Positions 1 to 61,501 of a stretch of DNA of 61,501 nt are shown here, in pieces. The DNA lies in IMG/VR virus record IMGVR_UViG_3300028007_000002, positions 1 through 61,501 of that record. One strand, written 5' to 3'. The translations under genes were made by a program, and so were the position numbers. How positions within the stretch are numbered: the first letter of the stretch is position 1; each line of letters begins with the position of its first letter. Source of the DNA: a virus (lineage: Duplodnaviria; Caudoviricetes). The notes below the pieces were generated by a model, which was not told where the DNA came from, did not search any database, and saw only the letters and a program-made list of their open reading frames with translations.

Positions 1-22
1 AAGTTGAGGAGGAAGGTTCAAG

Positions 23-280
23 ATGAATGATCGGTTCGTCTCGGCTTTCAACGATACGCCAGATCAGCCCGCCGACGATCTGTCTGTTGCTCTAGCCATT
101 CTCCGGCAATTGGTCGATGGACCGAATGCCGGAATCGAGTTCTACGGCATAAGACTCATCAGGTTTTGCATCTACTGCAACCTGAAAGTAGAAGAACGCA
201 AGACTGCCGTGGATCACGAGGACGACTGCCCGATCCGTCTGGGCCGTCGACTGCTTGGCCTGCCGGAGGTGATGTGGTGA
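23..280 (+). CDS. hypothetical phage protein with CxxC...HxxxC motif
   Basis: GAGGAGG upstream of ATG; CIYC...HEDDC; GTGA overlap with next ORF. Confidence 0.6.
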   Translation: MNDRFVSAFNDTPDQPADDLSVALAILRQLVDGPNAGIEFYGIRLIRFCIYCNLKVEERKTAVDHEDDCPIRLGRRLLGLPEVMW

Positions 281-429
281 CTGCTAGAAACTTAGACTGC
301 GTGCGCCGAGCCCTTGAAATGGCGGCCAGGCAGGCCAAGCATTATCCGCCGCAGCGTGCCAAGCACTGGGGCAAGACGTTGCACGGAGCGTGGACGGCGT
401 ACCCCGAATTGGTTGCCGAATACGGCTGA
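277..429 (+). CDS. small hypothetical protein
   Basis: GTG at 277 overlaps upstream stop; GGAGG upstream. Confidence 0.45.
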   Translation: MTARNLDCVRRALEMAARQAKHYPPQRAKHWGKTLHGAWTAYPELVAEYG

Positions 430-435
430 CCGGTC

Positions 436-660
436 ATGATCCTGAGCCGTGCGCTCAACCGCGATCCTGATCTTGCTCTTGACTGTATTAGCGTATTGTG
501 GATAGATACGTTTCACGATGATTGGAGTTATCTTGACGTTCTTCACAGGAACCCCGTCCGCGTGGCCGAGGTGTTTCGCCAGTGGGCCAGCGATCCCGAG
601 ATGCTGACCGGATTAGCCCGTGACTTGGGCCTAGTGGAGGATGACGATGGCGACCGTTGA
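436..660 (+). CDS. hypothetical protein
   Basis: ORF in a co-directional, tightly packed run. Confidence 0.5.
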   Translation: MILSRALNRDPDLALDCISVLWIDTFHDDWSYLDVLHRNPVRVAEVFRQWASDPEMLTGLARDLGLVEDDDGDR

Positions 661-772
661 AATCGTGGCTGGTCGTGAGACGGACGCCCGGATTGCCGAG
701 GCGTTCGGCTTGGAGGTGGCCCGACTGAAAGCCGCCGAGGCCCGCATCCGGGAACTGGAGGCGCGGCGGTGA
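647..772 (+). CDS. small coiled-coil protein (41 aa, not in ORF track)
   Basis: GGAGG then ATG 647; MATVEIVAGRETDARIAEAFGLEVARLKAAEARIRELEARR; GTGA overlap with next ORF. Confidence 0.45.
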   Translation: MATVEIVAGRETDARIAEAFGLEVARLKAAEARIRELEARR

Positions 773-1020
773 TTGACATCCTCGGCTTCGGCCCGATTCG
801 CCAAAGACACCAACCGGCCGGGCTCCTGTGCGGTGAGTGCGGAGAGGCGTATCCCTGCCTTCAGATTCGCCGGCTGGATTGGTTCCGGGACGTGATTTAT
901 GTGGGCAGTGAGGTCAACTGTGAGGCGAGGGACGTGCGCCGGGGAGCAACGCGGGACATGACACGACTGCGTGAGTTGTTGGACCTGTTCAATGAACTAA
1001 AACAGGAGATGCCCAGATGA
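769..1020 (+). CDS. hypothetical protein with CxxC motif
   Basis: CGECGEAYPC; 4-nt overlaps at both ends. Confidence 0.5.
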   Translation: MIDILGFGPIRQRHQPAGLLCGECGEAYPCLQIRRLDWFRDVIYVGSEVNCEARDVRRGATRDMTRLRELLDLFNELKQEMPR

Positions 1021-1646
1021 CCGACCTCGACGCCATCCGACGACGCGCCGAGGCGGCCACGCGACCTGTTCCCGGATATGCGGGGTATGAAGCTGATGGG
1101 TATGGACGCATCTGGAGTGTCGCAAGCGATTGGCGCGGTTATGGTCGAAGAGTCCTTGTCCCTGACCCGAACGCTAGTGGCTATCTCAGTGTTCGGGTTT
1201 GCCGGGACGGTAAGAGGGTGCGGAGGCCTGTTCACACACTTGTTGCGCTGGCATTTCATGGTCTACCTCAACAAGGGATGCAGGTGCGTCACCTTGACGG
1301 CGATAAGATGAACAATTGTCCGTCTAATTTGGGTTGGGGGACTGCAAAAGAAAATGCGCTAGACCGCATGGTTCATGGCCGCACGCCTTGTGGCGACAAG
1401 AATGGATCACGGTTGCACCCTGAGCGATTGGCCCGTGGTGAGAGGAACGGGACTCACACACATCCTGAGCGCAGGGCGCGAGGCACACGACAAGGATCTG
1501 CCAAGGTCAACGAGTCAGCGGTAATTGAGATCCGGAGGCTTTCTGAGGCTGGGCAAACGTATACCAACATTGGCAGGCTCTTCGGCATACATCGTAAGAC
1601 CGTGAGGCTGATAGTCAACAGGAGCAGGTGGGCGCATGTTGGATAA
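1017..1646 (+). CDS. NUMOD4-HNH homing endonuclease with C-terminal HTH
   Basis: PVPGYAGYEADGYGRIWS (NUMOD4-like); VHTLVALAF...VRHLDGDKMNNCPSNLGWGT (HNH). Confidence 0.85.
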   Translation: MTDLDAIRRRAEAATRPVPGYAGYEADGYGRIWSVASDWRGYGRRVLVPDPNASGYLSVRVCRDGKRVRRPVHTLVALAFHGLPQQGMQVRHLDGDKMNNCPSNLGWGTAKENALDRMVHGRTPCGDKNGSRLHPERLARGERNGTHTHPERRARGTRQGSAKVNESAVIEIRRLSEAGQTYTNIGRLFGIHRKTVRLIVNRSRWAHVG

Positions 1647-2100
1647 AGGCAGTTTAGAAGCAATTGCACATCGCTGTTCCCATGCAACGCCGGGACCGTG
1701 GATGGCCTGCACTGGCTATGAAGATTTCGACTATGAGTCAGGCGGGGTGTTGGTTCACGAATCGCATCCATATAACGCGATTCGTGTTGCCGGATCTGAC
1801 GGCGCTGCATTCGGCGCCAACAGTCATGAGGTTGGCCAAGCATTCCACGATTTCAACGCCGAGTTCGTCGCTCACGCCCATGAGGATATCCTGGCCTTGC
1901 TGGCAGAGGTGGAGCGGCTCACCCGTGCTCACACCGAGGCAGCAGTCGTGTTTCGAGATCTGCTGGATCACCGAATTGCGGATGGCCGCTGCACCGAATG
2001 CTGGCGGCCGCCCAGCGATCACAAAGCCGGGTGCGATACTGAGGCGGCCGAGGCGTGGCTGCGGGAGTTTGGGCTGGCTGGAGGTGACGAGTGCTCCTAA
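1636..2100 (+). CDS. Ead/Ea22-like phage protein
   Basis: ATPGPW and NAEFVAHAHEDILALLAEVERL motifs. Confidence 0.7.
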   Translation: MLDKGSLEAIAHRCSHATPGPWMACTGYEDFDYESGGVLVHESHPYNAIRVAGSDGAAFGANSHEVGQAFHDFNAEFVAHAHEDILALLAEVERLTRAHTEAAVVFRDLLDHRIADGRCTECWRPPSDHKAGCDTEAAEAWLREFGLAGGDECS

Positions 2101-2211
2101 TCGTGGCACGCGGTCCGGCGTCGGGCGAGGGGCAGCGGGACGATCGGCAAGCGATCCGCGCGGTTGAACACAATCCAGGCTAAGACTATGCCTATCTAAT
2201 AAACTGCTACA

Positions 2212-2427
2212 GTGAACGACACACCGTCACCCGATACTGAGGTTTATTGTCATTGCTGCGGTCAGATGCTCGGGAAGTGGCGTCCGGGGTCGATTTACCT
2301 GCGCATCCGCGGCCGGTTATCGATCATCCGAGGGGCTGATCTCTCGCTTGATACGCGGTGTGAGCGCTGCGGCACCGTGACGAAAATCCAGGTTCCCAAT
2401 CCCAACCATTGTCCAGACAGGTTCTAA
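2212..2427 (+). CDS. zinc-ribbon protein, Com-like
   Basis: VYCHCCGQMLG...RCERCG. Confidence 0.6.
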   Translation: MNDTPSPDTEVYCHCCGQMLGKWRPGSIYLRIRGRLSIIRGADLSLDTRCERCGTVTKIQVPNPNHCPDRF

Positions 2428-2437
2428 CTGGTACACT
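2409..2437 (+). promoter_or_regulatory. putative sigma70-type promoter
   Basis: TTGTCC-N17-TACACT, followed by a GC-rich hairpin with a T-rich tail (about 2459-2507). Confidence 0.4.
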
Positions 2438-2518
2438 GCCGTCAAAGCGTGGCATCAGGCCGCCGAGAACCGACCCAGGTAGGTCAGTTCCCGGCGGCTT
2501 TCTATTTGCCCGCGGGAC

Positions 2519-3316
2519 GTGGTGATGGATCCCATTCGATTCAGTCAGTCTGGCCAGGTACCCACCCCAATTCGTACCGGCAAAGAGCCCTATCGCTTTT
2601 CCGATCGACACAAGGTCGCCCTTGTCTTAGACGCTGTCGCGGCCGAGTACGGCACGACTATAGAACGACTTCAAGGGCGCGGTCGGGATCTACCGGCCAA
2701 CCTGGCTCGGCAGGCCGCGACCATTCTGCTGTCCCAGCTCCTCACCATCACAAACTCAGAGATCGGGCGCATCCTTGGCGGGCGAGATCACTCGCGGATT
2801 GCCGAGGCCCGGGCGAAGCTCCCGCTTCTGATCCTCGACACTCACTGGCGTGAATGCTACGAGGCTGCCTATCGTTCGGCGCTGATTGAACTCGAAGCTT
2901 TTGAGCGGGGCAATGCGACCGCTCAAGCACCAGGTGACGACGACGGCTTCCTGCCCCTCGTTCCGGTGCAGGTGGCGAGTTACCAGCAGGTCCCGGTCGT
3001 CATCGTGGCGGTGACGCCGAGTCGCCGTCGCTGTCGGGTTCGGTTCGCCGGGTCACCGCCGGCCGGCCTGCCTGAAACGACAATCTTGGTTGCCGGCGAC
3101 CTTCGCCCCCCGCCGCGGCTGGTGGTTGGCCTCGATGAACTCACGGCCTACGCCTCATTCTGGAGTAAGGTCGAGGAGAGCGGGTTAACCAATGGCCGAC
3201 ATCAGGATCAGTATCATCGGGCCAAGCTCGTGCTGACGACACTCCGCTACGGGGAAGACAGCGAACCGGTTGCCGAGCCGCCGGATGCCCTGCCGGGTCT
3301 GAGCGCAACCGCTTAG
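2519..3316 (+). CDS. protein with DnaA domain IV-like HTH; possible transcription regulator
   Basis: VLDAVAAEYG...GRGR...ARQ...EIGRILGGRDHS matches the DnaA C-terminal domain pattern. Confidence 0.7.
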   Translation: MVMDPIRFSQSGQVPTPIRTGKEPYRFSDRHKVALVLDAVAAEYGTTIERLQGRGRDLPANLARQAATILLSQLLTITNSEIGRILGGRDHSRIAEARAKLPLLILDTHWRECYEAAYRSALIELEAFERGNATAQAPGDDDGFLPLVPVQVASYQQVPVVIVAVTPSRRRCRVRFAGSPPAGLPETTILVAGDLRPPPRLVVGLDELTAYASFWSKVEESGLTNGRHQDQYHRAKLVLTTLRYGEDSEPVAEPPDALPGLSATA

Positions 3317-3317
3317 G

Positions 3318-3363
3318 CCTGCGCGGAACCGGCCCCGGGACAGCCTCCAGCCGCCTACCATGG
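3318..3363 (+). promoter_or_regulatory. repeated promoter-like motif, copy 1
   Basis: CCTGCGCGGAAC-N23-GCC-TACCAT-GG. Confidence 0.55.
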
Positions 3364-3534
3364 TCCGTTGGAGGCGTCCCATTTCTCACCAGCCGATTGA
3401 CCTGAGATCCGTCGCTAAGCGCGACGGTCACTTGTGCTGCCCTGCCTGTGATCAGTGGACAAGCAAGCTGGTTCTGCTGCGCGACGGACGGATTCTCTGT
3501 GTCCGCTGCGCCGGCCGAAAAGTGGTCTCCTAGA

Positions 3535-4506
3535 ATGACCGTTCTCGGAAACCAGTCGTCGGTCATTTTCGGAAGCCAGACGACACAACCGGACCCGGCC
3601 ACCCCCTTTGCCTTCGCGGCGGATCAGAACCCGGCTACCGTCTATCTGGCGCGGCTGGCTCCCGGCTCCCGACCGACGATGCGTGCAGCACTCGAGACCA
3701 TCGCCCGGTTGGTGTCGTCCGGAACCCATGATGCGACGGCTCTCCCGTGGGGCGCTCTCCGTTATCAGCACACGATGGCCATTCGGGCCGCCCTGTCCGA
3801 TCGCTACTCGCCGGCGACCGCCAACCGTCATCTCGCGGCCTTGCGTGGAGTCCTGAAGGAAGCCTGGAGGCTGGGCCATCTGACGGCTGAGGAATATCAA
3901 CGAGCGGCGGATCTTGGGCCGGTCCGCGGATCGACCGTTGCCAAGGGGCGAGCACTCGGCGGCGATGAACTCATGAATCTGCTGGCCGCGTGCGCCGCCG
4001 ATGACGGACCGGCCGGCTCTCGTGATGCCGCTCTCATCGCCACGCTGTACGCGAGCGGTCTGCGTCGGGCTGAGGTAGTGGCCATCGACCTATCAGACCT
4101 CGACCTTCCGGAGGCTCGTCTGCTCGTCCGCTCAGGCAAGGGCAACAAGGGGAGATTGGTCTATGTGGAGGCGGCGGTGGGTCAGCTCAGCGGCTGGCTG
4201 ACGGTGCGCGGGGATCATGCCGGCGCACTCTTCGTTCCAATTCATCGCTCCGGCCGGCTGACCTGGCGGCGCATGACCCCGGAGGCAGTTTTGGCCATCA
4301 TGAGAAAGCGTGCGATCACGGCAGGACTCGCTCACTTCAGTCCGCATGACCTGCGGCGTACCTTCATCTCCGACTTACTCGATGCCGGCGCCGACCTGTC
4401 CACCGTACAGGCTCTTGCTGGTCACTCCACGCCGAAGACGACGGCGCGTTATGACCGGCGTGGTGAGCGGGCCAAACGACGAGCCGCAGGATTGTTGAGT
4501 TTGTAG
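3535..4506 (+). CDS. tyrosine recombinase (XerC/D-like); start uncertain, ORF open from 3448
   Basis: GLRRAE, GKGNK, HDLRR, AGH, TARY: complete R-K-H-R-H-Y catalytic set. Confidence 0.9.
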   Translation: MTVLGNQSSVIFGSQTTQPDPATPFAFAADQNPATVYLARLAPGSRPTMRAALETIARLVSSGTHDATALPWGALRYQHTMAIRAALSDRYSPATANRHLAALRGVLKEAWRLGHLTAEEYQRAADLGPVRGSTVAKGRALGGDELMNLLAACAADDGPAGSRDAALIATLYASGLRRAEVVAIDLSDLDLPEARLLVRSGKGNKGRLVYVEAAVGQLSGWLTVRGDHAGALFVPIHRSGRLTWRRMTPEAVLAIMRKRAITAGLAHFSPHDLRRTFISDLLDAGADLSTVQALAGHSTPKTTARYDRRGERAKRRAAGLLSL

Positions 4507-5082
4507 ATGGCTGCACGAAAATTCACCGAATTTCAGTGGAATGGACGGCGCGAGGAAGCAGCCTCGTTGTTGGCTCAGGATGTTCTCACGGATGAGCAGA
4601 TTGCCGAAAAGGTTGGAATCAGCCGGCGCCAACTCGCCAATTGGAAGCTGGTTCCGGAGTTCGCGGCGAAAGTGGCGTCAATCGTTGAGGAGACACGGCA
4701 GGCCCTTCAGCGTCGCGGGATCGCCGAGCGGCAGAACCGCGTCAATGCGCTGAATGACCGATGGGACCGGATGCAGCGGATCATCGCCGCCCGGGCCGAG
4801 GAATATCGGAATGTGCCCGGTGGTGAGACTGGACTCTTTGTCCGAGAGGTCCAGTTGGTGAAGGTCTACAACGGCGGCGATGATCCTGGTGACGAGGACG
4901 ACGTGCTGTACTCGGCCAAGAAATTCGTTGAGATCGAGAGGTTTTCGATCGATACCGGTCTGCTGAAAGAAATGCGTGCGCACGAAGAGCAGGCGGCCAA
5001 AGAGCTTGGCCAGTGGGCAGAAAAGATCCAGCAGACCGGCAATACCACGATCCGGGTGGTGTATGACGACCCTGAAGATTAA
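4507..5082 (+). CDS. terS: terminase small subunit (N-terminal HTH)
   Basis: HTH (DEQIAEKVGISRRQLANWK), AAKELGQW motif, directly upstream of TerL. Confidence 0.75.
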   Translation: MAARKFTEFQWNGRREEAASLLAQDVLTDEQIAEKVGISRRQLANWKLVPEFAAKVASIVEETRQALQRRGIAERQNRVNALNDRWDRMQRIIAARAEEYRNVPGGETGLFVREVQLVKVYNGGDDPGDEDDVLYSAKKFVEIERFSIDTGLLKEMRAHEEQAAKELGQWAEKIQQTGNTTIRVVYDDPED

Positions 5083-6277
5083 GCTGCCGCGGCCGCACGC
5101 CGGGCAGCGTCAGGTCATTCAGGAGGCGCAACGGTTCAATGTGCTGGCGTGCGGTCGGCGCTTTGGTAAGACGACGTTCGGCATCGACCGGGTGATCGGC
5201 CCGGCGCTGGAGGGTTATCCGACGGCCTGGTTTGCCCCGACCTACAAAATGATGGCCGAGGTTTGGCGTGTCGCCCGTCAGGTGCTTCAGCCGGTGACCG
5301 CGGTGATCAATAGCCAGGAGAAGCGCTTGGAGTTGATCACGGGCGGCGTCGTCGAAATGTGGTCGCTGGATTCACCGGATGCGGCGCGGGGCCGGAAGTA
5401 TCGTCGAGCTGTGATCGACGAAGCGGCGATGATCCGATCTTTACAAGAGGCGTGGCAGGCGGTCATCCGACCGACGTTGACCGACTATGAGGGCGACGGC
5501 TGGTTCCTTTCGACGCCGAAGGGCGCTAATTTTTTCCGGCAGATGTATTTCTGGGGACAGGATCCCGGCTTCTCGGACTGGCAGAGCTGGCGGATGCCGA
5601 CCACGACGAATCCGTTCATTAAGGTCAGCGAGGTCGAGTCGGCGCGGCGAGAACTTCCGGAGCGCACGTTTGCCCAGGAGTACCTTGCTGAGTTCCTTGA
5701 GGATGCCGGCGGCGTGTTCCGTCGGGTGGAAACTTGCGCGACTCTGCCGGGGCTAGCGACGCCCGATCCGAGGCGACCGCGGCAAACGGTGATTGGCGTC
5801 GATTGGGCCAAGACCTACGATTTCACGGTCTTAGTGGTCATTGATGTTCGATCCGGGGATGTGGTCGATCTCGATCGGTTCAACCAGATTGACTGGGCGG
5901 TCCAGAGGAGCCGGCTGCGGGCACTATGGGAGAAATGGCGATCCACAACCATTCTTGCGGAGCGCAATAGCATCGGCGATCCGAACATCGAGGCGTTGCA
6001 ACGTGAAGGGCTGCCGATTCAGGGTTTCACGACGACGAATGCGACCAAGACCGAGATCATCGAAGGGTTGGCACTCGCCATTGAGACCGAGCAGATCCAC
6101 TTCCCGAAGATCCCGGAGTTGATCGGGGAACTTCAGAGTTACGAGATGGAACGGTTGCCCAGCGGGTTGATTCGGTACGGGGCTCCCGATGGGACGCATG
6201 ACGACATCGTGATGGCGCTGGCCCTGGCGCGCTATGCGGCGCACAACGGGATGAGCCGGCGGCTGGTCACCTGGTAG
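5063..6277 (+). CDS. terL: terminase large subunit
   Basis: Walker A CGRRFGKT, Walker B VIDEAA, STPKG, nuclease IGVDWA and HDDIVMALALA. Confidence 0.95.
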   Translation: MTTLKIKLPRPHAGQRQVIQEAQRFNVLACGRRFGKTTFGIDRVIGPALEGYPTAWFAPTYKMMAEVWRVARQVLQPVTAVINSQEKRLELITGGVVEMWSLDSPDAARGRKYRRAVIDEAAMIRSLQEAWQAVIRPTLTDYEGDGWFLSTPKGANFFRQMYFWGQDPGFSDWQSWRMPTTTNPFIKVSEVESARRELPERTFAQEYLAEFLEDAGGVFRRVETCATLPGLATPDPRRPRQTVIGVDWAKTYDFTVLVVIDVRSGDVVDLDRFNQIDWAVQRSRLRALWEKWRSTTILAERNSIGDPNIEALQREGLPIQGFTTTNATKTEIIEGLALAIETEQIHFPKIPELIGELQSYEMERLPSGLIRYGAPDGTHDDIVMALALARYAAHNGMSRRLVTW

Positions 6278-6285
6278 AGGGGACA

Positions 6286-7653
6286 ATGGACGAGATCACG
6301 CGAGCGCTTCAGGAGTTGAGGCGACGCCGGGCAGGCTATCAACTCTACTCGAACTACTACGAGGGCAACCATCGACTGACTTTTGCGACGGAGAAGTTCC
6401 GGAACACGTTCGGCAACCTTTTTCGGGAGTTCGCCGATAATTTGTGCCCGGCCGTGGTCGATGCCGTGTCCGACCGACTAAAGTTGATCGGCTTTGATGT
6501 GGAGGATGGGCCGGCCGGTGCAGCCGATGTGGCGTGGGAATTGTGGCAGGTCAATCGGATGGACGAACGCATGGGCGAGATTCATACCGAAGCTCTGATT
6601 GCCGGCGATGGGTATGCGATCGTCTGGCCCGATCCGCGAACAGGCCAACCAACCATCTATCCCCAGGACGGGACCTCGATGACGGTCCGGTACGATCCTG
6701 AAGTGCCCGGACACATCCTCTCCGCGGTCAAGGCGTGGCAGACGGAAGATGAATTCGTGCGGGTGACCTTGTACTTCCCCGATCGGATCGAGAAGTGGAT
6801 CACGCGATCGGCCTGTCCGGCGGGCTGGCCAGAATCAAGCCAAGCGTTTGTGCCTTACGAGGTGCCCGGGGAAGCGTGGCCGCTCCAGCACGACTATGGC
6901 CGGGTGCCGGTCTTCCACTTCGCCAACAACAGCCGGATGGGACGATCCGGCAAGAGCGAGTTAAAAGACGTTGTGCCCCTCCAGGACTGTTTGAACAAGA
7001 GTCTTTGCGACTTGATGGTTGCGCGAGAGTTTCTTGCTCTTCCGCAGCGGTATGCGACAGGGCTTCAGTTCGATATTGACCCGGAGACCGGGAAGCCGAT
7101 CCCCCTCTTTGTGCCGGGCGCCGATCGTGTCTGGGCGACCCAAAGCAAGGACGTGACCTTTGGTCAGTTCGAGGCGGCGGACCTCGGGCAGTTCATCCAA
7201 GAGCAGGACAGCTTCCGGGCCGAGATCGCCCGGGTGAGCCGGACGCCATTGCACTATCTGTTGCCCCAGAGTGGTGAGTTTCCGAGCGGGGAGGCCCTCA
7301 AGACGGCCGAGTCGCCGTTCTTGGCCAAGGTGATGAAACGGCAGACGGCTTTTGGGAATGTCTGGGAGGACCTGATCGGGTTTGCGCTCCAGATGGTGGG
7401 ACAGTCGGGGGTACGGCTCTCGGCGCTTTGGGAGGATCCGGCGCCGCGGTCGGAGAAGGACCAGGGCGAGGTTCTCCTGATCAAGAAGCAGATCGGCGTG
7501 GACGACGAGACCTTGCTCGGTGAGCTCGGCTACGCCCCCGAGCAGATCCGGGTGATGCTCGCTAAGAAGCAGGCAACTGCGGCCGAGGCTCAACGGACCA
7601 TGCTGCGCACTTTCGATCGGGGCGGTTCAGATCCGGATGAAGAAGTTGCCTAA
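6286..7653 (+). CDS. portal protein (SPP1 gp6-like)
   Basis: YYEGNH, NLCPAVVD, HDYGRVPVFHFAN, GKSEL, SGEALK; follows TerL. Confidence 0.9.
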   Translation: MDEITRALQELRRRRAGYQLYSNYYEGNHRLTFATEKFRNTFGNLFREFADNLCPAVVDAVSDRLKLIGFDVEDGPAGAADVAWELWQVNRMDERMGEIHTEALIAGDGYAIVWPDPRTGQPTIYPQDGTSMTVRYDPEVPGHILSAVKAWQTEDEFVRVTLYFPDRIEKWITRSACPAGWPESSQAFVPYEVPGEAWPLQHDYGRVPVFHFANNSRMGRSGKSELKDVVPLQDCLNKSLCDLMVAREFLALPQRYATGLQFDIDPETGKPIPLFVPGADRVWATQSKDVTFGQFEAADLGQFIQEQDSFRAEIARVSRTPLHYLLPQSGEFPSGEALKTAESPFLAKVMKRQTAFGNVWEDLIGFALQMVGQSGVRLSALWEDPAPRSEKDQGEVLLIKKQIGVDDETLLGELGYAPEQIRVMLAKKQATAAEAQRTMLRTFDRGGSDPDEEVA

Positions 7654-7655
7654 CC

Positions 7656-7700
7656 CCTGCGCGGAACTCGCTTGACCTGAGCCATGACTGCCTAGACTGG
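7656..7700 (+). promoter_or_regulatory. repeated promoter-like motif, copy 2
   Basis: CCTGCGCGGAAC-N22-GCC-TAGACT-GG. Confidence 0.55.
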
Positions 7701-7725
7701 GCGCAGATAGCCCAGTGAGGCAGCC

Positions 7726-7914
7726 ATGATTGTTTCGCCCAAAGTTCCTGATCCGGCCGTTCGAGCCGCCGAGACGCTGGGACACAGTCTTTCCAGTCTC
7801 TATCGAGCCCTTGTTGATGGCGGAATGGCCATTGGCACGGCCGAGGTCTTAACCCGCGACTACATGCTCCATCTGTTCGTGCGTCTCTCGGACAGTCAGA
7901 GAGGTGGGGCATGA
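7726..7914 (+). CDS. hypothetical protein
   Basis: GAGG upstream; ATGA overlap with next ORF. Confidence 0.5.
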   Translation: MIVSPKVPDPAVRAAETLGHSLSSLYRALVDGGMAIGTAEVLTRDYMLHLFVRLSDSQRGGA

Positions 7915-8177
7915 GCGAACTCTTCGCCCGCCATTGCACTCGCTGTGCTCGGGTGTTCTATCCCCAGCAGTCCACGGGACGAACCCTCTGCCTGTGCTGC
8001 TTCACCGACGAACTCCAGTTGGCCGACTGGAATCGCATCTCTCAGAACATTGTCGGTGAGATTGAGGCGCTTGACCTCTTGATCTCTCCGGCCGAGACGC
8101 CCTCAGCGACCGAGCCGACGACGCCGGCCGAGAAGGACCAACCCGATGGCCGGCCAGACCTTTGGGGGCTCTGGTAA
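7911..8177 (+). CDS. zinc-ribbon hypothetical protein
   Basis: CTRC...CLCC. Confidence 0.55.
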   Translation: MSELFARHCTRCARVFYPQQSTGRTLCLCCFTDELQLADWNRISQNIVGEIEALDLLISPAETPSATEPTTPAEKDQPDGRPDLWGLW

Positions 8178-8578
8178 TGGCGATGCGCCCCCTGACCGAC
8201 CCACTGTTCCACTCCCCGGACCTTTTTGATTTCCTCTGGGCTGCGACGTACCGGACTCGGTCTATCAAGGTCCAAGCGCGTCGTGTGACGCAACCTGAGT
8301 CGGTCTGGACGCCGCTCGGCGTGCGGCGAGCCAAGGCCGGTGATTGGATCGTTCGGAACCCCGACGGCACGTTGCATGTCCTGAAAGATGCCGCCTTCAA
8401 GGCTCAGTATCAGCGCATTCCCTCCAATCCTTTCGCGCGTGCCCTACAGATCGTCAGTGCGGCGGTTCTCGACTTCGCCGCGAAATCAACCATGGTCCTG
8501 AGCGACCTGGCCGCCATTGTGGCGGACGATCTGGCTACTTTGGCCCGCTTCATTCGGCACCTTGGAGATCCCCTGTGA
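8177..8578 (+). CDS. PGDYG-like hypothetical protein
   Basis: TPLG...AKAGDWIVRNPDG...FKAQY; TAATG coupling. Confidence 0.55.
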   Translation: MAMRPLTDPLFHSPDLFDFLWAATYRTRSIKVQARRVTQPESVWTPLGVRRAKAGDWIVRNPDGTLHVLKDAAFKAQYQRIPSNPFARALQIVSAAVLDFAAKSTMVLSDLAAIVADDLATLARFIRHLGDPL

Positions 8579-8757
8579 GTATTCCCTGCACCGAGCCGTT
8601 CGCGACCCTAACCTTGGTCTTCCAAGGGAGGCTCCCGCGGGTCCTCCGGGAGGCCGGCGACTATCTGGCCCGCATCCATGGTGAGGACATCACTGATGTG
8701 GTGGTGAGCATCGATGATGGTGAGGCCGAGATCCGTGCCTACGTGAGGCGGTCATGA
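8575..8757 (+). CDS. small hypothetical protein
   Basis: GGAG, GTGA overlap; 60 aa. Confidence 0.45.
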   Translation: MSIPCTEPFATLTLVFQGRLPRVLREAGDYLARIHGEDITDVVVSIDDGEAEIRAYVRRS

Positions 8758-8890
8758 AGCCCGCACCGAGAAAGCGCCCCGTCCTCATTGTTGAGGGCGA
8801 GGTGATCCGAGGAGGGATAAGCCTCTCCCATGAGGAGCGTCGAAGTGGCCGTCTGTTAGTCCGCGTAGATTCTCGACGGAACACGGCACC

Positions 8891-9067
8891 GTGAGCGCGT
8901 CGCTGGCTGATCACCGAGGCATTCTCCGCTTCAGTGATGCTGACTTGAGGCGGCTCCTGCAACGGGCCACGGCGGACCTGGCCGGCCGCGAGATCCGGAT
9001 CCTCCACGCCGATCTTTGGACTGACGGCGGCCGGCACTACCTGAAGGTGTTCATTACCACGCCGTGA
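8891..9067 (+). CDS. small hypothetical protein (58 aa, not in ORF track)
   Basis: MSASLADHRGILRFSDADLRRLLQRA...YLKVFITTP; overlaps the stop of a 46-aa ORF starting at 8754. Confidence 0.4.
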   Translation: MSASLADHRGILRFSDADLRRLLQRATADLAGREIRILHADLWTDGGRHYLKVFITTP

Positions 9068-9148
9068 TTCAGTTGGCCTTTCTCGCGGACCTCTGTCTGA
9101 TCTCCCTCTTGCTCGCGGTTCTGCGCTCTCTGCCCACTCCGGATCGTC

Positions 9149-11236
9149 ATGCCAGATATCTACGACCTCGCTGACCAGCATCGTGCCGAACTGCTGCGCC
9201 GGGAGCAGGCTGCCGCCGGCGCGATGGTGCGCGCCTACGGTCTGGCCTGGCAGCGGATCGAGCGTGACCTGAACGCCCTTTCGCGGCAGATCGAGGACAC
9301 GCGATCACGCGGCGAGGAGATCTCGCCGGCGTGGCTGCTCCGTCGGGACCGGCTGACCGAACTTCAGCGGCAGACGGAGATCGCGGTCGACCAGTTCGCC
9401 GCGTCGGTCGATCACACCATCCAGCAGGAGCAGACACGGGCCATCGAGGCGGGGCGACGTCACGCCGGTCAACTGATGCAGGCCGCAGCGGGTGGCGGGG
9501 CCGAGCTCGTCGGTAATTTTGCTCAGGTGCCGACGGGGGCACTGACCACGATGGTGGGGATGCTGGGCAATGGATCCCCGCTCCGGTCGCTCCTGGATCA
9601 GTTCGGGCTGGCGGCGAGTCAGGCTGTGGGCGATGCGTTGATTGAGGGGCTGGCCATCGGCCAGAACCCGCGGATGATTGCCCGGCGAATCCGGGATGCC
9701 CTCGACGGGAACATGGTCCGGGCGCTGACGATTGCTCGGACGGAGACGCTTCGAGCCTATCGCGAAGCCACCCGACAGACCTACGCGGCGAACAGCCGGG
9801 TAGTGAAGGGGTGGATCTGGCACTGCGCGCTCGATCGCCGGAGCTGCGCACTGTGCGTGGCCATGCATGGGAAGCGGTTTGACGTTCAGGAGCGATTCGG
9901 CACGCATCCCAATTGCTTTCCGGCCGGGACTGTTGCGTCAGGTCCCAGAGCGGTAGGGAGTACTGAGCGGTGGTATGAAGGCGATCTTGTCGAAATAGAA
10001 ACTGCCAGGGGGCACCGGCTTTCCGTCACCCCGAATCACCCGGTACTGACGGCGAAAGGTTGGGTCGCGGCGGGATTCCTCCAAGAAGGTGACGATGTAG
10101 TCAGCAGCATCGGAAGTCAGGGGCCAATTCCGGGAATCGACCCAGATGATTATCAGGTTCCAGCCCTGATCGAGGAGGTAGCACGATCGGTCGGGGGTTC
10201 GACTCCGATGCGAGCCGTAGGCATGCCAACCGCCCCCGAAGATTTCCACGGCGACGGGATCGGCTCCAAGGTCCACGTTGTACGGACCAATGGCCTTCTG
10301 AGGCGTACTCTCAATCCCTCGCTCTTCCAACCACCTCTTGAGCAATTCCTCGGTCGAGGATACCCCCAGCCGCCGCTCTTCTCGGGTCTTCGCTGTTTTG
10401 CATCGTTCTTCGATCGTCTTGACTCGGCCTCGAACGGCGGCATGGGCTGCCTCCGTCAGCCGTCTGTTGTCCTCAGGGCTGCGTCGCTCGGCCATCAACC
10501 GGTTTGCCTCGACAGAGCCTCGGCGGGGAACCCCCGCTTCGCGGAGTCGAACTCCGATGACGTTGCGAGACACTCCGTACTCTTCAGCCAAAGCCTTTTC
10601 GGACTCTCCCGCCAAATACCGGGCGGAGATTTCCGGCATGGGCAGGGGGATGTAGGCACGTCTTCGAGCGCTCGCGCGTTCACCCGCCAGCAGGTAGCGA
10701 GCGGCCTTGTCACGCCACAAACCCCGGTCCTTGATAGCCTCGCGGAGTCGCTGCTCACTAATGTGAAATCGAGCAGAGGCGTTCTGGCAGCTTTCGCCGG
10801 CGATGTAGGACTGGATCGCATTCTCAAGATCAGCCGCCGAAGCTTTCGTGGGCATGTCTACAACCTCGAAACAACTGAGGGGTGGTACCACGCCAACGGT
10901 ATTGTAGTTCACAATTGTCGCTGCGCGATGATTCCGGAAACCCGGACCTGGGACGAGTTGGGCTTCCGGGGCATCGCCGAAACCTCGGTTCAGGTGGAGG
11001 CCGGCGCCGACTGGTTTGCTCGGCAGTCAGTCGATCTCCAGCGGGAGATTCTGGGGCCAACGAAGCTGGTTGCTTATCAGGGCGGGGCGATTCGGCTGGA
11101 GGATCTGGTTGGGGTGCGGCAGGATCCACGGTGGGGCATCACCCGCCACCAGTTGAGCCTGCGGCAGCTCCTCGGCCCGGCTGAAACCAATCGCTGGCGG
11201 GTTGCGGCCGGGCTTCCACCGCAGCATCCAGTTTGA
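9149..11236 (+). CDS. minor capsid/head morphogenesis protein (Mu gpF/SPP1 gp7-like) containing an intein
   Basis: RALTIARTETLRAY, CALCVAMHG; the HPNCRC motif is split by a 334-aa insert. Confidence 0.9.
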   Translation: MPDIYDLADQHRAELLRREQAAAGAMVRAYGLAWQRIERDLNALSRQIEDTRSRGEEISPAWLLRRDRLTELQRQTEIAVDQFAASVDHTIQQEQTRAIEAGRRHAGQLMQAAAGGGAELVGNFAQVPTGALTTMVGMLGNGSPLRSLLDQFGLAASQAVGDALIEGLAIGQNPRMIARRIRDALDGNMVRALTIARTETLRAYREATRQTYAANSRVVKGWIWHCALDRRSCALCVAMHGKRFDVQERFGTHPNCFPAGTVASGPRAVGSTERWYEGDLVEIETARGHRLSVTPNHPVLTAKGWVAAGFLQEGDDVVSSIGSQGPIPGIDPDDYQVPALIEEVARSVGGSTPMRAVGMPTAPEDFHGDGIGSKVHVVRTNGLLRRTLNPSLFQPPLEQFLGRGYPQPPLFSGLRCFASFFDRLDSASNGGMGCLRQPSVVLRAASLGHQPVCLDRASAGNPRFAESNSDDVARHSVLFSQSLFGLSRQIPGGDFRHGQGDVGTSSSARAFTRQQVASGLVTPQTPVLDSLAESLLTNVKSSRGVLAAFAGDVGLDRILKISRRSFRGHVYNLETTEGWYHANGIVVHNCRCAMIPETRTWDELGFRGIAETSVQVEAGADWFARQSVDLQREILGPTKLVAYQGGAIRLEDLVGVRQDPRWGITRHQLSLRQLLGPAETNRWRVAAGLPPQHPV
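9914..10915 (+). mobile_element. intein (334 aa) in gpF-like protein
   Basis: Starts CFPAGT; block B LSVTPNHPVLT; block F VYNLETTEGWY; ends VVHN; +1 residue Cys; removal restores HPN|CRC. Confidence 0.9.
9938..10855 (-). CDS. endonuclease encoded antisense within the intein (HTH repeats plus DUF559/Vsr-like PD-(D/E)xK domain)
   Basis: GAGG before ATG 10855; two Y.AGES HTH-like repeats; SSTEELL...QKAIGPYNVDLG...VAVEIFGGGWH...QGWNLIIIW. Confidence 0.8.
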   Translation of the reverse strand: MPTKASAADLENAIQSYIAGESCQNASARFHISEQRLREAIKDRGLWRDKAARYLLAGERASARRRAYIPLPMPEISARYLAGESEKALAEEYGVSRNVIGVRLREAGVPRRGSVEANRLMAERRSPEDNRRLTEAAHAAVRGRVKTIEERCKTAKTREERRLGVSSTEELLKRWLEERGIESTPQKAIGPYNVDLGADPVAVEIFGGGWHAYGSHRSRTPDRSCYLLDQGWNLIIIWVDSRNWPLTSDAADYIVTFLEESRRDPTFRRQYRVIRGDGKPVPPGSFYFDKIAFIPPLSTPYRSGT

Positions 11237-11306
11237 GGGCGAGGGCGAACGATGAACCAGTGCGCCGTCGTCACCCGCATTGACTGTGGCCCTCAATTTC
11301 AAACAG

Positions 11307-11351
11307 CCTGCGCGGAACTCGTTTCCCCCTCGGATGAGCGGCCTATCATGG
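11307..11351 (+). promoter_or_regulatory. repeated promoter-like motif, copy 3
   Basis: CCTGCGCGGAAC-N22-GCC-TATCAT-GG upstream of scaffold and capsid genes. Confidence 0.55.
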
Positions 11352-11370
11352 CGCCTGATGCGCGACCATT

Positions 11371-11394
11371 CATCCGGGAAGCATCCGGGAAGCA
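11371..11394 (+). repeat. 11-nt tandem repeat in scaffold leader
   Basis: CATCCGGGAAG x2 followed by CA, just before the RBS. Confidence 0.7.
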
Positions 11395-11405
11395 CTGAGG
11401 GAAAC

Positions 11406-11990
11406 ATGCCTGACGAGCAGACGGGCCAGGAGCCCAACCCGACCGGCCAGGAGCCGACCGGGACCGCCGGCAGTGAGTCCACCGCCACGACGCAAACCAC
11501 GCCGTCAAGCGCCGGAGCCGAAACGCAGCAATTCACGGCTGAGTACGTGTCGCAGCTGCGTCGGGAAGCCGCCGAGAACCGCACCAAACTCCGCGCCCTG
11601 GAGGCGGCGGAAAAGAAGCGGCAGGAAGCGGAGATGACCGAGTCGCAGAAGCTTCAAGCGAGGGTGACCGAACTGGAGGCCAATCTGACGGCGCGGGAAG
11701 CCCAGTTGCGGGAGACAACCCTCCGCACCGCGGTGACCGCCGCAGCCATCGAGGCAGGCGCCAGCAACCCGAGCGTGCTCGTGCGGCTGATTGACCCGAG
11801 TGCCGTCGAGTACGCCGAAGACGGTAGCCCGAAGAACCTGAAGAAGCTGGTCGAGGGGCTCAAGGCCCAGGTGCCTGCCCTCTTCAAACCCACGACACCG
11901 GGCGGGTCCGCTGATGCCGGCGCGTCCGGCAAGGCCGGCGGTGCCCCGTCGATGAATGACCTGATCCGCCAGCGGGCAGGTCGCTCCTAG
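11406..11990 (+). CDS. capsid scaffolding protein
   Basis: Low-complexity N-terminus (TGQEP x2), YVSQLRREAAENR coiled coil, GSADAG...SMNDLIR; precedes capsid gene. Confidence 0.85.
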   Translation: MPDEQTGQEPNPTGQEPTGTAGSESTATTQTTPSSAGAETQQFTAEYVSQLRREAAENRTKLRALEAAEKKRQEAEMTESQKLQARVTELEANLTAREAQLRETTLRTAVTAAAIEAGASNPSVLVRLIDPSAVEYAEDGSPKNLKKLVEGLKAQVPALFKPTTPGGSADAGASGKAGGAPSMNDLIRQRAGRS

Positions 11991-12019
11991 ACAGACCACT
12001 CCCACTCGAATCCATTTTC

Positions 12020-12065
12020 GAGGCCCGAGCCCAGTGAGGCCAGAGCCCTTCTGAGGACAGCTCTG
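12020..12065 (+). promoter_or_regulatory. tandem GAGGC-CNGA-GCC motif plus RBS-occluding hairpin (site 1, major capsid)
   Basis: GAGGCCCGAGCCC and GAGGCCAGAGCCC; stem CAGAGC-CCT/AGG-GCTCTG covers GAGG and the first base of GTG. Confidence 0.7.
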
Positions 12066-13012
12066 TGCCGTACAACAACATCACCGATCGCTCTGATGCC
12101 TCTGCCCTGATTCCCGAGGAGGCCGCGTCGCAGATCATTCAGGATCTGCCGAAAACCTCTGTCGCCCTGACCCGGTTCCGTCGGGTGACCATGAGCCGCA
12201 AGCAGCAGCGCATGCCGGTTCTTTCGGCCCTGCCGACCGCCTACTTCGTGGAAGGCGATACCGGTCTGAAGCAAACCACCGAACAGGCTTGGACCAACAA
12301 GTACCTGAACGCCGAAGAGTTGGCCGTCATCGTACCAATTCCGGAAGCCGTGCTCGATGACACCGAGTTCGACATGTGGACCGAGATCCGGCCGCGACTG
12401 GTTGAAGCTCTCGGGATCGCCGTCGATGGCGCCGTGCTTTTCGGCACCAACAAGCCGGCGAGCTGGCCCGACGCGATCGAAGATGGTGCGGCCGCGGCTG
12501 GCAACGCCTTCACTCGCGCCAGCGTGGCCAACAAGGACCTGGTTCACGACATCAACAAGTGCATGGGCTTGGTCGAGGCTGACGGTTTCGACGTGAACGG
12601 TTTCCTGGCGCGGAAGAGCCTGAAGGCCGACCTCCGAGATCTGCGGGACAGCAACGGCCAGCCGATTTATTCTGCCAGCCTGACCTCGCCGACGCCGATG
12701 ACGGTCTACGCCGAGCCAGTGCAGTACGTCGACAATGGCGCCTGGGATAACACGCGGGCTGATCTCATCTGCGGCGATTTCACGCAGGGGATCATGGCGG
12801 TCCGGCAGGATCTCCAGTGGAAGCTGCTGAGCGAGGCCGTGATTCAGGATAACACCGGCGCCATCATCTACAACCTCGCCCAACAGGATATGGTCGCCCT
12901 GCGCGTGACCATGCGGGTGGCTTTCCAAGTCGCTAACCCCACCACGCGCCTGAACCCCAACGGGAGCACCCGCTACCCGTTCTCGGTTCTCCGGCCGGCC
13001 GGCTTCGTCTAA
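12065..13012 (+). CDS. major capsid protein (HK97 fold)
   Basis: LIPEE, AYFVEG, AEELAVIVPIPEAVLDD, GDF, NLAQQDMVALRVTMR. Confidence 0.92.
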   Translation: MPYNNITDRSDASALIPEEAASQIIQDLPKTSVALTRFRRVTMSRKQQRMPVLSALPTAYFVEGDTGLKQTTEQAWTNKYLNAEELAVIVPIPEAVLDDTEFDMWTEIRPRLVEALGIAVDGAVLFGTNKPASWPDAIEDGAAAAGNAFTRASVANKDLVHDINKCMGLVEADGFDVNGFLARKSLKADLRDLRDSNGQPIYSASLTSPTPMTVYAEPVQYVDNGAWDNTRADLICGDFTQGIMAVRQDLQWKLLSEAVIQDNTGAIIYNLAQQDMVALRVTMRVAFQVANPTTRLNPNGSTRYPFSVLRPAGFV

Positions 13013-13015
13013 GCC

Positions 13016-13273
13016 GTGATCTATCTCATGGTGAGGAGTCCGGAGGGTGATGTGATTCGGGTGAGCGCCAAGGCGTTCGCCCTGATCTACCGCCCTTTGG
13101 GCTTCGTTGAGCACACGGAAGAGGCAAACGATGCCGATGTCGGAGAACGAAGCCCGAACCCGGCTCCAGACGATGACGGCATCGAGCAAGGAGCCGACGC
13201 TGACCGAGGCGGAACTCGGCCTGCTGGTGGCAAGCGCCAAGCGGGCGGACCGCGACGGTCTGCCGCCAAGTGA
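13016..13273 (+). CDS. small hypothetical protein after capsid gene
   Basis: GTG right after capsid stop; overlaps next gene. Confidence 0.4.
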   Translation: MIYLMVRSPEGDVIRVSAKAFALIYRPLGFVEHTEEANDADVGERSPNPAPDDDGIEQGADADRGGTRPAGGKRQAGGPRRSAAK

Positions 13274-13490
13274 CGCGGCCTGGACCCCGACATGGGATCT
13301 GAACGCCGCGGCGGCCGAGGGCTGGCGCTGGAAGGCAGCGAAGGCCGCCGCGGATTTCGACTTCAGTGAGGATGGCCAGTCATTCAAGCGCTCGCAGATG
13401 GTCGCGGCCTGCGAGCGGATGGCCGACCTGTACGGCCGCCGGGTGATCGGAACGCTCCCGATTCCGGGGGCTCTGACGGTCCCGAGCTAA
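13131..13490 (+). CDS. head-tail connector/adaptor
   Basis: WDLNAAAAEGWRWKAA...FDFSEDGQSFKRSQ; position after capsid. Confidence 0.7.
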   Translation: MPMSENEARTRLQTMTASSKEPTLTEAELGLLVASAKRADRDGLPPSDAAWTPTWDLNAAAAEGWRWKAAKAAADFDFSEDGQSFKRSQMVAACERMADLYGRRVIGTLPIPGALTVPS

Positions 13491-13541
13491 GTGACATGTC
13501 ACGTAGCAAGCCAGGTAGCAAGTTAAGTGCTGAGTTAGCGC

Positions 13542-13745
13542 ATGCCCACGGAAGATGAGCGCGCGGCGCAGTATCGTCGCGATCAGCAGGCCGGCGAGAA
13601 CGCCGCCGTGATCCGCTGGCGGGCCTTGGCCGGCAACAAGGCGGCCTATAAGGCGCTCTTGGGAAAAGTCCGGCCGCTCCAACGGGATGCTGGCTGGGAT
13701 CCGATTGAACGAGTCCGCGAGAACGAACGCGCGGCAAACGGCTAG
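13542..13745 (+). CDS. hypothetical protein
   Basis: ORF within structural operon. Confidence 0.45.
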   Translation: MPTEDERAAQYRRDQQAGENAAVIRWRALAGNKAAYKALLGKVRPLQRDAGWDPIERVRENERAANG

Positions 13746-13757
13746 GGGAGGCGTTAC

Positions 13758-14624
13758 GTGCCGGATCAGGAGCTGCATGCCCGGAGTGAGAAGATCCTCC
13801 GGGGAGATGGAACGGTTGCCCGCGAGGTGGGCGACATCTTCGGGGTGAAGAGCGACGCGGAGAGCGCCGCCGGCGACGGCACGGTCATCGCACTCCTGAA
13901 ACGACTGCGGACGGCGTTGGCTCCCGCGACCGCCGCCGACGACCTGGCCAACCCGACCTCGCCCCAGGTGTTGAGCCACCAGCACGGCTACGACGGCACG
14001 GTCTGGCGGCGGCTGCGGACGACCGCGAGTGGCGGCTTAGTCGTGGATACTGAGCTGCCAGCCGCTGTTGTCGTCACCGACGATATGACCAGTCCGACCG
14101 CGCCTCAGGTATTGGCGCACCTGATGGCCTTCGATGGCGTTACCTGGGACCGGGTTGCCACAGTCAACCGGGTTGGAGATGCCGCTGCGACCGGCATCTT
14201 GGCTGTTGGAGGCTTTGCCTATAACGGGACTAATTTCGATCGGGTTCGAGCTAATACCGAAGGCACACTGCTGGCCAGTGCGGCCCGGACGGCATCTATC
14301 TCAAGTGCCGACCAGACCAATCATAACGCGTCCGGAGTTCTTATCACTCTGAATGTGACGGCAGTGTCCGGCAGCGCCGGCGTCGTGTTGAGGATTTCCG
14401 GCAAAGATCCCGTGAGTGGCTCTTACCACAATCTGAATGCAGCGATTGCTTCCATCACAACCGTCGGACTGCGGACGTACTATATCTACCCCGGTATAGC
14501 TGCTCTGAACAATGGCGCGACTCAGCCCGTCAACGCGATTCTACCCCGCACATGGCGGGTGACAGTGACGCATGACAATGCAGACTCGATTACTTATTCA
14601 GTCGGATTTGCTCTCATTCTCTAG
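13758..14624 (+). CDS. putative virion decoration/fibre protein with internal repeats
   Basis: Repeats DD...PT.PQVL.H...DG..W.R (x2) and YNGTNFDRVR; beta-rich C-terminal domain; GGAGG RBS. Confidence 0.6.
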   Translation: MPDQELHARSEKILRGDGTVAREVGDIFGVKSDAESAAGDGTVIALLKRLRTALAPATAADDLANPTSPQVLSHQHGYDGTVWRRLRTTASGGLVVDTELPAAVVVTDDMTSPTAPQVLAHLMAFDGVTWDRVATVNRVGDAAATGILAVGGFAYNGTNFDRVRANTEGTLLASAARTASISSADQTNHNASGVLITLNVTAVSGSAGVVLRISGKDPVSGSYHNLNAAIASITTVGLRTYYIYPGIAALNNGATQPVNAILPRTWRVTVTHDNADSITYSVGFALIL

Positions 14625-14632
14625 GAGGCAAC

Positions 14633-14893
14633 ATGCCAGCGGCACACATTGTCAGTCAGTGGCAGGACGCCCACAGCGCCTATCTCGCCGTCCGGGTGGA
14701 TGAGGGCGAGCGGGACGATAAGGGTAAGCCGGCCTACACCGAGTACATCGGCAGCGTCCCCCTCGGTGAGCTGGCCGATCTCAGCGAGTCCGACCAGCAG
14801 GCGGCCCTGATCGCGGCGGTCAAGGCGGAGCGGGATCGGCAGGTCGTGCCGGAGCAGCCCATCCCGGCCATGAAGGGGCCGGTGACGATCTGA
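14633..14893 (+). CDS. hypothetical structural protein
   Basis: AGGAGG RBS; TGATG coupling. Confidence 0.55.
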   Translation: MPAAHIVSQWQDAHSAYLAVRVDEGERDDKGKPAYTEYIGSVPLGELADLSESDQQAALIAAVKAERDRQVVPEQPIPAMKGPVTI

Positions 14894-15255
14894 TGATCAG
14901 TGCTGCGACCCTCGACGGGATGCGGGCAACCCTGAACGCGAGTCTGCCGGACGACGCGGTTATCCAGCGCATCGTGAAGGTGGATGACGGACAGGGCGGC
15001 TTCATCGAGGGGACGCCGACCATCGTGGCCTCGCCCAAAGTGCGGGTGAGCACGGCGGATCTGACCCGCGAGGAAAACACGATGGCCGAGCGGGTTGGGA
15101 TCCAGACAGCTTGGATCCTGACCTTTCCGGCCGAAACCGATGTCACAGCCAAGGATCGCATAGTTGTCGGCGGCCGAACGTTCGAGGTGGCGGCGGTGCT
15201 ACGGCCGCGATCATGGGAGATCAGTCGGCGGGTGCTGGCACGGGAGTTTTTGTAA
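14893..15255 (+). CDS. head closure protein (SPP1 gp16-like)
   Basis: DDGQGG...TDVTAKDRIVVGGRTFEV. Confidence 0.75.
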   Translation: MISAATLDGMRATLNASLPDDAVIQRIVKVDDGQGGFIEGTPTIVASPKVRVSTADLTREENTMAERVGIQTAWILTFPAETDVTAKDRIVVGGRTFEVAAVLRPRSWEISRRVLAREFL

Positions 15256-15512
15256 TGGATCAGATCGGGATGGTGATCTCCCGGCTGGACTCGATCGATC
15301 GCCGTCTTGATCGGATGGAGCGCCAGCAGGAATCGCATGTGAACAATCACGAGAGGGATCAAGCCGGTATATCGGCGCAGGCGGTCGTGCTGGAGAACCG
15401 ACTGACCAAGGTTGAGGGGAGTGTGAGCACACGCACCTGGCTGGGTGGTGTCGGCCTTGTTTTCTCGGCCCTGATCTCGGCGTTATCGACCACGATGGGG
15501 GTGAAACCGTGA
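15255..15512 (+). CDS. coiled-coil protein with C-terminal TM segment; holin-like
   Basis: RLDSIDRRLDRME coil followed by hydrophobic C-terminus. Confidence 0.55.
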   Translation: MDQIGMVISRLDSIDRRLDRMERQQESHVNNHERDQAGISAQAVVLENRLTKVEGSVSTRTWLGGVGLVFSALISALSTTMGVKP

Positions 15513-15751
15513 AGGTGAATTGGGCGCTGGTGAGCTACGGGACACTGGCTGTGCTGAACCTGATGCTGACGGCGTTCGCGGTGGAACTGGGGGCCGGCCG
15601 CGTGCCGATCCCGGCCGAGGCACAGTGGGTCGTCCCGGTTTTGGTGGCCGGCCTCACCGGCGCGACGATGCTCCTGCCGAGGCTGCGACTGACGGCGGGA
15701 GGGAGTGCTCAGGTGACTGTGGATACTGCTATCTCAGAGAGCGAGTCATAA
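15509..15751 (+). CDS. two-TM holin-like membrane protein
   Basis: Two hydrophobic segments in 80 aa. Confidence 0.5.
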   Translation: MKVNWALVSYGTLAVLNLMLTAFAVELGAGRVPIPAEAQWVVPVLVAGLTGATMLLPRLRLTAGGSAQVTVDTAISESES

Positions 15752-15789
15752 CGTCAGCGCTCTATCGACCGGAGAGGATGCGAGGTCAG

Positions 15790-16125
15790 GTGGCGAGAGT
15801 CAGCATCAAGACGCAGCTTGTTTTCAACAAGCTGCCCGAGCTTCGGGGGCAGGTACGCCGTCGAGCGGCCGACGCTGTGACGAAGGCGGCCTTCGATGTG
15901 GAGGCCCAGGCCAAGGCACTGGCACCGGTCGATACCGGTGCCCTCAAGAGCAGCATCCAGGCCCAACCTGAGGGTGATCTGGCGGCGCGAGTGGATGTCG
16001 GGGCCGAGTACGGCATCTACGTGGAGTTCGGGACGCGGAAAATGCGGGCTCAGCCATTTCTCGAACCGGCCGCCGAGCAGGTCAAGCCGAGCTTTGAAGC
16101 AGCCATGCGACAGGTCGCCGGGTGA
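15790..16125 (+). CDS. HK97 gp10-like tail completion/neck protein
   Basis: APVDTGALKSSI, YVEFGTRKMRAQPFLEPA. Confidence 0.9.
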   Translation: MARVSIKTQLVFNKLPELRGQVRRRAADAVTKAAFDVEAQAKALAPVDTGALKSSIQAQPEGDLAARVDVGAEYGIYVEFGTRKMRAQPFLEPAAEQVKPSFEAAMRQVAG

Positions 16126-16520
16126 ACGAGCTCGAGGCGGCAATCGCCACCCGGCTGAAAGAGGACACCACGCTGATCGGGTTGGGGATGACCGGCGTGC
16201 ACCGGTGGCCGGCGCCGGAGGAGGCGCCGTTCCCCTACGTGGTCTTTCAGCCACGGCCCGGCCGGGATCGGTACACCTTGGCCCGCCGGGCCTGGGAGGA
16301 ACTGCCCTATCAGATCGAGGCCATTGACAAGAGCCGGTCAGCCAAGCGGGCCGGCCAGATGGGCGACCGGATCGACGCTCTCTTCACGGATCAACCACTT
16401 GCGGTGACTGCGCGGAACACGCTCTACGCCCGGCGCCAAACCCGTATCAATTTCAGTGAACATGAAGACGGTGTCGTCTACCAGCATGGTGGCGGCGTTT
16501 TCGCGTTCTGGGAGGCGTGA
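16122..16520 (+). CDS. tail terminator protein (DUF3168-like)
   Basis: APEEAPFPYVVF; position between gp10-like gene and tail tube. Confidence 0.7.
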   Translation: MNELEAAIATRLKEDTTLIGLGMTGVHRWPAPEEAPFPYVVFQPRPGRDRYTLARRAWEELPYQIEAIDKSRSAKRAGQMGDRIDALFTDQPLAVTARNTLYARRQTRINFSEHEDGVVYQHGGGVFAFWEA

Positions 16521-16690
16521 TGGCCGAGAAACGGCGCTATCTGGTCAAGAACGGCCTGAACTATGGGCAACGCCGGGTGGAAGCGGGCGAGATCGTGGAT
16601 GACATCCCACGCCAGTCGATTCATTGGCTGCTGCGGGATGGCCATATCGAGGTAGTGCCCAGGGAAGCGAAGGACGCGACTGATGAATGA
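16520..16690 (+). CDS. small structural-region protein (56 aa, not in ORF track)
   Basis: MAEKRRYLVKNGLNYGQRRVEAGEIVDDIPRQSIHWLLRDGHIE; GGAGG RBS and TGATG coupling. Confidence 0.6.
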   Translation: MAEKRRYLVKNGLNYGQRRVEAGEIVDDIPRQSIHWLLRDGHIEVVPREAKDATDE

Positions 16691-16850
16691 GCCGATCCGC
16701 TTGCAGGACGTGCGCTGCCCGGCCTGCGGGCGTCTCCTGTTTCGGGCGCGGCCGTGTGAGGGTGGCCATGCCGAGGTGAAATGCACCTGCCGGCGGCTCA
16801 TCGTCGTGCGGCGCGGCGTGCAGGCGATCGAGAGCAACCAAGCGGCGTAA
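16683..16850 (+). CDS. Com-like zinc-ribbon regulator (55 aa, not in ORF track)
   Basis: MNEPIRLQDVRCPACGRLLFRARPCEGGHAEVKCTCRRL resembles the Mu Com pattern RCxxCxxLL...IKCxxC. Confidence 0.7.
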   Translation: MNEPIRLQDVRCPACGRLLFRARPCEGGHAEVKCTCRRLIVVRRGVQAIESNQAA

Positions 16851-16859
16851 TGCCGTCGC

Positions 16860-16910
16860 GAGAGGCCGGAGCCCGAGAGGCCGGAGCCGGAATCCTGAGG
16901 AGGTTCCGGC
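16860..16910 (+). promoter_or_regulatory. tandem GAGGC-CGGA-GCC motif plus RBS-occluding hairpin (site 2)
   Basis: GAGAGGCCGGAGCC x2; stem GCCGGAA(T)CCT/AGGTTCCGGC covers GAGGAGG directly before GTG 16911. Confidence 0.75.
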
Positions 16911-17624
16911 GTGCCATTTCTCCACGGATCCCAGGCTCGGGTCTACGCCAATGGCTACGATCTCAGCCCCTACTTCTCTAGCATCAGCACGTCGGGGGAA
17001 TCCGACACGGCTGAGACCTCGACCCTTGGTGCCACGGCCAAGACCTACATCCCCGGATTGCGGGACGCGACGCTGAGCGCCGAGGGCTATTTCGACGGAG
17101 AGGCCAACGCGGTCGATGAAGCTCTGAGCACGGCGCTCGGTCAGGACGCTTCCGTTTGGACGGTCCTGCCGCAGGGCGACGTGATCGGCAGCTACGGCTA
17201 CGGCCTATCGGCCATCCTGACATCCTACGAGGTGAATAGTCCGGTCGATGGCGTGGTGGATTGCTCGGCCGAGGCACAGTCCAAGGTTGGCCGGGAACGG
17301 GGCATCGTTCTGCACGTGCTGGCGGCCCGGAACTCCTCGAGTAACGCGGCAAGCCAGAACAACAGTGCGGCCAGCACGAACGGCGGCGCGGCCTACCTTC
17401 AGGTGATGGGTCAGACCGGCAGTGCCAGCAATTCGACCGTGAAAGTCCAACACAGCGTCGACAACAGCGTCTGGACGGATCTGGTGACGTTCACGGTGTT
17501 CAACGGGCGGACGGCGGAGCGGCGGGCGATCACGGGCACCATCAATCAGTACACGCGGGCATCGTGGACGCCGGCGGCCGGCGCCACCATCACGTTTGCC
17601 GTGCTGCTGTCGCGGGCAGCCTAA
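16911..17624 (+). CDS. tail tube-like protein with C-terminal extension
   Basis: DTAETSTLG...KTYIPGLRDAT...LTSYEV; paralog of next gene. Confidence 0.75.
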   Translation: MPFLHGSQARVYANGYDLSPYFSSISTSGESDTAETSTLGATAKTYIPGLRDATLSAEGYFDGEANAVDEALSTALGQDASVWTVLPQGDVIGSYGYGLSAILTSYEVNSPVDGVVDCSAEAQSKVGRERGIVLHVLAARNSSSNAASQNNSAASTNGGAAYLQVMGQTGSASNSTVKVQHSVDNSVWTDLVTFTVFNGRTAERRAITGTINQYTRASWTPAAGATITFAVLLSRAA

Positions 17625-17649
17625 GCCGCGACGCCAATTGAAAAAAGGT

Positions 17650-17696
17650 AGGCCGGAGCCCGAGAGGCCGGAGCCCAGATTCAAGGAGTCTGAGCG
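17650..17696 (+). promoter_or_regulatory. tandem motif plus RBS-occluding hairpin (site 3)
   Basis: AGGCCGGAGCCC and GAGAGGCCGGAGCCC; stem CAGATTC/GAGTCTG over AAGGAG. Confidence 0.75.
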
Positions 17697-18098
17697 ATGC
17701 CTTTCGCGCACGGTTCACGAGCCAACTTCCGGTTGCACAACGGTTCGACCCTCACGGATCTCTCGACCTACATCACTAGCGTGGGCTGGTCACCGGAGCA
17801 GGAGACAGCCGAGACCTCGACCCTCGGCGTGACCAGCAAGACCTACATCCCCGGTCTGCGGGACGCGACCATCAGTATTGAGGGCAAGTTCGATCCAGCG
17901 GCTGACGCCGTAATCGAAGCGGCGTGGGGCAACCTGCGGGCGTTCCAGTATCAGCCGGCCGGCCCCGGCACCGGCAACGTGCAGTTCTCGGGCTCGGTCA
18001 TCCTGACCAGCTACGAGGTCAGCGCCGATATGGGCGATGCGGGCAGTTTCAGCGCCGAGTTTCAGGTGACCGGTGCCTATACCCGGACGGTTCTCTAA
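17697..18098 (+). CDS. major tail tube protein
   Basis: ETAETSTLG...KTYIPGLRDATISIEG...FSAEFQVTG; precedes chaperone and tape measure. Confidence 0.85.
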   Translation: MPFAHGSRANFRLHNGSTLTDLSTYITSVGWSPEQETAETSTLGVTSKTYIPGLRDATISIEGKFDPAADAVIEAAWGNLRAFQYQPAGPGTGNVQFSGSVILTSYEVSADMGDAGSFSAEFQVTGAYTRTVL

Positions 18099-18125
18099 TC
18101 CCTGACGCGATCCCACACCTGGCCC

Positions 18126-18153
18126 GAGGCCGGAGCCTATGAGGCCGGAACCC
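18126..18153 (+). promoter_or_regulatory. tandem motif (site 4, tail chaperone leader)
   Basis: GAGGCCGGAGCC and GAGGCCGGAACCC; downstream hairpin weak. Confidence 0.6.
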
Positions 18154-18170
18154 TACAGGTGAAGAACGAC

Positions 18171-18539
18171 ATGACGACCGAAAAGACCGAGTCCCGCGTG
18201 CTAACCCTCGATGAGATCCTGCATGCCGGCGATCTGGAGACGCTGACCGTGCCCGTCCCCGAATGGGATGGCGCGGTGGTGATCCAGTCGATGACCAAGG
18301 CGGTCCAGCAGGATCTCCGACGGAAGGCCATGAACGGCAAGGATCTCGACAACGATCGCTTCGAGATGCTGCTTTTCATCCAGTCGGTGATTGAGCCGAC
18401 CATGGGCGAGGAGCACTACGAGGCGTTGCGGCAGAAAAGCGCGACGGCGATCGATCGGGTGAACAAGGCGATCCTCAATCTGAACGGGATATCGCCGGAG
18501 GCTCAGAAGGAGGCGGACCGCTCCTTTCGCGACGAATAG
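18171..18539 (+). CDS. tail assembly chaperone (gpG-like); alternative start GTG 18159
   Basis: LTLDEIL...VPVPEWDGAVVIQ; between tail tube and tape measure. Confidence 0.8.
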   Translation: MTTEKTESRVLTLDEILHAGDLETLTVPVPEWDGAVVIQSMTKAVQQDLRRKAMNGKDLDNDRFEMLLFIQSVIEPTMGEEHYEALRQKSATAIDRVNKAILNLNGISPEAQKEADRSFRDE

Positions 18540-18708
18540 CGAGCAGCGCTTTCTCTACCGCCTGGCGCGCGACCTCAAGACGACGGTCGCGGAGTTGGAG
18601 CGGCGGATGACGGTCCGCGAGTTCAACCGCTGGCTGGCGTTCTACAACCACGAGGCCCGCGAAGAGAAAAAGGCGGCCGAACGGGCCAAGCGCCGTCGCG
18701 GGCGATAA
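18526..18708 (+). CDS. gpT-like C-terminal extension of the chaperone, in the +1 frame
   Basis: FLYRLARDLKTTVAELERRMTVREFNRWLAFY; no start codon upstream of this conserved block; TCC TTT CGC at 18522-18530. Confidence 0.65.
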   Translation, partial: FATNSEQRFLYRLARDLKTTVAELERRMTVREFNRWLAFYNHEAREEKKAAERAKRRRGR

Positions 18709-18714
18709 CCCCCC

Positions 18715-18766
18715 GAGAGGCCGGAGCCCGAGAGGCCGGAGCCCACTTCGTTTGGAGTGGGCTTTT
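18715..18766 (+). promoter_or_regulatory. tandem motif plus RBS-occluding, terminator-like hairpin (site 5, tape measure)
   Basis: GAGAGGCCGGAGCCC x2; AGCCCACTTC-GTTT-GGAGTGGGCT followed by TTT. Confidence 0.75.
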
Positions 18767-18769
18767 CCT

Positions 18770-21700
18770 TTGTCCGAAATCGCCAAACTCTTCGTAAAAA
18801 TCGGCGCCGACGTCAAGGACGCAATGTCCGGCTTCGACGCCGTTCACAGCCGAATTGAGTCATTCGGCAAGTCGGCGGCGACGACCGGCGCGGTCATGAC
18901 GGCCGGCCTGACCGTGCCGTTGCTGGGCACGGCGAAGGCGGTTGGTGACGTCGGGATTTCTTTCGAGTCGGCTTTCGCTGGCGTACGGAAGACGATCGAT
19001 GCGACTGAGGAAGAGTTCGCCCAACTGCGGACCGGGATCCGCGACATGGCCAAAGAGATCCCGACGGCCCGGGAGGAGATCGCCGGCGTGGCCGAGGCAG
19101 CCGGGCAGCTCGGCATCGCGAAGGAAAGCGTTCTCGGTTTCACCCGCACGATGGTGGACTTGGGCGTCGCGACAAATCTGACCGCCCGGGAAGCGGCCAC
19201 CGATCTGGCGCGGTTCGCCAACATCACTCGGATGCCCCAGACCGAGTTCCAAAACCTCGGCTCGACGATTGTGGCGCTCGGAAATAACTTCGCGACGACC
19301 GAGCGCGAGATCGTGGCGATGGGCATGCGCATCGCCGGCGCTGGATCAACGGTCGGGATGACGCAGTCCCAGATTATGGGCTTCGCGACGGCCCTGTCGA
19401 GCGTGGGCATCGAGGCAGAAGCCGGCGGCACGGCGATCTCGCGGGTGTTCGTGGACATCGCCAATGAGGTGGCCTCGGGCGGCAAAAAGCTGACGGAATT
19501 CGCCAAGGTCGCTGGCATGTCCGCGTCTGAGTTCTCGGATCGGTTTAAGACCGACGCCGCCGGCGCCGTGACGGCTTTCATCGGCGGGCTGGGGAGGATT
19601 CGGGACAGCGGTGAGAACGTCTTCGCGGTCTTGGAGAAGCTCGACATGAGCGACATCCGGGTTCGCGACGCGCTGCTCCGATCGGCCGGTGCGGGGGATC
19701 TGCTCGGTGACGCAATCGCCTTGGCAAGCAAGGCCTGGGATGAGAACAACGCGCTGACCAAAGAGGCCGAGCAGCGGTACGCGACGGTGGAGTCGATGCT
19801 CCAGATCGCCAAGAACAAGTTCACGGATCTGGGCATCACGATCTTCGATCGGGTGCGGCCGGCGTTGGTCTCGGCTCTCGGGATTGTCGAGGGAGTCACC
19901 GGCGGACTCAAGGGACTCATCGATCGGTTGGCCGAGGCTGATCCGCGACTTCTCGCGGCCGGCGCTGCCTTCCTCGGCGTATTGGCTGCGGCCGGCCCGG
20001 TGATCGGCATCGTGGGCGCACTGGCGACTGGATTGGCATTCTTGATGACTCCGATCGGGCTGATTGTGGCCGGGGTGGCGCTGCTTGCCGCCGCCTTTGC
20101 CGCAGATTTCCTGGGCATCCGGACAACGGTCCTCGGCTTCGTGGCAGCCGTGCAGCCGATCCTCTCCGCGTTCCTGGCTTTTCTCTCGACAGGCAGCTTC
20201 AGTTCCCTCGCCGACTTCAGCGCCGCTATCACCAAGGCGTTCGGCCCGGATGCGGTGGCTCTTGCGTTCGGCTTCGCCACCCAGGTTCAAGCAGCTCTCG
20301 AGAAGGTGAAGGCGATCGCCGCCGGCTTTGCCTCCGGCGGATTAGCCGGCGGAGCGACGAGCATCCTGTCTCAGATCTTTGGGATGGACGAGGATGCCGC
20401 GACCGGACTCATCCAGCGCGTCACCGGTCTGATAGGCCGCGTGGTGTCCACCGCTCAAGAGGTGATCGGTGCGTTTGCGTCCGGCGGCCTGGCCGGCGGC
20501 GCCATGAAGATCGGTGAAATCCTGGGCCTGGACGAAGCCGAAATCGGCCGAATTGTGGGGCTGGTGAGTTTCGCTTTCGGCGAGATCGTCAGCTTCGCCC
20601 AGACCCACCTGCTGCCAGGCCTCATGAACGTCGGGTCGGCTATTCAGTCCAACGTGATCCCAGCCATCATCCAGATTGGCCAGTTCGTGGTGACCGAGGT
20701 CATACCACGATTGGCGGAGCTGGAGGCGATGATCGCCTCCCGAGTCGTCCCCATTTTGACCCAGTTGGCGGGGTTCCTGATCGGGAACGTCGTCCCGGCT
20801 ATCCAGCAACTCGCGGCGAATTTCCAGAAGTTCGTGGGAGAGATTCTCCCACTAATCGGGCCAGCCATGGACGGTCTGATGAATAACATCGCGACTGTTT
20901 TGGCGGCTATCAGTGCCTTCTGGCAGGAACACTGGACTTCGATCCAGCGGGTGTTGCAGTCCACCTGGGACGTGCTCAAGAGCGTGGTCGAAGTGGGGCT
21001 GACGCTGATCTCGGGGTTAATCAAGACCATCTTGCGTGTGATCGCCGGGGATTGGGAAGGCGCTTGGGACGAGCTGAAAGCCACTCTGGAGAAAACCTGG
21101 CAGGTGATGCAATCGAACCTGGAGACATCTCTGATCCGGTTTGGGGCACTGATCATCGAGGGCCTCAAAACGCTGGAGTCCAAAGGCCGGGAGGCTGCTC
21201 AAGCGATCGGTCGGGCCATCGTGGACGGCATCACCGGGGCGCTCAATGCCGGATGGAGCAAGATCCAGGAGGCGGCCAGCGGGCTGGCGGACGCGATCCC
21301 CTCGACCGTTAAGAGCATTCTCGGGATCCGCTCACCGTCTCGGGTCATGTCCGAGCACGGGACCCAAGTGGTGGCCGGCCTGGCCCAGGGCATTACATCG
21401 AAGAAGGATCTGGTCAACGCGGCCACCAAGTCTCTCTCAATGGGTCTGATCGAAGAGTCGCAGAAACTGCTTCGGATGACCGAAGACATCGGCAAGCAGA
21501 TGCCGGTCCGGATCGCGGCCGGCATCCGGGCCGCCGAGAAAAAGTCCATCTACGCGGTAGAGAGTTTTGGTGACCGGCTCAATCGGTCATTCCACGATGA
21601 CAATCTGAGCTTCAAAGACGTGCTCTCGGAGCACTACGGCGTGCCCTATCTTGAGTCGATCTTTCAGGCCGGCCAAACGGAACTAAACCGCGTCTACGCC

Positions 21701-21859
21701 GAGGAAGCGAAGGCACGCGAAGAGCAAGCCATCACCGACGCCAAGATCATCAGCCTGTTGGAATACATCGCCGAGAAGGAAACCCGGCTGAACCGGAGCG
21801 ACCTGGCAGAACTCGGCAAGGTGGCCGCCAACGCTATCCGTGTCAAGGAGATGCGCTAA
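18770..21859 (+). CDS. tail tape measure protein (TP901-like core); probable TTG start
   Basis: FESAFAGVRKT, AEAAGQLGI, LGNNFATTE, EAGGTAISR, LGIRSPSRV; about 1030 aa, Ala/Gly-rich. Confidence 0.95.
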   Translation: MSEIAKLFVKIGADVKDAMSGFDAVHSRIESFGKSAATTGAVMTAGLTVPLLGTAKAVGDVGISFESAFAGVRKTIDATEEEFAQLRTGIRDMAKEIPTAREEIAGVAEAAGQLGIAKESVLGFTRTMVDLGVATNLTAREAATDLARFANITRMPQTEFQNLGSTIVALGNNFATTEREIVAMGMRIAGAGSTVGMTQSQIMGFATALSSVGIEAEAGGTAISRVFVDIANEVASGGKKLTEFAKVAGMSASEFSDRFKTDAAGAVTAFIGGLGRIRDSGENVFAVLEKLDMSDIRVRDALLRSAGAGDLLGDAIALASKAWDENNALTKEAEQRYATVESMLQIAKNKFTDLGITIFDRVRPALVSALGIVEGVTGGLKGLIDRLAEADPRLLAAGAAFLGVLAAAGPVIGIVGALATGLAFLMTPIGLIVAGVALLAAAFAADFLGIRTTVLGFVAAVQPILSAFLAFLSTGSFSSLADFSAAITKAFGPDAVALAFGFATQVQAALEKVKAIAAGFASGGLAGGATSILSQIFGMDEDAATGLIQRVTGLIGRVVSTAQEVIGAFASGGLAGGAMKIGEILGLDEAEIGRIVGLVSFAFGEIVSFAQTHLLPGLMNVGSAIQSNVIPAIIQIGQFVVTEVIPRLAELEAMIASRVVPILTQLAGFLIGNVVPAIQQLAANFQKFVGEILPLIGPAMDGLMNNIATVLAAISAFWQEHWTSIQRVLQSTWDVLKSVVEVGLTLISGLIKTILRVIAGDWEGAWDELKATLEKTWQVMQSNLETSLIRFGALIIEGLKTLESKGREAAQAIGRAIVDGITGALNAGWSKIQEAASGLADAIPSTVKSILGIRSPSRVMSEHGTQVVAGLAQGITSKKDLVNAATKSLSMGLIEESQKLLRMTEDIGKQMPVRIAAGIRAAEKKSIYAVESFGDRLNRSFHDDNLSFKDVLSEHYGVPYLESIFQAGQTELNRVYAEEAKAREEQAITDAKIISLLEYIAEKETRLNRSDLAELGKVAANAIRVKEMR

Positions 21860-22269
21860 TGGCCTTCTATGCGTTTCGCCTCGGAACCGCTAATCCCCTC
21901 ACTTCAGCCGATGACCTGCCGGGCGTGAGTCCCGACGATGTGACCAATGAGTACACGCTCATTGGCAAGCAGCGCGAGTTGGCCGAGGGGACGCTGGTTG
22001 AGGACATCATTGCCTATCGAGCAACCTACAGTTTTCAATTGCGCTCTTTGACCCACGCTCAGCGTGAACGGCTGGAAGTGCTGCGGCGGACAGCCGGCAC
22101 AGTGCGCCTCCGGGATGAGCGCGGTTTAGAGTACCCGGTCCGGTTCATCACACCCGTCACATTCACGACGATCCCTGTTAGCGTTGAGGACCCTCAGGAG
22201 GCCGGCCGGTACTTCCGGTACAACGCTGCGTTTGCCGTCCAGGTCGTCACGGCCGCGGGATCGTTCTAA
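21859..22269 (+). CDS. minor tail protein (distal tail-like)
   Basis: Directly after tape measure; TAATG coupling. Confidence 0.6.
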   Translation: MAFYAFRLGTANPLTSADDLPGVSPDDVTNEYTLIGKQRELAEGTLVEDIIAYRATYSFQLRSLTHAQRERLEVLRRTAGTVRLRDERGLEYPVRFITPVTFTTIPVSVEDPQEAGRYFRYNAAFAVQVVTAAGSF

Positions 22270-23792
22270 TGGCCCGGCCACCTATCGATACCAGCAACAA
22301 CACCAGCCGCCGACCGGTCAAAAAGATCGAGATTGCTTGGGACGGCGTCACCTACGTTGACGAGTCAGCCCGGGTTATCAGCATCGCCGGCGTCAGTGAA
22401 ATCACGGCGCCGGATGCCGGGCTCTCGGCGGTGGGCGCGTCGATCGCTGACGCTTGCACCGTCATCCTCAACAACACCGACCGGCGCTACGGCGCCAACA
22501 ATCCGTCCGCGGCGCTCTATTCACTCCTCAACCGGACCGCCAACCCGGCGAACGCCGGCGGCTACCTGCGCCCGATCCGAATCTCACTCGGGTTCGTGAA
22601 CTCGTCTGGCACGCCCCAGTACCTCCAGGTGTTCCAGGGCGTGATCGTGAAACCGGCCGAGCGCTGGGGAGAGCGGACCTATGAGCTGGAGTGTCTTGAT
22701 CGGTGGGTTCTCCTCCGGCGGAAGCGGGCCTCGACTGGGCTCCTCCTCAACCGCCGACCGGATGAGCTGATCCAAGAGGCACTCAACGCCAGCGCACTCG
22801 GCTATGCCAGCAGTCTGGAGCCGAGCGAGCGCATCATCGAATATGCCTGGCTCGATGACGATCCGATCGCGGATGAGCTTGTCCGCATCGTCACTGCGGA
22901 CGGTGGGCTGATCTGGTTTCGCTGGGACGGCACCCTGATGTACGCCTCAAGCTCCTGGCCGGCCCGTAATACGACATCGGTCTACACCTTCACCACGCAG
23001 CGCTTCGAGGCGCTTGAGCCCGAGTGGGACTTCGATCAGGTCTATGACCAGATCAGCGTCCGTTGTCAGCCGCTCTATCCCGGATTGCTGGAGACCATCT
23101 GGGAGTCGGGCGAGGAGATCGTGATCGAGCCGGGTGGTACGAGGGCGATCACCGCACAATGGCGCCAGCCGGCCTATGCCGTCGTTGACCCATTGGCCTA
23201 CTCGACCGATGAGGATGCGACCGACTGGATCGCTCGGACCAGCGCCAATCAGCCAATGGAGTCGGGCGGGGCGTCCCTCGTCACCGTTGCCCTCTCGAAC
23301 GTGAAGGCCCAGCGCTGCACCGTGATGTTGACCAACACGGACACCAGCCGACGGGCCTACATCGGCCGGCTACGCATCCGGGGCCAACTGCTGGTGCCCG
23401 GTCAGGAAATCCACGCGGCAGCAGGGAGCGGTGATCAGGTCCTCTCGATCGACAACGAGTACGTCCAGAACCGTGCTCACGCCCAAGCAATCGCGGATGC
23501 ACTCCGCCAGCGCTTCCGGCGACCGCGCCAGACAGTCCGCCTGTCTGGTGTGCCGGCTCAACCCCATCTGGAGGTGACCGACCGGGTGACCGTTACCGAG
23601 ACATCAACGGGCATCAACCGGGATTTTTTCATCGCCCGGAAGGCCTACCGTTTCAGTGCAGACGATGGTTACGTCGAGGATTACGACCTGGTCGATGTCG
23701 CAGACTTCACCGAGCACAGCAACTATTTCCGGATGGGCACGAGCGTTTACGGCGGGCCTGGCGTCAGCGGTGCCGGCCGAGTGTGGTACTGA
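22269..23792 (+). CDS. minor tail/baseplate hub-like protein
   Basis: LNNTDRRY, DGGLIWFRWDGTL, SIDNEYVQ, PHLEVTDRVTV; synteny. Confidence 0.7.
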   Translation: MARPPIDTSNNTSRRPVKKIEIAWDGVTYVDESARVISIAGVSEITAPDAGLSAVGASIADACTVILNNTDRRYGANNPSAALYSLLNRTANPANAGGYLRPIRISLGFVNSSGTPQYLQVFQGVIVKPAERWGERTYELECLDRWVLLRRKRASTGLLLNRRPDELIQEALNASALGYASSLEPSERIIEYAWLDDDPIADELVRIVTADGGLIWFRWDGTLMYASSSWPARNTTSVYTFTTQRFEALEPEWDFDQVYDQISVRCQPLYPGLLETIWESGEEIVIEPGGTRAITAQWRQPAYAVVDPLAYSTDEDATDWIARTSANQPMESGGASLVTVALSNVKAQRCTVMLTNTDTSRRAYIGRLRIRGQLLVPGQEIHAAAGSGDQVLSIDNEYVQNRAHAQAIADALRQRFRRPRQTVRLSGVPAQPHLEVTDRVTVTETSTGINRDFFIARKAYRFSADDGYVEDYDLVDVADFTEHSNYFRMGTSVYGGPGVSGAGRVWY

Positions 23793-25231
23793 TGGGCTGG
23801 CTGGCGCTCCCCACGATCCAGACGGGTCAGATCCTCTCGGCCGAACATTGCAACCGGATCGCCGCAAATCTGGACTACCTGCTGACACTTGAGGCGTACG
23901 GATCGCCGCTCTCCCGGGTCTGGCGCTACCAGGCCAGCAATTGGCTGCATTCCGGCGGCGCCGATCAAAACTACCAGATGGCCTGGCAGGGGTGGATCCG
24001 TTATTGGTCGCCGACGCTCTTCTGGCGCTACTACGTCTACCGAACCAGCGAGCAGTCGTGGGATGCGGGCTACCCCTCACCGGCGTACCAGACCACGAAT
24101 AGCTACTGCGCGACCGGATCGTCCTCCTACGTGAAGATCCAGATCGACACGACGGGCGCCGGCGGCTGGGTGGACCTGCTCGGGGAAACAACCTACACGA
24201 CTGAGGGACGGATCACGGGATCGGCCTATCTGGTTGGTCTCGCCCTGACGCAGGGGAATGTCTATGGAATCCGCGTGCTGGCCAAAAACGTCGGCCTTTT
24301 CACCGAAGCGATCTATCAGGGCGGCGGTGTGCTCGGCCGGACCTGGCAGACACTCCCGACGGTCACAGATGGCGCGGCGAGCACGGCGGCGCACTTTAAT
24401 GACCGCTGGCACAACAACCTTGAGTATCTCCGCGAGGGCCTCTCGGGGCCGTGGGCACCGACTGGCGGGATGCTGGAGGGCGAGGTCGTCGGAACCACCC
24501 ATCCAGCCTACCGTGCCTGGACACGGCGGGTTGGGGATTATCTGGCCTACCGGTTCGGTGCCCGGAATACCGATCTCGGTGGGGCCGCCAACACCTTCGC
24601 GCTCGAGGTGAACGGTCAATCGGTCGCCACTGTGACCACGGATGGGGGCAAGAGCGGTAGCACCTACAACCCCGATTACGTGATCGCCGAGGGTCTCGCC
24701 AACCTGAACGCACTCGCCACGCCACCCGCGAAGGGAGCGTGGTACGAAGTCACGCTCCGGCGCACCGTGAATCCGGGCGGCTCCGGCAACGGTGCGCGGC
24801 CGGCCGTGAACTACCTGTTCGAGGTGAACGGCGCACCCTCACTTACGGGCTGGACCACTCCAGCCACCTGGGGCCACGGTGACTATCCCGCCGGCCAGCC
24901 GGTTTCGGATCGGCTCAGGGTGTGGAATGACGACCTGACGACGCTCAAGAGTCGCGTGGACGGGGCGATCAGTTTCGCGGTGCGACAGCAGTCGGATCAG
25001 TATCTGTATCGCCGCGGCGACGTCCTGCTCTGGGACGGGACCAACGTTCAACTCTACTGGGCGGGCGGCCGGGCCGGCGCCCCGACGCAGGGCGGCAGTG
25101 TCTACCTCAACAACGGGCCAGGGAGTATCGACCTGCGGGCGCTCAGTCGCCTAACCTACGGCGGCTACTACTACCTGGCCGGGCCGCCAAATCAAGCCGC
25201 GACGATTCGGTACGGAATGGAGGTGCTGTAG
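23792..25231 (+). CDS. minor tail protein
   Basis: Repeated W..LPT...G...A...N...NL.YL units; TGATG coupling. Confidence 0.65.
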   Translation: MGWLALPTIQTGQILSAEHCNRIAANLDYLLTLEAYGSPLSRVWRYQASNWLHSGGADQNYQMAWQGWIRYWSPTLFWRYYVYRTSEQSWDAGYPSPAYQTTNSYCATGSSSYVKIQIDTTGAGGWVDLLGETTYTTEGRITGSAYLVGLALTQGNVYGIRVLAKNVGLFTEAIYQGGGVLGRTWQTLPTVTDGAASTAAHFNDRWHNNLEYLREGLSGPWAPTGGMLEGEVVGTTHPAYRAWTRRVGDYLAYRFGARNTDLGGAANTFALEVNGQSVATVTTDGGKSGSTYNPDYVIAEGLANLNALATPPAKGAWYEVTLRRTVNPGGSGNGARPAVNYLFEVNGAPSLTGWTTPATWGHGDYPAGQPVSDRLRVWNDDLTTLKSRVDGAISFAVRQQSDQYLYRRGDVLLWDGTNVQLYWAGGRAGAPTQGGSVYLNNGPGSIDLRALSRLTYGGYYYLAGPPNQAATIRYGMEVL

Positions 25232-28200
25232 TGGCGAAGGCCGATCGGCTCCGGCGGATTGAGTTCACACACGCGACGGGACGCGGAACCGCGGCCGGCG
25301 GCGCTGTGCCGGCCTTGGTGTCCACGGTCGCCGGATCCACGGACGCCGAGACAGTCAACGGATTCCGGGCCAGTGGTACGCCCCAGCCGAACACCCTGTT
25401 GGCCCTGGGGCCGGATGCCAAGTTCCCAGCCAGTGTCCTCCCGGATGCCACCAGCAGCACGCCCCAGAATTTCCCGGGGGGGCTCCGCACGGCGTTCATG
25501 GAGGTATTTCGCGCCGAATACGGTGCTGGTGGATCCCCCTGGATCAACGCCATCGACAACTGGCGCGGGGGCGGCGCCAAGACCGGAATCCGCTATGAGG
25601 TGCTCGGGACCGCCGGCACCGATTTCGCGCTCAACTCGGCCCTGATGGAACTTTGGGTCAACGGTGCGAGCCGGTTCAAGGTGCAGCAGGACGGTGCAGT
25701 CAGCGCTGTGAGCTTTAATGGCCTGACCGGGCTGGCGTCTGCAGTCACGACGCAGGCCATCGGGGACGCGGCGGTCACCGGCACCTCGACGCTGACGGCG
25801 CGGCAGGACCACCGGCACGCGATGCCCGGATTCGGCTCCCCGGCGGCACTCGCCATCGGATCTGCCAGCAGCAACGGCACGGCGACCACGCTGCCCCGCT
25901 CGGATCACGTCCACGCGATGCCGGCGTTTGCCACCCCGACAGTCACCCTCGGCACGGCAGCGGCGGCCGGCACGGCGACCACGCTGCTCCGGAGTGACGC
26001 GACCATCGTGGCGTTTGACGGCACGGCGCCGACGACCATCACGCCCAACGCGGCGGCGGCCACTGGATCGGTGGCGTTCGCGGCCCGCCGTGATCATACT
26101 CACGCCATTGCGACGGCCGCACCGGGTGCCAACAGCGTGAGCTTGGCCGCCTCGACCGAGGGGACCGGCAACAATTTCGCCCGCGCCGCCCACACGCATC
26201 AGCTTGATGTGAGCATTGCCCCGACCTGGACGGGCCTGCACACCTGGAGTCAGGTGGCCACGTTCAACAATCGCCTGGATATTTCGGGGGCGAACCCCCT
26301 CCGGTTGGGTGGGGATTGGTCGCTGAACCGGAGCGCCGCGAATGTGGCAGTCTTGGGGACCGGGAACGCCCTCCAAAGCACGACGTTCGTGACCGGCTTT
26401 GAGGGGAAAGGCTGGTCAATCGACGCGAACGGGCGGGCCGAGTTTCAGGACGCCTATATCCGAGGTAGCCTCTACGCGACGACCTTCACCTACAAGGAGA
26501 TCAACGCGCTCAACGGCTATTTTATGGTCACGAACGTCAGTCCCTTGGCGGACGATCTCACCGCTGGCCAGACGACGATTGATATCGAGGACCCCGTCCT
26601 CCGAGGCAACACGACGGACGGCAACAGTTACGTCGTGTTGCAACTGCTCGGGGCCATTCCCACGTCCGGTGGCGGCCCGCTGGTGGTTCAGCGGGAGGAG
26701 ATGCGGATCACGTCCTACGTTGGGACAGTGACCGCGACCAACGGGAAGACGGGCTATCGCTATAACGTCAACCGTGCTCAGAACAACACGACCGCCTATG
26801 CTTGGAAGAAAAAGACGGCGGTCGTTGAGTGGGGCCGGATCGGCGGATCGGCTGCCAATAAAGGCGGCTGGGTGACGCTGGTCGGCGGAAGCACGGACGT
26901 GGAGGGGCCCTACGTCCGGGTGAGTCACCGTTATGGAGACAATCCGACCGACTATCGGGTTCGTGTCCATTTCGGCCAGATGTTCGGCGTTCTCGGGGAG
27001 ACGCTGACCACGCGCTGGGGTTTTGCGGTCGGCAACGATCTCGGGGCTGGTGCGCCGGGCAGTGGCGCGACGTTTCTGGCCTATGACAACGCGAACGGCC
27101 TGAGGATCCAAAACGCGGACCTGAGCCTCTACAACGGGGCCGCTCAGACGGTCGGGATTCAGTCCTCCGGCCGAGCGCGGTTCGGCTCGAATATTGGGGC
27201 CGTGTCCACGACGGCGCTACTCGTCTCACCGGCCGGCGAGACCTACAACAGTGAGGCATTGGCGGCCGGCGCGCTCCTGCTCGGAGATAACTCGGCCGGC
27301 AAGCCGAACCTGCTGTGGGATCCGGTCACCGCCCGACTGCGCCTCCGACACGGCACGAGCGCGGGGGTGCAGGTCGGGGATCTGAACGGCGTTTACGGTT
27401 ATGCCGCTCAGACGTTCGGCGTCGGCGTCGGAACGGACGCCAATAGCAGCGCCAACCTGACGATCGATCCGACCAACGGCTTTCGGATCATTCGACGGGA
27501 CGGCGCCGGAGTCCGTACGTCGGTTGGGCAATGGGCGACTGACGGATCGATCACGGTCGGGCAGATCAAGGGCGGGCGCAGCCATGTTCTGATCACCGAT
27601 ACCGGGGATATCAAGCTGCGGACATCGGTCACCGACACAACCCACCGAGATCGGATCAGCCTGTCCGCTGCCGGCGTGCTGACCATCAACAACAGCGCGG
27701 CCAACGCGGTCTTCACCTTCGATTCCTCAAGCGGGGCCGAGTTCACCCTGCCGCTGACCCTCGGCTCCGGCGGTGGCATCTATCAGGGGACCGGCAGTTT
27801 CGCCTCACCGACCACGGGCCTGAAGGTCTGGAATGACGCTGGAGTTGGGCGGATCGCCGGTTTCAACGAAGGCACGATCCAATGGACGGCCGATACGGAC
27901 GGGAAGTTGAAGGCCGGCGCCGGTGCTGTGACGCTGGATAGCACCGGCATTCTGATGGCGTCATCAAGTGGCGTCGCAAACACGCTGGGGTTTGGTTTAC
28001 GGTCGGACTCTAGCCTCGTCGGGCGCATCTGGGCATTTCGGTCCACACTATCTGCCACTGATGACGACCTATCAATTCGTCGAACTCGCCATGACAACGC
28101 GAACTATTACACCCAGATCACGATCCGCGAGGGAGTAGTTCGGCTGTGGGACAACGGCGCGGTCTTCAGGGATGCCCACATCCAATTGGCGAACACAGCG

Positions 28201-29145
28201 ACGGCGCCGCTCTACGCGGGCGGTAGCTCCAATGTGAACTCCGGCCTCTATTTTCCGGGCATCGCTGAGGTCGGAGTCTCAGCAGACGGCACGGCGATCG
28301 CCCGCTTCACGGCTTCTGGCCTGACCGTCACCGGATCAACGACGGTCAGCGGCGGCCTGAATCTCGGCTCGGCGACGGGCGCGGCGGCCGGCGAGCTGAG
28401 AACGTCAGGCAATGCCACACTCAATGCCGAGTTGGTCTTCACGGGCACCTCGGCCACCTACGTGCGCCCGAGCGCGTTCACGTCGAACTATCAGTCGGTC
28501 TTCAAGAGCTACACGAACGCTGCTTTCTCCGACACCAACGGCGGTGGCGCAATCACCGTCCATGCCCTCGATACGGCAGGGTCGCCGGTCGCCGGCAACG
28601 GCTCGATCAACTTCTACGCCTACGGCCTCGGCTCGGCGGGGGAGTCGGGTGCCCACCGCTGGCGCACTCGGTCGGGGGCCGGCGCCTTTACCGAGCGGAT
28701 GCGCCTTTTCAGTGGCGGCGGGCTAGCAATCGGGACGATGACCGATCCAGGGGCCGGCGGGCTGTTCCTCTCGGGGAACACGGTGTTCGGGGCAGCGGCG
28801 GCTGGAGCGGGCAAAATTCGCCTGCCGAATAACCAGGGCATCTACTGGCGCAACGCGGCGAACAATGCCGATTTTGGGATTGTCTTCAACACGGACAACA
28901 ATTTCTCGTTCGGGGCGGGGATCGAGATGAACAATCAATCGATCTCCAACCTCAGCAGCCTCGTGACGGACACGACCAACGGGACGCGGATCGCCACCGC
29001 ATCGACCCAAAAGCTCGGGTTCTTCGGGGCGACGCCGGTCACTCAACCCACCGTGGCAGCGGCGGCCAGCGACCTGAACACGGTGATTACGCTGGCGAAT
29101 AGCCTCCGGACACTGGTTCGGGACCTTGGCTTGGCCTACTCCTAG
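25231..29145 (+). CDS. tail fibre/receptor-binding protein (1304 aa)
   Basis: Gly/Thr/Ala-rich; His motifs ARQDHRH, PRSDHVH, ARRDHTH, ARAAHTH; KLGFFGATP near the C-terminus. Confidence 0.8.
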   Translation: MAKADRLRRIEFTHATGRGTAAGGAVPALVSTVAGSTDAETVNGFRASGTPQPNTLLALGPDAKFPASVLPDATSSTPQNFPGGLRTAFMEVFRAEYGAGGSPWINAIDNWRGGGAKTGIRYEVLGTAGTDFALNSALMELWVNGASRFKVQQDGAVSAVSFNGLTGLASAVTTQAIGDAAVTGTSTLTARQDHRHAMPGFGSPAALAIGSASSNGTATTLPRSDHVHAMPAFATPTVTLGTAAAAGTATTLLRSDATIVAFDGTAPTTITPNAAAATGSVAFAARRDHTHAIATAAPGANSVSLAASTEGTGNNFARAAHTHQLDVSIAPTWTGLHTWSQVATFNNRLDISGANPLRLGGDWSLNRSAANVAVLGTGNALQSTTFVTGFEGKGWSIDANGRAEFQDAYIRGSLYATTFTYKEINALNGYFMVTNVSPLADDLTAGQTTIDIEDPVLRGNTTDGNSYVVLQLLGAIPTSGGGPLVVQREEMRITSYVGTVTATNGKTGYRYNVNRAQNNTTAYAWKKKTAVVEWGRIGGSAANKGGWVTLVGGSTDVEGPYVRVSHRYGDNPTDYRVRVHFGQMFGVLGETLTTRWGFAVGNDLGAGAPGSGATFLAYDNANGLRIQNADLSLYNGAAQTVGIQSSGRARFGSNIGAVSTTALLVSPAGETYNSEALAAGALLLGDNSAGKPNLLWDPVTARLRLRHGTSAGVQVGDLNGVYGYAAQTFGVGVGTDANSSANLTIDPTNGFRIIRRDGAGVRTSVGQWATDGSITVGQIKGGRSHVLITDTGDIKLRTSVTDTTHRDRISLSAAGVLTINNSAANAVFTFDSSSGAEFTLPLTLGSGGGIYQGTGSFASPTTGLKVWNDAGVGRIAGFNEGTIQWTADTDGKLKAGAGAVTLDSTGILMASSSGVANTLGFGLRSDSSLVGRIWAFRSTLSATDDDLSIRRTRHDNANYYTQITIREGVVRLWDNGAVFRDAHIQLANTATAPLYAGGSSNVNSGLYFPGIAEVGVSADGTAIARFTASGLTVTGSTTVSGGLNLGSATGAAAGELRTSGNATLNAELVFTGTSATYVRPSAFTSNYQSVFKSYTNAAFSDTNGGGAITVHALDTAGSPVAGNGSINFYAYGLGSAGESGAHRWRTRSGAGAFTERMRLFSGGGLAIGTMTDPGAGGLFLSGNTVFGAAAAGAGKIRLPNNQGIYWRNAANNADFGIVFNTDNNFSFGAGIEMNNQSISNLSSLVTDTTNGTRIATASTQKLGFFGATPVTQPTVAAAASDLNTVITLANSLRTLVRDLGLAYS

Positions 29146-29159
29146 GCGAAAGGATTTCG

Positions 29160-29486
29160 ATGGCGACGTACGACCAGATCCATACGGCGGCCAATCACAG
29201 CGGGGTCTTGAACCGGGTTCGGGTGGCGATCGTGGATGTGGCGATCGCTGTCCAGCAGGAAAACCCCACCACGCTCTATCACCGGGAGCGCGGAGATTTC
29301 GCCCGGTCGGTCCTGATGGACCCGGATACCTGGGTCCGCCGGCTGGTCTACGGGGTGGCGCTCGATACGACCGTGCAGGTGGTCGGGGCGAATGCCACGG
29401 ACGCCCAGATCAAAACCGCGGTCGCGGCGATGTGGAACGCCTACGCGGTGGTGACGATGCCCCCGGCGACTGGATCAACCGTCTAA
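29160..29486 (+). CDS. hypothetical protein, possible fibre chaperone
   Basis: AAGGA RBS; ATDAQIKTAVAAMWNA; follows fibre gene. Confidence 0.55.
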   Translation: MATYDQIHTAANHSGVLNRVRVAIVDVAIAVQQENPTTLYHRERGDFARSVLMDPDTWVRRLVYGVALDTTVQVVGANATDAQIKTAVAAMWNAYAVVTMPPATGSTV

Positions 29487-29514
29487 AATTCGAGAGGACA
29501 GAAAAGGAGTCGAG

Positions 29515-29916
29515 ATGTCGGATAACCACGCGCACGCGGCCGCCCCGGATGTCGAGTCCTATATCAAGCAGGCCCTCAAGGATCTGCCGGACGCGGCGGA
29601 TCTCGACCTGGCCAATGACACGGAATTGGGTATCCCGAGCGCCTACGAGGATGAGGTAATCGCCGGCGTGGGACTGGAGCATGCCGACAACCTGATCGTG
29701 ATGCGGTGGAAGATCCTCAACGCCAAACTCAACCACGAGGACGATGAGGTCAAAAAACTCGCCGCCGCCGAGATGGCCAGCCGGGCTATCCTCACCCGGA
29801 TTAAACGGGAGCGACCAGCGGCCTACGCGGTCATTCAATGGGCGCTGAAGAAACGCGCCGAGGCCAACACGAAATCACGGCGCGATGCCGACGCCGAGGT
29901 CAAGAAGGGCGTCTGA
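29515..29916 (+). CDS. hypothetical protein
   Basis: AAGGAG RBS. Confidence 0.55.
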   Translation: MSDNHAHAAAPDVESYIKQALKDLPDAADLDLANDTELGIPSAYEDEVIAGVGLEHADNLIVMRWKILNAKLNHEDDEVKKLAAAEMASRAILTRIKRERPAAYAVIQWALKKRAEANTKSRRDADAEVKKGV

Positions 29917-29988
29917 AACCTTCCATCATGACGCCGATGGGCCAGCTCCGGAGCTGACCTTGTTGTGTGCTCAGAAATCGAGATGAGG

Positions 29989-32004
29989 ATGAACAAGATC
30001 GGGATGGGGTTGCCCAATGGCCCCGGCTACCTGGATCTCGTGCGAGAGATCGAGTTCGGCGTGGTACTGGTGATCGACGCCGGCGCCTATGCGGATGAGC
30101 AGATCCGTCTGGTGCGTGAGTGGCATCCCCGGACGCGGATTGTGGTCCGCCGGATGGGGGGCCTCGGTACGCCACCGGATCGCCTGGCCCACGACTGTGC
30201 CCCGCGATTCGCCGACCTGAAGAACCGGTATGGCGTGGTCGATTGGTGTTTCTGGAATGAGCCCGATCGCCCCGAGGAGGGCGGCCATTCAGCCCAAGTG
30301 GTGGCCGACTTCGCGCGGGCCTTTGCGCCGGTTGCTCGTCAGGTGATGCCCGGCATCCGCCTGCACTGGGGGGCGTGGTCCGACGAGCAACGCTTCCAAG
30401 GGCTGGACCCGGACATCTGGCTACCGGTCATGCGCGAGTTCTACGACGTTCTCGACCTGCACGCCTACGGCCCCGGCTACGTGCGAACCTTCCTGCAATG
30501 GGCCGAGACCTTCCTACCGGACAAGCCTAACCTGATAACTGAGTTCAATCCGCGGCCGTTCGATGATGCCGAGCAGTATGTCGATGCTTACCGGACGGCC
30601 TATGAGTTCAGCCTGAATGAAGGAGTCTGCCCCTTCCTCCTTTTCTGGCACGGTGCCGAGACGATCTATGGCGACGCCCTCAACATCGCTGGCAGCTCGG
30701 CGAAGGAGGCCGCTATCCGGCGCGCTGCCGCCGAGCTTCCTACGCTCACCCCTGAGCCTCCCACACACGCCCCCGAACTCCCAACAGATGCGCCCGTGGA
30801 GGTGCCCATCATGCCCCTAACGCCCGACTGGATCAGCCGCAACATGACCGCTGAGGAGCGGTGGCGACATTATCAGCCGCGCGTCTGGCACTACGCCGGG
30901 CTCCACGGCGTCAACGCTGACCTCGCCACCGATCTGATCTGGCAGGAATCGCGGTTTGACCCATTGGCTCGGAGCAGCGCTGGCGCACTCGGTCTCATGC
31001 AGCTGATGCCCAAGACGGCCGAGAGCCTGGGTGTCAGTGACCCGCTAGACCCCGAGCAGAACCTCGACGGCGGGATGCGGTTTCTGAGTTGGTGTCTCCG
31101 GGAGTTTCCCGGCAACGCCGAGGCCGGGGTAGCAGCCTACAATGCCGGCGTCACTGGGGTCCGAACCTGGATCAAACAGCATCCCGGCAACTGGCGCTTG
31201 GCGCTGGTCACCCACCGGGGCGACTGGCCGGCCAAGTGGGGCGGCGCGGCCAAGGCCGATCAGGTCGCCACCTACCTCGACAAGATCCTTGGGCCGATGC
31301 AGTTGGCGCCGACACCAGCCACAGTCCTCGACGGCGTCATTGATCTCCGCGGCCAGCTCCCAGTCCTCGGCTGGGGCGAACACTACGTCCGGGGTTCAAT
31401 GGACGATGTCGAGGCGGTGACCTACCACTACACGGCGTCGAATCCGGGCGGATCCGTCCGATCCATTGCCGAGTATCAGGTCTCGGCAGCCGCGGCCGGC
31501 CAGACCGGGATTAAGGGACAGCCGTTCCCGGGAATCGCCTACACGATTGTCGTGAAGGGCGAGGGATCCCCACACCTGTGCTGGGATCCGGAGGTGGTGA
31601 CCTGGCATGCGCCGGGCTGGAATCGGAAGAGCCGGGCGGTCTGTTTTATCGGCAACGGCGCGCCGAATGCCGACCAGATTCGAGGGATGGCCCGCGCCCA
31701 TATCTACCTCGAACGCTACAAGGGCGCCGAGCTGGGCGTCCGTGGCCACTCCGACGATTACAACACACCCTGCCCCGGCGGGTGGCCGCGATTCAAGGCC
31801 CAACTCGTGGCCGCCATCGAGGAGCTGAGGGTGTCAGACCGCGAGGCGAAGATTCCCCCGAATGTTCCGATGTCTGAGTTGGAGCCGCTCGATGCGATCT
31901 TCGCGCTGGCCGGCGACATCTACAACGGCGCCAGCGACCGGCCCGATCTGCAGGAGGCCGCCCTGGAGATCCACCGACAGGTGGACCGGCTCAAAGCGAG
32001 TTAG
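29989..32004 (+). CDS. modular endolysin: glycoside hydrolase-like, lytic transglycosylase (SLT) and amidase_2/PGRP domains
   Basis: WNEP...DLHAY...ITEF; QESRFDP...GALGLMQLMP...AAYNAG; YHYTA...WHAPGWN...GH...TPCPG. Confidence 0.85.
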   Translation: MNKIGMGLPNGPGYLDLVREIEFGVVLVIDAGAYADEQIRLVREWHPRTRIVVRRMGGLGTPPDRLAHDCAPRFADLKNRYGVVDWCFWNEPDRPEEGGHSAQVVADFARAFAPVARQVMPGIRLHWGAWSDEQRFQGLDPDIWLPVMREFYDVLDLHAYGPGYVRTFLQWAETFLPDKPNLITEFNPRPFDDAEQYVDAYRTAYEFSLNEGVCPFLLFWHGAETIYGDALNIAGSSAKEAAIRRAAAELPTLTPEPPTHAPELPTDAPVEVPIMPLTPDWISRNMTAEERWRHYQPRVWHYAGLHGVNADLATDLIWQESRFDPLARSSAGALGLMQLMPKTAESLGVSDPLDPEQNLDGGMRFLSWCLREFPGNAEAGVAAYNAGVTGVRTWIKQHPGNWRLALVTHRGDWPAKWGGAAKADQVATYLDKILGPMQLAPTPATVLDGVIDLRGQLPVLGWGEHYVRGSMDDVEAVTYHYTASNPGGSVRSIAEYQVSAAAAGQTGIKGQPFPGIAYTIVVKGEGSPHLCWDPEVVTWHAPGWNRKSRAVCFIGNGAPNADQIRGMARAHIYLERYKGAELGVRGHSDDYNTPCPGGWPRFKAQLVAAIEELRVSDREAKIPPNVPMSELEPLDAIFALAGDIYNGASDRPDLQEAALEIHRQVDRLKAS

Positions 32005-32055
32005 GCGGAACCAGCCATTTTGACGCGACAGGACCTGGGGGCGTCGGTTTAATTG

Positions 32056-32268
32056 TCACACTAAGTCAACGCTCCCAGGCGCCGCACGAGCCCGACCACT
32101 GAAGGTCGGGCTCTTTTTTTGTGCCTCACGCAAGAGGATCACGAGCTGGGCATTCAAACTCCTCAGCTCATGGCCCGCCAAGCTCACCAGCCAGTCATGC
32201 AGATCGGGCGGGAGTCGCACGGTTAGCCGGACCGACTCATCGCCTTGGGGTGTTCTGAATTGCGCCAT
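32056..32268 (-). CDS. Arc-family ribbon-helix-helix regulator
   Basis: VRLTVRLPPDLHDWL...RSLNAQLVILL. Confidence 0.8.
   Translation of the reverse strand: MAQFRTPQGDESVRLTVRLPPDLHDWLVSLAGHELRSLNAQLVILLREAQKKSPTFSGRARAAPGSVDLV
32088..32120 (+). terminator. rho-independent terminator ending the late operon
   Basis: GAGCCCGACC-ACTGAA-GGTCGGGCTC followed by T7. Confidence 0.85.
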
Positions 32269-32287
32269 GCGCCATTATAGCACCGTG

Positions 32288-32316
32288 TTGACACCACTGG
32301 CGATAGGCACTATAAT
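32288..32316 (+). promoter_or_regulatory. consensus sigma70 promoter (early)
   Basis: TTGACA-N17-TATAAT, exact consensus. Confidence 0.85.
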
Positions 32317-32361
32317 GACACTATAACCAGCGCGGCCCGCGCTGACTACTAGGGAGGCAGG

Positions 32362-32529
32362 ATGGCCCGCACACTTGTCCAACAATCGTGGATTGACGCG
32401 ACCGAGGTGGACTTCGAGGTCTGCCCCGGCTGCGAGGGGTGCGACGAGTGCGTCGGCCACCCCGTAGATTGCACGGGATGCGACGCCTGCATCCCGTTCG
32501 CGTCCCTGGTCCGGCGGGAGGTGGCCTAA
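32362..32529 (+). CDS. Cys-rich mini-protein (55 aa, not in ORF track)
   Basis: GGGAGG RBS; CPGCEGCDEC...CTGCDAC. Confidence 0.6.
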   Translation: MARTLVQQSWIDATEVDFEVCPGCEGCDECVGHPVDCTGCDACIPFASLVRREVA

Positions 32530-33239
32530 TGGTCACTTTCGCGAAAGTCACCAACTACGACAACTCCCAGGCGCAGCGGCCGCTGCCCTGGGAGGGAGTC
32601 TCAGCCTGGGCTTGCTGGGACTCCGACGCCGTCATCCGGCTCGGGGAGTTCTACCCCGATCTGGTGATCGGGGAAATCGCCCAGCCGGCCGGAACGGTGG
32701 CCTGGGCCCTCCGGTTCTCGGAAGCAGACAACTACGTCTGCCACGAAACGGAGGACCTGCACCTCCGGCCGATCCCCGAGAGGTTCGACGCCGACCGGCA
32801 CTGGATCAAGGTGCCGGCGGCCGGCAGCCTCGGGACCTGCCCCTGCGGCTGCGGGGCACTGGAGGACATCTGCCCTCCGGTGGTCGCGGAGTGGCAGGTC
32901 CTGTTCGTGGCTCCTGAGGAGTCGCGGCGCCTGGAGCGCTTCCTCCTGCTTTCGTGGCAGGGGGACGGGCTCCACGCCCTCCGCGACCGGATCCGGACGG
33001 CCTTAGAACCGGTCGTCGGGACGGATTACTCCGATCTCGACATCAACGTGGAGTGGGTGGACGCCGATACCGCCCACTTCACGGTCGACGGGGGGCGACA
33101 GACCGGCGCCCCCCGTTACGAGCCACTGGTGACAGTGGCCGTCAGCCTAACCAGTTCCGCAGTCAGGCTGGTGGACTTCGCTGACAGCGAGTTCGCCAGC
33201 GCTGCACTGCCACTAGTGGCAGAATACTTCGCCCAATAA
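32529..33239 (+). CDS. hypothetical protein
   Basis: GGAGG RBS, TAATG coupling; CPCGCG. Confidence 0.6.
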   Translation: MVTFAKVTNYDNSQAQRPLPWEGVSAWACWDSDAVIRLGEFYPDLVIGEIAQPAGTVAWALRFSEADNYVCHETEDLHLRPIPERFDADRHWIKVPAAGSLGTCPCGCGALEDICPPVVAEWQVLFVAPEESRRLERFLLLSWQGDGLHALRDRIRTALEPVVGTDYSDLDINVEWVDADTAHFTVDGGRQTGAPRYEPLVTVAVSLTSSAVRLVDFADSEFASAALPLVAEYFAQ

Positions 33240-33251
33240 AGGAGGGACACC

Positions 33252-33800
33252 GTGGAAGCTCGGCTCATCAACCTGACACCCCACGCCGTGACGATCGTCA
33301 CGGCGGAAGGGGAGATCACAGTTCCGCCGTACGGGAGGACCATACGGCGGGAGGAGACGCGGGAGACGGTCGATACCGCCCACTCGGGCGGTATCGACAT
33401 CCCGATCACCCGCGTGACCCTCAGGGGGCTGGATGAGTGGGATCTCATCCTCCCGTCCGAAAACATGGTGCCCTGCGAGTGCGGGCACTTCTCGTACGAT
33501 CACGAGGATACAGAAGACTGTATTTATCGTGAGGATTGCGGCTGTCTGGGTTTTTTACCAGACAGCCAGTGTGAGTGCGGGCACCACGCCCGCACTCACG
33601 AGTACGCCATGGTGGACTGCCGTGAGTGCGGCTGTCGGCGGGTCAAAGACCGCCGACAGACACTCCTGATCGTGTCCCGCCTGGTGGCAGAGGCCTGCCC
33701 CGAGCGGGACGACCTGGTCGTTCCAGACGATACGGTCCGTGACGACGCGGGCCGGATCATTGGCTGTCGGGCGCTGGCCCGGGTGGGGCGCGCGCTGTGA
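33252..33800 (+). CDS. conserved phage protein (NLTPH...RDxxGRIIGC type) with Cys/His-rich insert
   Basis: LINLTPHAVTI...PDDTVRDDAGRIIGCRAL; CECGH x2; AAGGAGG RBS. Confidence 0.65.
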   Translation: MEARLINLTPHAVTIVTAEGEITVPPYGRTIRREETRETVDTAHSGGIDIPITRVTLRGLDEWDLILPSENMVPCECGHFSYDHEDTEDCIYREDCGCLGFLPDSQCECGHHARTHEYAMVDCRECGCRRVKDRRQTLLIVSRLVAEACPERDDLVVPDDTVRDDAGRIIGCRALARVGRAL

Positions 33801-34033
33801 CGCGCGTCCGCCATTGGCACCTCTGCCGGGTGAGTTTCGATCCCGTGGGAGCCGTAACTCACCCCACCCAGCGCGAGGCCGACGCCACGGCCTCTGCTTA
33901 TCTCCGGCGCCGGCTCAACCGCGAGTTTGCCGAGCGGTTGATCGCCCAACTGCCCGGCAACTCGGTCCAGTTGGGCGAGGAAGATTATCTGGCGGTTCGG
34001 CCCTGCGCCGGCCGCTGCGAGGTGTTGTCATGA
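33797..34033 (+). CDS. hypothetical protein
   Basis: 4-nt overlaps at both ends. Confidence 0.5.
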   Translation: MTRVRHWHLCRVSFDPVGAVTHPTQREADATASAYLRRRLNREFAERLIAQLPGNSVQLGEEDYLAVRPCAGRCEVLS

Positions 34034-34281
34034 CGGACGCCCTAGCCGCGGAACTGGCCGAAGCCCTGACCAGCCTCCTCCGCACAATCCAGCCGGTCAC
34101 CCGTCCGGGCAAGACGGACCGGCAGGGCCGGCGGAGCAAGATCGCCACCTGCTCCGTCTGCCGGGACGGCGAGTGGCTCGCTTGGCCGCCGGATCTGGCC
34201 GAGCCCGAGTCCCACGCGCCGTGGTGCGCGATCGGGCGGGCTCGCGAGGCGCTGGAGCGGGTCCGCGATCAATCCACCTAA
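34030..34281 (+). CDS. hypothetical protein with CxxC...HxxxC motif
   Basis: CSVC...HAPWC. Confidence 0.5.
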   Translation: MTDALAAELAEALTSLLRTIQPVTRPGKTDRQGRRSKIATCSVCRDGEWLAWPPDLAEPESHAPWCAIGRAREALERVRDQST

Positions 34282-34292
34282 CCGCTTAATTC

Positions 34293-34326
34293 AGGTGTTG
34301 ACACCTGTCAACACCTATGGTAGACT
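34293..34326 (+). promoter_or_regulatory. sigma70 promoter with an operator-like inverted repeat over the -35
   Basis: TTGACA-N17-TAGACT; AGGTGTTGACA-CC-TGTCAACACCT. Confidence 0.8.
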
Positions 34327-34372
34327 AAAGGTGTAAGGCCGGACGGACCGGCCGCACCGAAGGAGAGAGGCG

Positions 34373-34618
34373 ATGACCACTTCGACCCGCGCCATCCGGA
34401 ACATGTCCGGCGGCGAGGCTTGGGAGAGCTTCGTCGGCCGGCAGAGTGTAGACGAGTTCACCTCGGCCTACGCCGAGATGGGCATCTCGGACGTGGCCGA
34501 GATGGTCGGCGATTACGTCGCCGACCTGAACCGAGCGTCCAGTCACACCCACTCCGATGAGGAGTTGGGCGTGATCGCCGAGAAGCTGGCGGAGTACATC
34601 CGCCGCCAGCGCGCCTAA
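34373..34618 (+). CDS. hypothetical protein
   Basis: AAGGAG/GAGG upstream; first gene after promoter. Confidence 0.55.
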   Translation: MTTSTRAIRNMSGGEAWESFVGRQSVDEFTSAYAEMGISDVAEMVGDYVADLNRASSHTHSDEELGVIAEKLAEYIRRQRA

Positions 34619-34677
34619 ACCACCCGCCTGCCGGGTGAGCCACCGCCCGGCAGGGCATCAGCCAACGGAGAGAGAAA

Positions 34678-34986
34678 ATGAGCACGACCTATTTCCACGT
34701 CGCCGACAGATCCTACAAACCCGGCGAGGATCTGTTTTGTTGGGACGAACTGGAGCGTCTCGGCTGTGCGCCAGAGTGGAAATGGGAAGAGGCCGACATT
34801 GGATTCGACGGCGACGTGGTTTGTCTCTTCGAGTCGCTGGATCAGGCGCGGGAGTTTCAGGCCGTCCATAACCCGGACGGAATTATCCTCCGGGTCGAGT
34901 TGCCCGATCCCGCGCCGGTCCGTGTCGAAGAGGGCTATCCGGCCGTTTATGGTCGGATCCCGGCAGCCTATATCCGTCCGGCGTGA
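34678..34986 (+). CDS. hypothetical acidic protein
   Basis: GGAG RBS; starts YFHV, ends IPAAYI. Confidence 0.55.
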   Translation: MSTTYFHVADRSYKPGEDLFCWDELERLGCAPEWKWEEADIGFDGDVVCLFESLDQAREFQAVHNPDGIILRVELPDPAPVRVEEGYPAVYGRIPAAYIRPA

Positions 34987-35020
34987 CCACCGCGCCGGGC
35001 CAGCAATCGAGGAGAGAGAC

Positions 35021-35227
35021 GTGAGTACGACACTCGACATCATCGCGGAGCGCACCACCGGTACCCGGACAATCGCCGGCACCGACTGGCCGATCATCGA
35101 TCGTGTTTGGCGGAACGGTCCGCGCTCGTGGATCTACGTGCGCGGGCTGTGCAACGGTATTCCGGCTGCAAGCTCGGAGTACCGGACCAAGCGCGAGGCG
35201 CTCGAAGCCTACGAGTGGGACGAATAA
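35021..35227 (+). CDS. hypothetical protein
   Basis: GAGGAG then GTG 35021; ends YRTKREAL. Confidence 0.5.
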   Translation: MSTTLDIIAERTTGTRTIAGTDWPIIDRVWRNGPRSWIYVRGLCNGIPAASSEYRTKREALEAYEWDE

Positions 35228-35302
35228 GCCCAATCGTCCGGCGTGGTGACTCACGCCGGACAACTCGCTTGAAGGCGTCTCGGCTCTGGACGAGGGAAGA
35301 AA

Positions 35303-36301
35303 ATGAAAATCCTTATGATTACGCACGACTGCCAGCGGGCCGCCGCTGGCTCCATCACGGAGCGGCGTTGCGAACGCTGCTCCGCGGAGTGGGCTGAGGT
35401 ACGGGAACTCCCGTACCAAATCCCACAAAACCGGTGGCCCAAAATCTGGGACGCGGTGGTTGTTCGGGCCGGCACGAGTCGAACCGGCCTTCACGAAGCC
35501 ACCATTCGGCCGGAGGCCGGGTTCCTGCCCACTCGGCCAACACGGGATCCGGCGCGGGCCGCCGCATCCGTTCTGCCCGGCCCAATTGAATTGGTGCCGA
35601 CCGAATTCGCCGACCGTCCATGGGCCACATGGACGGTTGACGAACCGTTCAAGCACATCGTGGCCGCCGTTCCAGCCGGCGGCCAGAGTCCCCACAAACC
35701 GGAGATCAAGCCCACACTTGAGTGTGGACTCTGCTACCGGGATCGGCTGGAGGCGACCGGCCTCCGGCAGGGCCACCTGTTTGTGGCCCTCCTCCACACC
35801 AACCTTTGCCACCGCCTCTCGGCGGACGGGCAGTATTGCTTCACGCCGTCCGTGGAGCACCCTGTCCCGTGCCAGCGTTGCAGTCGCTGGCCGTGGGATC
35901 ATCCCGCACCCACGCGGGACGGGGAAATCCACGGTTACGTCCCAGCGGGCGGGAAGCCGTTGTCAGCGCTCGCCCACACCTTCGAGGGTCATTACAGCCC
36001 TCGAATCCGAAGCCCTCACCAGGAGGGCGCATCGAGGCTCTATTTTGAGCCTCAATACGACAAGATTGACCCAGAGGATCGGGGCGCCGTCTGGCGGGAC
36101 GGAGACACCATCCGGATATTCAACCACAGAATTGCTCCCGCCCAGGAGGTTGAGGTTACCTGGCGCGGGAACATCGGGACCATATCCGCCAAGGCGGATG
36201 TCCTGGTGACGAGTCCCGATCACCCAGACGAGACCCTTCGTCTGGGTGACGGGACCTACGAATGGTACCACCCCTGGCCGTCACGGGACGGCCGGGATTA
36301 G
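35303..36301 (+). CDS. hypothetical protein with several CxxC motifs
   Basis: CERC, CGLC, CQRC; C-terminal TSPDH...L..G.Y. Confidence 0.6.
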   Translation: MKILMITHDCQRAAAGSITERRCERCSAEWAEVRELPYQIPQNRWPKIWDAVVVRAGTSRTGLHEATIRPEAGFLPTRPTRDPARAAASVLPGPIELVPTEFADRPWATWTVDEPFKHIVAAVPAGGQSPHKPEIKPTLECGLCYRDRLEATGLRQGHLFVALLHTNLCHRLSADGQYCFTPSVEHPVPCQRCSRWPWDHPAPTRDGEIHGYVPAGGKPLSALAHTFEGHYSPRIRSPHQEGASRLYFEPQYDKIDPEDRGAVWRDGDTIRIFNHRIAPAQEVEVTWRGNIGTISAKADVLVTSPDHPDETLRLGDGTYEWYHPWPSRDGRD

Positions 36302-36311
36302 GAGGGCTGAG

Positions 36312-36605
36312 GTGGACTACGAACGAAAGTATTTCGTGCAATTCTATCTAGGTTCCGGCCGGCCCACCGGCCATGTCTGCCGGAACCATCACGTCGTTGT
36401 CCCGGTGCCCGGCTGGACGGTCGGCGGCTACGAGGGCCGGGGCGATTCAGGCAAGACCCTCTGTGTCCACAATGACACGGAGGGATCTCTCTGGACAGCC
36501 GCCGACGTGGAAGCGGATTTCGAGTCCGCTTTCTACGCCGGGGAGCATGACGCGGGCTTCCACGAGCGGGAGGCCCGGCCCAATTGCCCAAATTGCTCCA
36601 GCTAA
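36312..36605 (+). CDS. hypothetical protein
   Basis: AGGAGG/GAGG upstream of GTG; ends CPNC. Confidence 0.5.
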   Translation: MDYERKYFVQFYLGSGRPTGHVCRNHHVVVPVPGWTVGGYEGRGDSGKTLCVHNDTEGSLWTAADVEADFESAFYAGEHDAGFHEREARPNCPNCSS

Positions 36606-36609
36606 CCCA

Positions 36610-36651
36610 CCCAAAAGCCCGGACGGTGTGGCAACCGTCCGGGCTTTTGGG
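36610..36651. terminator. hairpin, likely bidirectional terminator
   Basis: CCCAAAAGCCCGGACGGT/ACCGTCCGGGCTTTTGGG, 18-bp stem. Confidence 0.75.
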
Positions 36652-36659
36652 CGTCCACC

Positions 36660-37115
36660 GTGGACGCGGAGGGAGACAATTTGTCTGAGGCAAAGCGTCC
36701 GAGCCGCCCTTGGCCGTCGCTTGAGGAGCGGCTCTGGCGGCAGGTCGATCGGACGGGTGACTGCTGGCTCTGGACGGGTAACGCCAGCCTCGGCGGCTAC
36801 GGCTCAATCGGCGTTTCTCCCGAGCGACGGCGCGAACTCGTTCACCGGGTTGTCTGGGAACTGACCCATGGCCCAATCCCGGAAGACCGGCACGTCTCTC
36901 GCCTCTGCGGCCAGAAACTCTGTGTCCGCCCATCTCACCTGCAACTCAGCGCAACGGCTCCGGAGCCGCCCCGGCCACGGCTCACGGCAAAGGAGAGGGT
37001 AAAAATCCGCGCCGCCCTGGCCTCGGGCAAAACGCACCGAGAATTTGCCAACCGATTCCATGTCAGCGCAGCGACGATTGGGCGTATTGCCCGGAGAGTT
37101 GAAAATGGACACTGA
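36660..37115 (+). CDS. HNH-like protein with degenerate motif and C-terminal HTH
   Basis: VDRTGDCWLWTG...GYG...VHRVVWEL.HGPIP...VSRLCGQKLCVRPSHL. Confidence 0.7.
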   Translation: MDAEGDNLSEAKRPSRPWPSLEERLWRQVDRTGDCWLWTGNASLGGYGSIGVSPERRRELVHRVVWELTHGPIPEDRHVSRLCGQKLCVRPSHLQLSATAPEPPRPRLTAKERVKIRAALASGKTHREFANRFHVSAATIGRIARRVENGH

Positions 37116-44144: not shown

Positions 44145-45893
44145 CTAAGCAGTTGGCTGAACAGAGGTGATATCCTGCCGGACGTACCAATACTCACCGA
44201 CCCGAATGGCCTTCAGCCGGCCTTCGGTGACCCTCCGCCAGAGGCGGCCATACCCGATGCCCGTCTGGCGGGCGAGCTCTGGTAGGCTCAGCAGACGGTA
44301 CTGTGTGCTCAGTCGGAACGAATCAATGTGATTGCAGTCATTGCGGTAATACGAAGTGTCCGCAATACCAGTGGAGCTTTCACCGGCCGGCCGCCTAAAT
44401 CGGTAGCGCGGGTTCAAATGGTACTCGCCGCGCCGACTGGGTTCCACGATCACCTTCTCGACCAGCAACTCCATGAGCATCCGCTTGGTCTCCGGCGTGG
44501 CCTTGTCAGCCTTCCCCTGCAACGCGGCGAGGAGTTCAGCCACCCCGCGGATTCGTGCCTTCTCCTCCTCTCGCTGAGCCCGCGCGTTCTCCAAGACCAG
44601 TTTGCGGCCGGCCAGATCATCCCGCTCCCGAGCTGAGGCGATCAGTTGCGCCTCCCCCTCAGCCTCTGAGATGAGCCCCTTCCTAATCAGCGAAATGACA
44701 CGGGAGCGCTCAGCCTCCACCCGCTGGAGTGCCCGGCTCAGGGCATCAAGCTCGGCCTCTCCTTCCGCGCCGGTCAGGTCATTGACCTGCGTCATCAGTT
44801 TCGCGACCAAGTCGCCTGGCCGATCAATCCAGTCCCGAATGTCCGACCAGACGACGTCCTCGACGAGTTCCACCCGGACATCGGGATTCGGACAGCGGTA
44901 CTGACCACACCGGTAGTAGGCGATGTGATTCTGGTTCGTCTGAGTCAGGCCAGAGTACCGCCGACCACAGATACCGCAATCAATCAGGCCGCGCAGGAGG
45001 TACAGCCGCTTGGCGTTCCTTGATGACATTTTCCAGTTCAGCGGGCGCAATTCCTGGGCTCGATCCCACGTCGCCCGATCGAGGATCGCTGGGACCTCCT
45101 GAGTAATGGTCTGTTTGCTCTTACTCTGGCGGCCGATGCGGCGCTCGCCCATATACGTCGGGTTCTTCAACATCATGAGGACCCGTGTGTGATCCCAGTG
45201 GTCTACGAGCTTGATCCGCTTGCTAGTGATCCCTCGCCGGGTGCTTTGTGTCGCCACTCCCAATGCATTCAGCCGCTCAGCGATGGCATAGGCGCTGAGC
45301 CGCTCTTCGTTGTACCAACGGAAGATCTGCCGAACGATCTCCGCCTCTTCTTCATCAATGACTAACTTCTGATCAAGGACCCGATAACCGAGGGGAGCCC
45401 GACCTCCTGTCCAGTATCCCTCCCGGGCCTTTCGCCGACGGCCAAGGCTGGAGCGCTGGACGATAGAGTCGCGCTCATAGGCGGCCACCATGGCCAAGAT
45501 GCCCATGACGAACTCGCCGAAAGGATTGCTCGTGTCAAAGGGTTCCGTGAGGCTCCGAAATGCAACGCCGCAGCGTTTGAGTGCATCGTGGGCCGACAGG
45601 ATAATCATGCCCGTTCGGCCGATGCGGTCCAGTCGGTAGACGACCACCTGCTCGAACTGGCCCGCCTTGGCATCGGCGAGGATGCGGGCGCCGGCCGGCC
45701 TCTGCTCGATGGGAATCGTGCCGGGAACGCCGTCGTCGAGGTATGTCCCGACGATCGTCATCCCGAGTGCAGGGCAGATCGCATTGGCCGCTTCGATCTG
45801 GTTCTGGATCGACTCACGTTCGATCTGATCTTCGGACGAGACGCGGGCATAGAGAGCCACCCGCGGGGATGCGGGTGGTGATACACTGGACAC
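44145..45893 (-). CDS. large serine recombinase (integrase) with C-terminal excisionase-like HTH
   Basis: ALYARVSSEDQ, YRLDRIGR, PLGY, LKNPTYMG, CGICG...YYRC zinc ribbon, coiled coil; AGGAGG before GTG. Confidence 0.93.
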   Translation of the reverse strand: MSSVSPPASPRVALYARVSSEDQIERESIQNQIEAANAICPALGMTIVGTYLDDGVPGTIPIEQRPAGARILADAKAGQFEQVVVYRLDRIGRTGMIILSAHDALKRCGVAFRSLTEPFDTSNPFGEFVMGILAMVAAYERDSIVQRSSLGRRRKAREGYWTGGRAPLGYRVLDQKLVIDEEEAEIVRQIFRWYNEERLSAYAIAERLNALGVATQSTRRGITSKRIKLVDHWDHTRVLMMLKNPTYMGERRIGRQSKSKQTITQEVPAILDRATWDRAQELRPLNWKMSSRNAKRLYLLRGLIDCGICGRRYSGLTQTNQNHIAYYRCGQYRCPNPDVRVELVEDVVWSDIRDWIDRPGDLVAKLMTQVNDLTGAEGEAELDALSRALQRVEAERSRVISLIRKGLISEAEGEAQLIASARERDDLAGRKLVLENARAQREEEKARIRGVAELLAALQGKADKATPETKRMLMELLVEKVIVEPSRRGEYHLNPRYRFRRPAGESSTGIADTSYYRNDCNHIDSFRLSTQYRLLSLPELARQTGIGYGRLWRRVTEGRLKAIRVGEYWYVRQDITSVQPTA

Positions 45894-45917
45894 GCAGGCC
45901 TCCTGATCAGGTCTGCC

Positions 45918-45955
45918 GCCCCGGCGTGAGTGCGAGTCAGCCGGGGCACTTTTTT
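45918..45955 (+). terminator. hairpin upstream of integrase (terminator-like on + strand)
   Basis: GCCCCGGC...GCCGGGGC followed by ACTTTTTT. Confidence 0.5.
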
Positions 45956-46024
45956 CTATAGTGTCGGGAGTCCCGATCGGCGCCCTAAAGCTGCGGCTGA
46001 GGAGCGTTCCCTTACCTCCTCTGA

Positions 46025-46210
46025 CTACCAGATCCGGATTCCGAACAGGCTGGCCCGCACCCCTCGCCGCCCCACTGTCACCCGATTATTCCTGCCGCCG
46101 GCGGTCACCGAGACGCTCTTCTTGTTCACGTTGAGTCGGACATTTTTCCGGACCTTCTTGGACGTTGGACGCGATGGCTTCTTGGATTCCTCGAAAAGCC
46201 AGCCGAACAT
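46025..46210 (-). CDS. DUF4236-like small basic protein
   Basis: VRLNVNKKSVSVTAG...VTVGRRG; GGAGGGAG RBS. Confidence 0.6.
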   Translation of the reverse strand: MFGWLFEESKKPSRPTSKKVRKNVRLNVNKKSVSVTAGGRNNRVTVGRRGVRASLFGIRIW

Positions 46211-46221
46211 GATCTCCCTCC

Positions 46222-46983
46222 TCAGCACGCGCCCCATAGACCGGCCCCATTCGCCCGAGCCTCGGCTTGTGCCGTGCGATAGAGCCCCTGCCGTTGATAG
46301 GCTATGCGGAACGTGTATTCCCGCGCCTGCCCCTCCCGGATCATCCATTCACCGACGTCCCACCAGCCGAAACTCGGGTCTTCATGCCAGAGATAGCGCA
46401 GTAGTCGGCCATAGGCGTCCCGATCGTCCTGCGTGAAATCCCTCTCGATCCAGACCCATTCGCCCTGCACCCAGTTCTGGAGAGTCGCCGCGGACTCGAG
46501 CGCGTAGCATTGCCGGGGACTGAGTTCCGGCGTGTTGATGCCAACAATCCGCACCCGCTCGGTAGCCCCTGACGGATAGAGCGACACGTCAACCGTGTCG
46601 CCGTCGATGACGCGCGTCACCATCGCCCAGCCATCAGGGACAGATGCGGCAGCGGCCGGCCTTGGTGTCGCAGTTGCGGCCGGTCGGGGAGTCGCCGTGG
46701 CAGCCGGCTGGGCCGGTTGAGAGGGCGAGCTCGACCGATTGACCGGAGTCGGATCGCAGGGGCATCGATTGGACTCGCACGCGATGCCGTCTCGGTCGGC
46801 ATCAAGGTTGGCCAGCCCCACCGGGTCAGCGCGATAGGCAGCCTGCGCTGCTGCTTGGCTTGAGAACGACGAACAGGTGACACGCTGGGCGTCGACGACT
46901 TGGGATGGGCTATAGACCGGCATCAGGACGATGGCCAGCGTGAAAAGGGCAATGATGAGTCGGCGCATGATGTTCTTCCTCAT
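46222..46983 (-). CDS. secreted thermonuclease (SNase) with Excalibur Ca-binding domain
   Basis: Signal peptide; CSSF...LDADRDGIACE; VIDGDT, VRIVGINTPE, DAYGRLLRY, GLWGAC. Confidence 0.88.
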   Translation of the reverse strand: MRKNIMRRLIIALFTLAIVLMPVYSPSQVVDAQRVTCSSFSSQAAAQAAYRADPVGLANLDADRDGIACESNRCPCDPTPVNRSSSPSQPAQPAATATPRPAATATPRPAAAASVPDGWAMVTRVIDGDTVDVSLYPSGATERVRIVGINTPELSPRQCYALESAATLQNWVQGEWVWIERDFTQDDRDAYGRLLRYLWHEDPSFGWWDVGEWMIREGQAREYTFRIAYQRQGLYRTAQAEARANGAGLWGAC

Positions 46984-47004
46984 GGTTGATGGGGTACTGG
47001 GTAC

Positions 47005-48162
47005 CTATCTACCGGACTGATAATCCGCCCAAGCACGCCGCAGCGACAGATGGACGTAGACGCCGTCCTCCCGACCTGTGAGAACTCGCTCAAAATTTCG
47101 TTGGTTGAAGTTCGGCCAGTTGATACCACCTGCGGTGCGGCGCGAAATGGTGATCTTCATGGCCACGTTGGGAGATGAGTTACCCCGAACGTCTGTGAAA
47201 TCGGAAAAGGCGCGTAGTTCGAGAACATCCACACCTTGGACTTGAAAGGCTTTCGGGATGAACTCCTTCGCCTTCATGGTCGCCGAACGGATCGCCATTG
47301 ATTCATCCCATTGGGCGCCGAGGTTGTAATCCACGGTGGCATACCGGACGACCTCGTCGCCGGGACGCGGCTCGGAAGCGTCGGTAGCTTCCTGTTCCCC
47401 GCTGAGAATCCGCTCCAAGTTGGATAGGTTGATGGGGGTAACCTTGGCCGATCGAAGATCACCACGGAACTGATCACGAGCAACGCGGGAGAGAACATCG
47501 CTGGGGCTCGGGGTGTTCGTCGGCTCCGGAGTGCTGGTTGGGGTGGGTATGTATCGCACCATCTCGGCATCGACTTCAGCTGAAGGGTATTCCTCTTGGA
47601 TGGTGCGCAAATAGTTGAGAGCCACCACGCTGTAGCCGGTGTCACCTGCTCGAGTCGCGGCATTCCAGAGGGCGGCTCGGTGTTTCTCCGCCCACTCAGG
47701 TTCGTCCGGGTATTGGCGCTTCAACTGATTGGCTATACGGATCGCGCTCTCCCAGTCGGACGATTCCCACGCCGCAACCAGCATTGTGATCATCGAGTCC
47801 TTCGACATGGCGGTTGCCGTCGGGATCGGTGTCTCCGTTGGCTGAGCTTGGGCGGTCGTTTTCACGGCAGTGGAGGCGGCGGTGACGTTGGCAGCTACTC
47901 GAGTGCCGGAGCGGCCACCCAAGCTGCTGATGGCGGCCAGACCAATACACCCAACCACGAGGAGCCCGAGACAGCCCACGACAAAGGGGTTGCTTCGCCA
48001 ATCGCGCCGGCGAACGGTTGACTGCACCGGCTGTGCAGCCGGCCCGATGGTTCGTTCCTGCACCCCCGCCGGTCGCTTCAGGTCAAAATTGCACTCTTCA
48101 CAAACTTGCCGGTCCGGACTGTTCAGATGCCCGCACGCCAAGCACTCAATACGGTCCGCCAT
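47005..48162 (-). CDS. membrane protein with N-terminal zinc ribbon (moron)
   Basis: CLACG...CEEC, TM segment, PT-rich linkers. Confidence 0.65.
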   Translation of the reverse strand: MADRIECLACGHLNSPDRQVCEECNFDLKRPAGVQERTIGPAAQPVQSTVRRRDWRSNPFVVGCLGLLVVGCIGLAAISSLGGRSGTRVAANVTAASTAVKTTAQAQPTETPIPTATAMSKDSMITMLVAAWESSDWESAIRIANQLKRQYPDEPEWAEKHRAALWNAATRAGDTGYSVVALNYLRTIQEEYPSAEVDAEMVRYIPTPTSTPEPTNTPSPSDVLSRVARDQFRGDLRSAKVTPINLSNLERILSGEQEATDASEPRPGDEVVRYATVDYNLGAQWDESMAIRSATMKAKEFIPKAFQVQGVDVLELRAFSDFTDVRGNSSPNVAMKITISRRTAGGINWPNFNQRNFERVLTGREDGVYVHLSLRRAWADYQSGR

Positions 48163-48253
48163 TCCAGTGCTCCCCTTAAAGACCTAGGGGTTTCCCTAGG
48201 TAGAACTCTTAATCAGCCTTCCAAGCCGGACACGTTGTATAGATCACGTCTTG

Positions 48254-48733
48254 TTACATAGCCTGCTCCCAAAAAATCGGGCCATTCCGCCCGTTTGGTG
48301 TCGCTCCCGTGAGGTAGGCCCATCTCCGTATGCACCGCCACGGTAGATTGGCTGCATAGGCCAATTGATCGCAGGTAGATCCCCGCGGCGGATGGCCCAG
48401 ATAGAACCACCCTGCGAAGACGTTGGCCTGTCGTTCCTGTTTATCGACCAGAAGCGAATTAGTCTCCATCAGCTTTAGCTGATCGCCACGGTGCATCCGC
48501 TGATGGCCAACTGCATGAGCCTTGATCCACGGACGCCACTCGTGCGGGATAAAGCTCGACAAGATAATCAAGCGTCGGCCGATGAATAGCTCGAGCATGG
48601 GCAAGGGTAAGTGCCAGTATTTAACTTCGACGTCGAGGTAATCCAGTGCTCGATCGATGTCGGAGCTATGAAGAATCCCTACGAAGCCAAGTTTCTGCCT
48701 GAGTTCCATAGCTTTGCGCTTGGGATAGTTCAT
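48254..48733 (-). CDS. ImmA/IrrE-family metallopeptidase-like protein (HEXXH Glu absent)
   Basis: AHAVGH..MH...ERQANVFA; ATGA-coupled to the repressor gene. Confidence 0.75.
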   Translation of the reverse strand: MNYPKRKAMELRQKLGFVGILHSSDIDRALDYLDVEVKYWHLPLPMLELFIGRRLIILSSFIPHEWRPWIKAHAVGHQRMHRGDQLKLMETNSLLVDKQERQANVFAGWFYLGHPPRGSTCDQLAYAANLPWRCIRRWAYLTGATPNGRNGPIFWEQAM

Positions 48734-49092
48734 GACGTAGGGTCGTTCTCCTCATCTCTCGGGCGTGTGGCCTTCAGTGTATCCACGAACGCGGCAAGTG
48801 CCCTGCGCTCTTCGCGGGTCAACCCCCGGATCTGGTACATCATCAGGTCTAACTCCGGGTCATCGTCAGGCATCACCCGAGATGGCGTTAATCTCCCCCA
48901 CAGGTCATCCGGGTCAACATCCAAGGCATCAGCGATCTTGACTACGACCTCATAGCTGGGCCGAATGCCTTTCTCATTCTCGAGCTCGCTGAGATAGGAC
49001 TGGCTGACCGACGCAGCCATAGCAAGCTCTTCTTGAGTCAGCCGCCGGCGACGCCGCATCTCCCTGACTGTTCGCCCGAACGATTCCGCCAT
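48730..49092 (-). CDS. XRE-family phage repressor (ImmR/CI-like)
   Basis: LTQEELA...VSQSYLSELEN...PS...KIADALDV. Confidence 0.9.
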   Translation of the reverse strand: MAESFGRTVREMRRRRRLTQEELAMAASVSQSYLSELENEKGIRPSYEVVVKIADALDVDPDDLWGRLTPSRVMPDDDPELDLMMYQIRGLTREERRALAAFVDTLKATRPRDEENDPTS

Positions 49093-49145
49093 ATCGACAT
49101 TCTAATATCGCCCGCACGATTTTGGACTATCTGTGTTGGGAGGGA

Positions 49146-49174
49146 TTGACAAGGGCGAAGACGGGTATTATCAT
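49146..49174 (+). promoter_or_regulatory. rightward promoter of the genetic switch
   Basis: TTGACA-N17-TATCAT; ATATCG repeated nearby (49091, 49105, 49179). Confidence 0.7.
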
Positions 49175-49196
49175 AGCGATATCGGAGGGGCGAACT

Positions 49197-49454
49197 ATGA
49201 TCATCGACAAGGCGATTTTGAAGCAGCGCGAACTCGGAATGCTGGACTTCCAGTTCGCTGAGCACATCGGCGTCAGCCAGGCCCACTGGTCGGAGCTGAA
49301 GAACCGCAAGGCAAAGCCAGGCCTTACGTTCCTCCGTGGACTGGCCACATCTTGCCCCGATCTGAAGGATGATTGTCTCCTTTTTTTGGCGGGAAATATC
49401 GCTGATAACGAAGATTCTGCCGCTACAGCGATTCCCTCGACGGAGGGCGCCTGA
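49197..49454 (+). CDS. Cro-like HTH protein
   Basis: FAEHIGVSQAHWSELKN; divergent from repressor; GGAGG RBS. Confidence 0.75.
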   Translation: MIIDKAILKQRELGMLDFQFAEHIGVSQAHWSELKNRKAKPGLTFLRGLATSCPDLKDDCLLFLAGNIADNEDSAATAIPSTEGA

Positions 49455-49792
49455 TGGTCACTCAAACCCGCCCCAGCCGAATGGATCGCTCCCGCGACAT
49501 AAATCTCCTCGCGGTCAGCTACCTCGGCAACGACCAGTTCTCGGTCCCGAGCGCCACTCGGAACGGCAGCTATCTGGTCGACGTGGCCCGGCGGACCTGT
49601 GAGTGCGTCGATGCCCAACGGCACCCCGACCGGCCTTGTAAACACCGGCTGACGGTCTCTGTTTGCCGGGAGTGTGGCGGCCAATGCGTCGCCCACCTGG
49701 CCTACATCGGCGGTCAGGGTTACCGGCCGGTCTTGTCCTGTGTGGCCTCGGATTGCGGTTGGGGCTCACGGCTCCGAGATGACTGGAGCTAA
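49454..49792 (+). CDS. SWIM zinc-finger protein
   Basis: VPS...YLVD...CECVD...PCKH. Confidence 0.75.
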   Translation: MVTQTRPSRMDRSRDINLLAVSYLGNDQFSVPSATRNGSYLVDVARRTCECVDAQRHPDRPCKHRLTVSVCRECGGQCVAHLAYIGGQGYRPVLSCVASDCGWGSRLRDDWS

Positions 49793-49986
49793 CTGATGGC
49801 CGAACGCCAGCCGCGCCAACCCCAGGTGACCGTCACTGTCCGAGCCGAGTACGCGCCGGACGAAGAAAGGTGCCTTGAGGCATTGCGCTACCTTTTAAAC
49901 CAGCCGAAGGGGGGTGATCGCCCAACCGACCAGGGGACCGGCACCACTGATGAAACGGCCGCTTAGGGCCGATACCACAGGGGGGA

Positions 49987-50250
49987 ATGATGCGCGATCC
50001 GTTACCGGATCGGCGGAAGAAGCCGCCGATCGACACCATTCAGGGTCTGGTCGAGAACCAGACCTGTGTCCTGCTGAACGTCCGGGATTACCTGATGGCC
50101 GGTGATGCCGCGGCGGCCGCCGCGGCCATTGAGAGCGGGCTGGCCGAGAACCGGATCATCCGACGGTACCTCCAGAAGGGTGAACTCCGAGAGGTGACGA
50201 TCCGGGAGATCCGGCGCGAGAGGATGCGCCCGACCGCCGAGGCAGCGTGA
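49987..50250 (+). CDS. hypothetical protein
   Basis: Co-directional ORF ending in a coupled stop/start. Confidence 0.5.
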   Translation: MMRDPLPDRRKKPPIDTIQGLVENQTCVLLNVRDYLMAGDAAAAAAAIESGLAENRIIRRYLQKGELREVTIREIRRERMRPTAEAA

Positions 50251-50738
50251 TGACGACAAAAAGAAAGCCGGCGAGCGGCGCAAACGCTCAGCCGGCAGAG
50301 ATCTACCAGCACCCGAGGGCTAGCAACCTTCAGGGCTCAACGTCATTGTACACCCAGCCGATCGACCTGTGGGAGAGGAGGTCACACGGCGGGCGGAGGA
50401 TCCGCACGATGCCGCTGTCGCTCTCCTTGGTTGGCACCCATTTTCGCAATCTCGAAAGCCGCCTGACGCAGTTCACGAAGACCTCGATGCACGACTGCCC
50501 GGCTGATGACCCGCTGGGCTGCGACTGCCGGCGCGTGCGCCACGGCTACCCACCGGTTCAGTGCCAGCTCTGCGGCGAGTACCCGCGCTGTCTCGCTCAG
50601 CGCGAGCTGATCGGCCGGTCGACCGAGACCTACGGCCGGCGCGAGATTCTGGTTCCGGACTGCTGCGAGCTGGTCATCGAGGAGGTGTTCCTCGTGGCCG
50701 GTGTCACGCCCATCGAAGGAAAGGAGAGTGCGGCATGA
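50247..50738 (+). CDS. hypothetical Cys-rich protein
   Basis: GTGA/ATGA overlaps. Confidence 0.5.
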   Translation: MMTTKRKPASGANAQPAEIYQHPRASNLQGSTSLYTQPIDLWERRSHGGRRIRTMPLSLSLVGTHFRNLESRLTQFTKTSMHDCPADDPLGCDCRRVRHGYPPVQCQLCGEYPRCLAQRELIGRSTETYGRREILVPDCCELVIEEVFLVAGVTPIEGKESAA

Positions 50739-50917
50739 CTCATTTCCCGGTGAAACACGCGGCCTGCTGTCGCGAGTGCCGGCGCGCCCGGCAGTTGGTC
50801 CGCGATGCGGCCACGAAGCCCGAGTGGATCGAGTGGCCGGTCTGGACCGTGGTGTTCCTGAGCGTTGTGCTCGCGGCGGCCGCCGGGTTTCTTCTGGTTT
50901 CTCCCCGTCTCGGCTAG
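50735..50917 (+). CDS. small membrane protein
   Basis: AAGGAG RBS; C-terminal TM segment. Confidence 0.5.
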   Translation: MTHFPVKHAACCRECRRARQLVRDAATKPEWIEWPVWTVVFLSVVLAAAAGFLLVSPRLG

Positions 50918-51024
50918 CCCGAGGCACTTTGTGGCAGGTGTCGGTTGGTGGCCTCCGGCCGGCATCTGCCAAACACGGAGCGTGAGGCGTGTTGGTACAC
51001 GCGGGCCGGAGGGTCCACCAAACC

Positions 51025-51112
51025 GGAGTGCGCAGGACACCCTAGCCGGACAAGTGGCCATCAGTCCGGCTCAGCATCCGTGGCCAAACCAGTTCGACTC
51101 TGGAGCGCTCCA
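51025..51112 (+). ncRNA. tRNA-like element (non-canonical)
   Basis: Acceptor-like stem GGAGTGC/GCGCTCC plus A; T-arm CCAG-TTCGACT-CTGG; no canonical D or anticodon arm. Confidence 0.5.
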
Positions 51113-51265
51113 CCGGCCGACGGACACACGAGTGTCCCGGCTTAGCAATAAGTGACCTGTCGTCCTCTGCGAGGCTGCCTATGAGCTGAGAGTGCGCGAA
51201 CTGAAGTAACGAGAGGCGGGGCCAGCGGCTCATACGGCCCCGCCTCACCAGCGCTGAAGAGGAAG

Positions 51266-51997
51266 GTGATGAACGACGTCAAGGCTTTGACGGAGGCGCT
51301 GTCAAAGCCCTTCCCGAAAGAGGCGATCAAGAAACGCGAGGGGGCTCGCGGGAAAATGCTCGACTACGTTGAGACGCACACGGTTATCCACCGGCTGATT
51401 GAGGCGACCGATAACCAGTGGTCGCTGTCCGTCAATCGGCTGGAAAAGCAGGGCAACGTCCTGGTGGCGGTGGTCGAGCTAACGATTCCGGGGCTGGGCA
51501 CCCGGAGTCACATCGGCGTCCAAGCGGTGGCCGAGAAGAGTGGCGAGGATTTGATCAAAGGCGCGATCAGTGACGGCCTTAAGAAGGCCGCCACATTATT
51601 CGGCGTTGGCCTGGAGCTTTACGGTCCGGACTACGAGGGAATAGCCGAGTCCAAAAGTGCCGCCACCACTCCGGCCCGACCCGCTCCGGCTCCGCCGAGC
51701 GCCCCTCCCGTCAACCCCCCGGCCCAGAATGGGCACACGCCCTCGGGCAAGGGATCGGCGCTCGCCGGAAATACGCTTGATGACGTCTTCGGCCCGTCGC
51801 CGAATACACTGATCCAGCGTGATCAGGCGATCGAGATCTGCGACCTGCTTAAAGAGACTGGCGCGAACGTCGAGTCGTTCAAGAGGCATTTCGGGATCCC
51901 CGCGATTGAGGACCTGACCATTGAGCAGTATCCCGAAGCTCGTCGAATGCTCCTGACGAAAGCGGCCAAACTGGCTCAGAACAGGACAGGACGCTGA
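51266..51997 (+). CDS. Rad52/Sak-like single-strand annealing protein
   Basis: LSKPFP...LDYVE...VIHRL...KGAISDGLKKAATLFGVGLELY. Confidence 0.85.
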   Translation: MMNDVKALTEALSKPFPKEAIKKREGARGKMLDYVETHTVIHRLIEATDNQWSLSVNRLEKQGNVLVAVVELTIPGLGTRSHIGVQAVAEKSGEDLIKGAISDGLKKAATLFGVGLELYGPDYEGIAESKSAATTPARPAPAPPSAPPVNPPAQNGHTPSGKGSALAGNTLDDVFGPSPNTLIQRDQAIEICDLLKETGANVESFKRHFGIPAIEDLTIEQYPEARRMLLTKAAKLAQNRTGR

Positions 51998-54378
51998 TGA
52001 CCACTGAGAGCAGCGCTCCAACCCTCGGCACTGCGATCCGACTTCTGGCCGGCCGCTGTGATTGGGCGAATAGCCTCGACGGCGCTGGGTTCAACGCCGC
52101 TGACGCCGCTTTTGGGCACAGCCTCGCAGGGCAGGCGGAAGAGGAGTGGTCACCGAAGAAACGGCGGGCCGCCTGGAAGATGCTCCGAAAATACCGCGGC
52201 CAGTTGAGCGGGGCCGGCATCAACTTCGATGCGATCCCGGAACCGCCCGAATCAGACCCAAGCCATCACCTGGCAATCGTTCCAAAGACGCTGGCACCGA
52301 TCGCGCCAGCGTCACCACCGATAGTTGCGGCATTCACGCCGCAACTGACGATCCGGGGAATTCTCGGACCCGGCGGTGTCATTGCCCGACAGCTCCCCGG
52401 CTACGAGTGCCGCGATCCCCAGATCCAGATGGCCGAGCTGGTCGAGGCGGCGATCGCTAAGAGTCGGCATGCGGCCATCGAGGCGGGCACGGGTACAGGT
52501 AAGAGCCTCGGCTACCTGGTGCCAGCCATTCTGAGTGGTCAGCGGACCGTGTGTAGCACCGCCGACAAAGCCCTTCAAGTGCAGATCTGGGCGAAGGACA
52601 TTCCGTTCCTCCAGTCGGTCTTGCCCCAGCCATTCCGGGCAGCCATCCTGAAGGGCCGATCGAACTATCTCTGCCTCCATCGTTTCGCGGAGATGAGCGA
52701 CCAACTGTCGGGATCCCTGCCAGGGATGGCCGACGTGGCACTTTTCAAGAGCACCGACGCGGCACTGGCCTGGCCCGAGGTGGTCACCTGGGCGGCCGAG
52801 ACGAACACCGGGGATCTGGAGACAGCGCCCTTCGCGGTGCCCCTCGACCTCTGGTCGGATCTGACGGTGGACTCGGATTCATGCCTCGGCAAACGCTGTC
52901 CGCAGTTCGGGAACTGCTGGGTCGAGAAGGCCAAGACCAAAGCCAGTGAGGCTGAGGTGATCATCGTGAATCACGCTCTCCTGCTACGGGATCTGGAACT
53001 CCGCTTCCAGACCGACGGCCACGCCAGCGTCCTGCCAGATGACGTCTCAGTCATCGTCCTCGATGAGGCGCACCATCTGGAGGACATCGCAACGAACGCG
53101 TTCGGCGTTGAGATCAGTCTCGGCCGATGGACGCGGATAGCCCGCCGGATTGAGAACCTGACGGTCAAGCACAAAGCGGTCAAGGGGCAGCCAAGCGGGA
53201 CCGAGGACCAGGACGAGGCCGAGAAATGGAGCCTCAAAGCCGGTGCGGTTCAGTCCCAGATGGAGAGCCTGTTCGGGGCAATTCAGGATCGCTTCGCTGA
53301 GTCTCGGTCGGCGTCGATGATCCTGAGGGATGAGCGTCCGATCGCGAACGCGGCGCTTCAGGCCCTCCGATTCTTTACGGAAGAGATCAAAGGTGGCGCG
53401 CTCCACTGGCTGACACCTGACCAGCAGACCAGTTGGGGGAAGCTCGGCGACCAGACCGATCGGCTGACGGGTCACCTTGAGTGGGTCGTGACACCGGGCA
53501 CCGAGGATGTGTTGGTGCGCTTCGCGGAGTTGAGTAACGGCCGGATCGTTCTGCACGCGAAGCCGATCGACGTATCTGACCTTCTTGCGGAGCGGCTTTT
53601 CGAGGTGTTCCCAACGGTGATCGCCACCTCGGCCACCATTGCGACCGACGCCGGCATGGCCTACTGGCGGTCGCGGGTAGGGCTTGAGCAGGTCGACGAA
53701 CTAATTGTGTCCAGTCCATTCGACTACCGTCGCGCGGCGCTGATCTATCTCCCTCAGGATGGACAGAGCTTTGATCCGAGCCGCTTCCGGCAGGAGGGCA
53801 GCATCGAGTACGTCGAGCGCCTGGCCGGCGAGATCGAGCGCCTCCTGCTAGCGTCAGACGGTCGAGCCTTCGTCTTGTTCACCAGCTTCCGTATCCTGCG
53901 GGATGTCTACGATCGGCTGGCTCCACGGCTCCGGTGGACCTTGCTCCGGCAAGGTGATCTACCGCGTCCCGAACTGGTTCGGCGATTCCGCGAGGACACC
54001 CATAGCGTCCTCTTCGGGGTCAAATCGTTCTGGGAAGGCGTCGATGTGCAAGGCGAGGCGTTGAGCCTCGTGATCATCGACAAACTGCCCTTCACGCCAC
54101 CAGACGATCCGATCTGGGCGGCTCGCTGTGACGCGGTGAACCGCGCGGCCAATGATCGCTGGGCCTGGTTCAACCAGCTTGCCATCCCGGTCGCCACCAT
54201 CGCCCTCAAACAGGGTTTTGGTCGGCTGATTCGCACCAAGACCGATCGGGGCGTGGTGGCCATTTTGGATGGCCGGCTGACCACGAAACCCTACGGCCGA
54301 CGCATCGTGAGGAGCCTACCGCCGGCGACGGTGACGCGCAGTCTCGACGCGGTGCGCGCTTTTTTTGGGGCGTCATGA
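51997..54378 (+). CDS. dinG: DinG/YoaA-family Fe-S DNA helicase with extra N-terminal domain
   Basis: EAGTGTGKS, KGRSNYLC, C...C...C cluster, LDEAH, TSAT, SPFDY, SFWEGVD, QGFGRLIR. Confidence 0.92.
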   Translation: MTTESSAPTLGTAIRLLAGRCDWANSLDGAGFNAADAAFGHSLAGQAEEEWSPKKRRAAWKMLRKYRGQLSGAGINFDAIPEPPESDPSHHLAIVPKTLAPIAPASPPIVAAFTPQLTIRGILGPGGVIARQLPGYECRDPQIQMAELVEAAIAKSRHAAIEAGTGTGKSLGYLVPAILSGQRTVCSTADKALQVQIWAKDIPFLQSVLPQPFRAAILKGRSNYLCLHRFAEMSDQLSGSLPGMADVALFKSTDAALAWPEVVTWAAETNTGDLETAPFAVPLDLWSDLTVDSDSCLGKRCPQFGNCWVEKAKTKASEAEVIIVNHALLLRDLELRFQTDGHASVLPDDVSVIVLDEAHHLEDIATNAFGVEISLGRWTRIARRIENLTVKHKAVKGQPSGTEDQDEAEKWSLKAGAVQSQMESLFGAIQDRFAESRSASMILRDERPIANAALQALRFFTEEIKGGALHWLTPDQQTSWGKLGDQTDRLTGHLEWVVTPGTEDVLVRFAELSNGRIVLHAKPIDVSDLLAERLFEVFPTVIATSATIATDAGMAYWRSRVGLEQVDELIVSSPFDYRRAALIYLPQDGQSFDPSRFRQEGSIEYVERLAGEIERLLLASDGRAFVLFTSFRILRDVYDRLAPRLRWTLLRQGDLPRPELVRRFREDTHSVLFGVKSFWEGVDVQGEALSLVIIDKLPFTPPDDPIWAARCDAVNRAANDRWAWFNQLAIPVATIALKQGFGRLIRTKTDRGVVAILDGRLTTKPYGRRIVRSLPPATVTRSLDAVRAFFGAS

Positions 54379-54380
54379 CT

Positions 54381-54450
54381 TCCCGACTCGAGCCTCCCGA
54401 CTCGATCGAGTCGGGAGGCCTTGCGCTGAGCACCGGCGCGGCCGGTGCTC
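54381..54450. repeat. direct repeat, perfect 28-bp palindrome and hairpin
   Basis: TCCCGACTCGA x2; GCCTCCCGACTCGATCGAGTCGGGAGGC (54392-54419); GAGCACCGGC/GCCGGTGCTC. Confidence 0.8.
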
Positions 54451-54553
54451 CTTAGCCGGGTAGCTTGGCCGGGTCTGGACCGTTATTCCGCCGGCCGGCT
54501 GCCCACCTTCACCCATCCACTGATTCCCAACTGCCAACGAAAGAGGCTCGCCG

Positions 54554-55063
54554 ATGGCACGCAAGCGCGACATTGATCCCCGGCTCTGGGAGAACGAGCA
54601 GCTCGCTGATGTCAGCCGTGACGCTCGGCTGCTCTTCATCGCCTGCATCAACTTCGCGGACGACGAGGGCCGGCTCAAAGGCAGCGCGCGGTATCTGCGG
54701 GCTCAAGCCTTCCGCTACGACGTCGATGTCACCGAAACGATGGTGGCTGAGTGGCGTGACGCGTTGATTGCGGCCGGAGTGCTCAGCCTCCACGACCACG
54801 ATGGCGCTCCCCAGCTTCAGATTGTCGATTGGCGTTCTTTGACTCGCCCAGAAAGGCATCCAGTTCGGCGCCATTGGGACAACATCGCCCGCCGAGTACG
54901 CCCAACCATATTGGCGAGAGATGGTTACCACTGCGCTTTGTGCGGGGCACCCGCGCCTCTGGAAGTCGATCACATCGTCGCGATTGCTAAGGGCGGCTCC
55001 AATGACCTCGCTAATCTGCGAACTCTTTGTTTGCCTTGCAATCGGCGCAAGGGAGCGGACTAA
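54554..55063 (+). CDS. replication-initiator-like N-terminal domain fused to HNH
   Basis: ARLLFIACINFADDEGR; RDGYHCALCG...LEVDHIV...GGSNDLANLRTLCLPCNRRKG. Confidence 0.85.
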   Translation: MARKRDIDPRLWENEQLADVSRDARLLFIACINFADDEGRLKGSARYLRAQAFRYDVDVTETMVAEWRDALIAAGVLSLHDHDGAPQLQIVDWRSLTRPERHPVRRHWDNIARRVRPTILARDGYHCALCGAPAPLEVDHIVAIAKGGSNDLANLRTLCLPCNRRKGAD

Positions 55064-56001
55064 TGCCTAACCGCATTCTCTTCGAACGCATCTGCACATC
55101 GGACACGATCGACCAGCTCTCGGCCGAGGAGGAGCGCTTCTTCTACCGTCTGATGGTCCAAGTGGACGACTACGGTCGCTTCGACGCACGGCCGGCGGTG
55201 TTGCGGGCGCGGTGCTTCCCTCTGCAACTCGATAAAGTTCGCGACGAGGACATCAGTCGCTGGCTGGGCCGGCTCGTCGAAGTCGATCTCGTGCGGCTGT
55301 ACACCTTCGACAACCAGCCGTTCCTCTTCATCGTGAAGTGGGAAAAGCACCAGCGGATGCGTGCGAAAACCAGCAGATTCCCGGATCCGCCGGAATGTGC
55401 GGACATGTGCGCGCCGATGACCGCCGACGGCGGCGAAATGCCCCCGTATTCGTATTCGAGGAGGAGGAGGCGAGAGTCAGAAACGAATGCGGATGCGGAT
55501 CTCGATATGCGAGGAGGCGGAGGCGAGAACTCATTGACCGACGCTGAATCCGACGATGACGTGGCGTCGCCGCCGTCTGCCGTCGAAAGCGCGCCGGTGC
55601 CCGACGCGACGAAGCCCCCTCCTCCCAGCGAGAGCGAGAGATCGCTGCTGCTTTTGCTGAAGGGCGTGCCGAACTATCCCTTCGACCCCTGGCAGGACCT
55701 GGCGCATATCCGGTCGCTGGCGGCTGATTTCCCGACGATCGACGTGGGGCACGTGCTCAAATCGTGGATTGCGTCGAAAACGACCAAGCCCTTGAAAGCG
55801 CGCGACTCCCCGCGATCGCAGCACCGCAACTGGTGCGCGGTCGAAGCCAATGGCAATGCCGAACGGAGCAATCGCAATGGACACTCAGCCGGATTTTCAC
55901 GCTCTCAGCAGCGTCATAGCGTCCCCACTCACGACGAATACGCAGCGCAGGCCGCCGAACTGGCTGCACTCCGTGCCGGACGAGCCGGCCCCGGAACCTG
56001 A
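55063..56001 (+). CDS. phage replication initiator
   Basis: MPNRIL...FFYRLMVQVDDYGRF...WEKHQR; precedes DnaC-like gene. Confidence 0.75.
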   Translation: MPNRILFERICTSDTIDQLSAEEERFFYRLMVQVDDYGRFDARPAVLRARCFPLQLDKVRDEDISRWLGRLVEVDLVRLYTFDNQPFLFIVKWEKHQRMRAKTSRFPDPPECADMCAPMTADGGEMPPYSYSRRRRRESETNADADLDMRGGGGENSLTDAESDDDVASPPSAVESAPVPDATKPPPPSESERSLLLLLKGVPNYPFDPWQDLAHIRSLAADFPTIDVGHVLKSWIASKTTKPLKARDSPRSQHRNWCAVEANGNAERSNRNGHSAGFSRSQQRHSVPTHDEYAAQAAELAALRAGRAGPGT

Positions 56002-56755
56002 GCCGGCGTGTGCGTCCTGCCGAGGGTACGGCTTCGTCCGTCGTGCGGTGCCGATCAGCGATCCGGATTTTGGCCGGGCGATCCCGTGCCATTGCCGGTT
56101 GGTCGATGTCGAGCAGCGCCGGCAAGAGCATTATGTGCAAGCCGGACTCTCCTTGCTCCCCCGGGCGGCGTCCGGCCAGACGTTCGATCGGTTTCGGCTG
56201 ACCGGCTTCGGGCGAGAGCTCGCCACCGAGGCCTACGAGACCGCGCGGGCCTGGGCGGAACGCGAGGACGACGATGACGCTGTGCCGCCGCTGCTCTTCA
56301 TCTACGGGACGACTGGCAACGGCAAGACGCATCTGTCGTACGCCGCGGCGCATCGGTTGATCGAGCGGGGCAAGCTCGTCGTTTGGCAGAACCTGCCGGC
56401 GATGCTCGATCGCTTCCGCAATTGCTTTGATGCCCGTCTGGCCTGGGAGCGGGACGGCGGACTGCGGCCACCCCTTTTCGCCGAGGAGTTCGCCAACGTG
56501 CTGGAGGCGGACTACCTGATCCTCGACGATCTCGGGGCCCAGGTTTTTTCCGAGTGGGCGGCCGAAAAGCTCTACCTGCTGGTGGATGATCGGTATCGCC
56601 AGCACAAGCCCCTCTTTGTGACCTGCAACAGCCTGTTCAACCAGATCCCGGATCGGCTGGCCAGTCGGTTCAAGGCATCCGACGTGTGTCGGCTGATTTG
56701 GAACCAGGCAACCGACTGCCGGCCGTATGTGACCCAACTCCAGACCCAGGATTGA
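55877..56755 (+). CDS. DnaC/IstB-like helicase loader ATPase (start uncertain)
   Basis: CASC.G.G...PCHC; GTTGNGKTHL; LILDDLG; DRLASR. Confidence 0.88.
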   Translation: MDTQPDFHALSSVIASPLTTNTQRRPPNWLHSVPDEPAPEPEPACASCRGYGFVRRAVPISDPDFGRAIPCHCRLVDVEQRRQEHYVQAGLSLLPRAASGQTFDRFRLTGFGRELATEAYETARAWAEREDDDDAVPPLLFIYGTTGNGKTHLSYAAAHRLIERGKLVVWQNLPAMLDRFRNCFDARLAWERDGGLRPPLFAEEFANVLEADYLILDDLGAQVFSEWAAEKLYLLVDDRYRQHKPLFVTCNSLFNQIPDRLASRFKASDVCRLIWNQATDCRPYVTQLQTQD

Positions 56756-56780
56756 TCGCCAACTCCACAAGGAGAGTGAA

Positions 56781-57212
56781 ATGGTAGTCGAGTTCAGTAC
56801 CCGCTTTGATCAGTGGTCCACGAAGCCCAACAAGGATCTGCTCACGCCGACCGTCAAGGTCGTTTTCGAGATGGCCGCCACTCCCGAGCTGATGGGCCAG
56901 CTCGTTCAGGTCTTCGGCCAGCAGGTCCGGGTACGGTTGGAGTCGGCGCAGTCCAGCTTGGATGACTACCTGGCCAAGCAGGAGCCGGTCACCGAGCCGG
57001 AGGAAACCGAGGCCAGCTACCCCTTCACCGTAGACGTGGATGGGAACGTGATCGACGGCGAGCATCGGTTGCTGCCCGCCCTGGCCGGACCGGAGGACGA
57101 TGGCGTGTCGGCCGGAACCCGCGAGCGGCGACGCCAGCGCACGGTCGCCCAGGCCGACTCGATTCCCGGCGAGCTCGTGGCCGCCGGCGCCGAGTGGAAG
57201 TCGGCCAACTGA
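56781..57212 (+). CDS. hypothetical protein
   Basis: AAGGAG RBS. Confidence 0.55.
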   Translation: MVVEFSTRFDQWSTKPNKDLLTPTVKVVFEMAATPELMGQLVQVFGQQVRVRLESAQSSLDDYLAKQEPVTEPEETEASYPFTVDVDGNVIDGEHRLLPALAGPEDDGVSAGTRERRRQRTVAQADSIPGELVAAGAEWKSAN

Positions 57213-57344
57213 CTCTCGACGCGACTGCCTAGACGGAGCGGCTGACCAGAGCTCGTACCTCTGGCCAGCCTGCATCACAACCCGAGGAGACAGGATGCAA
57301 GTCCAGATTACCCGATCCGAGGCGACCTCGCGCGAGCACCCGAC

Positions 57345-59624
57345 ATGGTGAGCAATCGCCTTGACGATACCTACCGCGCCTTTCTGGCCAGAAAACGCGT
57401 CCAGGCTCAACCCGTCGGATTCACGGTGGATCGCAGCGCATTGAATCCAGCCCTATTCGACTGGCAGCGGGATATCGTGGAGTGGGCGATTCGACGTGGC
57501 CGGGCTGCTCTGTTTCTCGATTGCGGTCTCGGCAAAACGCTGATCCAACTTGAGTGGGCGCGGCACATCGTGGCTCAGGTCGATCGGCCGGCGCTGATAT
57601 TGGCGCCGTTGGCCGTGGCCCAGCAGACCGCTCGTGAGGGTGACAAGTTCGGCATTCAGGTCACGGTTTGCCGGACACAGGCCGACATTCGGCACGGCAT
57701 CAATATCGCCAACTACGAAATGCTCCAGCATTTCGACCCGTCCGGATTCGGAGCGTTGGTTTTAGATGAATCATCGATCCTGAAATCTTACGACGGGCCA
57801 ACTCGTAAGGCGATCACGGAGTTTGGCCGGTCGATTCCGTTCCGACTTGCCTGCACGGCCACGCCCGCGCCGAACGACTTGATGGAACTGAGCAATCACG
57901 CCGAGTTCCTCGACATCATGACCGGCAAGGAAATGATGGCCCTGTTTTTCACTCAGGACGGGAACTCCACTCACCAGTGGCGACTCAAGGGCCATGCTCG
58001 GCAGGACTTCTGGCGGTGGATGGCATCATGGTCGGTTGCCATGCGCAAGCCATCGGATATCGGCTATCCGGACGCCGATTTCATTCTGCCACCGCTCCAC
58101 ATGCATCAGGTGACGGTGGGCGTCAGTCAGCCGACGGCAACGCTTTTCCCAGTCGAGGCACTGACGCTTCAAGAGCGACAGCAGGCCCGGCGCGAAAGCA
58201 TCAGCGATCGCGTGGCAGCGACAGCGAACCTCATCAACAACTCGCCTGAGCAATGGCTGGTCTGGTGCAACCTGAACGCGGAATCCGAGGCGTTGGCAAA
58301 GGCGATTCTCGGTGCGGTGGAGGTGACCGGCTCTGACACGATTGCCCACAAAGAGCAGGCGTTGCTTGATTTCGTATCCGGGCGGGCACGCGTGCTGGTG
58401 AGCAAGAGCACGATCTTTGGGTTTGGCCTGAATCTCCAGAACTGCGCCAATGTGGCGTTCGTTGGCCTCTCCGATTCCTACGAGCAACTCTATCAGGCGA
58501 TCCGGCGCTGCTGGCGATTTGGGCAGACCCGGCCGGTCAACGTGTACCTGATTACCGCTGAGACGGAGGGTGCGGTTGTGAAGAATATCGCGCGAAAAGA
58601 GCGACAATCTGCCGAGATGTTTGACCAGATTACGGCCAATATGGCGGGGCTTCAACTCTCCTCGGCCGAACGGTCGGAGATGGCCTACGAGGAATCAGTC
58701 GCCTACGGAAAAGGGTGGACTCTCTATCTCGGCGACAGCGTCCAACAGTTGTCCAATGTGGCGAGTGAGACAGTTGGATTGTCTGTGTTCTCGCCGCCCT
58801 TTCCCGGCATGTACGCCTACACGAATTCTCCACATGACATGGGCAATGTGCGCGGGATTGAGGAATTGATCGAGCAGTACAGCTACCTGATCCCGGAACT
58901 GCTCCGCGTGACCATGCCCGGCCGGTCGGCTTGTGTCCACCTGACACAGGCAGTCGCGTTCAAAGGCACTGACGGCTATATCGGCCTCAAGGATTTTCGC
59001 GGTGCCGTGATTCGGGCGATGGAGGCCGGCGGCTGGATTTATTACGGCGAGGTCTGCATCGACAAAAACCCGCAGGTGAAGGCGATTCGAACGAAAGACC
59101 GCGGCCTGTTGTTCAAAACGCTGGCTAATGATTCCAGTCACATGCACATGGCACTGGCTGATTACCTGCTGCAATTCCGCAAGCCGGGCGATAATCCGCA
59201 GCCAATCCGGGCCGGGATCAGCACGAAATATCAAAACGAGTCCGGCTGGATTACCGCCGATGAATGGATCGAATGGGCGGCTCCGGTCTGGTATCGGGCC
59301 GATGCCGGCATTCCGGGTGGAATCCGGGAAACTGACGTGCTCAACGTGGTGCAGGCCCGTGAAACGGATGACGAACGCCACCTCTGCCCGCTGCAACTAG
59401 GCGTGATTGAGCGGGCGATCAAACTCTGGAGCAATCCGGGCGATTTAGTTCTTGATCCCTTTGCGGGCATCGGCTCAACCGGCTTTGAGGCTCTGAAGCA
59501 CGGCCGACGGTTTGTCGGGTGTGAACTAAAACCGTCGTACTTCCGGTCAGCTTGCATCAACCTCGACCGGGCAGTGTTTGAGCGCAATCAGCCAACCCTC
59601 TTTGACGTGGCGGCGGGATCATGA
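57345..59624 (+). CDS. SF2 helicase fused to N4/N6 DNA methyltransferase
   Basis: DCGLGKT, LDESSILK, TATPAPND, QAIRRCWRFGQ; FSPPF, HLCPLQL, VLDPFAGIGSTG. Confidence 0.9.
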   Translation: MVSNRLDDTYRAFLARKRVQAQPVGFTVDRSALNPALFDWQRDIVEWAIRRGRAALFLDCGLGKTLIQLEWARHIVAQVDRPALILAPLAVAQQTAREGDKFGIQVTVCRTQADIRHGINIANYEMLQHFDPSGFGALVLDESSILKSYDGPTRKAITEFGRSIPFRLACTATPAPNDLMELSNHAEFLDIMTGKEMMALFFTQDGNSTHQWRLKGHARQDFWRWMASWSVAMRKPSDIGYPDADFILPPLHMHQVTVGVSQPTATLFPVEALTLQERQQARRESISDRVAATANLINNSPEQWLVWCNLNAESEALAKAILGAVEVTGSDTIAHKEQALLDFVSGRARVLVSKSTIFGFGLNLQNCANVAFVGLSDSYEQLYQAIRRCWRFGQTRPVNVYLITAETEGAVVKNIARKERQSAEMFDQITANMAGLQLSSAERSEMAYEESVAYGKGWTLYLGDSVQQLSNVASETVGLSVFSPPFPGMYAYTNSPHDMGNVRGIEELIEQYSYLIPELLRVTMPGRSACVHLTQAVAFKGTDGYIGLKDFRGAVIRAMEAGGWIYYGEVCIDKNPQVKAIRTKDRGLLFKTLANDSSHMHMALADYLLQFRKPGDNPQPIRAGISTKYQNESGWITADEWIEWAAPVWYRADAGIPGGIRETDVLNVVQARETDDERHLCPLQLGVIERAIKLWSNPGDLVLDPFAGIGSTGFEALKHGRRFVGCELKPSYFRSACINLDRAVFERNQPTLFDVAAGS

Positions 59625-60013
59625 ACGTCGCCCTGCCGCATCCCAACCTGAAATTGCGCCTTTGGACCGTCCCGCTCTGCCCGTCGTGGAACGACCGCTA
59701 TCACCTCGGCGGCCAACGCCCGGTGATCAAACAGGCGGTCCGCGACTGGGAGGAGGATGCCTACGCCCGCCTGATTGAGCAAGGGTGGGAGACGCCGGCG
59801 TTCACATTGTGGGTGCTTCTGGCCAAAGCGTACATGCCCGTCAGCCGCGATCTGGACAAGGTGATCCCGACGCTGGCCGATCTGCTCAAACGGCCGCAAC
59901 TGGTCGGGAGTGACGATCGCTACCTGATGGACGTGATGGCCGAGAAGTTCCCGACGCGGGACAGGACGCTTCACCGGATCGAGTTCGGCCTCACGGAGTA
60001 CGTGAGCGGATGA
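59621..60013 (+). CDS. RusA-like Holliday junction resolvase
   Basis: PSWN...RDLDK...D.L...DDR. Confidence 0.55.
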   Translation: MNVALPHPNLKLRLWTVPLCPSWNDRYHLGGQRPVIKQAVRDWEEDAYARLIEQGWETPAFTLWVLLAKAYMPVSRDLDKVIPTLADLLKRPQLVGSDDRYLMDVMAEKFPTRDRTLHRIEFGLTEYVSG

Positions 60014-60390
60014 ACGAGTACGAGGATTACCTCAACGGCCGCATCACGGCCCTCCGAATCACCCTGACCGCACTGGCCCACCACGGCAACGACCTCGCCG
60101 CTCGGGCGCTGCTGGAAGACGACGTGAAACAAATCCGTCGTTCCGAGGGTCAGCGTGGCGCGATTTGGCTGAACCCGGCTCGTCCGGCCCGCCGGAGTCC
60201 CGCGCCAACCGGATCGGGCGGCCGGGTGAAACAAGCGCGGCTGGATCTCGGGATTCCGCGATCCACCGCCGCGCGGCTGCTGGGCTGCTCACCGAACCTG
60301 CTGACCAAAATCGAGGAGGGTCTTCGGGCGATTCCGCTGGCCCGGCAGGACGATTTCCGCCGGGTGTTCGGCGCGGAGGTGGCGCCATGA
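60010..60390 (+). CDS. protein with C-terminal XRE HTH
   Basis: VKQARLDLGI...AARLLGCS...KIEEG. Confidence 0.65.
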   Translation: MNEYEDYLNGRITALRITLTALAHHGNDLAARALLEDDVKQIRRSEGQRGAIWLNPARPARRSPAPTGSGGRVKQARLDLGIPRSTAARLLGCSPNLLTKIEEGLRAIPLARQDDFRRVFGAEVAP

Positions 60391-60584
60391 TCGCCTACAG
60401 CGCAGTCCAGCCCTACGACTGCCTGACGCTGTCCGAGGACAGGCCGAACCTTCGCTGCCCGTGTGGCGGCGTGCAGACCGCGACGGGCTGGGACTGGAAT
60501 CCCTACCGGGTGCGCGCCTGCCACGACTGCCGGCGGGAGCACGTGCCAGATCAGCCGGCGCGGCGTTGGACGGAGGCGGTGTGA
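60387..60584 (+). CDS. small zinc-ribbon protein
   Basis: CPCGG...CHDC; GGAGG RBS and ATGA overlap. Confidence 0.5.
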   Translation: MIAYSAVQPYDCLTLSEDRPNLRCPCGGVQTATGWDWNPYRVRACHDCRREHVPDQPARRWTEAV

Positions 60585-61501
60585 TTAATGGTCTGGCTCT
60601 TTGTGCCGGGGCTGGCGGACTCGAGCTCGGACTCGGGCTTGCCATCCCTGCCTATCGAACTGTCTGTTACGTTGAGAGGGAAACCTATGCGGCGGCGGTA
60701 CTTACTGCGCGCATGGCTGAAGGGTGGCTTCATCCGGCGCCTATCTGGGATGACGTTGCCGCCTTCGACGGCCGACCGTGGTGTGGCGTCGTGGATATCG
60801 TCTCTGCGGGATTCCCGTGTCAGCCGTGGAGCGGTGCCGGTCAGCGGAGAGGAACAACCGACGACCGCTGGATCTGGCCCGACACCGTCCGTGTTATTCG
60901 CGAGGTGGGACCGACAATCGTCTTCTTGGAGAACGTGCCAGGTCTCCTTCGAGGAGGCTTGGAATACGTACTCGGGGACCTGGCCTCGCTCGGGTTTGAT
61001 GCGGAATGGGATGTGTTTTCAGCGGCTGGGGTCGGCGCGCCGCACCGTCGGGAGCGGCTTTTCATCCTGGCCCACGCCAGGGGCAGAAGATTCGGAGAGT
61101 GCAGGCAACCATCCGGGAGCGACGGACAGTCTGCCCGGGGTGATTCGGGACTGGTGGGCCACACCCACGGCGACGGCGCCGAACGACGGCGAGACGCCGG
61201 AGACGTTCTTTGCTCGGGCGGATGCCTTGAAAGCGAGGCACGGCAACGGGAACGGAGCTGGGATTCCGTTGGCGGTGCAGGTGAAAGCGTGGTCAACACC
61301 ACGGGCATCGGACGGCACGAGCTCGTCCAGCAGCCAGCACGGGCAAGGTGGTCTCGATCTGCGGACGCAGATCAAGACGTGGCAGACGCCACGCGCCCTG
61401 GAATCGGGAGGCTATCAAAGGTCCCGCGGCACCACAGTACTGACGCTGGATGGGCAGGCGCGTGGCCTATCCTCTTTCCGCCCAGACCCAACGATAGCGC
61501 C
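60581..61501 (+). CDS. C5 cytosine DNA methyltransferase (runs off window end; not in ORF track)
   Basis: LCAGAGG (motif I), AGFPCQP (IV), FLENV (VI), APHRRERLF (VIII). Confidence 0.9.
   Translation, partial: MINGLALCAGAGGLELGLGLAIPAYRTVCYVERETYAAAVLTARMAEGWLHPAPIWDDVAAFDGRPWCGVVDIVSAGFPCQPWSGAGQRRGTTDDRWIWPDTVRVIREVGPTIVFLENVPGLLRGGLEYVLGDLASLGFDAEWDVFSAAGVGAPHRRERLFILAHARGRRFGECRQPSGSDGQSARGDSGLVGHTHGDGAERRRDAGDVLCSGGCLESEARQRERSWDSVGGAGESVVNTTGIGRHELVQQPARARWSRSADADQDVADATRPGIGRLSKVPRHHSTDAGWAGAWPILFPPRPNDSA
60588..61501 (+). CDS. overlapping alternate-frame ORF with W.TP repeats (candidate second MTase polypeptide)
   Basis: Open from ATG 60588 to window end; WPRSGLMRNG, WPTP, WATP, WSTP, WQTP. 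Confidence 0.6.
   Translation, partial: MVWLFVPGLADSSSDSGLPSLPIELSVTLRGKPMRRRYLLRAWLKGGFIRRLSGMTLPPSTADRGVASWISSLRDSRVSRGAVPVSGEEQPTTAGSGPTPSVLFARWDRQSSSWRTCQVSFEEAWNTYSGTWPRSGLMRNGMCFQRLGSARRTVGSGFSSWPTPGAEDSESAGNHPGATDSLPGVIRDWWATPTATAPNDGETPETFFARADALKARHGNGNGAGIPLAVQVKAWSTPRASDGTSSSSSQHGQGGLDLRTQIKTWQTPRALESGGYQRSRGTTVLTLDGQARGLSSFRPDPTIA

Follow-up and report, generated by a model that had tools for sequence, protein, structure and literature searches.

The window, the whole 61,501-nucleotide stretch of this uncultivated viral contig, carries a Mu-F-like head-morphogenesis gene between the genes for the portal (6202-7650) and for the scaffold (11280-11990) and major head protein (12065-13012), all on the plus strand. 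Its product matches Phage_Mu_F (PF04233) at residues 159-253 (E 2.8e-15; 57.5 bits versus a Pfam cut-off of 29.6) as well as PHROG head and minor head protein families, and on these sequence matches the extein is a Mu-F/SPP1 gp7-like minor head protein. The gene is interrupted by an intein, and a second gene lies within the intein on the opposite strand (Table 1). A search of the window against Rfam matched no family.

Table 1. Coordinates of the head gene, the intein and the opposite-strand gene in the window.
Feature	Position	Strand	Remarks
Mu-F-like head-morphogenesis (minor capsid) gene	9149..11236	+	695-aa precursor including intein
N-extein	9149..9913	+	translation ends ...GTHPN
Class-1 intein, 334 aa	9914..10915	+	Cys1 ... 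His333-Asn334, then Cys+1
N-terminal splicing region	9914..10111	+	block A at 9914; block B T39-P-N-H42 at 10028-10039
Sense-frame 'shadow' linker, ~233 aa	10112..10810	+	open, sequence unselected; boundaries approximate
C-terminal splicing region, blocks F and G (...DRILKISRRSFRGHVYNLETTEGWYHANGIVVHN)	10811..10915	+	sense-selected; aligns to C-terminal strands of solved inteins
C-extein	10916..11236	+	translation starts CRC...
Homing-endonuclease-like gene, 305 aa	9938..10855	-	codon register with intein; homologues
First HTH module, aa 12-43	10727..10822	-	Pfam HTH_28, E 6.1e-5
Second HTH module, aa 73-118	10502..10639	-	Pfam HTH_58/HTH_7; 2lvs
Vsr-like/EDxHD-type nuclease domain, aa 166-250	10106..10360	-	PDB profile matches
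C-terminal tail, aa 251-305	9941..10105	-	overlaps N-terminal splicing region of intein
Shine-Dalgarno GAGG	10864..10867	-	complement of AA[C CTC], block F Asn-Leu; 8 nt before ATG

The intein splits the motif HPN|CRC with the boundaries and length that a preliminary description of the locus had given it. Cys1 is encoded by TGC (9914-9916), the terminal His-Asn pair lies at 10910-10915 and Cys+1 at 10916. Removal of the intein would restore an HPNCRC-type motif, which is uninterrupted in the intein-free relatives as HPQCRC (locus L100), HPRCRC (L013) and HPGGRC (L089). The only Pfam family matched by the insert in the sense frame was Intein_splicing (PF14890; 38.6 bits versus a cut-off of 35.8), and the match was confined to HMM positions 46-155 because the N-terminal part of the intein is short, with about 30 residues fewer between Cys1 and block B than in solved inteins. 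Among 54 sense inteins, C1, T39, N41 and H42 were invariant, as were V315 and L318, and the family profile matched the PI-MtuI mini-inteins (E 6e-10) and the MJ0781 intein (E 1.4e-9). By these residues and profiles the insert is a class-1 intein with a HINT domain. The short stretch before block B means that splicing competence is not guaranteed; splicing is nevertheless predicted from the selection on the sense strand of the splicing blocks and the presence of the element in cultured phages. A split-intein or 'fractured gene' arrangement was ruled out by the sense frame, which is continuous from 9149 to 11236.

An endonuclease in the usual place was not found, as the preliminary description had held. 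No LAGLIDADG or HNH family was matched in the sense insert at E ≤ 1 in Pfam, and the linker matched no Pfam family. Amino acid identity in the sense frame is 0.13-0.2 across most of the linker, which bears out the earlier impression that the middle of the intein reads like a shadow frame.

The opposite-strand gene extends from an ATG at 10855-10853 to a TGA at 9940-9938, and would encode 324 aa if translated from a GTG at 10912. The features previously noted for this ORF, namely a GAGG site of its own, two HTH-like repeats and a DUF559/Vsr-like nuclease motif, were all recovered. For the single antisense sequence the Pfam matches to HTH_28, HTH_58/HTH_7 and REase MTES_1575 (aa 172-239) were all below threshold and a PDB search yielded nothing meaningful, so that profiles were needed. 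MTES_1575 (PF18741) was matched by 41 of 49 members of the antisense family. The family profile matched the tandem-HTH structure 2lvs (E 4.9e-8), and a profile of 121 sequences matched the DUF559-like structure 3hrl (E 0.0012), 3r3p (I-Bth0305I; E 0.0039) and Vsr (1cw0; E 0.14). With E-values of about 1e-3 from sequence profiles, the PDB support for a Vsr-like nuclease fold is marginal. A profile-profile comparison indicated that the sense and antisense products are unrelated (probability 0.2).

The candidate catalytic residues are D195 (10271-10273), E204 (10244-10246), H211 (10223-10225) and D222-R223. All 121 sequences share N193, D195 and R223, conservation reaches at least 90% at E204 and H211, and an acidic residue at 222 precedes the invariant arginine; the copy in the window retains every conserved catalytic position. 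D195, E204 and H211 align to D196, E206 and H213 of I-Bth0305I, the prototype of the EDxHD homing endonuclease family (PDB 3R3P; Taylor et al. 2011, PMC3239194), of which the catalytic D196 and H213 were mutated to Ala in 3R3P, and the acidic residue at about 222 is a further likeness. The Vsr-like active-site residues of EDxHD homing endonucleases are thus conserved in the antisense protein.

The two frames are in exact codon register, as had been proposed, since 9149 and 10853 are both congruent to 2 modulo 3. On the sense strand, CAT (His314 in block F, 'GHVYNLE') stands opposite the antisense ATG, and TCA (Ser) opposite the antisense stop. The ORF therefore reaches block F at one end, and at the other its tail overlaps block B, an arrangement also noted earlier: the tail sequence 'RQYRVIRGD' is the complement of block B 'VTPNHPVLT'. 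This stretch of the tail evolves as sense-coded; of 247 family proteins, 171 carry the tail motif in its strict form.

The translation signals of the antisense gene are likewise written over block F. The family consensus for the Shine-Dalgarno site and start is CTGGAGGTTGTAnAC-ATG. For the block-F Leu, 52 of 61 loci use CTC where 15.4 would be expected to, and among the 15 loci with a GC content <0.56 it is used by 13 (1.7 expected); unusual conservation of sense third positions is limited to these signal positions of block F. Of 65 sequences, 48 have ATG and 7 have GTG as the start at one aligned column, and most of the others have a Met two codons on. These patterns support the view that synonymous codon choice in block F preserves the start and the Shine-Dalgarno site of the antisense gene. 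A search of both strands of 9000-11800 for a sigma-70-like promoter gave none, nor was a conserved -10-like element seen upstream of the nuclease start, and the 5' region had no unusual RNA structure (z 0.26). A weak terminator-like hairpin on the minus strand (10019-10004) was discounted, being located inside the ORF.

We examined the variability of codon positions along the intein among its relatives. The strand under selection switched at about 10110 and at about 10830, and the switch appeared with antisense-guided as well as with sense-guided alignments. In the N-terminal splicing region the sense third positions were the most variable and sense amino acid identity exceeded antisense identity, and the C-terminal splicing region was likewise sense-selected; in the middle, of roughly 700 bp, the most variable positions were the sense first positions, which are the third positions of the antisense frame. 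With either guide frame, this supports purifying selection on the antisense frame over the central part of the intein. GC content by codon position within the window was uninformative (0.68 versus 0.64 in the middle).

An in-register stop codon of one strand reads TTA, CTA or TCA on the other, so that the intein frame stays open as long as the nuclease gene does without two of the Leu codons and one of those for Ser. From the codon usage of the exteins, 275 such codons were expected in 56 loci, and none can occur inside the overlap. The probability of no sense stop was 2e-7 for Aaphi23 and 1e-9 for locus L060. In the window, with a GC content of 63%, 2.1 sense stops were expected across the antisense gene and the probability of none was 0.11; the open sense frame of the window alone is not statistically remarkable. 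The low-GC relatives support a sense frame that is kept open to a degree that chance would not explain.

The antisense product had 345 homologous proteins at E ≤ 1e-3, and its family comprised 4,644 cluster representatives at E ≤ 1e-10 and 1,532 at E ≤ 1e-30. Conservation in related inteins, on which the preliminary description had made its reading depend, was borne out at the related loci examined, which have the same layout. The in-register sense frame was at least 286 codons long in 82 of 83 viral loci, where the other two frames never exceeded 191, and at least 294 codons long in 49 of 50 loci from bacterial genomes; it is open in relatives with a GC content down to 42%. Since the loci were gathered via the antisense protein, the openness of the antisense frame is partly a selection effect, but that of the sense frame is not. 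In all eight cultured or closed records inspected (Gordonia phages Fosterous and Malisha, Aaphi23, Pseudomonas BR313c, Salmonella VSe101, Klebsiella KpTDp1, Vibrio 1.197.A and a Ca. Promineifilum record) the gene is antisense to an annotated head-protein CDS and is itself unannotated. The nearest relatives of the nuclease in the window are found in assemblies of Ktedonobacterales (56%), Micromonospora and Anaerolineae (Chloroflexota and Actinomycetota).

Among the relatives the nuclease had a mean identity of 0.37, the splicing blocks one of 0.46 and the N-extein one of 0.13, and nuclease identity correlated more strongly with the splicing blocks (r 0.61) than with the extein (0.27). For the window and locus L005 the corresponding identities were 0.51, 0.67 and 0.13. 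The nuclease and the splicing domain thus appear to travel together, and not with the host gene. The exteins of the relatives belong to three Pfam families, with the intein at one homologous site. At the nucleotide level the evidence for recent homing among near pairs is weak: the intein is 100% identical versus 95.1% for the N-extein in L023/L025, and 100% versus 87.5% for the C-extein in L005/L006. The one relative of the window's extein that a search of IMG/VR for close intein-free alleles found is intein-free, has 42% identity and is therefore too distant to indicate recent gain or loss.

The N-extein, too, is overlain by an in-register shadow ORF, of 200 aa (9305..9907), and together with the probability of 0.11 this means that the length of the antisense ORF alone is no proof against chance. 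The antisense ORF might then be a chance 'shadow' in GC-rich coding sequence, and the intein a mini-intein that has a long linker but no endonuclease, as would fit the intein in protein F (gp30) of a Methylococcus capsulatus Mu-like prophage, described as having no recognisable in-frame endonuclease (Ward et al. 2004, PMC517821). This is extremely improbable in view of homologues to E 8.9e-102 in which the catalytic residues are invariant or nearly so, of the purifying selection carried by the antisense frame in the middle, and of about 300 codons open at 42-49% GC with the Shine-Dalgarno site and ATG conserved. It is the homologous proteins and the strand-specific selection pattern in the relatives that make the case beyond chance. 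Hardly less improbable is that insertion of the nuclease gene inactivated Mu-F, leaving an intein that no longer splices and an open sense frame without function. The unusually short N-terminal splicing region would agree with such a loss, but the low-GC loci keep the sense frame open against strong expectation, the splicing blocks with their invariant C1, T39, N41 and H42 are under purifying selection in the sense frame, and the element is present in plaque-forming cultured phages.

It is also conceivable, though we consider it unlikely, that the antisense gene, though genuine and under selection, does not supply, or has ceased to supply, the homing enzyme for this intein; its product might instead regulate by binding DNA or act as a nickase in phage DNA metabolism or exclusion, or the gene might be a formerly free-standing endonuclease sheltering in the intein linker. 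The histidine of the motif GGGWH is absent from several relatives in cultured phages (Aaphi23, Klebsiella, Salmonella, Vibrio and Pseudomonas), so that nuclease activity may not be universal, and such gamma-proteobacterial phage relatives retain long open frames. At three loci (L013, L048 and L100) a free-standing nuclease gene lies beside an intein-free Mu-F gene, and the weak nucleotide-level signal of recent homing points the same way. Against these observations stand the complete set of conserved catalytic positions in the window's copy, the co-variation of the gene with the splicing blocks rather than the extein, the use of one homologous site across three extein families, and the relationship to I-Bth0305I, a proven homing endonuclease (PMC3239194). 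The preliminary description had proposed a dual-coded mobile element, and antisense selection, the conserved Shine-Dalgarno site and start, and the openness of the sense frame in low-GC relatives support that proposal. We consider it highly probable that the element is a mobile intein whose splicing domain and homing nuclease are encoded on opposite strands, codon for codon.

This kind of architecture is already known, since antisense VSR-like endonucleases in minor-capsid inteins of actinophages were reported independently in a preprint (Gosselin, Arsenault and Gogarten, bioRxiv 10.1101/2025.01.02.630785, 2025). The inteins described there share with the window a contiguous minor capsid (Mu-F) intein, no in-frame endonuclease and an antisense Vsr-like ORF between the splicing blocks, and the HHpred link to 3R3P given in the preprint agrees with our profile match. 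The survey in the preprint covers actinophages in PhagesDB only, whereas the copy in the window comes from an uncultivated viral contig. Its main text mentions neither ribosome nor promoter and contains no relevant 'Shine' or 'codon', but the idea of a codon register may be worded otherwise. The present analysis adds the register rule, the translation signals in block F, the spread across many phyla, and the free-standing and decayed derivatives.

In the 'fractured genes' (Dassa et al. 2009, PMC2677866) a free-standing gene for a Vsr-like endonuclease lies between the halves of a split intein; as in the window, the same nuclease superfamily accompanies inteins in phage-like DNA, and the endonuclease is a separate translation unit at the usual endonuclease insertion point of the intein. 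There, however, the intein and host gene are in two ORFs with trans-splicing, whereas the window has one continuous frame with predicted cis-splicing and its nuclease on the other strand in register; the hosts there are DNA-metabolism enzymes and not Mu-F. I-Bth0305I resembles the antisense protein in having an N-terminal DNA-binding region (a putative HTH in I-Bth0305I) and a C-terminal Vsr-like nuclease, but it is encoded on the sense strand in a group I intron of phage recA, its similarity is marginal (E 0.0039 with the 121-sequence profile) and it has Asn at 208 where the window has Phe206 (PMC3239194). Antisense LAGLIDADG ORFs in inteins, as in Synechocystis DnaX (Gorbalenya 1998 and Gogarten 2002, as cited in 10.1101/2025.01.02.630785), also place the endonuclease opposite the intein, but the nuclease belongs to a different family. 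The M. capsulatus intein shares its location in Mu F with that of the window.

In the mobile-intein reading, transcription of the late head operon would yield the Mu-F precursor from the sense strand, with HINT halves of about 66 aa at the N end and about 35 aa at the C end joined by a peptide of about 233 aa that is only the complement of the nuclease gene. Protein splicing would remove the 334 aa and restore the HPN-CRC motif. A separate antisense mRNA would be translated from the ATG opposite the block-F His codon, the block-F Asn-Leu codons supplying the Shine-Dalgarno site, and expression of the nuclease could thereby be independent of the late head gene. The product, with two HTH modules and a Vsr-like, EDxHD-type domain, would most likely cut intein-free Mu-F genes near the HPNCRC-coding site, and cutting during co-infection would lead to repair that copies in the whole intein-nuclease unit. 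We lean towards the view that the register layout is a selected and ancient design, with the Shine-Dalgarno site and start hard-wired in block F and TTA, CTA and TCA banned, and that, in phages of well over ten bacterial phyla, the unit moves between Mu-F, 'minor capsid 2' and VG15 genes that have little relationship to one another.

The usual picture of an intein is that of an element with a single reading frame. As the antisense gene is never called by automatic annotation, inteins of this kind are classed as endonuclease-less and presumed immobile; if the present reading is true, Mu-F inteins recorded without an endonuclease, such as the one described in 2004 from the M. capsulatus prophage, may have full mobility, and the nuclease could be expressed at another time than the late structural gene that houses it. 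The two proteins would share their DNA with little conflict, one strand being selected at a time and three codons forbidden, and a conserved splicing block would also hold the translation signals of the nuclease. The splicing halves appear to tolerate between them a linker of about 230 aa whose sequence is not under selection. The finding may be of practical use in phage annotation and intein engineering, and the element would offer a natural model of how genes overlap in antisense and of how free-standing nucleases and inteins come together or part.

The 695-aa product of the Mu-F-like gene matched the Pfam domain Phage_Mu_F (E = 2.8e-15), and its Intein_splicing match covered residues 276-589. 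A 334-aa intein (9914-10915) interrupts HPN|CRC and carries the splicing residues Cys1, T39-P-N-H42 in block B, a C-terminal His-Asn and Cys+1; its length, insertion site and coordinates are exactly those of the preliminary description. The same description had seen no LAGLIDADG or HNH motif in the sense middle; likewise, Pfam at E ≤ 1 detected no family in the sense insert besides the splicing domain. The distance from Cys1 to block B is only 38 residues (9914-10039). The N-terminal HINT lobe seems to lack some 30 of its usual residues, since the Pfam match is limited to HMM positions 46-155 and the intein profile aligns from its position 24 to residue 55 of the PI-MtuI mini-intein.

The minus strand holds a 305-aa ORF, from an ATG at 10855 to a TGA at 9938, whose codons coincide exactly with those of the sense gene. 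The ATG is complementary to CAT, which encodes His314 of block F (GHVYNLE), and the stop to TCA, a serine codon of the sense frame; the GAGG found 8 nt before the ATG is complementary to AAC-CTC, the Asn-Leu codons. At the other end, the C-terminal RQYRVIRGD is the complement of VTPNHPVLT in block B. Coordinates and complements agree with the earlier account of an in-register ORF that is preceded by GAGG and spans block B to block F. The in-register antisense frame is the most permissive one for overlapping genes. In 63% GC DNA the length of the ORF is by itself no proof, since an in-register shadow ORF of 200 aa also lies over the N-extein (9305..9907) and only 2.1 stops were expected in the sense frame over the length of the antisense gene (probability of zero = 0.11).

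Read on the antisense strand in this register, a sense stop is a TTA, CTA or TCA codon. We estimated the expected number of these codons locus by locus from the codon usage of the extein; this covered 56 of the 65 non-redundant loci and left out nine whose exteins had too few codons. The expectation for the antisense frames of the 56 loci was 275, none of which can fall inside the overlap, and the 26 counted were all located beyond the sense ORF, within the stop-to-stop frame. The probability of finding none was 2e-7 for phage Aaphi23 (43% GC) and 1e-9 for L060, a relative's locus with 42% GC. Both frames are maintained by selection.

We also examined variability by codon position in an alignment of the 65 sequences, from which L013, L048, truncated loci and loci >90% identical to another had been dropped, and found that it switches twice. 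At 9914-~10110 and ~10830-10915 the sense third positions were the most variable and sense amino acid identity (0.35-0.65) exceeded antisense identity, whereas at ~10110-10830 the antisense third positions were the most variable (0.6-0.72) and antisense identity (0.21-0.70) exceeded sense identity (0.13-0.58). The switch was seen both in the first alignment, for which the antisense translation served as guide, and in a repeat that used the sense translation instead. In its middle, over ~233 aa, the intein therefore merely shadows the nuclease gene, and conversely the final ~55 residues of the nuclease ORF shadow the N-terminal splicing region. The proposed dual-coded element is supported by comparing selection on each strand among homologs, with the antisense strand selected in the middle and the sense strand over the splicing blocks. 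Constraint on both strands seems to apply to two segments, ~10800-10850 and, around the active site, ~10130-10270. Within the latter, the sense sequence VPALIEEV... (aa 73-96, ~10130-10200) aligned with IPARVQALADAL, the linker helix of the PI-MtuI intein construct 2imz, and its complement (antisense aa 219-242) codes for YLLDQGW, a motif strongly conserved in the nuclease; both strands may be functional here.

The antisense start was located at one aligned column, as ATG in 48 and GTG in 7 of the 65 sequences, and most of those without it had a Met two codons further on. The consensus upstream of the start, CTGGAGGTTGTAnAC-ATG, reads on the sense strand as His-Val-Tyr-Asn-Leu-Gln. The Leu codon of block F was CTC in 52 of 61 loci versus 15.4 expected from extein usage, and in 13 of 15 versus 1.7 expected among loci with GC<0.56. 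Unusual conservation in the 35 codons before the start was confined to these block-F sense third positions. The conserved start and Shine-Dalgarno signals provide the strongest indirect evidence for translation of the antisense ORF. A scan of 9000-11800 on both strands found no sigma-70-like promoter, and no -10-like element was conserved upstream of the nuclease start.

The antisense product belongs to a real protein family. A word-indexed search yielded 345 relatives at E ≤ 1e-3 (best 8.9e-102, 58% identity), several labelled 'very-short-patch-repair endonuclease' by JGI. An exhaustive profile search of cluster representatives yielded 19,682 at E ≤ 1e-3, probably including HTH-only matches, 4,644 at E ≤ 1e-10 and 1,532 at E ≤ 1e-30. 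The 345 relatives were mostly on contigs of ~1-1.5 kb, and gene callers reported the antisense ORF mainly where the long sense gene was truncated; metagenome assemblies may often break at this mobile element.

Residues E169, Y192, N193, D195 and R223 were invariant in 121 aligned members, and E204, G207, G208, W210 and H211 were at least 90% conserved. Pfam REase MTES_1575 was matched by 41 of 49 members and HTH families by 16-25 of the 49. The 121-sequence profile matched the tandem-HTH structure 2lvs (E = 4.9e-8), the endonuclease-like protein 3hrl (E = 0.0012), I-Bth0305I 3r3p (E = 0.0039) and, weakly, Vsr 1cw0 (E = 0.14). These matches and the conserved residues agree with the original reading of HTH repeats joined to a Vsr-like nuclease. 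In the 3r3p alignment, D195 and H211 coincide with two alanines, and the crystallised I-Bth0305I is a D196A/H213A double mutant of catalytic residues (Taylor et al., PMC3239194); its E206 aligned with E204 here and its D222 is at D222-R223. The window copy thus retains a complete EDxHD-type active site. The histidine of GGGWH was absent from cultured-phage relatives L002 (Aaphi23), L087 (Klebsiella), L086 (Salmonella VSe101), L088 (Vibrio), L085 (Pseudomonas) and L001 (Fosterous), with replacements such as ...AVELTAFTGRY..., ...GGGWAC... and ...GGGWSR.... The active-site Asp and Glu were retained, and the ORFs were still long and open at 43-49% GC. These relatives may be catalytically altered or nuclease-dead DNA-binding proteins.

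The left part of the window, a linear 61.5-kb IMG/VR viral record with an estimated completeness of 77%, is a standard head module on the plus strand. The virus is probably temperate, since the integrase gene is located directly upstream of the large terminase gene. The 1,404-aa ORF downstream of the tape measure gene had no PHROG (E ≤ 1e-5) or Pfam (E ≤ 1e-3) match and, judged from its position, presumably encodes a tail or host-recognition protein. No tRNA genes or Rfam matches were found in the window.

Coordinates of genes in the window and of free-standing nuclease loci in relatives
Feature	Sequence	Position	Strand
Integrase	window	3406-4503	+
Large terminase	window	4967-6274	+
Portal	window	6202-7650	+
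Intein-bearing Mu-F gene	window	9149-11236	+
Scaffold	window	11280-11990	+
Major head protein	window	12065-13012	+
Tape measure	window	18611-21856	+
1,404-aa ORF	window	24931-29142	+
Locus with free-standing nuclease	L013	2797-4325	
Locus with free-standing nuclease	L048	2860-4715	
Locus with free-standing nuclease	L100	~2200-3700	

A tblastn search with the antisense protein matched 130 phage records. In all seven inspected (Gordonia phages Fosterous and Malisha, Aaphi23, Pseudomonas vB_Pae_BR313c, Salmonella VSe101, Klebsiella KpTDp1 and Vibrio 1.197.A) the match was antisense to an annotated head-protein CDS and the ORF was unannotated, as it was in a closed 40.8-kb record of Ca. Promineifilum breve. 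This circular 'Plasmid III' (L140, NZ_LN890657.1; 40,759 bp) carries phage head genes and the intein/antisense-nuclease unit, and is probably a phage or phage-plasmid. A scan of IMG/VR confirmed at least 575 loci; among the best 80 of these plus three phage loci, 82 of 83 had an open in-register sense frame of 286 codons or more, while the other two sense-strand frames reached at most 191 codons in all 83. In bacterial genomes the in-register frame was open for at least 294 codons in 49 of 50 loci, from Chloroflexota, Actinomycetota, Pseudomonadota, Bacteroidota, Cyanobacteria, Bacillota, Gemmatimonadota, Armatimonadota, Acidobacteriota, candidate-phyla-radiation lineages and others. The antisense in-register layout is universal in the nuclease family examined, the behaviour of the sense frame being the only unbiased observation for loci gathered via the antisense protein. 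Readable junctions shared the motif H-x-x|C ... [H/S]N|C-x-C, and ten exteins were assigned by Pfam to Phage_Mu_F (5), Phage_min_cap2 (1), VG15 (2) or none of these three (2).

Across 1,540 pairs of 57 loci, the nuclease, the splicing blocks and the N-extein (last 150 residues) had mean identities of 0.37, 0.46 and 0.13, respectively. Nuclease identity correlated with that of the splicing blocks at r 0.61 versus r 0.27 with the extein. Nuclease identity reached 0.5 or more in 22 pairs, 8 of which had extein identity <0.25; the window and L005, a locus found via the antisense protein, had values of 0.51, 0.67 and 0.13 for nuclease, splicing blocks and extein. Nuclease and splicing domain appear to move together as one unit. 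Signs of recent transfer between near-identical pairs were weak at the nucleotide level, and the sole IMG/VR relative found for the window extein (42% identity) was intein-free.

The nuclease gene was free-standing in three loci, where it directly follows, in antisense orientation, a Mu-F gene that has no intein. A duplicated C-extein remnant (...SHCRCSLGLGDDNG) lies at the far end in L013, the sense frame of L048 is closed, and HPQCRC is intact in L100; the latter two retain the block-B shadow motif (GEYRVIRG and EYQVVWGDG, respectively) without an intein frame. In a fourth locus, L137 (~2300-3500), the nuclease frame has a stop and a deletion and the linker is lost, while the sense intein frame (FHPR|C ... 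THN|CRC) remains open, which looks like decay towards a mini-intein. The four loci look like stages of separation and decay; read in the opposite direction, they could be stages of origin by invasion, as proposed by Gosselin, Arsenault and Gogarten (bioRxiv 10.1101/2025.01.02.630785).

That preprint was the one paper describing an antisense Vsr-like ORF in minor-capsid inteins found in a full-text literature search. According to it, all endonucleases carried by the inteins that invade minor capsid proteins were non-canonical, and its HHpred link is to 3R3P, the structure matched by our profile. A term search of its main text found no mention of ribosome binding, promoters or proteobacteria, and no relevant use of 'Shine' or 'codon'. 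It places the Affeca and 'Angelicase' inteins in an endonuclease-VII-like cluster; our tblastn search found Vsr-like antisense ORFs inside the MuF-like minor capsid genes of Affeca and Angelicage, which may carry two non-canonical inteins. In passages of Dassa et al. (2009, PMC2677866), Vsr-like endonuclease genes separate the two halves of split inteins, and no opposite-strand case is described. The Mu F intein of an M. capsulatus prophage, which according to Ward et al. (2004, PMC517821) 'lacks a recognizable endonuclease', may represent the same phenomenon. The observation in the preliminary description is confirmed and its interpretation supported. The window element is a further member of a kind already described recently, to which the present analysis adds comparative detail and breadth.

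Follow-up and report, generated by a model that had tools for sequence, protein, structure and literature searches.

The analysed stretch of DNA, a 61.5-kb contig of a temperate siphovirus from soil (hereafter the window), carries ten GAGGCCNGAGCCC boxes arranged as five tandem pairs. All ten are intergenic and on the plus strand, and each pair ends 16–25 nt before the start codon of a structural gene, namely those of the capsid, the two tail-tube proteins, the tail assembly chaperone and the tape measure (Table 1). The boxes of a pair follow each other with a period of 15 nt (16 nt at site 1). Exact copies of GAGGCCNGAGCC number eight, compared with 0.10 ± 0.33 expected from 100 dinucleotide shuffles, none of which reached eight. 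With up to one mismatch, the sole further match to GAGGCCGGAGCC in the window is coding (at 10997), and a motif scan of the window found no box pairs beyond the five. The paired boxes which an earlier note on this DNA had reported before five structural genes are thus real. A dispersed repeat of the REP or MITE type was ruled out, since there are only five pairs, all on the plus strand and each preceding a start codon.

The GTG and TTG starts that had been claimed for three of the genes hold (GTG for the capsid and the first tail-tube gene, TTG for the tape measure). The chaperone gene probably starts at ATG 18171 rather than at GTG 18159, as the PHROG match to the ORF read from GTG sets in only at residue 6. 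Upstream of site 5, the chaperone frameshift ORF stops at 18706–18708. The C/A variants of site 1 and its longer period recur before the capsid gene of another phage lineage (L120/L123/L125).

Table 1. Box pairs, genes and predicted RNA structures in the window (SD, Shine-Dalgarno sequence; shuffles, number out of 500 that reach the native fold)
Feature	Position	Strand	Context and evidence
Site 1 box pair, GAGGCCCGAGCCC-AGT-GAGGCCAGAGCCC	12020-12032 and 12036-12048	+	16 nt before capsid GTG
Site 1 predicted structure, box 2 pairing with the region of SD (GAGGA 12053-12057) and GTG 12065	12034-12073	+	Opening energy; shuffle test weak
Major capsid protein gene (target 1), GTG	12065-13012	+	PHROG_10 1.6e-52; Pfam Phage_capsid 7.9e-31
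55-aa Cys-rich zinc-ribbon ORF, Com-like, proposed trans-acting RNA-binding regulator	16683-16850	+	PHROG matches
Site 2 box pair	16862-16874 and 16877-16889	+	21 nt before tail-tube-1 GTG; directly 3′ of Com-like ORF
Site 2 predicted 10-bp hairpin, GCCGGAAUCCU/AGGUUCCGGC, holding SD GAGGAGG (16897-16903)	16886-16910	+	Predicted; shuffles 5/500
Major tail (tube) protein 1 gene (target 2), GTG	16911-17624	+	PHROG_9522 2.7e-54
Site 3 box pair	17649-17661 and 17664-17676	+	20 nt before tail-tube-2 ATG
Site 3 predicted hairpin, 7-bp core CAGAUUC/GAGUCUG with outer GC pairs	17673-17695	+	Predicted; shuffles 31/500
Major tail (tube) protein 2 gene (target 3), ATG	17697-18098	+	PHROG_10528 8.2e-33
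Site 4 degenerate box pair, GAGGCCGGAGCCT and GAGGCCGGAACCC	18126-18138 and 18141-18153	+	Precedes chaperone gene
Tail assembly chaperone gene (target 4)	18159/18171-18539	+	PHROG_344 1.7e-12; ORF opens at GTG 18159
Site 5 perfect box pair	18717-18729 and 18732-18744	+	Between chaperone frameshift ORF and tape-measure gene
Site 5 predicted 12-bp hairpin, GGAGCCCACUUC/GGAGUGGGCUUU, with U-rich tail	18738-18775	+	Predicted; shuffles 1/500
Tape measure protein gene (target 5), TTG	18752/18770-21859	+	PHROG_13339 2.9e-122; in-frame TTG at 18752 and 18770

A Com-like zinc ribbon next to site 2

The unannotated 55-aa ORF noticed earlier does exist. It lies on the same strand directly upstream of a putatively regulated gene, and its stop codon is 9–11 nt from site 2 (9 nt if the count runs to the extended repeat at 16860). 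The protein has four putative zinc-binding cysteines, arranged as two knuckles over about 30 residues, as in Com-type regulators. These residues (C12, C15, C34 and C36) are invariant across 61 aligned sequences, and the second knuckle of the window protein reads CxC. An AF2 model has five short strands (pLDDT 77.9).

Among the PHROG families, the protein matched 'gpCom control of modification' (6.8e-5) and 'translational regulator' (7.7e-4), in agreement with the Com-like identity proposed before; a search of Pfam including PF10122 (Zn_ribbon_Com) gave no match at E ≤ 0.1. By sequence comparison, its tie to the Pfam Com family runs only through other proteins. In BLASTP it aligns with P0056 (2e-7, 34% over 47 aa), a protein whose PF10122 score is 42.3 bits (cut-off 22.9), and it shares 47% identity (E 6e-8) with the ORF next to the boxes in L120. 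A profile built from five of the box-adjacent ORFs (A2) retrieved 406 proteins at E ≤ 1e-3; among the 60 short top matches that were scanned, 34 matched PF10122 at E ≤ 0.01 and 17 passed the Pfam gathering score. Moreover, Atlas neighbours carry the name 'Mu-like prophage protein Com'. The ORF at 2212–2427, which had been suggested as an alternative regulator, found no support, as no boxes follow it and the family profile gives no match.

Predicted hairpins anchored on the second box

We folded box 2 together with the sequence up to the start codon and compared it with 500 shuffles of the downstream part, bearing in mind that energy models of short RNAs are approximate. The native fold was reached by 127 shuffles at site 1, 5 at site 2, 31 at site 3, 296 at site 4 and 1 at site 5. 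At site 2 the left arm of the hairpin begins inside box 2 and the right arm abuts the GTG at 16911; at site 3 the hairpin begins at the last bases of box 2 and pairs the SD AGGAG (17684–17688); and at site 5 the 3′ half of box 2 serves as the left arm, with the SD GGAG (18754–18757) in the right arm. The opening energy of the start region, with boxes free and masked, is 13.6 and 4.3 kcal/mol at site 1, 20.2 and 10.7 at site 3, and 13–16 and 3–7.5 at site 5. At site 4 we found no significant hairpin, and masking made a difference of 0.9–3.6. Hence, of the claim that the end of box 2 forms the left arm of an SD-covering hairpin at four of the five sites, the prediction stands at all four, strongly so against shuffles at sites 2 and 5 and more weakly at sites 3 and 1, the fold of site 1 being no better than shuffles.

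The site 5 stem (18738–18765) has 12 pairs, six of them G-C, and is followed by the tail TCCTTTGTCC, that is, a G+C-rich stem with a U-run. It is the top terminator-like match of a scan over positions 9000–23000, and in its predicted form it looks like a terminator or attenuator. The earlier suggestion of an attenuator at this site is strengthened by other loci in which box 2 contributes the left arm to clear intrinsic terminators: like site 5, L064b, L122 and the variant pairs of L029 and L043 have box 2 as the left arm of a hairpin which is followed by a T-run.

In total, box 2 and its downstream sequence folded better than shuffles (≤5/500) at 12 of the 17 sites tested, with box 2 either paired to the ribosome-binding region or acting as left arm of a predicted terminator. 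An SD- or start-sequestering stem-loop is predicted at four of the five window sites and in L006, L007, L047, L049, L065, L119 and L120. Masking the boxes lowered the opening energy of the start region by 8.9–11.7 kcal/mol at 8 of 10 sites, and by 10–18 kcal/mol at L119 and L120/L123. In box-less controls (29 gene starts at three offsets) the mean was 1.5 and the maximum 8.2, so that none of the 87 reached 8.9. Stem sequences are unrelated from site to site and the anchor is always box 2; as had been proposed, pairing is kept while sequence differs, and this extends across lineages.

The same boxes in other phages

When IMG/VR, JGI metagenomes and GTDB genomes were scanned for the pattern, true non-coding double boxes turned up in ten further lineages (L064=L005, L006, L007, L047, L049, L056, L065, L119, L120/123/125 and L122), so that the motif extends beyond this genome. 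The identity of the boxes was imposed by the exact-match search and is therefore not evidence of constraint among the fetched loci. The search did not, on the other hand, select for an ORF; nevertheless, a Cys-rich zinc-ribbon ORF of 43–64 aa ends 9–37 nt 5′ of the boxes in 7 of the 11 lineages, the window counted. The other six (L006, L007, L049, L065, L119 and L120/123/125) have different capsid and tail genes.

Profile A2 also recovered ORFs outside its building set (L119, 7.5e-7; L120/123/125, about 3e-6). The L065 and L007 ORFs matched PF10122 at 0.0031 and 0.02, those of L006 and L049 had no Com match and hit only generic zinc-ribbon or unnamed families, and BLASTP between some pairs of box-adjacent ORFs was not significant (E 2.2 and 0.11). 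An adjacent zinc-ribbon ORF is absent from four lineages, L047, L056 and L064 (short contigs) and L122, the last of which has a profile match 2.1 kb upstream (E 1.8e-4). The L006 and L007 records hold one site each, and the L064b site precedes a ParB/methyltransferase gene. A lone double box (L099) lies in a Streptomyces chromosome, 17 nt before a membrane-protein gene; a profile search of that genome found no Com-like ORF.

Discussion

Our best reading of the locus is a Com-type translational activator, acting as an antiterminator at some sites, which has been expanded to a five-gene virion regulon. We consider it probable, though well short of certain, that the phage's own Com-like zinc ribbon binds the mRNA at the boxes and that this binding competes with the inhibitory hairpins. 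Each 13-nt box could fold as a 3-bp mini-hairpin, GGC[CNGA]GCC, displaying CC-N-GAG in a loop with a C-G closing pair. While the protein is absent, the 3′ half of box 2 would pair with the sequence just downstream, so that the SD or start codon of the gene that follows is buried; this pairing would, at site 5, also complete the terminator-like hairpin. Once accumulated, the protein would bind both boxes and keep box 2 in its mini-hairpin form, so that the inhibitory hairpin could not form. Translation of the capsid, tail-tube and tape-measure genes would follow, and at site 5 transcription may continue into the tape-measure gene. The linkage of ORF and boxes, the likeness to the Com site and the box-2-anchored hairpins support the earlier proposal of a Com-like zinc ribbon acting on RNA; binding, activation as the direction of the effect, and antitermination are what we infer.

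The published Com RNA site, in the part of the account used here, is CC(N)2-3GAG; a bipartite GAG(N)2CC motif is bound better, and the site adjoins a translation inhibition structure (PMC6483171). That account has a short hairpin with CC..GAG in a C-G-closed loop, which the window box resembles without being identical to it, next to a stem-loop which hides the start signals, as is predicted for the window; two GAG/CC units outbind one, and the window boxes likewise come in pairs. The loop has 4 nt in the window box (CC-N1-GAG) and 5–6 nt in the Com sites described (PMC6483171). Moreover, in Mu Com-mom and in the Com-methyltransferase pairs of FluMu, B3 and Pnm1, as far as those reports were consulted, a small Cys4 zinc protein is likewise encoded directly upstream of its target (PMC6483171, PMC3299994). 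Com as presented there serves one target only, a gene for DNA modification, and its phages are Mu-like and transposable, whereas the window has five virion structural targets in a temperate siphovirus. Also unlike Com, the sites in the window are tandem copies of a fixed 13-nt box, repeated with a period of 15 nt, and the competing hairpin is a predicted terminator at some sites.

An unlikely alternative, yet the strongest of those we weighed, is that the reader of the boxes belongs to the host, be it the 30S subunit at a standby or enhancer site or an RNA-binding protein such as one of the CsrA type, and that it would compete in the same way with the inhibitory hairpin. CsrA-type RNA-binding proteins recognise GGA in small hairpin loops, and each box holds GAGG and GGAG, so that a pair offers four SD-like cores within the box sequence. 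The four box-bearing lineages that lack an adjacent zinc-ribbon ORF, the Streptomyces double box in a genome without a profile match, and the great divergence of box-adjacent proteins despite alike boxes all fit this idea. That alikeness is imposed by the search, however, and a host reader leaves unexplained the zinc-ribbon ORF directly upstream in seven of eleven lineages, the likeness to Com sites, and the conservation of the CC and the final CCC, which lie outside the SD cores.

We regard it as rather improbable that the boxes act as DNA, whether as a direct-repeat operator or as one element of a late promoter, to which the zinc ribbon or some other factor would bind and so control transcription of the virion genes. 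Operators are typically tandem direct repeats, every site precedes a gene, and one Atlas neighbour cluster is automatically named 'Com family DNA-binding transcriptional regulator'. Box 2 nevertheless lies 16–25 nt from the starts with the SD in between, too short a space for a −10 element and a leader; a scan of 9000–23000 found no sigma-70-like site on the plus strand, and no RNA polymerase or sigma gene was seen among the large ORFs. Furthermore, the boxes are always in sense orientation, and a DNA element would not account for sequence-unrelated hairpins and terminators anchored on box 2.

We give similarly low credence to RNA processing or stability, by which an RNase would cut a long late transcript at or near the boxes, with the hairpins as 5′ or 3′ stabilisers, and the ratios of capsid, tube and tape-measure mRNAs would be set independently of the zinc ribbon. 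The sites do flank genes of the most abundant virion proteins, gene borders carry strong hairpins, and the low-copy tape-measure gene is preceded by a terminator-like element; the hairpins, however, bury the SD instead of lying upstream of it, and the linked zinc-ribbon gene and Com-like site would go unexplained. A small selfish or recombination-prone repeat devoid of regulatory role is most improbable, for although the pair is short, repeated, present in unrelated phages and in L047 part of a 96-bp tandem unit, it keeps one orientation and a fixed distance to the start, occurs neither in coding sequence nor on the opposite strand, and is tied to the local RNA structure.

Competition between a bound zinc ribbon and a box-2 hairpin has a formal parallel in BglG/SacY-RAT antitermination, where the RNA element bound by the protein has bases in common with the left arm of an intrinsic terminator, so that binding and termination are mutually exclusive. 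This likeness applies to site 5, L064b and L122, while neither the protein fold nor the RNA element is related and the window box would also gate translation. The Start-Associated Sequences (SAS/ESAS) of Cluster K mycobacteriophages, in the part of their description consulted, are absent from the host and suspected of a role in translation (PMC3203893). Like the box, SAS is a 13-nt asymmetric repeat with a GGAGCCC end, in a single orientation just 5′ of many starts; it reads GGGATAGGAGCCC, occurs in single copies and occupies the RBS 3–7 bp from the start of non-structural genes (PMC3203893). The window boxes, in contrast, are tandem and zinc-ribbon-linked, and their sequence, distance to the start (16–25 nt), separate SD and structural targets rule out that they are Cluster K SAS/ESAS.

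The Com-like zinc ribbons of soil phages might, as a tentative generalisation that we hold to be possible but a little less than even, constitute a portable post-transcriptional late switch. Its tandem 13-nt RNA box could be placed before any gene, the partner of box 2 would decide whether translation is turned on or termination prevented, and the switch would have spread from one target to five here. The outcome would be a protein-timed regulon able to tune the relative amounts of capsid, tube, chaperone and tape measure with no need of a late promoter. In tailed phages, control of the late genes is mostly portrayed as a matter of transcription, exerted by activators, antiterminators or sigma factors, and Com is a textbook oddity of one protein, one mRNA and one accessory gene. 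If our reading is correct, Com-type riboregulation reaches core virion genes as a multi-site regulon and can act not only on ribosome binding sites but also on terminators. A candidate type of factor would then be at hand for orphan start-associated repeats such as Cluster K SAS. A Com/aptamer pair is reported to be in use as a tool, and the elements described here would offer a compact orthogonal protein-RNA pair of 55 aa and 28 nt.

Tandem boxes before five virion genes

Our analysis identified a 13-nt box with the consensus GAGGCCGGAGCCC that is present in ten copies in the window, arranged as five tandem pairs before the genes for the capsid, the two tail-tube proteins, the chaperone and the tape measure (sites 1 to 5). 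All copies lie on the + strand in intergenic positions, and GAGGCCNGAGCC has eight exact matches where 0.10 are expected from shuffled sequence, which confirms the earlier note's claim of paired boxes before five structural genes. The boxes follow each other with a period of 15 nt (16 at site 1) and a variable linker of 2-3 nt. The distance from the end of box 2 to the start codon is 16-25 nt at the five genes, each of which has its own Shine-Dalgarno (SD) sequence in that interval.

When the box is numbered G1 A2 G3 G4 C5 C6 N7 G8 A9 G10 C11 C12 C13, a stem of G3G4C5 and G10C11C12 can close a CNGA loop, and folding draws exactly this mini-hairpin on box 1 of sites 1 and 5 and of two loci from other phages or genomes (L007 and L047; L numbers denote such loci, fetched by our scans). 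The ten window boxes carry six deviations from the consensus; five are outside the stem (positions 1, 7, 7, 13 and 13), and the only one within it affects position 10 at the degenerate site 4. This pattern is consistent with a mini-hairpin, though it is not covariation. The variant at site 1, in which N7 is C in box 1 and A in box 2 and the period is 16 nt, is identical in L120, L123 and L125; the capsid gene encodes 315 aa in the window vs 407 aa in the L120 lineage.

Positions of box pairs and other features in the window and in loci from the database scans
Feature	Locus	Position	Strand	Remark
Box pair, site 1 (capsid)	window	12020/12036 (box starts); variant 12020-12048	+	intergenic
Box pair, site 2 (tail tube 1)	window	16862/16877 (box starts)	+	intergenic
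Box pair, site 3 (tail tube 2)	window	17649/17664 (box starts)	+	intergenic
Box pair, site 4 (chaperone)	window	18126/18141 (box starts)	+	intergenic
Box pair, site 5 (tape measure)	window	18717/18732 (box starts)	+	intergenic
Com-like zinc-ribbon ORF	window	16683-16850	+	55 aa
Second small zinc-ribbon ORF	window	2212-2427		71 aa; long insert between knuckles
Mu-F-like minor head protein	window	9149-11236		695 aa
Tail-tube genes	window	16911-17624, 17697-18098		237 and 133 aa
Integrases	window	3448-4506, 44145-45893
24-nt tandem repeat	window	46652-46712		2.5 copies, 75% match
Variant as at site 1	L120	3657-3684
Second Com-like ORF	L120	2506-2661		also in L123, L125
Variant box pair	L029	4964-5025
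Variant box pair	L043	4322-4260	-
96-bp tandem unit	L047	432-660
Lone double box	L099	2614-2640		Streptomyces chromosome
Com-like ORF	L116	864-1046		other phage contig

Box-bearing lineages and neighbouring genes

IMG/VR, JGI metagenomes and one genome per GTDB species were scanned with exact and slightly relaxed box patterns, and a stretch was counted as a true site if it was intergenic, held exactly two boxes and had flanks free of repeats. The looser pattern GGCCGGAGCC-N5-GGCCGGAGCC retrieved 42 stretches from IMG/VR; 37 of these, judged by reading, were coding pentapeptide-type repeats and were set aside, three were already known, and two (L029 and L043) carry variant boxes. The exact scans returned 35 metagenome and 26 genome stretches, mostly coding repeats that were also set aside, and the ambiguous or coding loci L078, L093, L105, L121 and L124 were left out of the tallies. 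Among the cultured phages of INPHARED, we found neither a double box nor a tblastn match to the 55-aa window protein. IMG/VR yielded a single tail-tube relative, L108 (41% identity), a low-G+C sequence that lacks both the boxes and a zinc ribbon.

True double boxes were detected in ten further lineages: L064 (identical to L005, two sites), L006, L007, L047, L049, L056, L065, L119, L120/L123/L125 and L122. Box identity among these loci was imposed by the search, whereas the neighbouring genes were not. In seven of the 11 lineages, counting the window, a Cys-rich ORF of 43-64 aa ends 9-37 nt upstream of box 1 (window, L006, L007, L049, L065, L119 and L120/L123/L125). The genes that follow the boxes vary and include capsids of two PHROG families (phrog_1005 in L006, phrog_10 in the window and L120), major tail proteins (L007, L119) and a regulator-like protein (L065); the capsid ORF of L049, whose PHROG family was not scanned, has an N-terminus in common with the window capsid. 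Since the whole records of L006 (14.4 kb) and L007 (15.4 kb) each contain a single box pair with the ORF adjacent, the common arrangement is one regulator and one adjacent target, as in com-mom, from which the window has expanded to five sites.

Three loci show further peculiarities. The second Com-like ORF of the L120 lineage lies about 1 kb upstream of the box-linked one and is followed by a terminator-like hairpin containing GAGGCC, without consensus boxes, and then by the next gene. L047 carries its 96-bp unit in tandem upstream of a ribbon-helix-helix-like ORF; the boxes of copy B are consensus, and copy A has GTG in place of every one of the four GAG (GTGGCCGGTGCCC twice) and is followed by the same hairpin. 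Copy A may serve as a natural control that is not bound or has a different specificity. The double box of L099 lies 17 nt before a membrane-protein gene and is the only one in that 10.1-Mb Streptomyces genome, in which no Com-like ORF was detected; it may have arisen by chance, be a relic or point to a host factor.

Relation of the zinc-ribbon protein and the boxes to Com

Direct sequence evidence that the window protein resembles Com, the phage Mu translational activator of mom, is weak: it has no Pfam match, and in PHROG it matches 'gpCom' at 6.8e-5 and 'translational regulator' at 7.7e-4. The link suggested by comparison through other proteins is good. A profile built from five box-adjacent zinc-ribbon ORFs (A2) matched 406 of 1.84 billion proteins at E<=1e-3; when 60 short top matches were scanned, 34 had the Pfam family Zn_ribbon_Com (PF10122) at E<=0.01 and 17 scored above its gathering cut-off. 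The window protein aligns to one PF10122-matching A2 protein with E 2e-7 and to the box-adjacent protein of L120 with E 6e-8, and the profile matched the held-out ORFs of L119 (7.5e-7) and L120/L123/L125 (about 3e-6). In an alignment of 61 sequences, four Cys are invariant and the consensus reads VRCPxCxxLLF...VEIKCRxC. Pairwise comparison showed no significant similarity between some box-adjacent ORFs (E 2.2 and 0.11), and those of L006 and L049 matched only generic zinc-ribbon or unnamed families, none of them Com. The AF2 model of the window protein is a small all-beta ribbon; among solved structures there was no Com-like match by sequence, and Foldseek found nothing at E<=0.001.

The second zinc-ribbon ORF of the window, which the earlier note had offered as an alternative regulator, was rejected: its PHROG match to 'translational regulator' reaches only 1.2e-3, no boxes follow it, and the A2 profile does not match it at E<1. 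Searches with single close homologues found Com-like ORFs, one of them immediately preceding a prohead-protease-like gene (L116), but no consensus boxes beside any of them; Com-like genes within head modules may be common.

In the published Com study (PMC6483171), SELEX yielded the core GAG(N)2CC, which was bipartite in 868 of 999 sequences; two motifs bind better than one, and the site adjoins a translation inhibition structure. Our box, read as C5[C6 N7 G8 A9]G10, presents CC(N)1GAG closed by a C-G pair, and each double-box site holds four GAG-N-CC units; the logic resembles that of the Com site, and the loop is shorter in the box. The closest known system is Mu Com-mom with its Com-methyltransferase relatives (PMC3299994). 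The Start-Associated Sequences of Cluster K mycobacteriophages (PMC3203893) have a GGAGCCC end and a link to gene starts in common with the boxes, but their sequence, position, copy number and class of gene are different. Our literature search found the box string in no paper in a relevant context (three unrelated matches), and nothing on capsid or tail genes being controlled by Com-like proteins. The putative riboregulator would be of the Com type, with a distinct tandem box, found in siphoviruses, extended over five virion genes and apparently gating terminators too.

Predicted inhibitory structures and proposed mechanism

The fold of box 2 together with the sequence up to the start codon was set against those of 500 versions in which the downstream part was shuffled. 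No more than five shuffles folded as well at eight of 13 sites (sites 2 and 5, L006, L007, L049, both L064 sites and L065) and at all four of a second set (L119, L120, L123 and L122, with L123 nearly identical to L120); the signal was weaker at site 3 (31/500) and L047 (38/500) and absent at site 1 (127/500), L056 (174/500) and site 4 (296/500). The predicted stems differ in sequence at every site and always start in the last bases of box 2.

Forcing both boxes to be unpaired, which mimics a possible bound protein, lowered the predicted cost of opening -14 to +5 by 8.9-11.7 kcal/mol at eight of ten sites; the drop was smaller at sites 2 (4.3) and 4 (0.9-3.6). In the further loci L119 and L120/L123 it was 10-18 kcal/mol. 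For 29 box-less gene starts with three offsets each, the mean drop was 1.5 and the maximum 8.2, so that none of the 87 controls reached 8.9. At site 5, the second L064 site (L064b), L122 and the variant pairs of L029 and L043, box 2 forms the left arm of a strong hairpin, and a T-run comes directly after it. The variant pairs are of the AGGCCGGAGCC type, without the first G, and their terminator is long with a nested hairpin; an A-U pair at the stem base in one locus is swapped for G-C in the other. The A2 profile detected no Com-like ORF in either locus.

Inferred, like all our functional statements, from sequence, comparison and folding models, the mechanism that we regard as fairly probable is that the zinc-ribbon protein would bind the paired boxes of the mRNA and prevent box 2 from joining the inhibitory helix, which would let ribosomes load; at terminator-type sites, polymerase would read on. 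Sites without a nearby zinc ribbon, and the Streptomyces site, would also fit a host factor or the ribosome itself reading the SD-like GGA/GGAG cores of the boxes; we consider this unlikely, and it leaves the linkage to zinc-ribbon genes unexplained. Still less probable is a DNA operator or promoter: the space ahead of the start codons is too short, no promoter-like site was found on the + strand in 9000-23000, and the RNA structures would have no reason. An element for RNA processing or stability appears similarly improbable.

Gene content of the phage

The record (61.5 kb, estimated 77% complete, about 63% G+C) represents a temperate siphovirus. It encodes a terminase, an SPP1-type portal, a Mu-F-like minor head protein, a scaffold, an HK97-fold capsid, head-tail connectors, two major tail proteins, a chaperone, a tape measure, a lysin, two integrases and replication genes. 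The tail-tube genes are tandem paralogues with one box pair each, and two such genes are also found in the relative L108. Residues 276-589 of the minor head protein match an intein splicing domain at 35.8 bits, exactly Pfam's cut-off. One integrase is of the tyrosine type and directly precedes the small terminase gene; the other is a large serine-type enzyme on the - strand. The 24-nt tandem repeat lies near the divergent early region.
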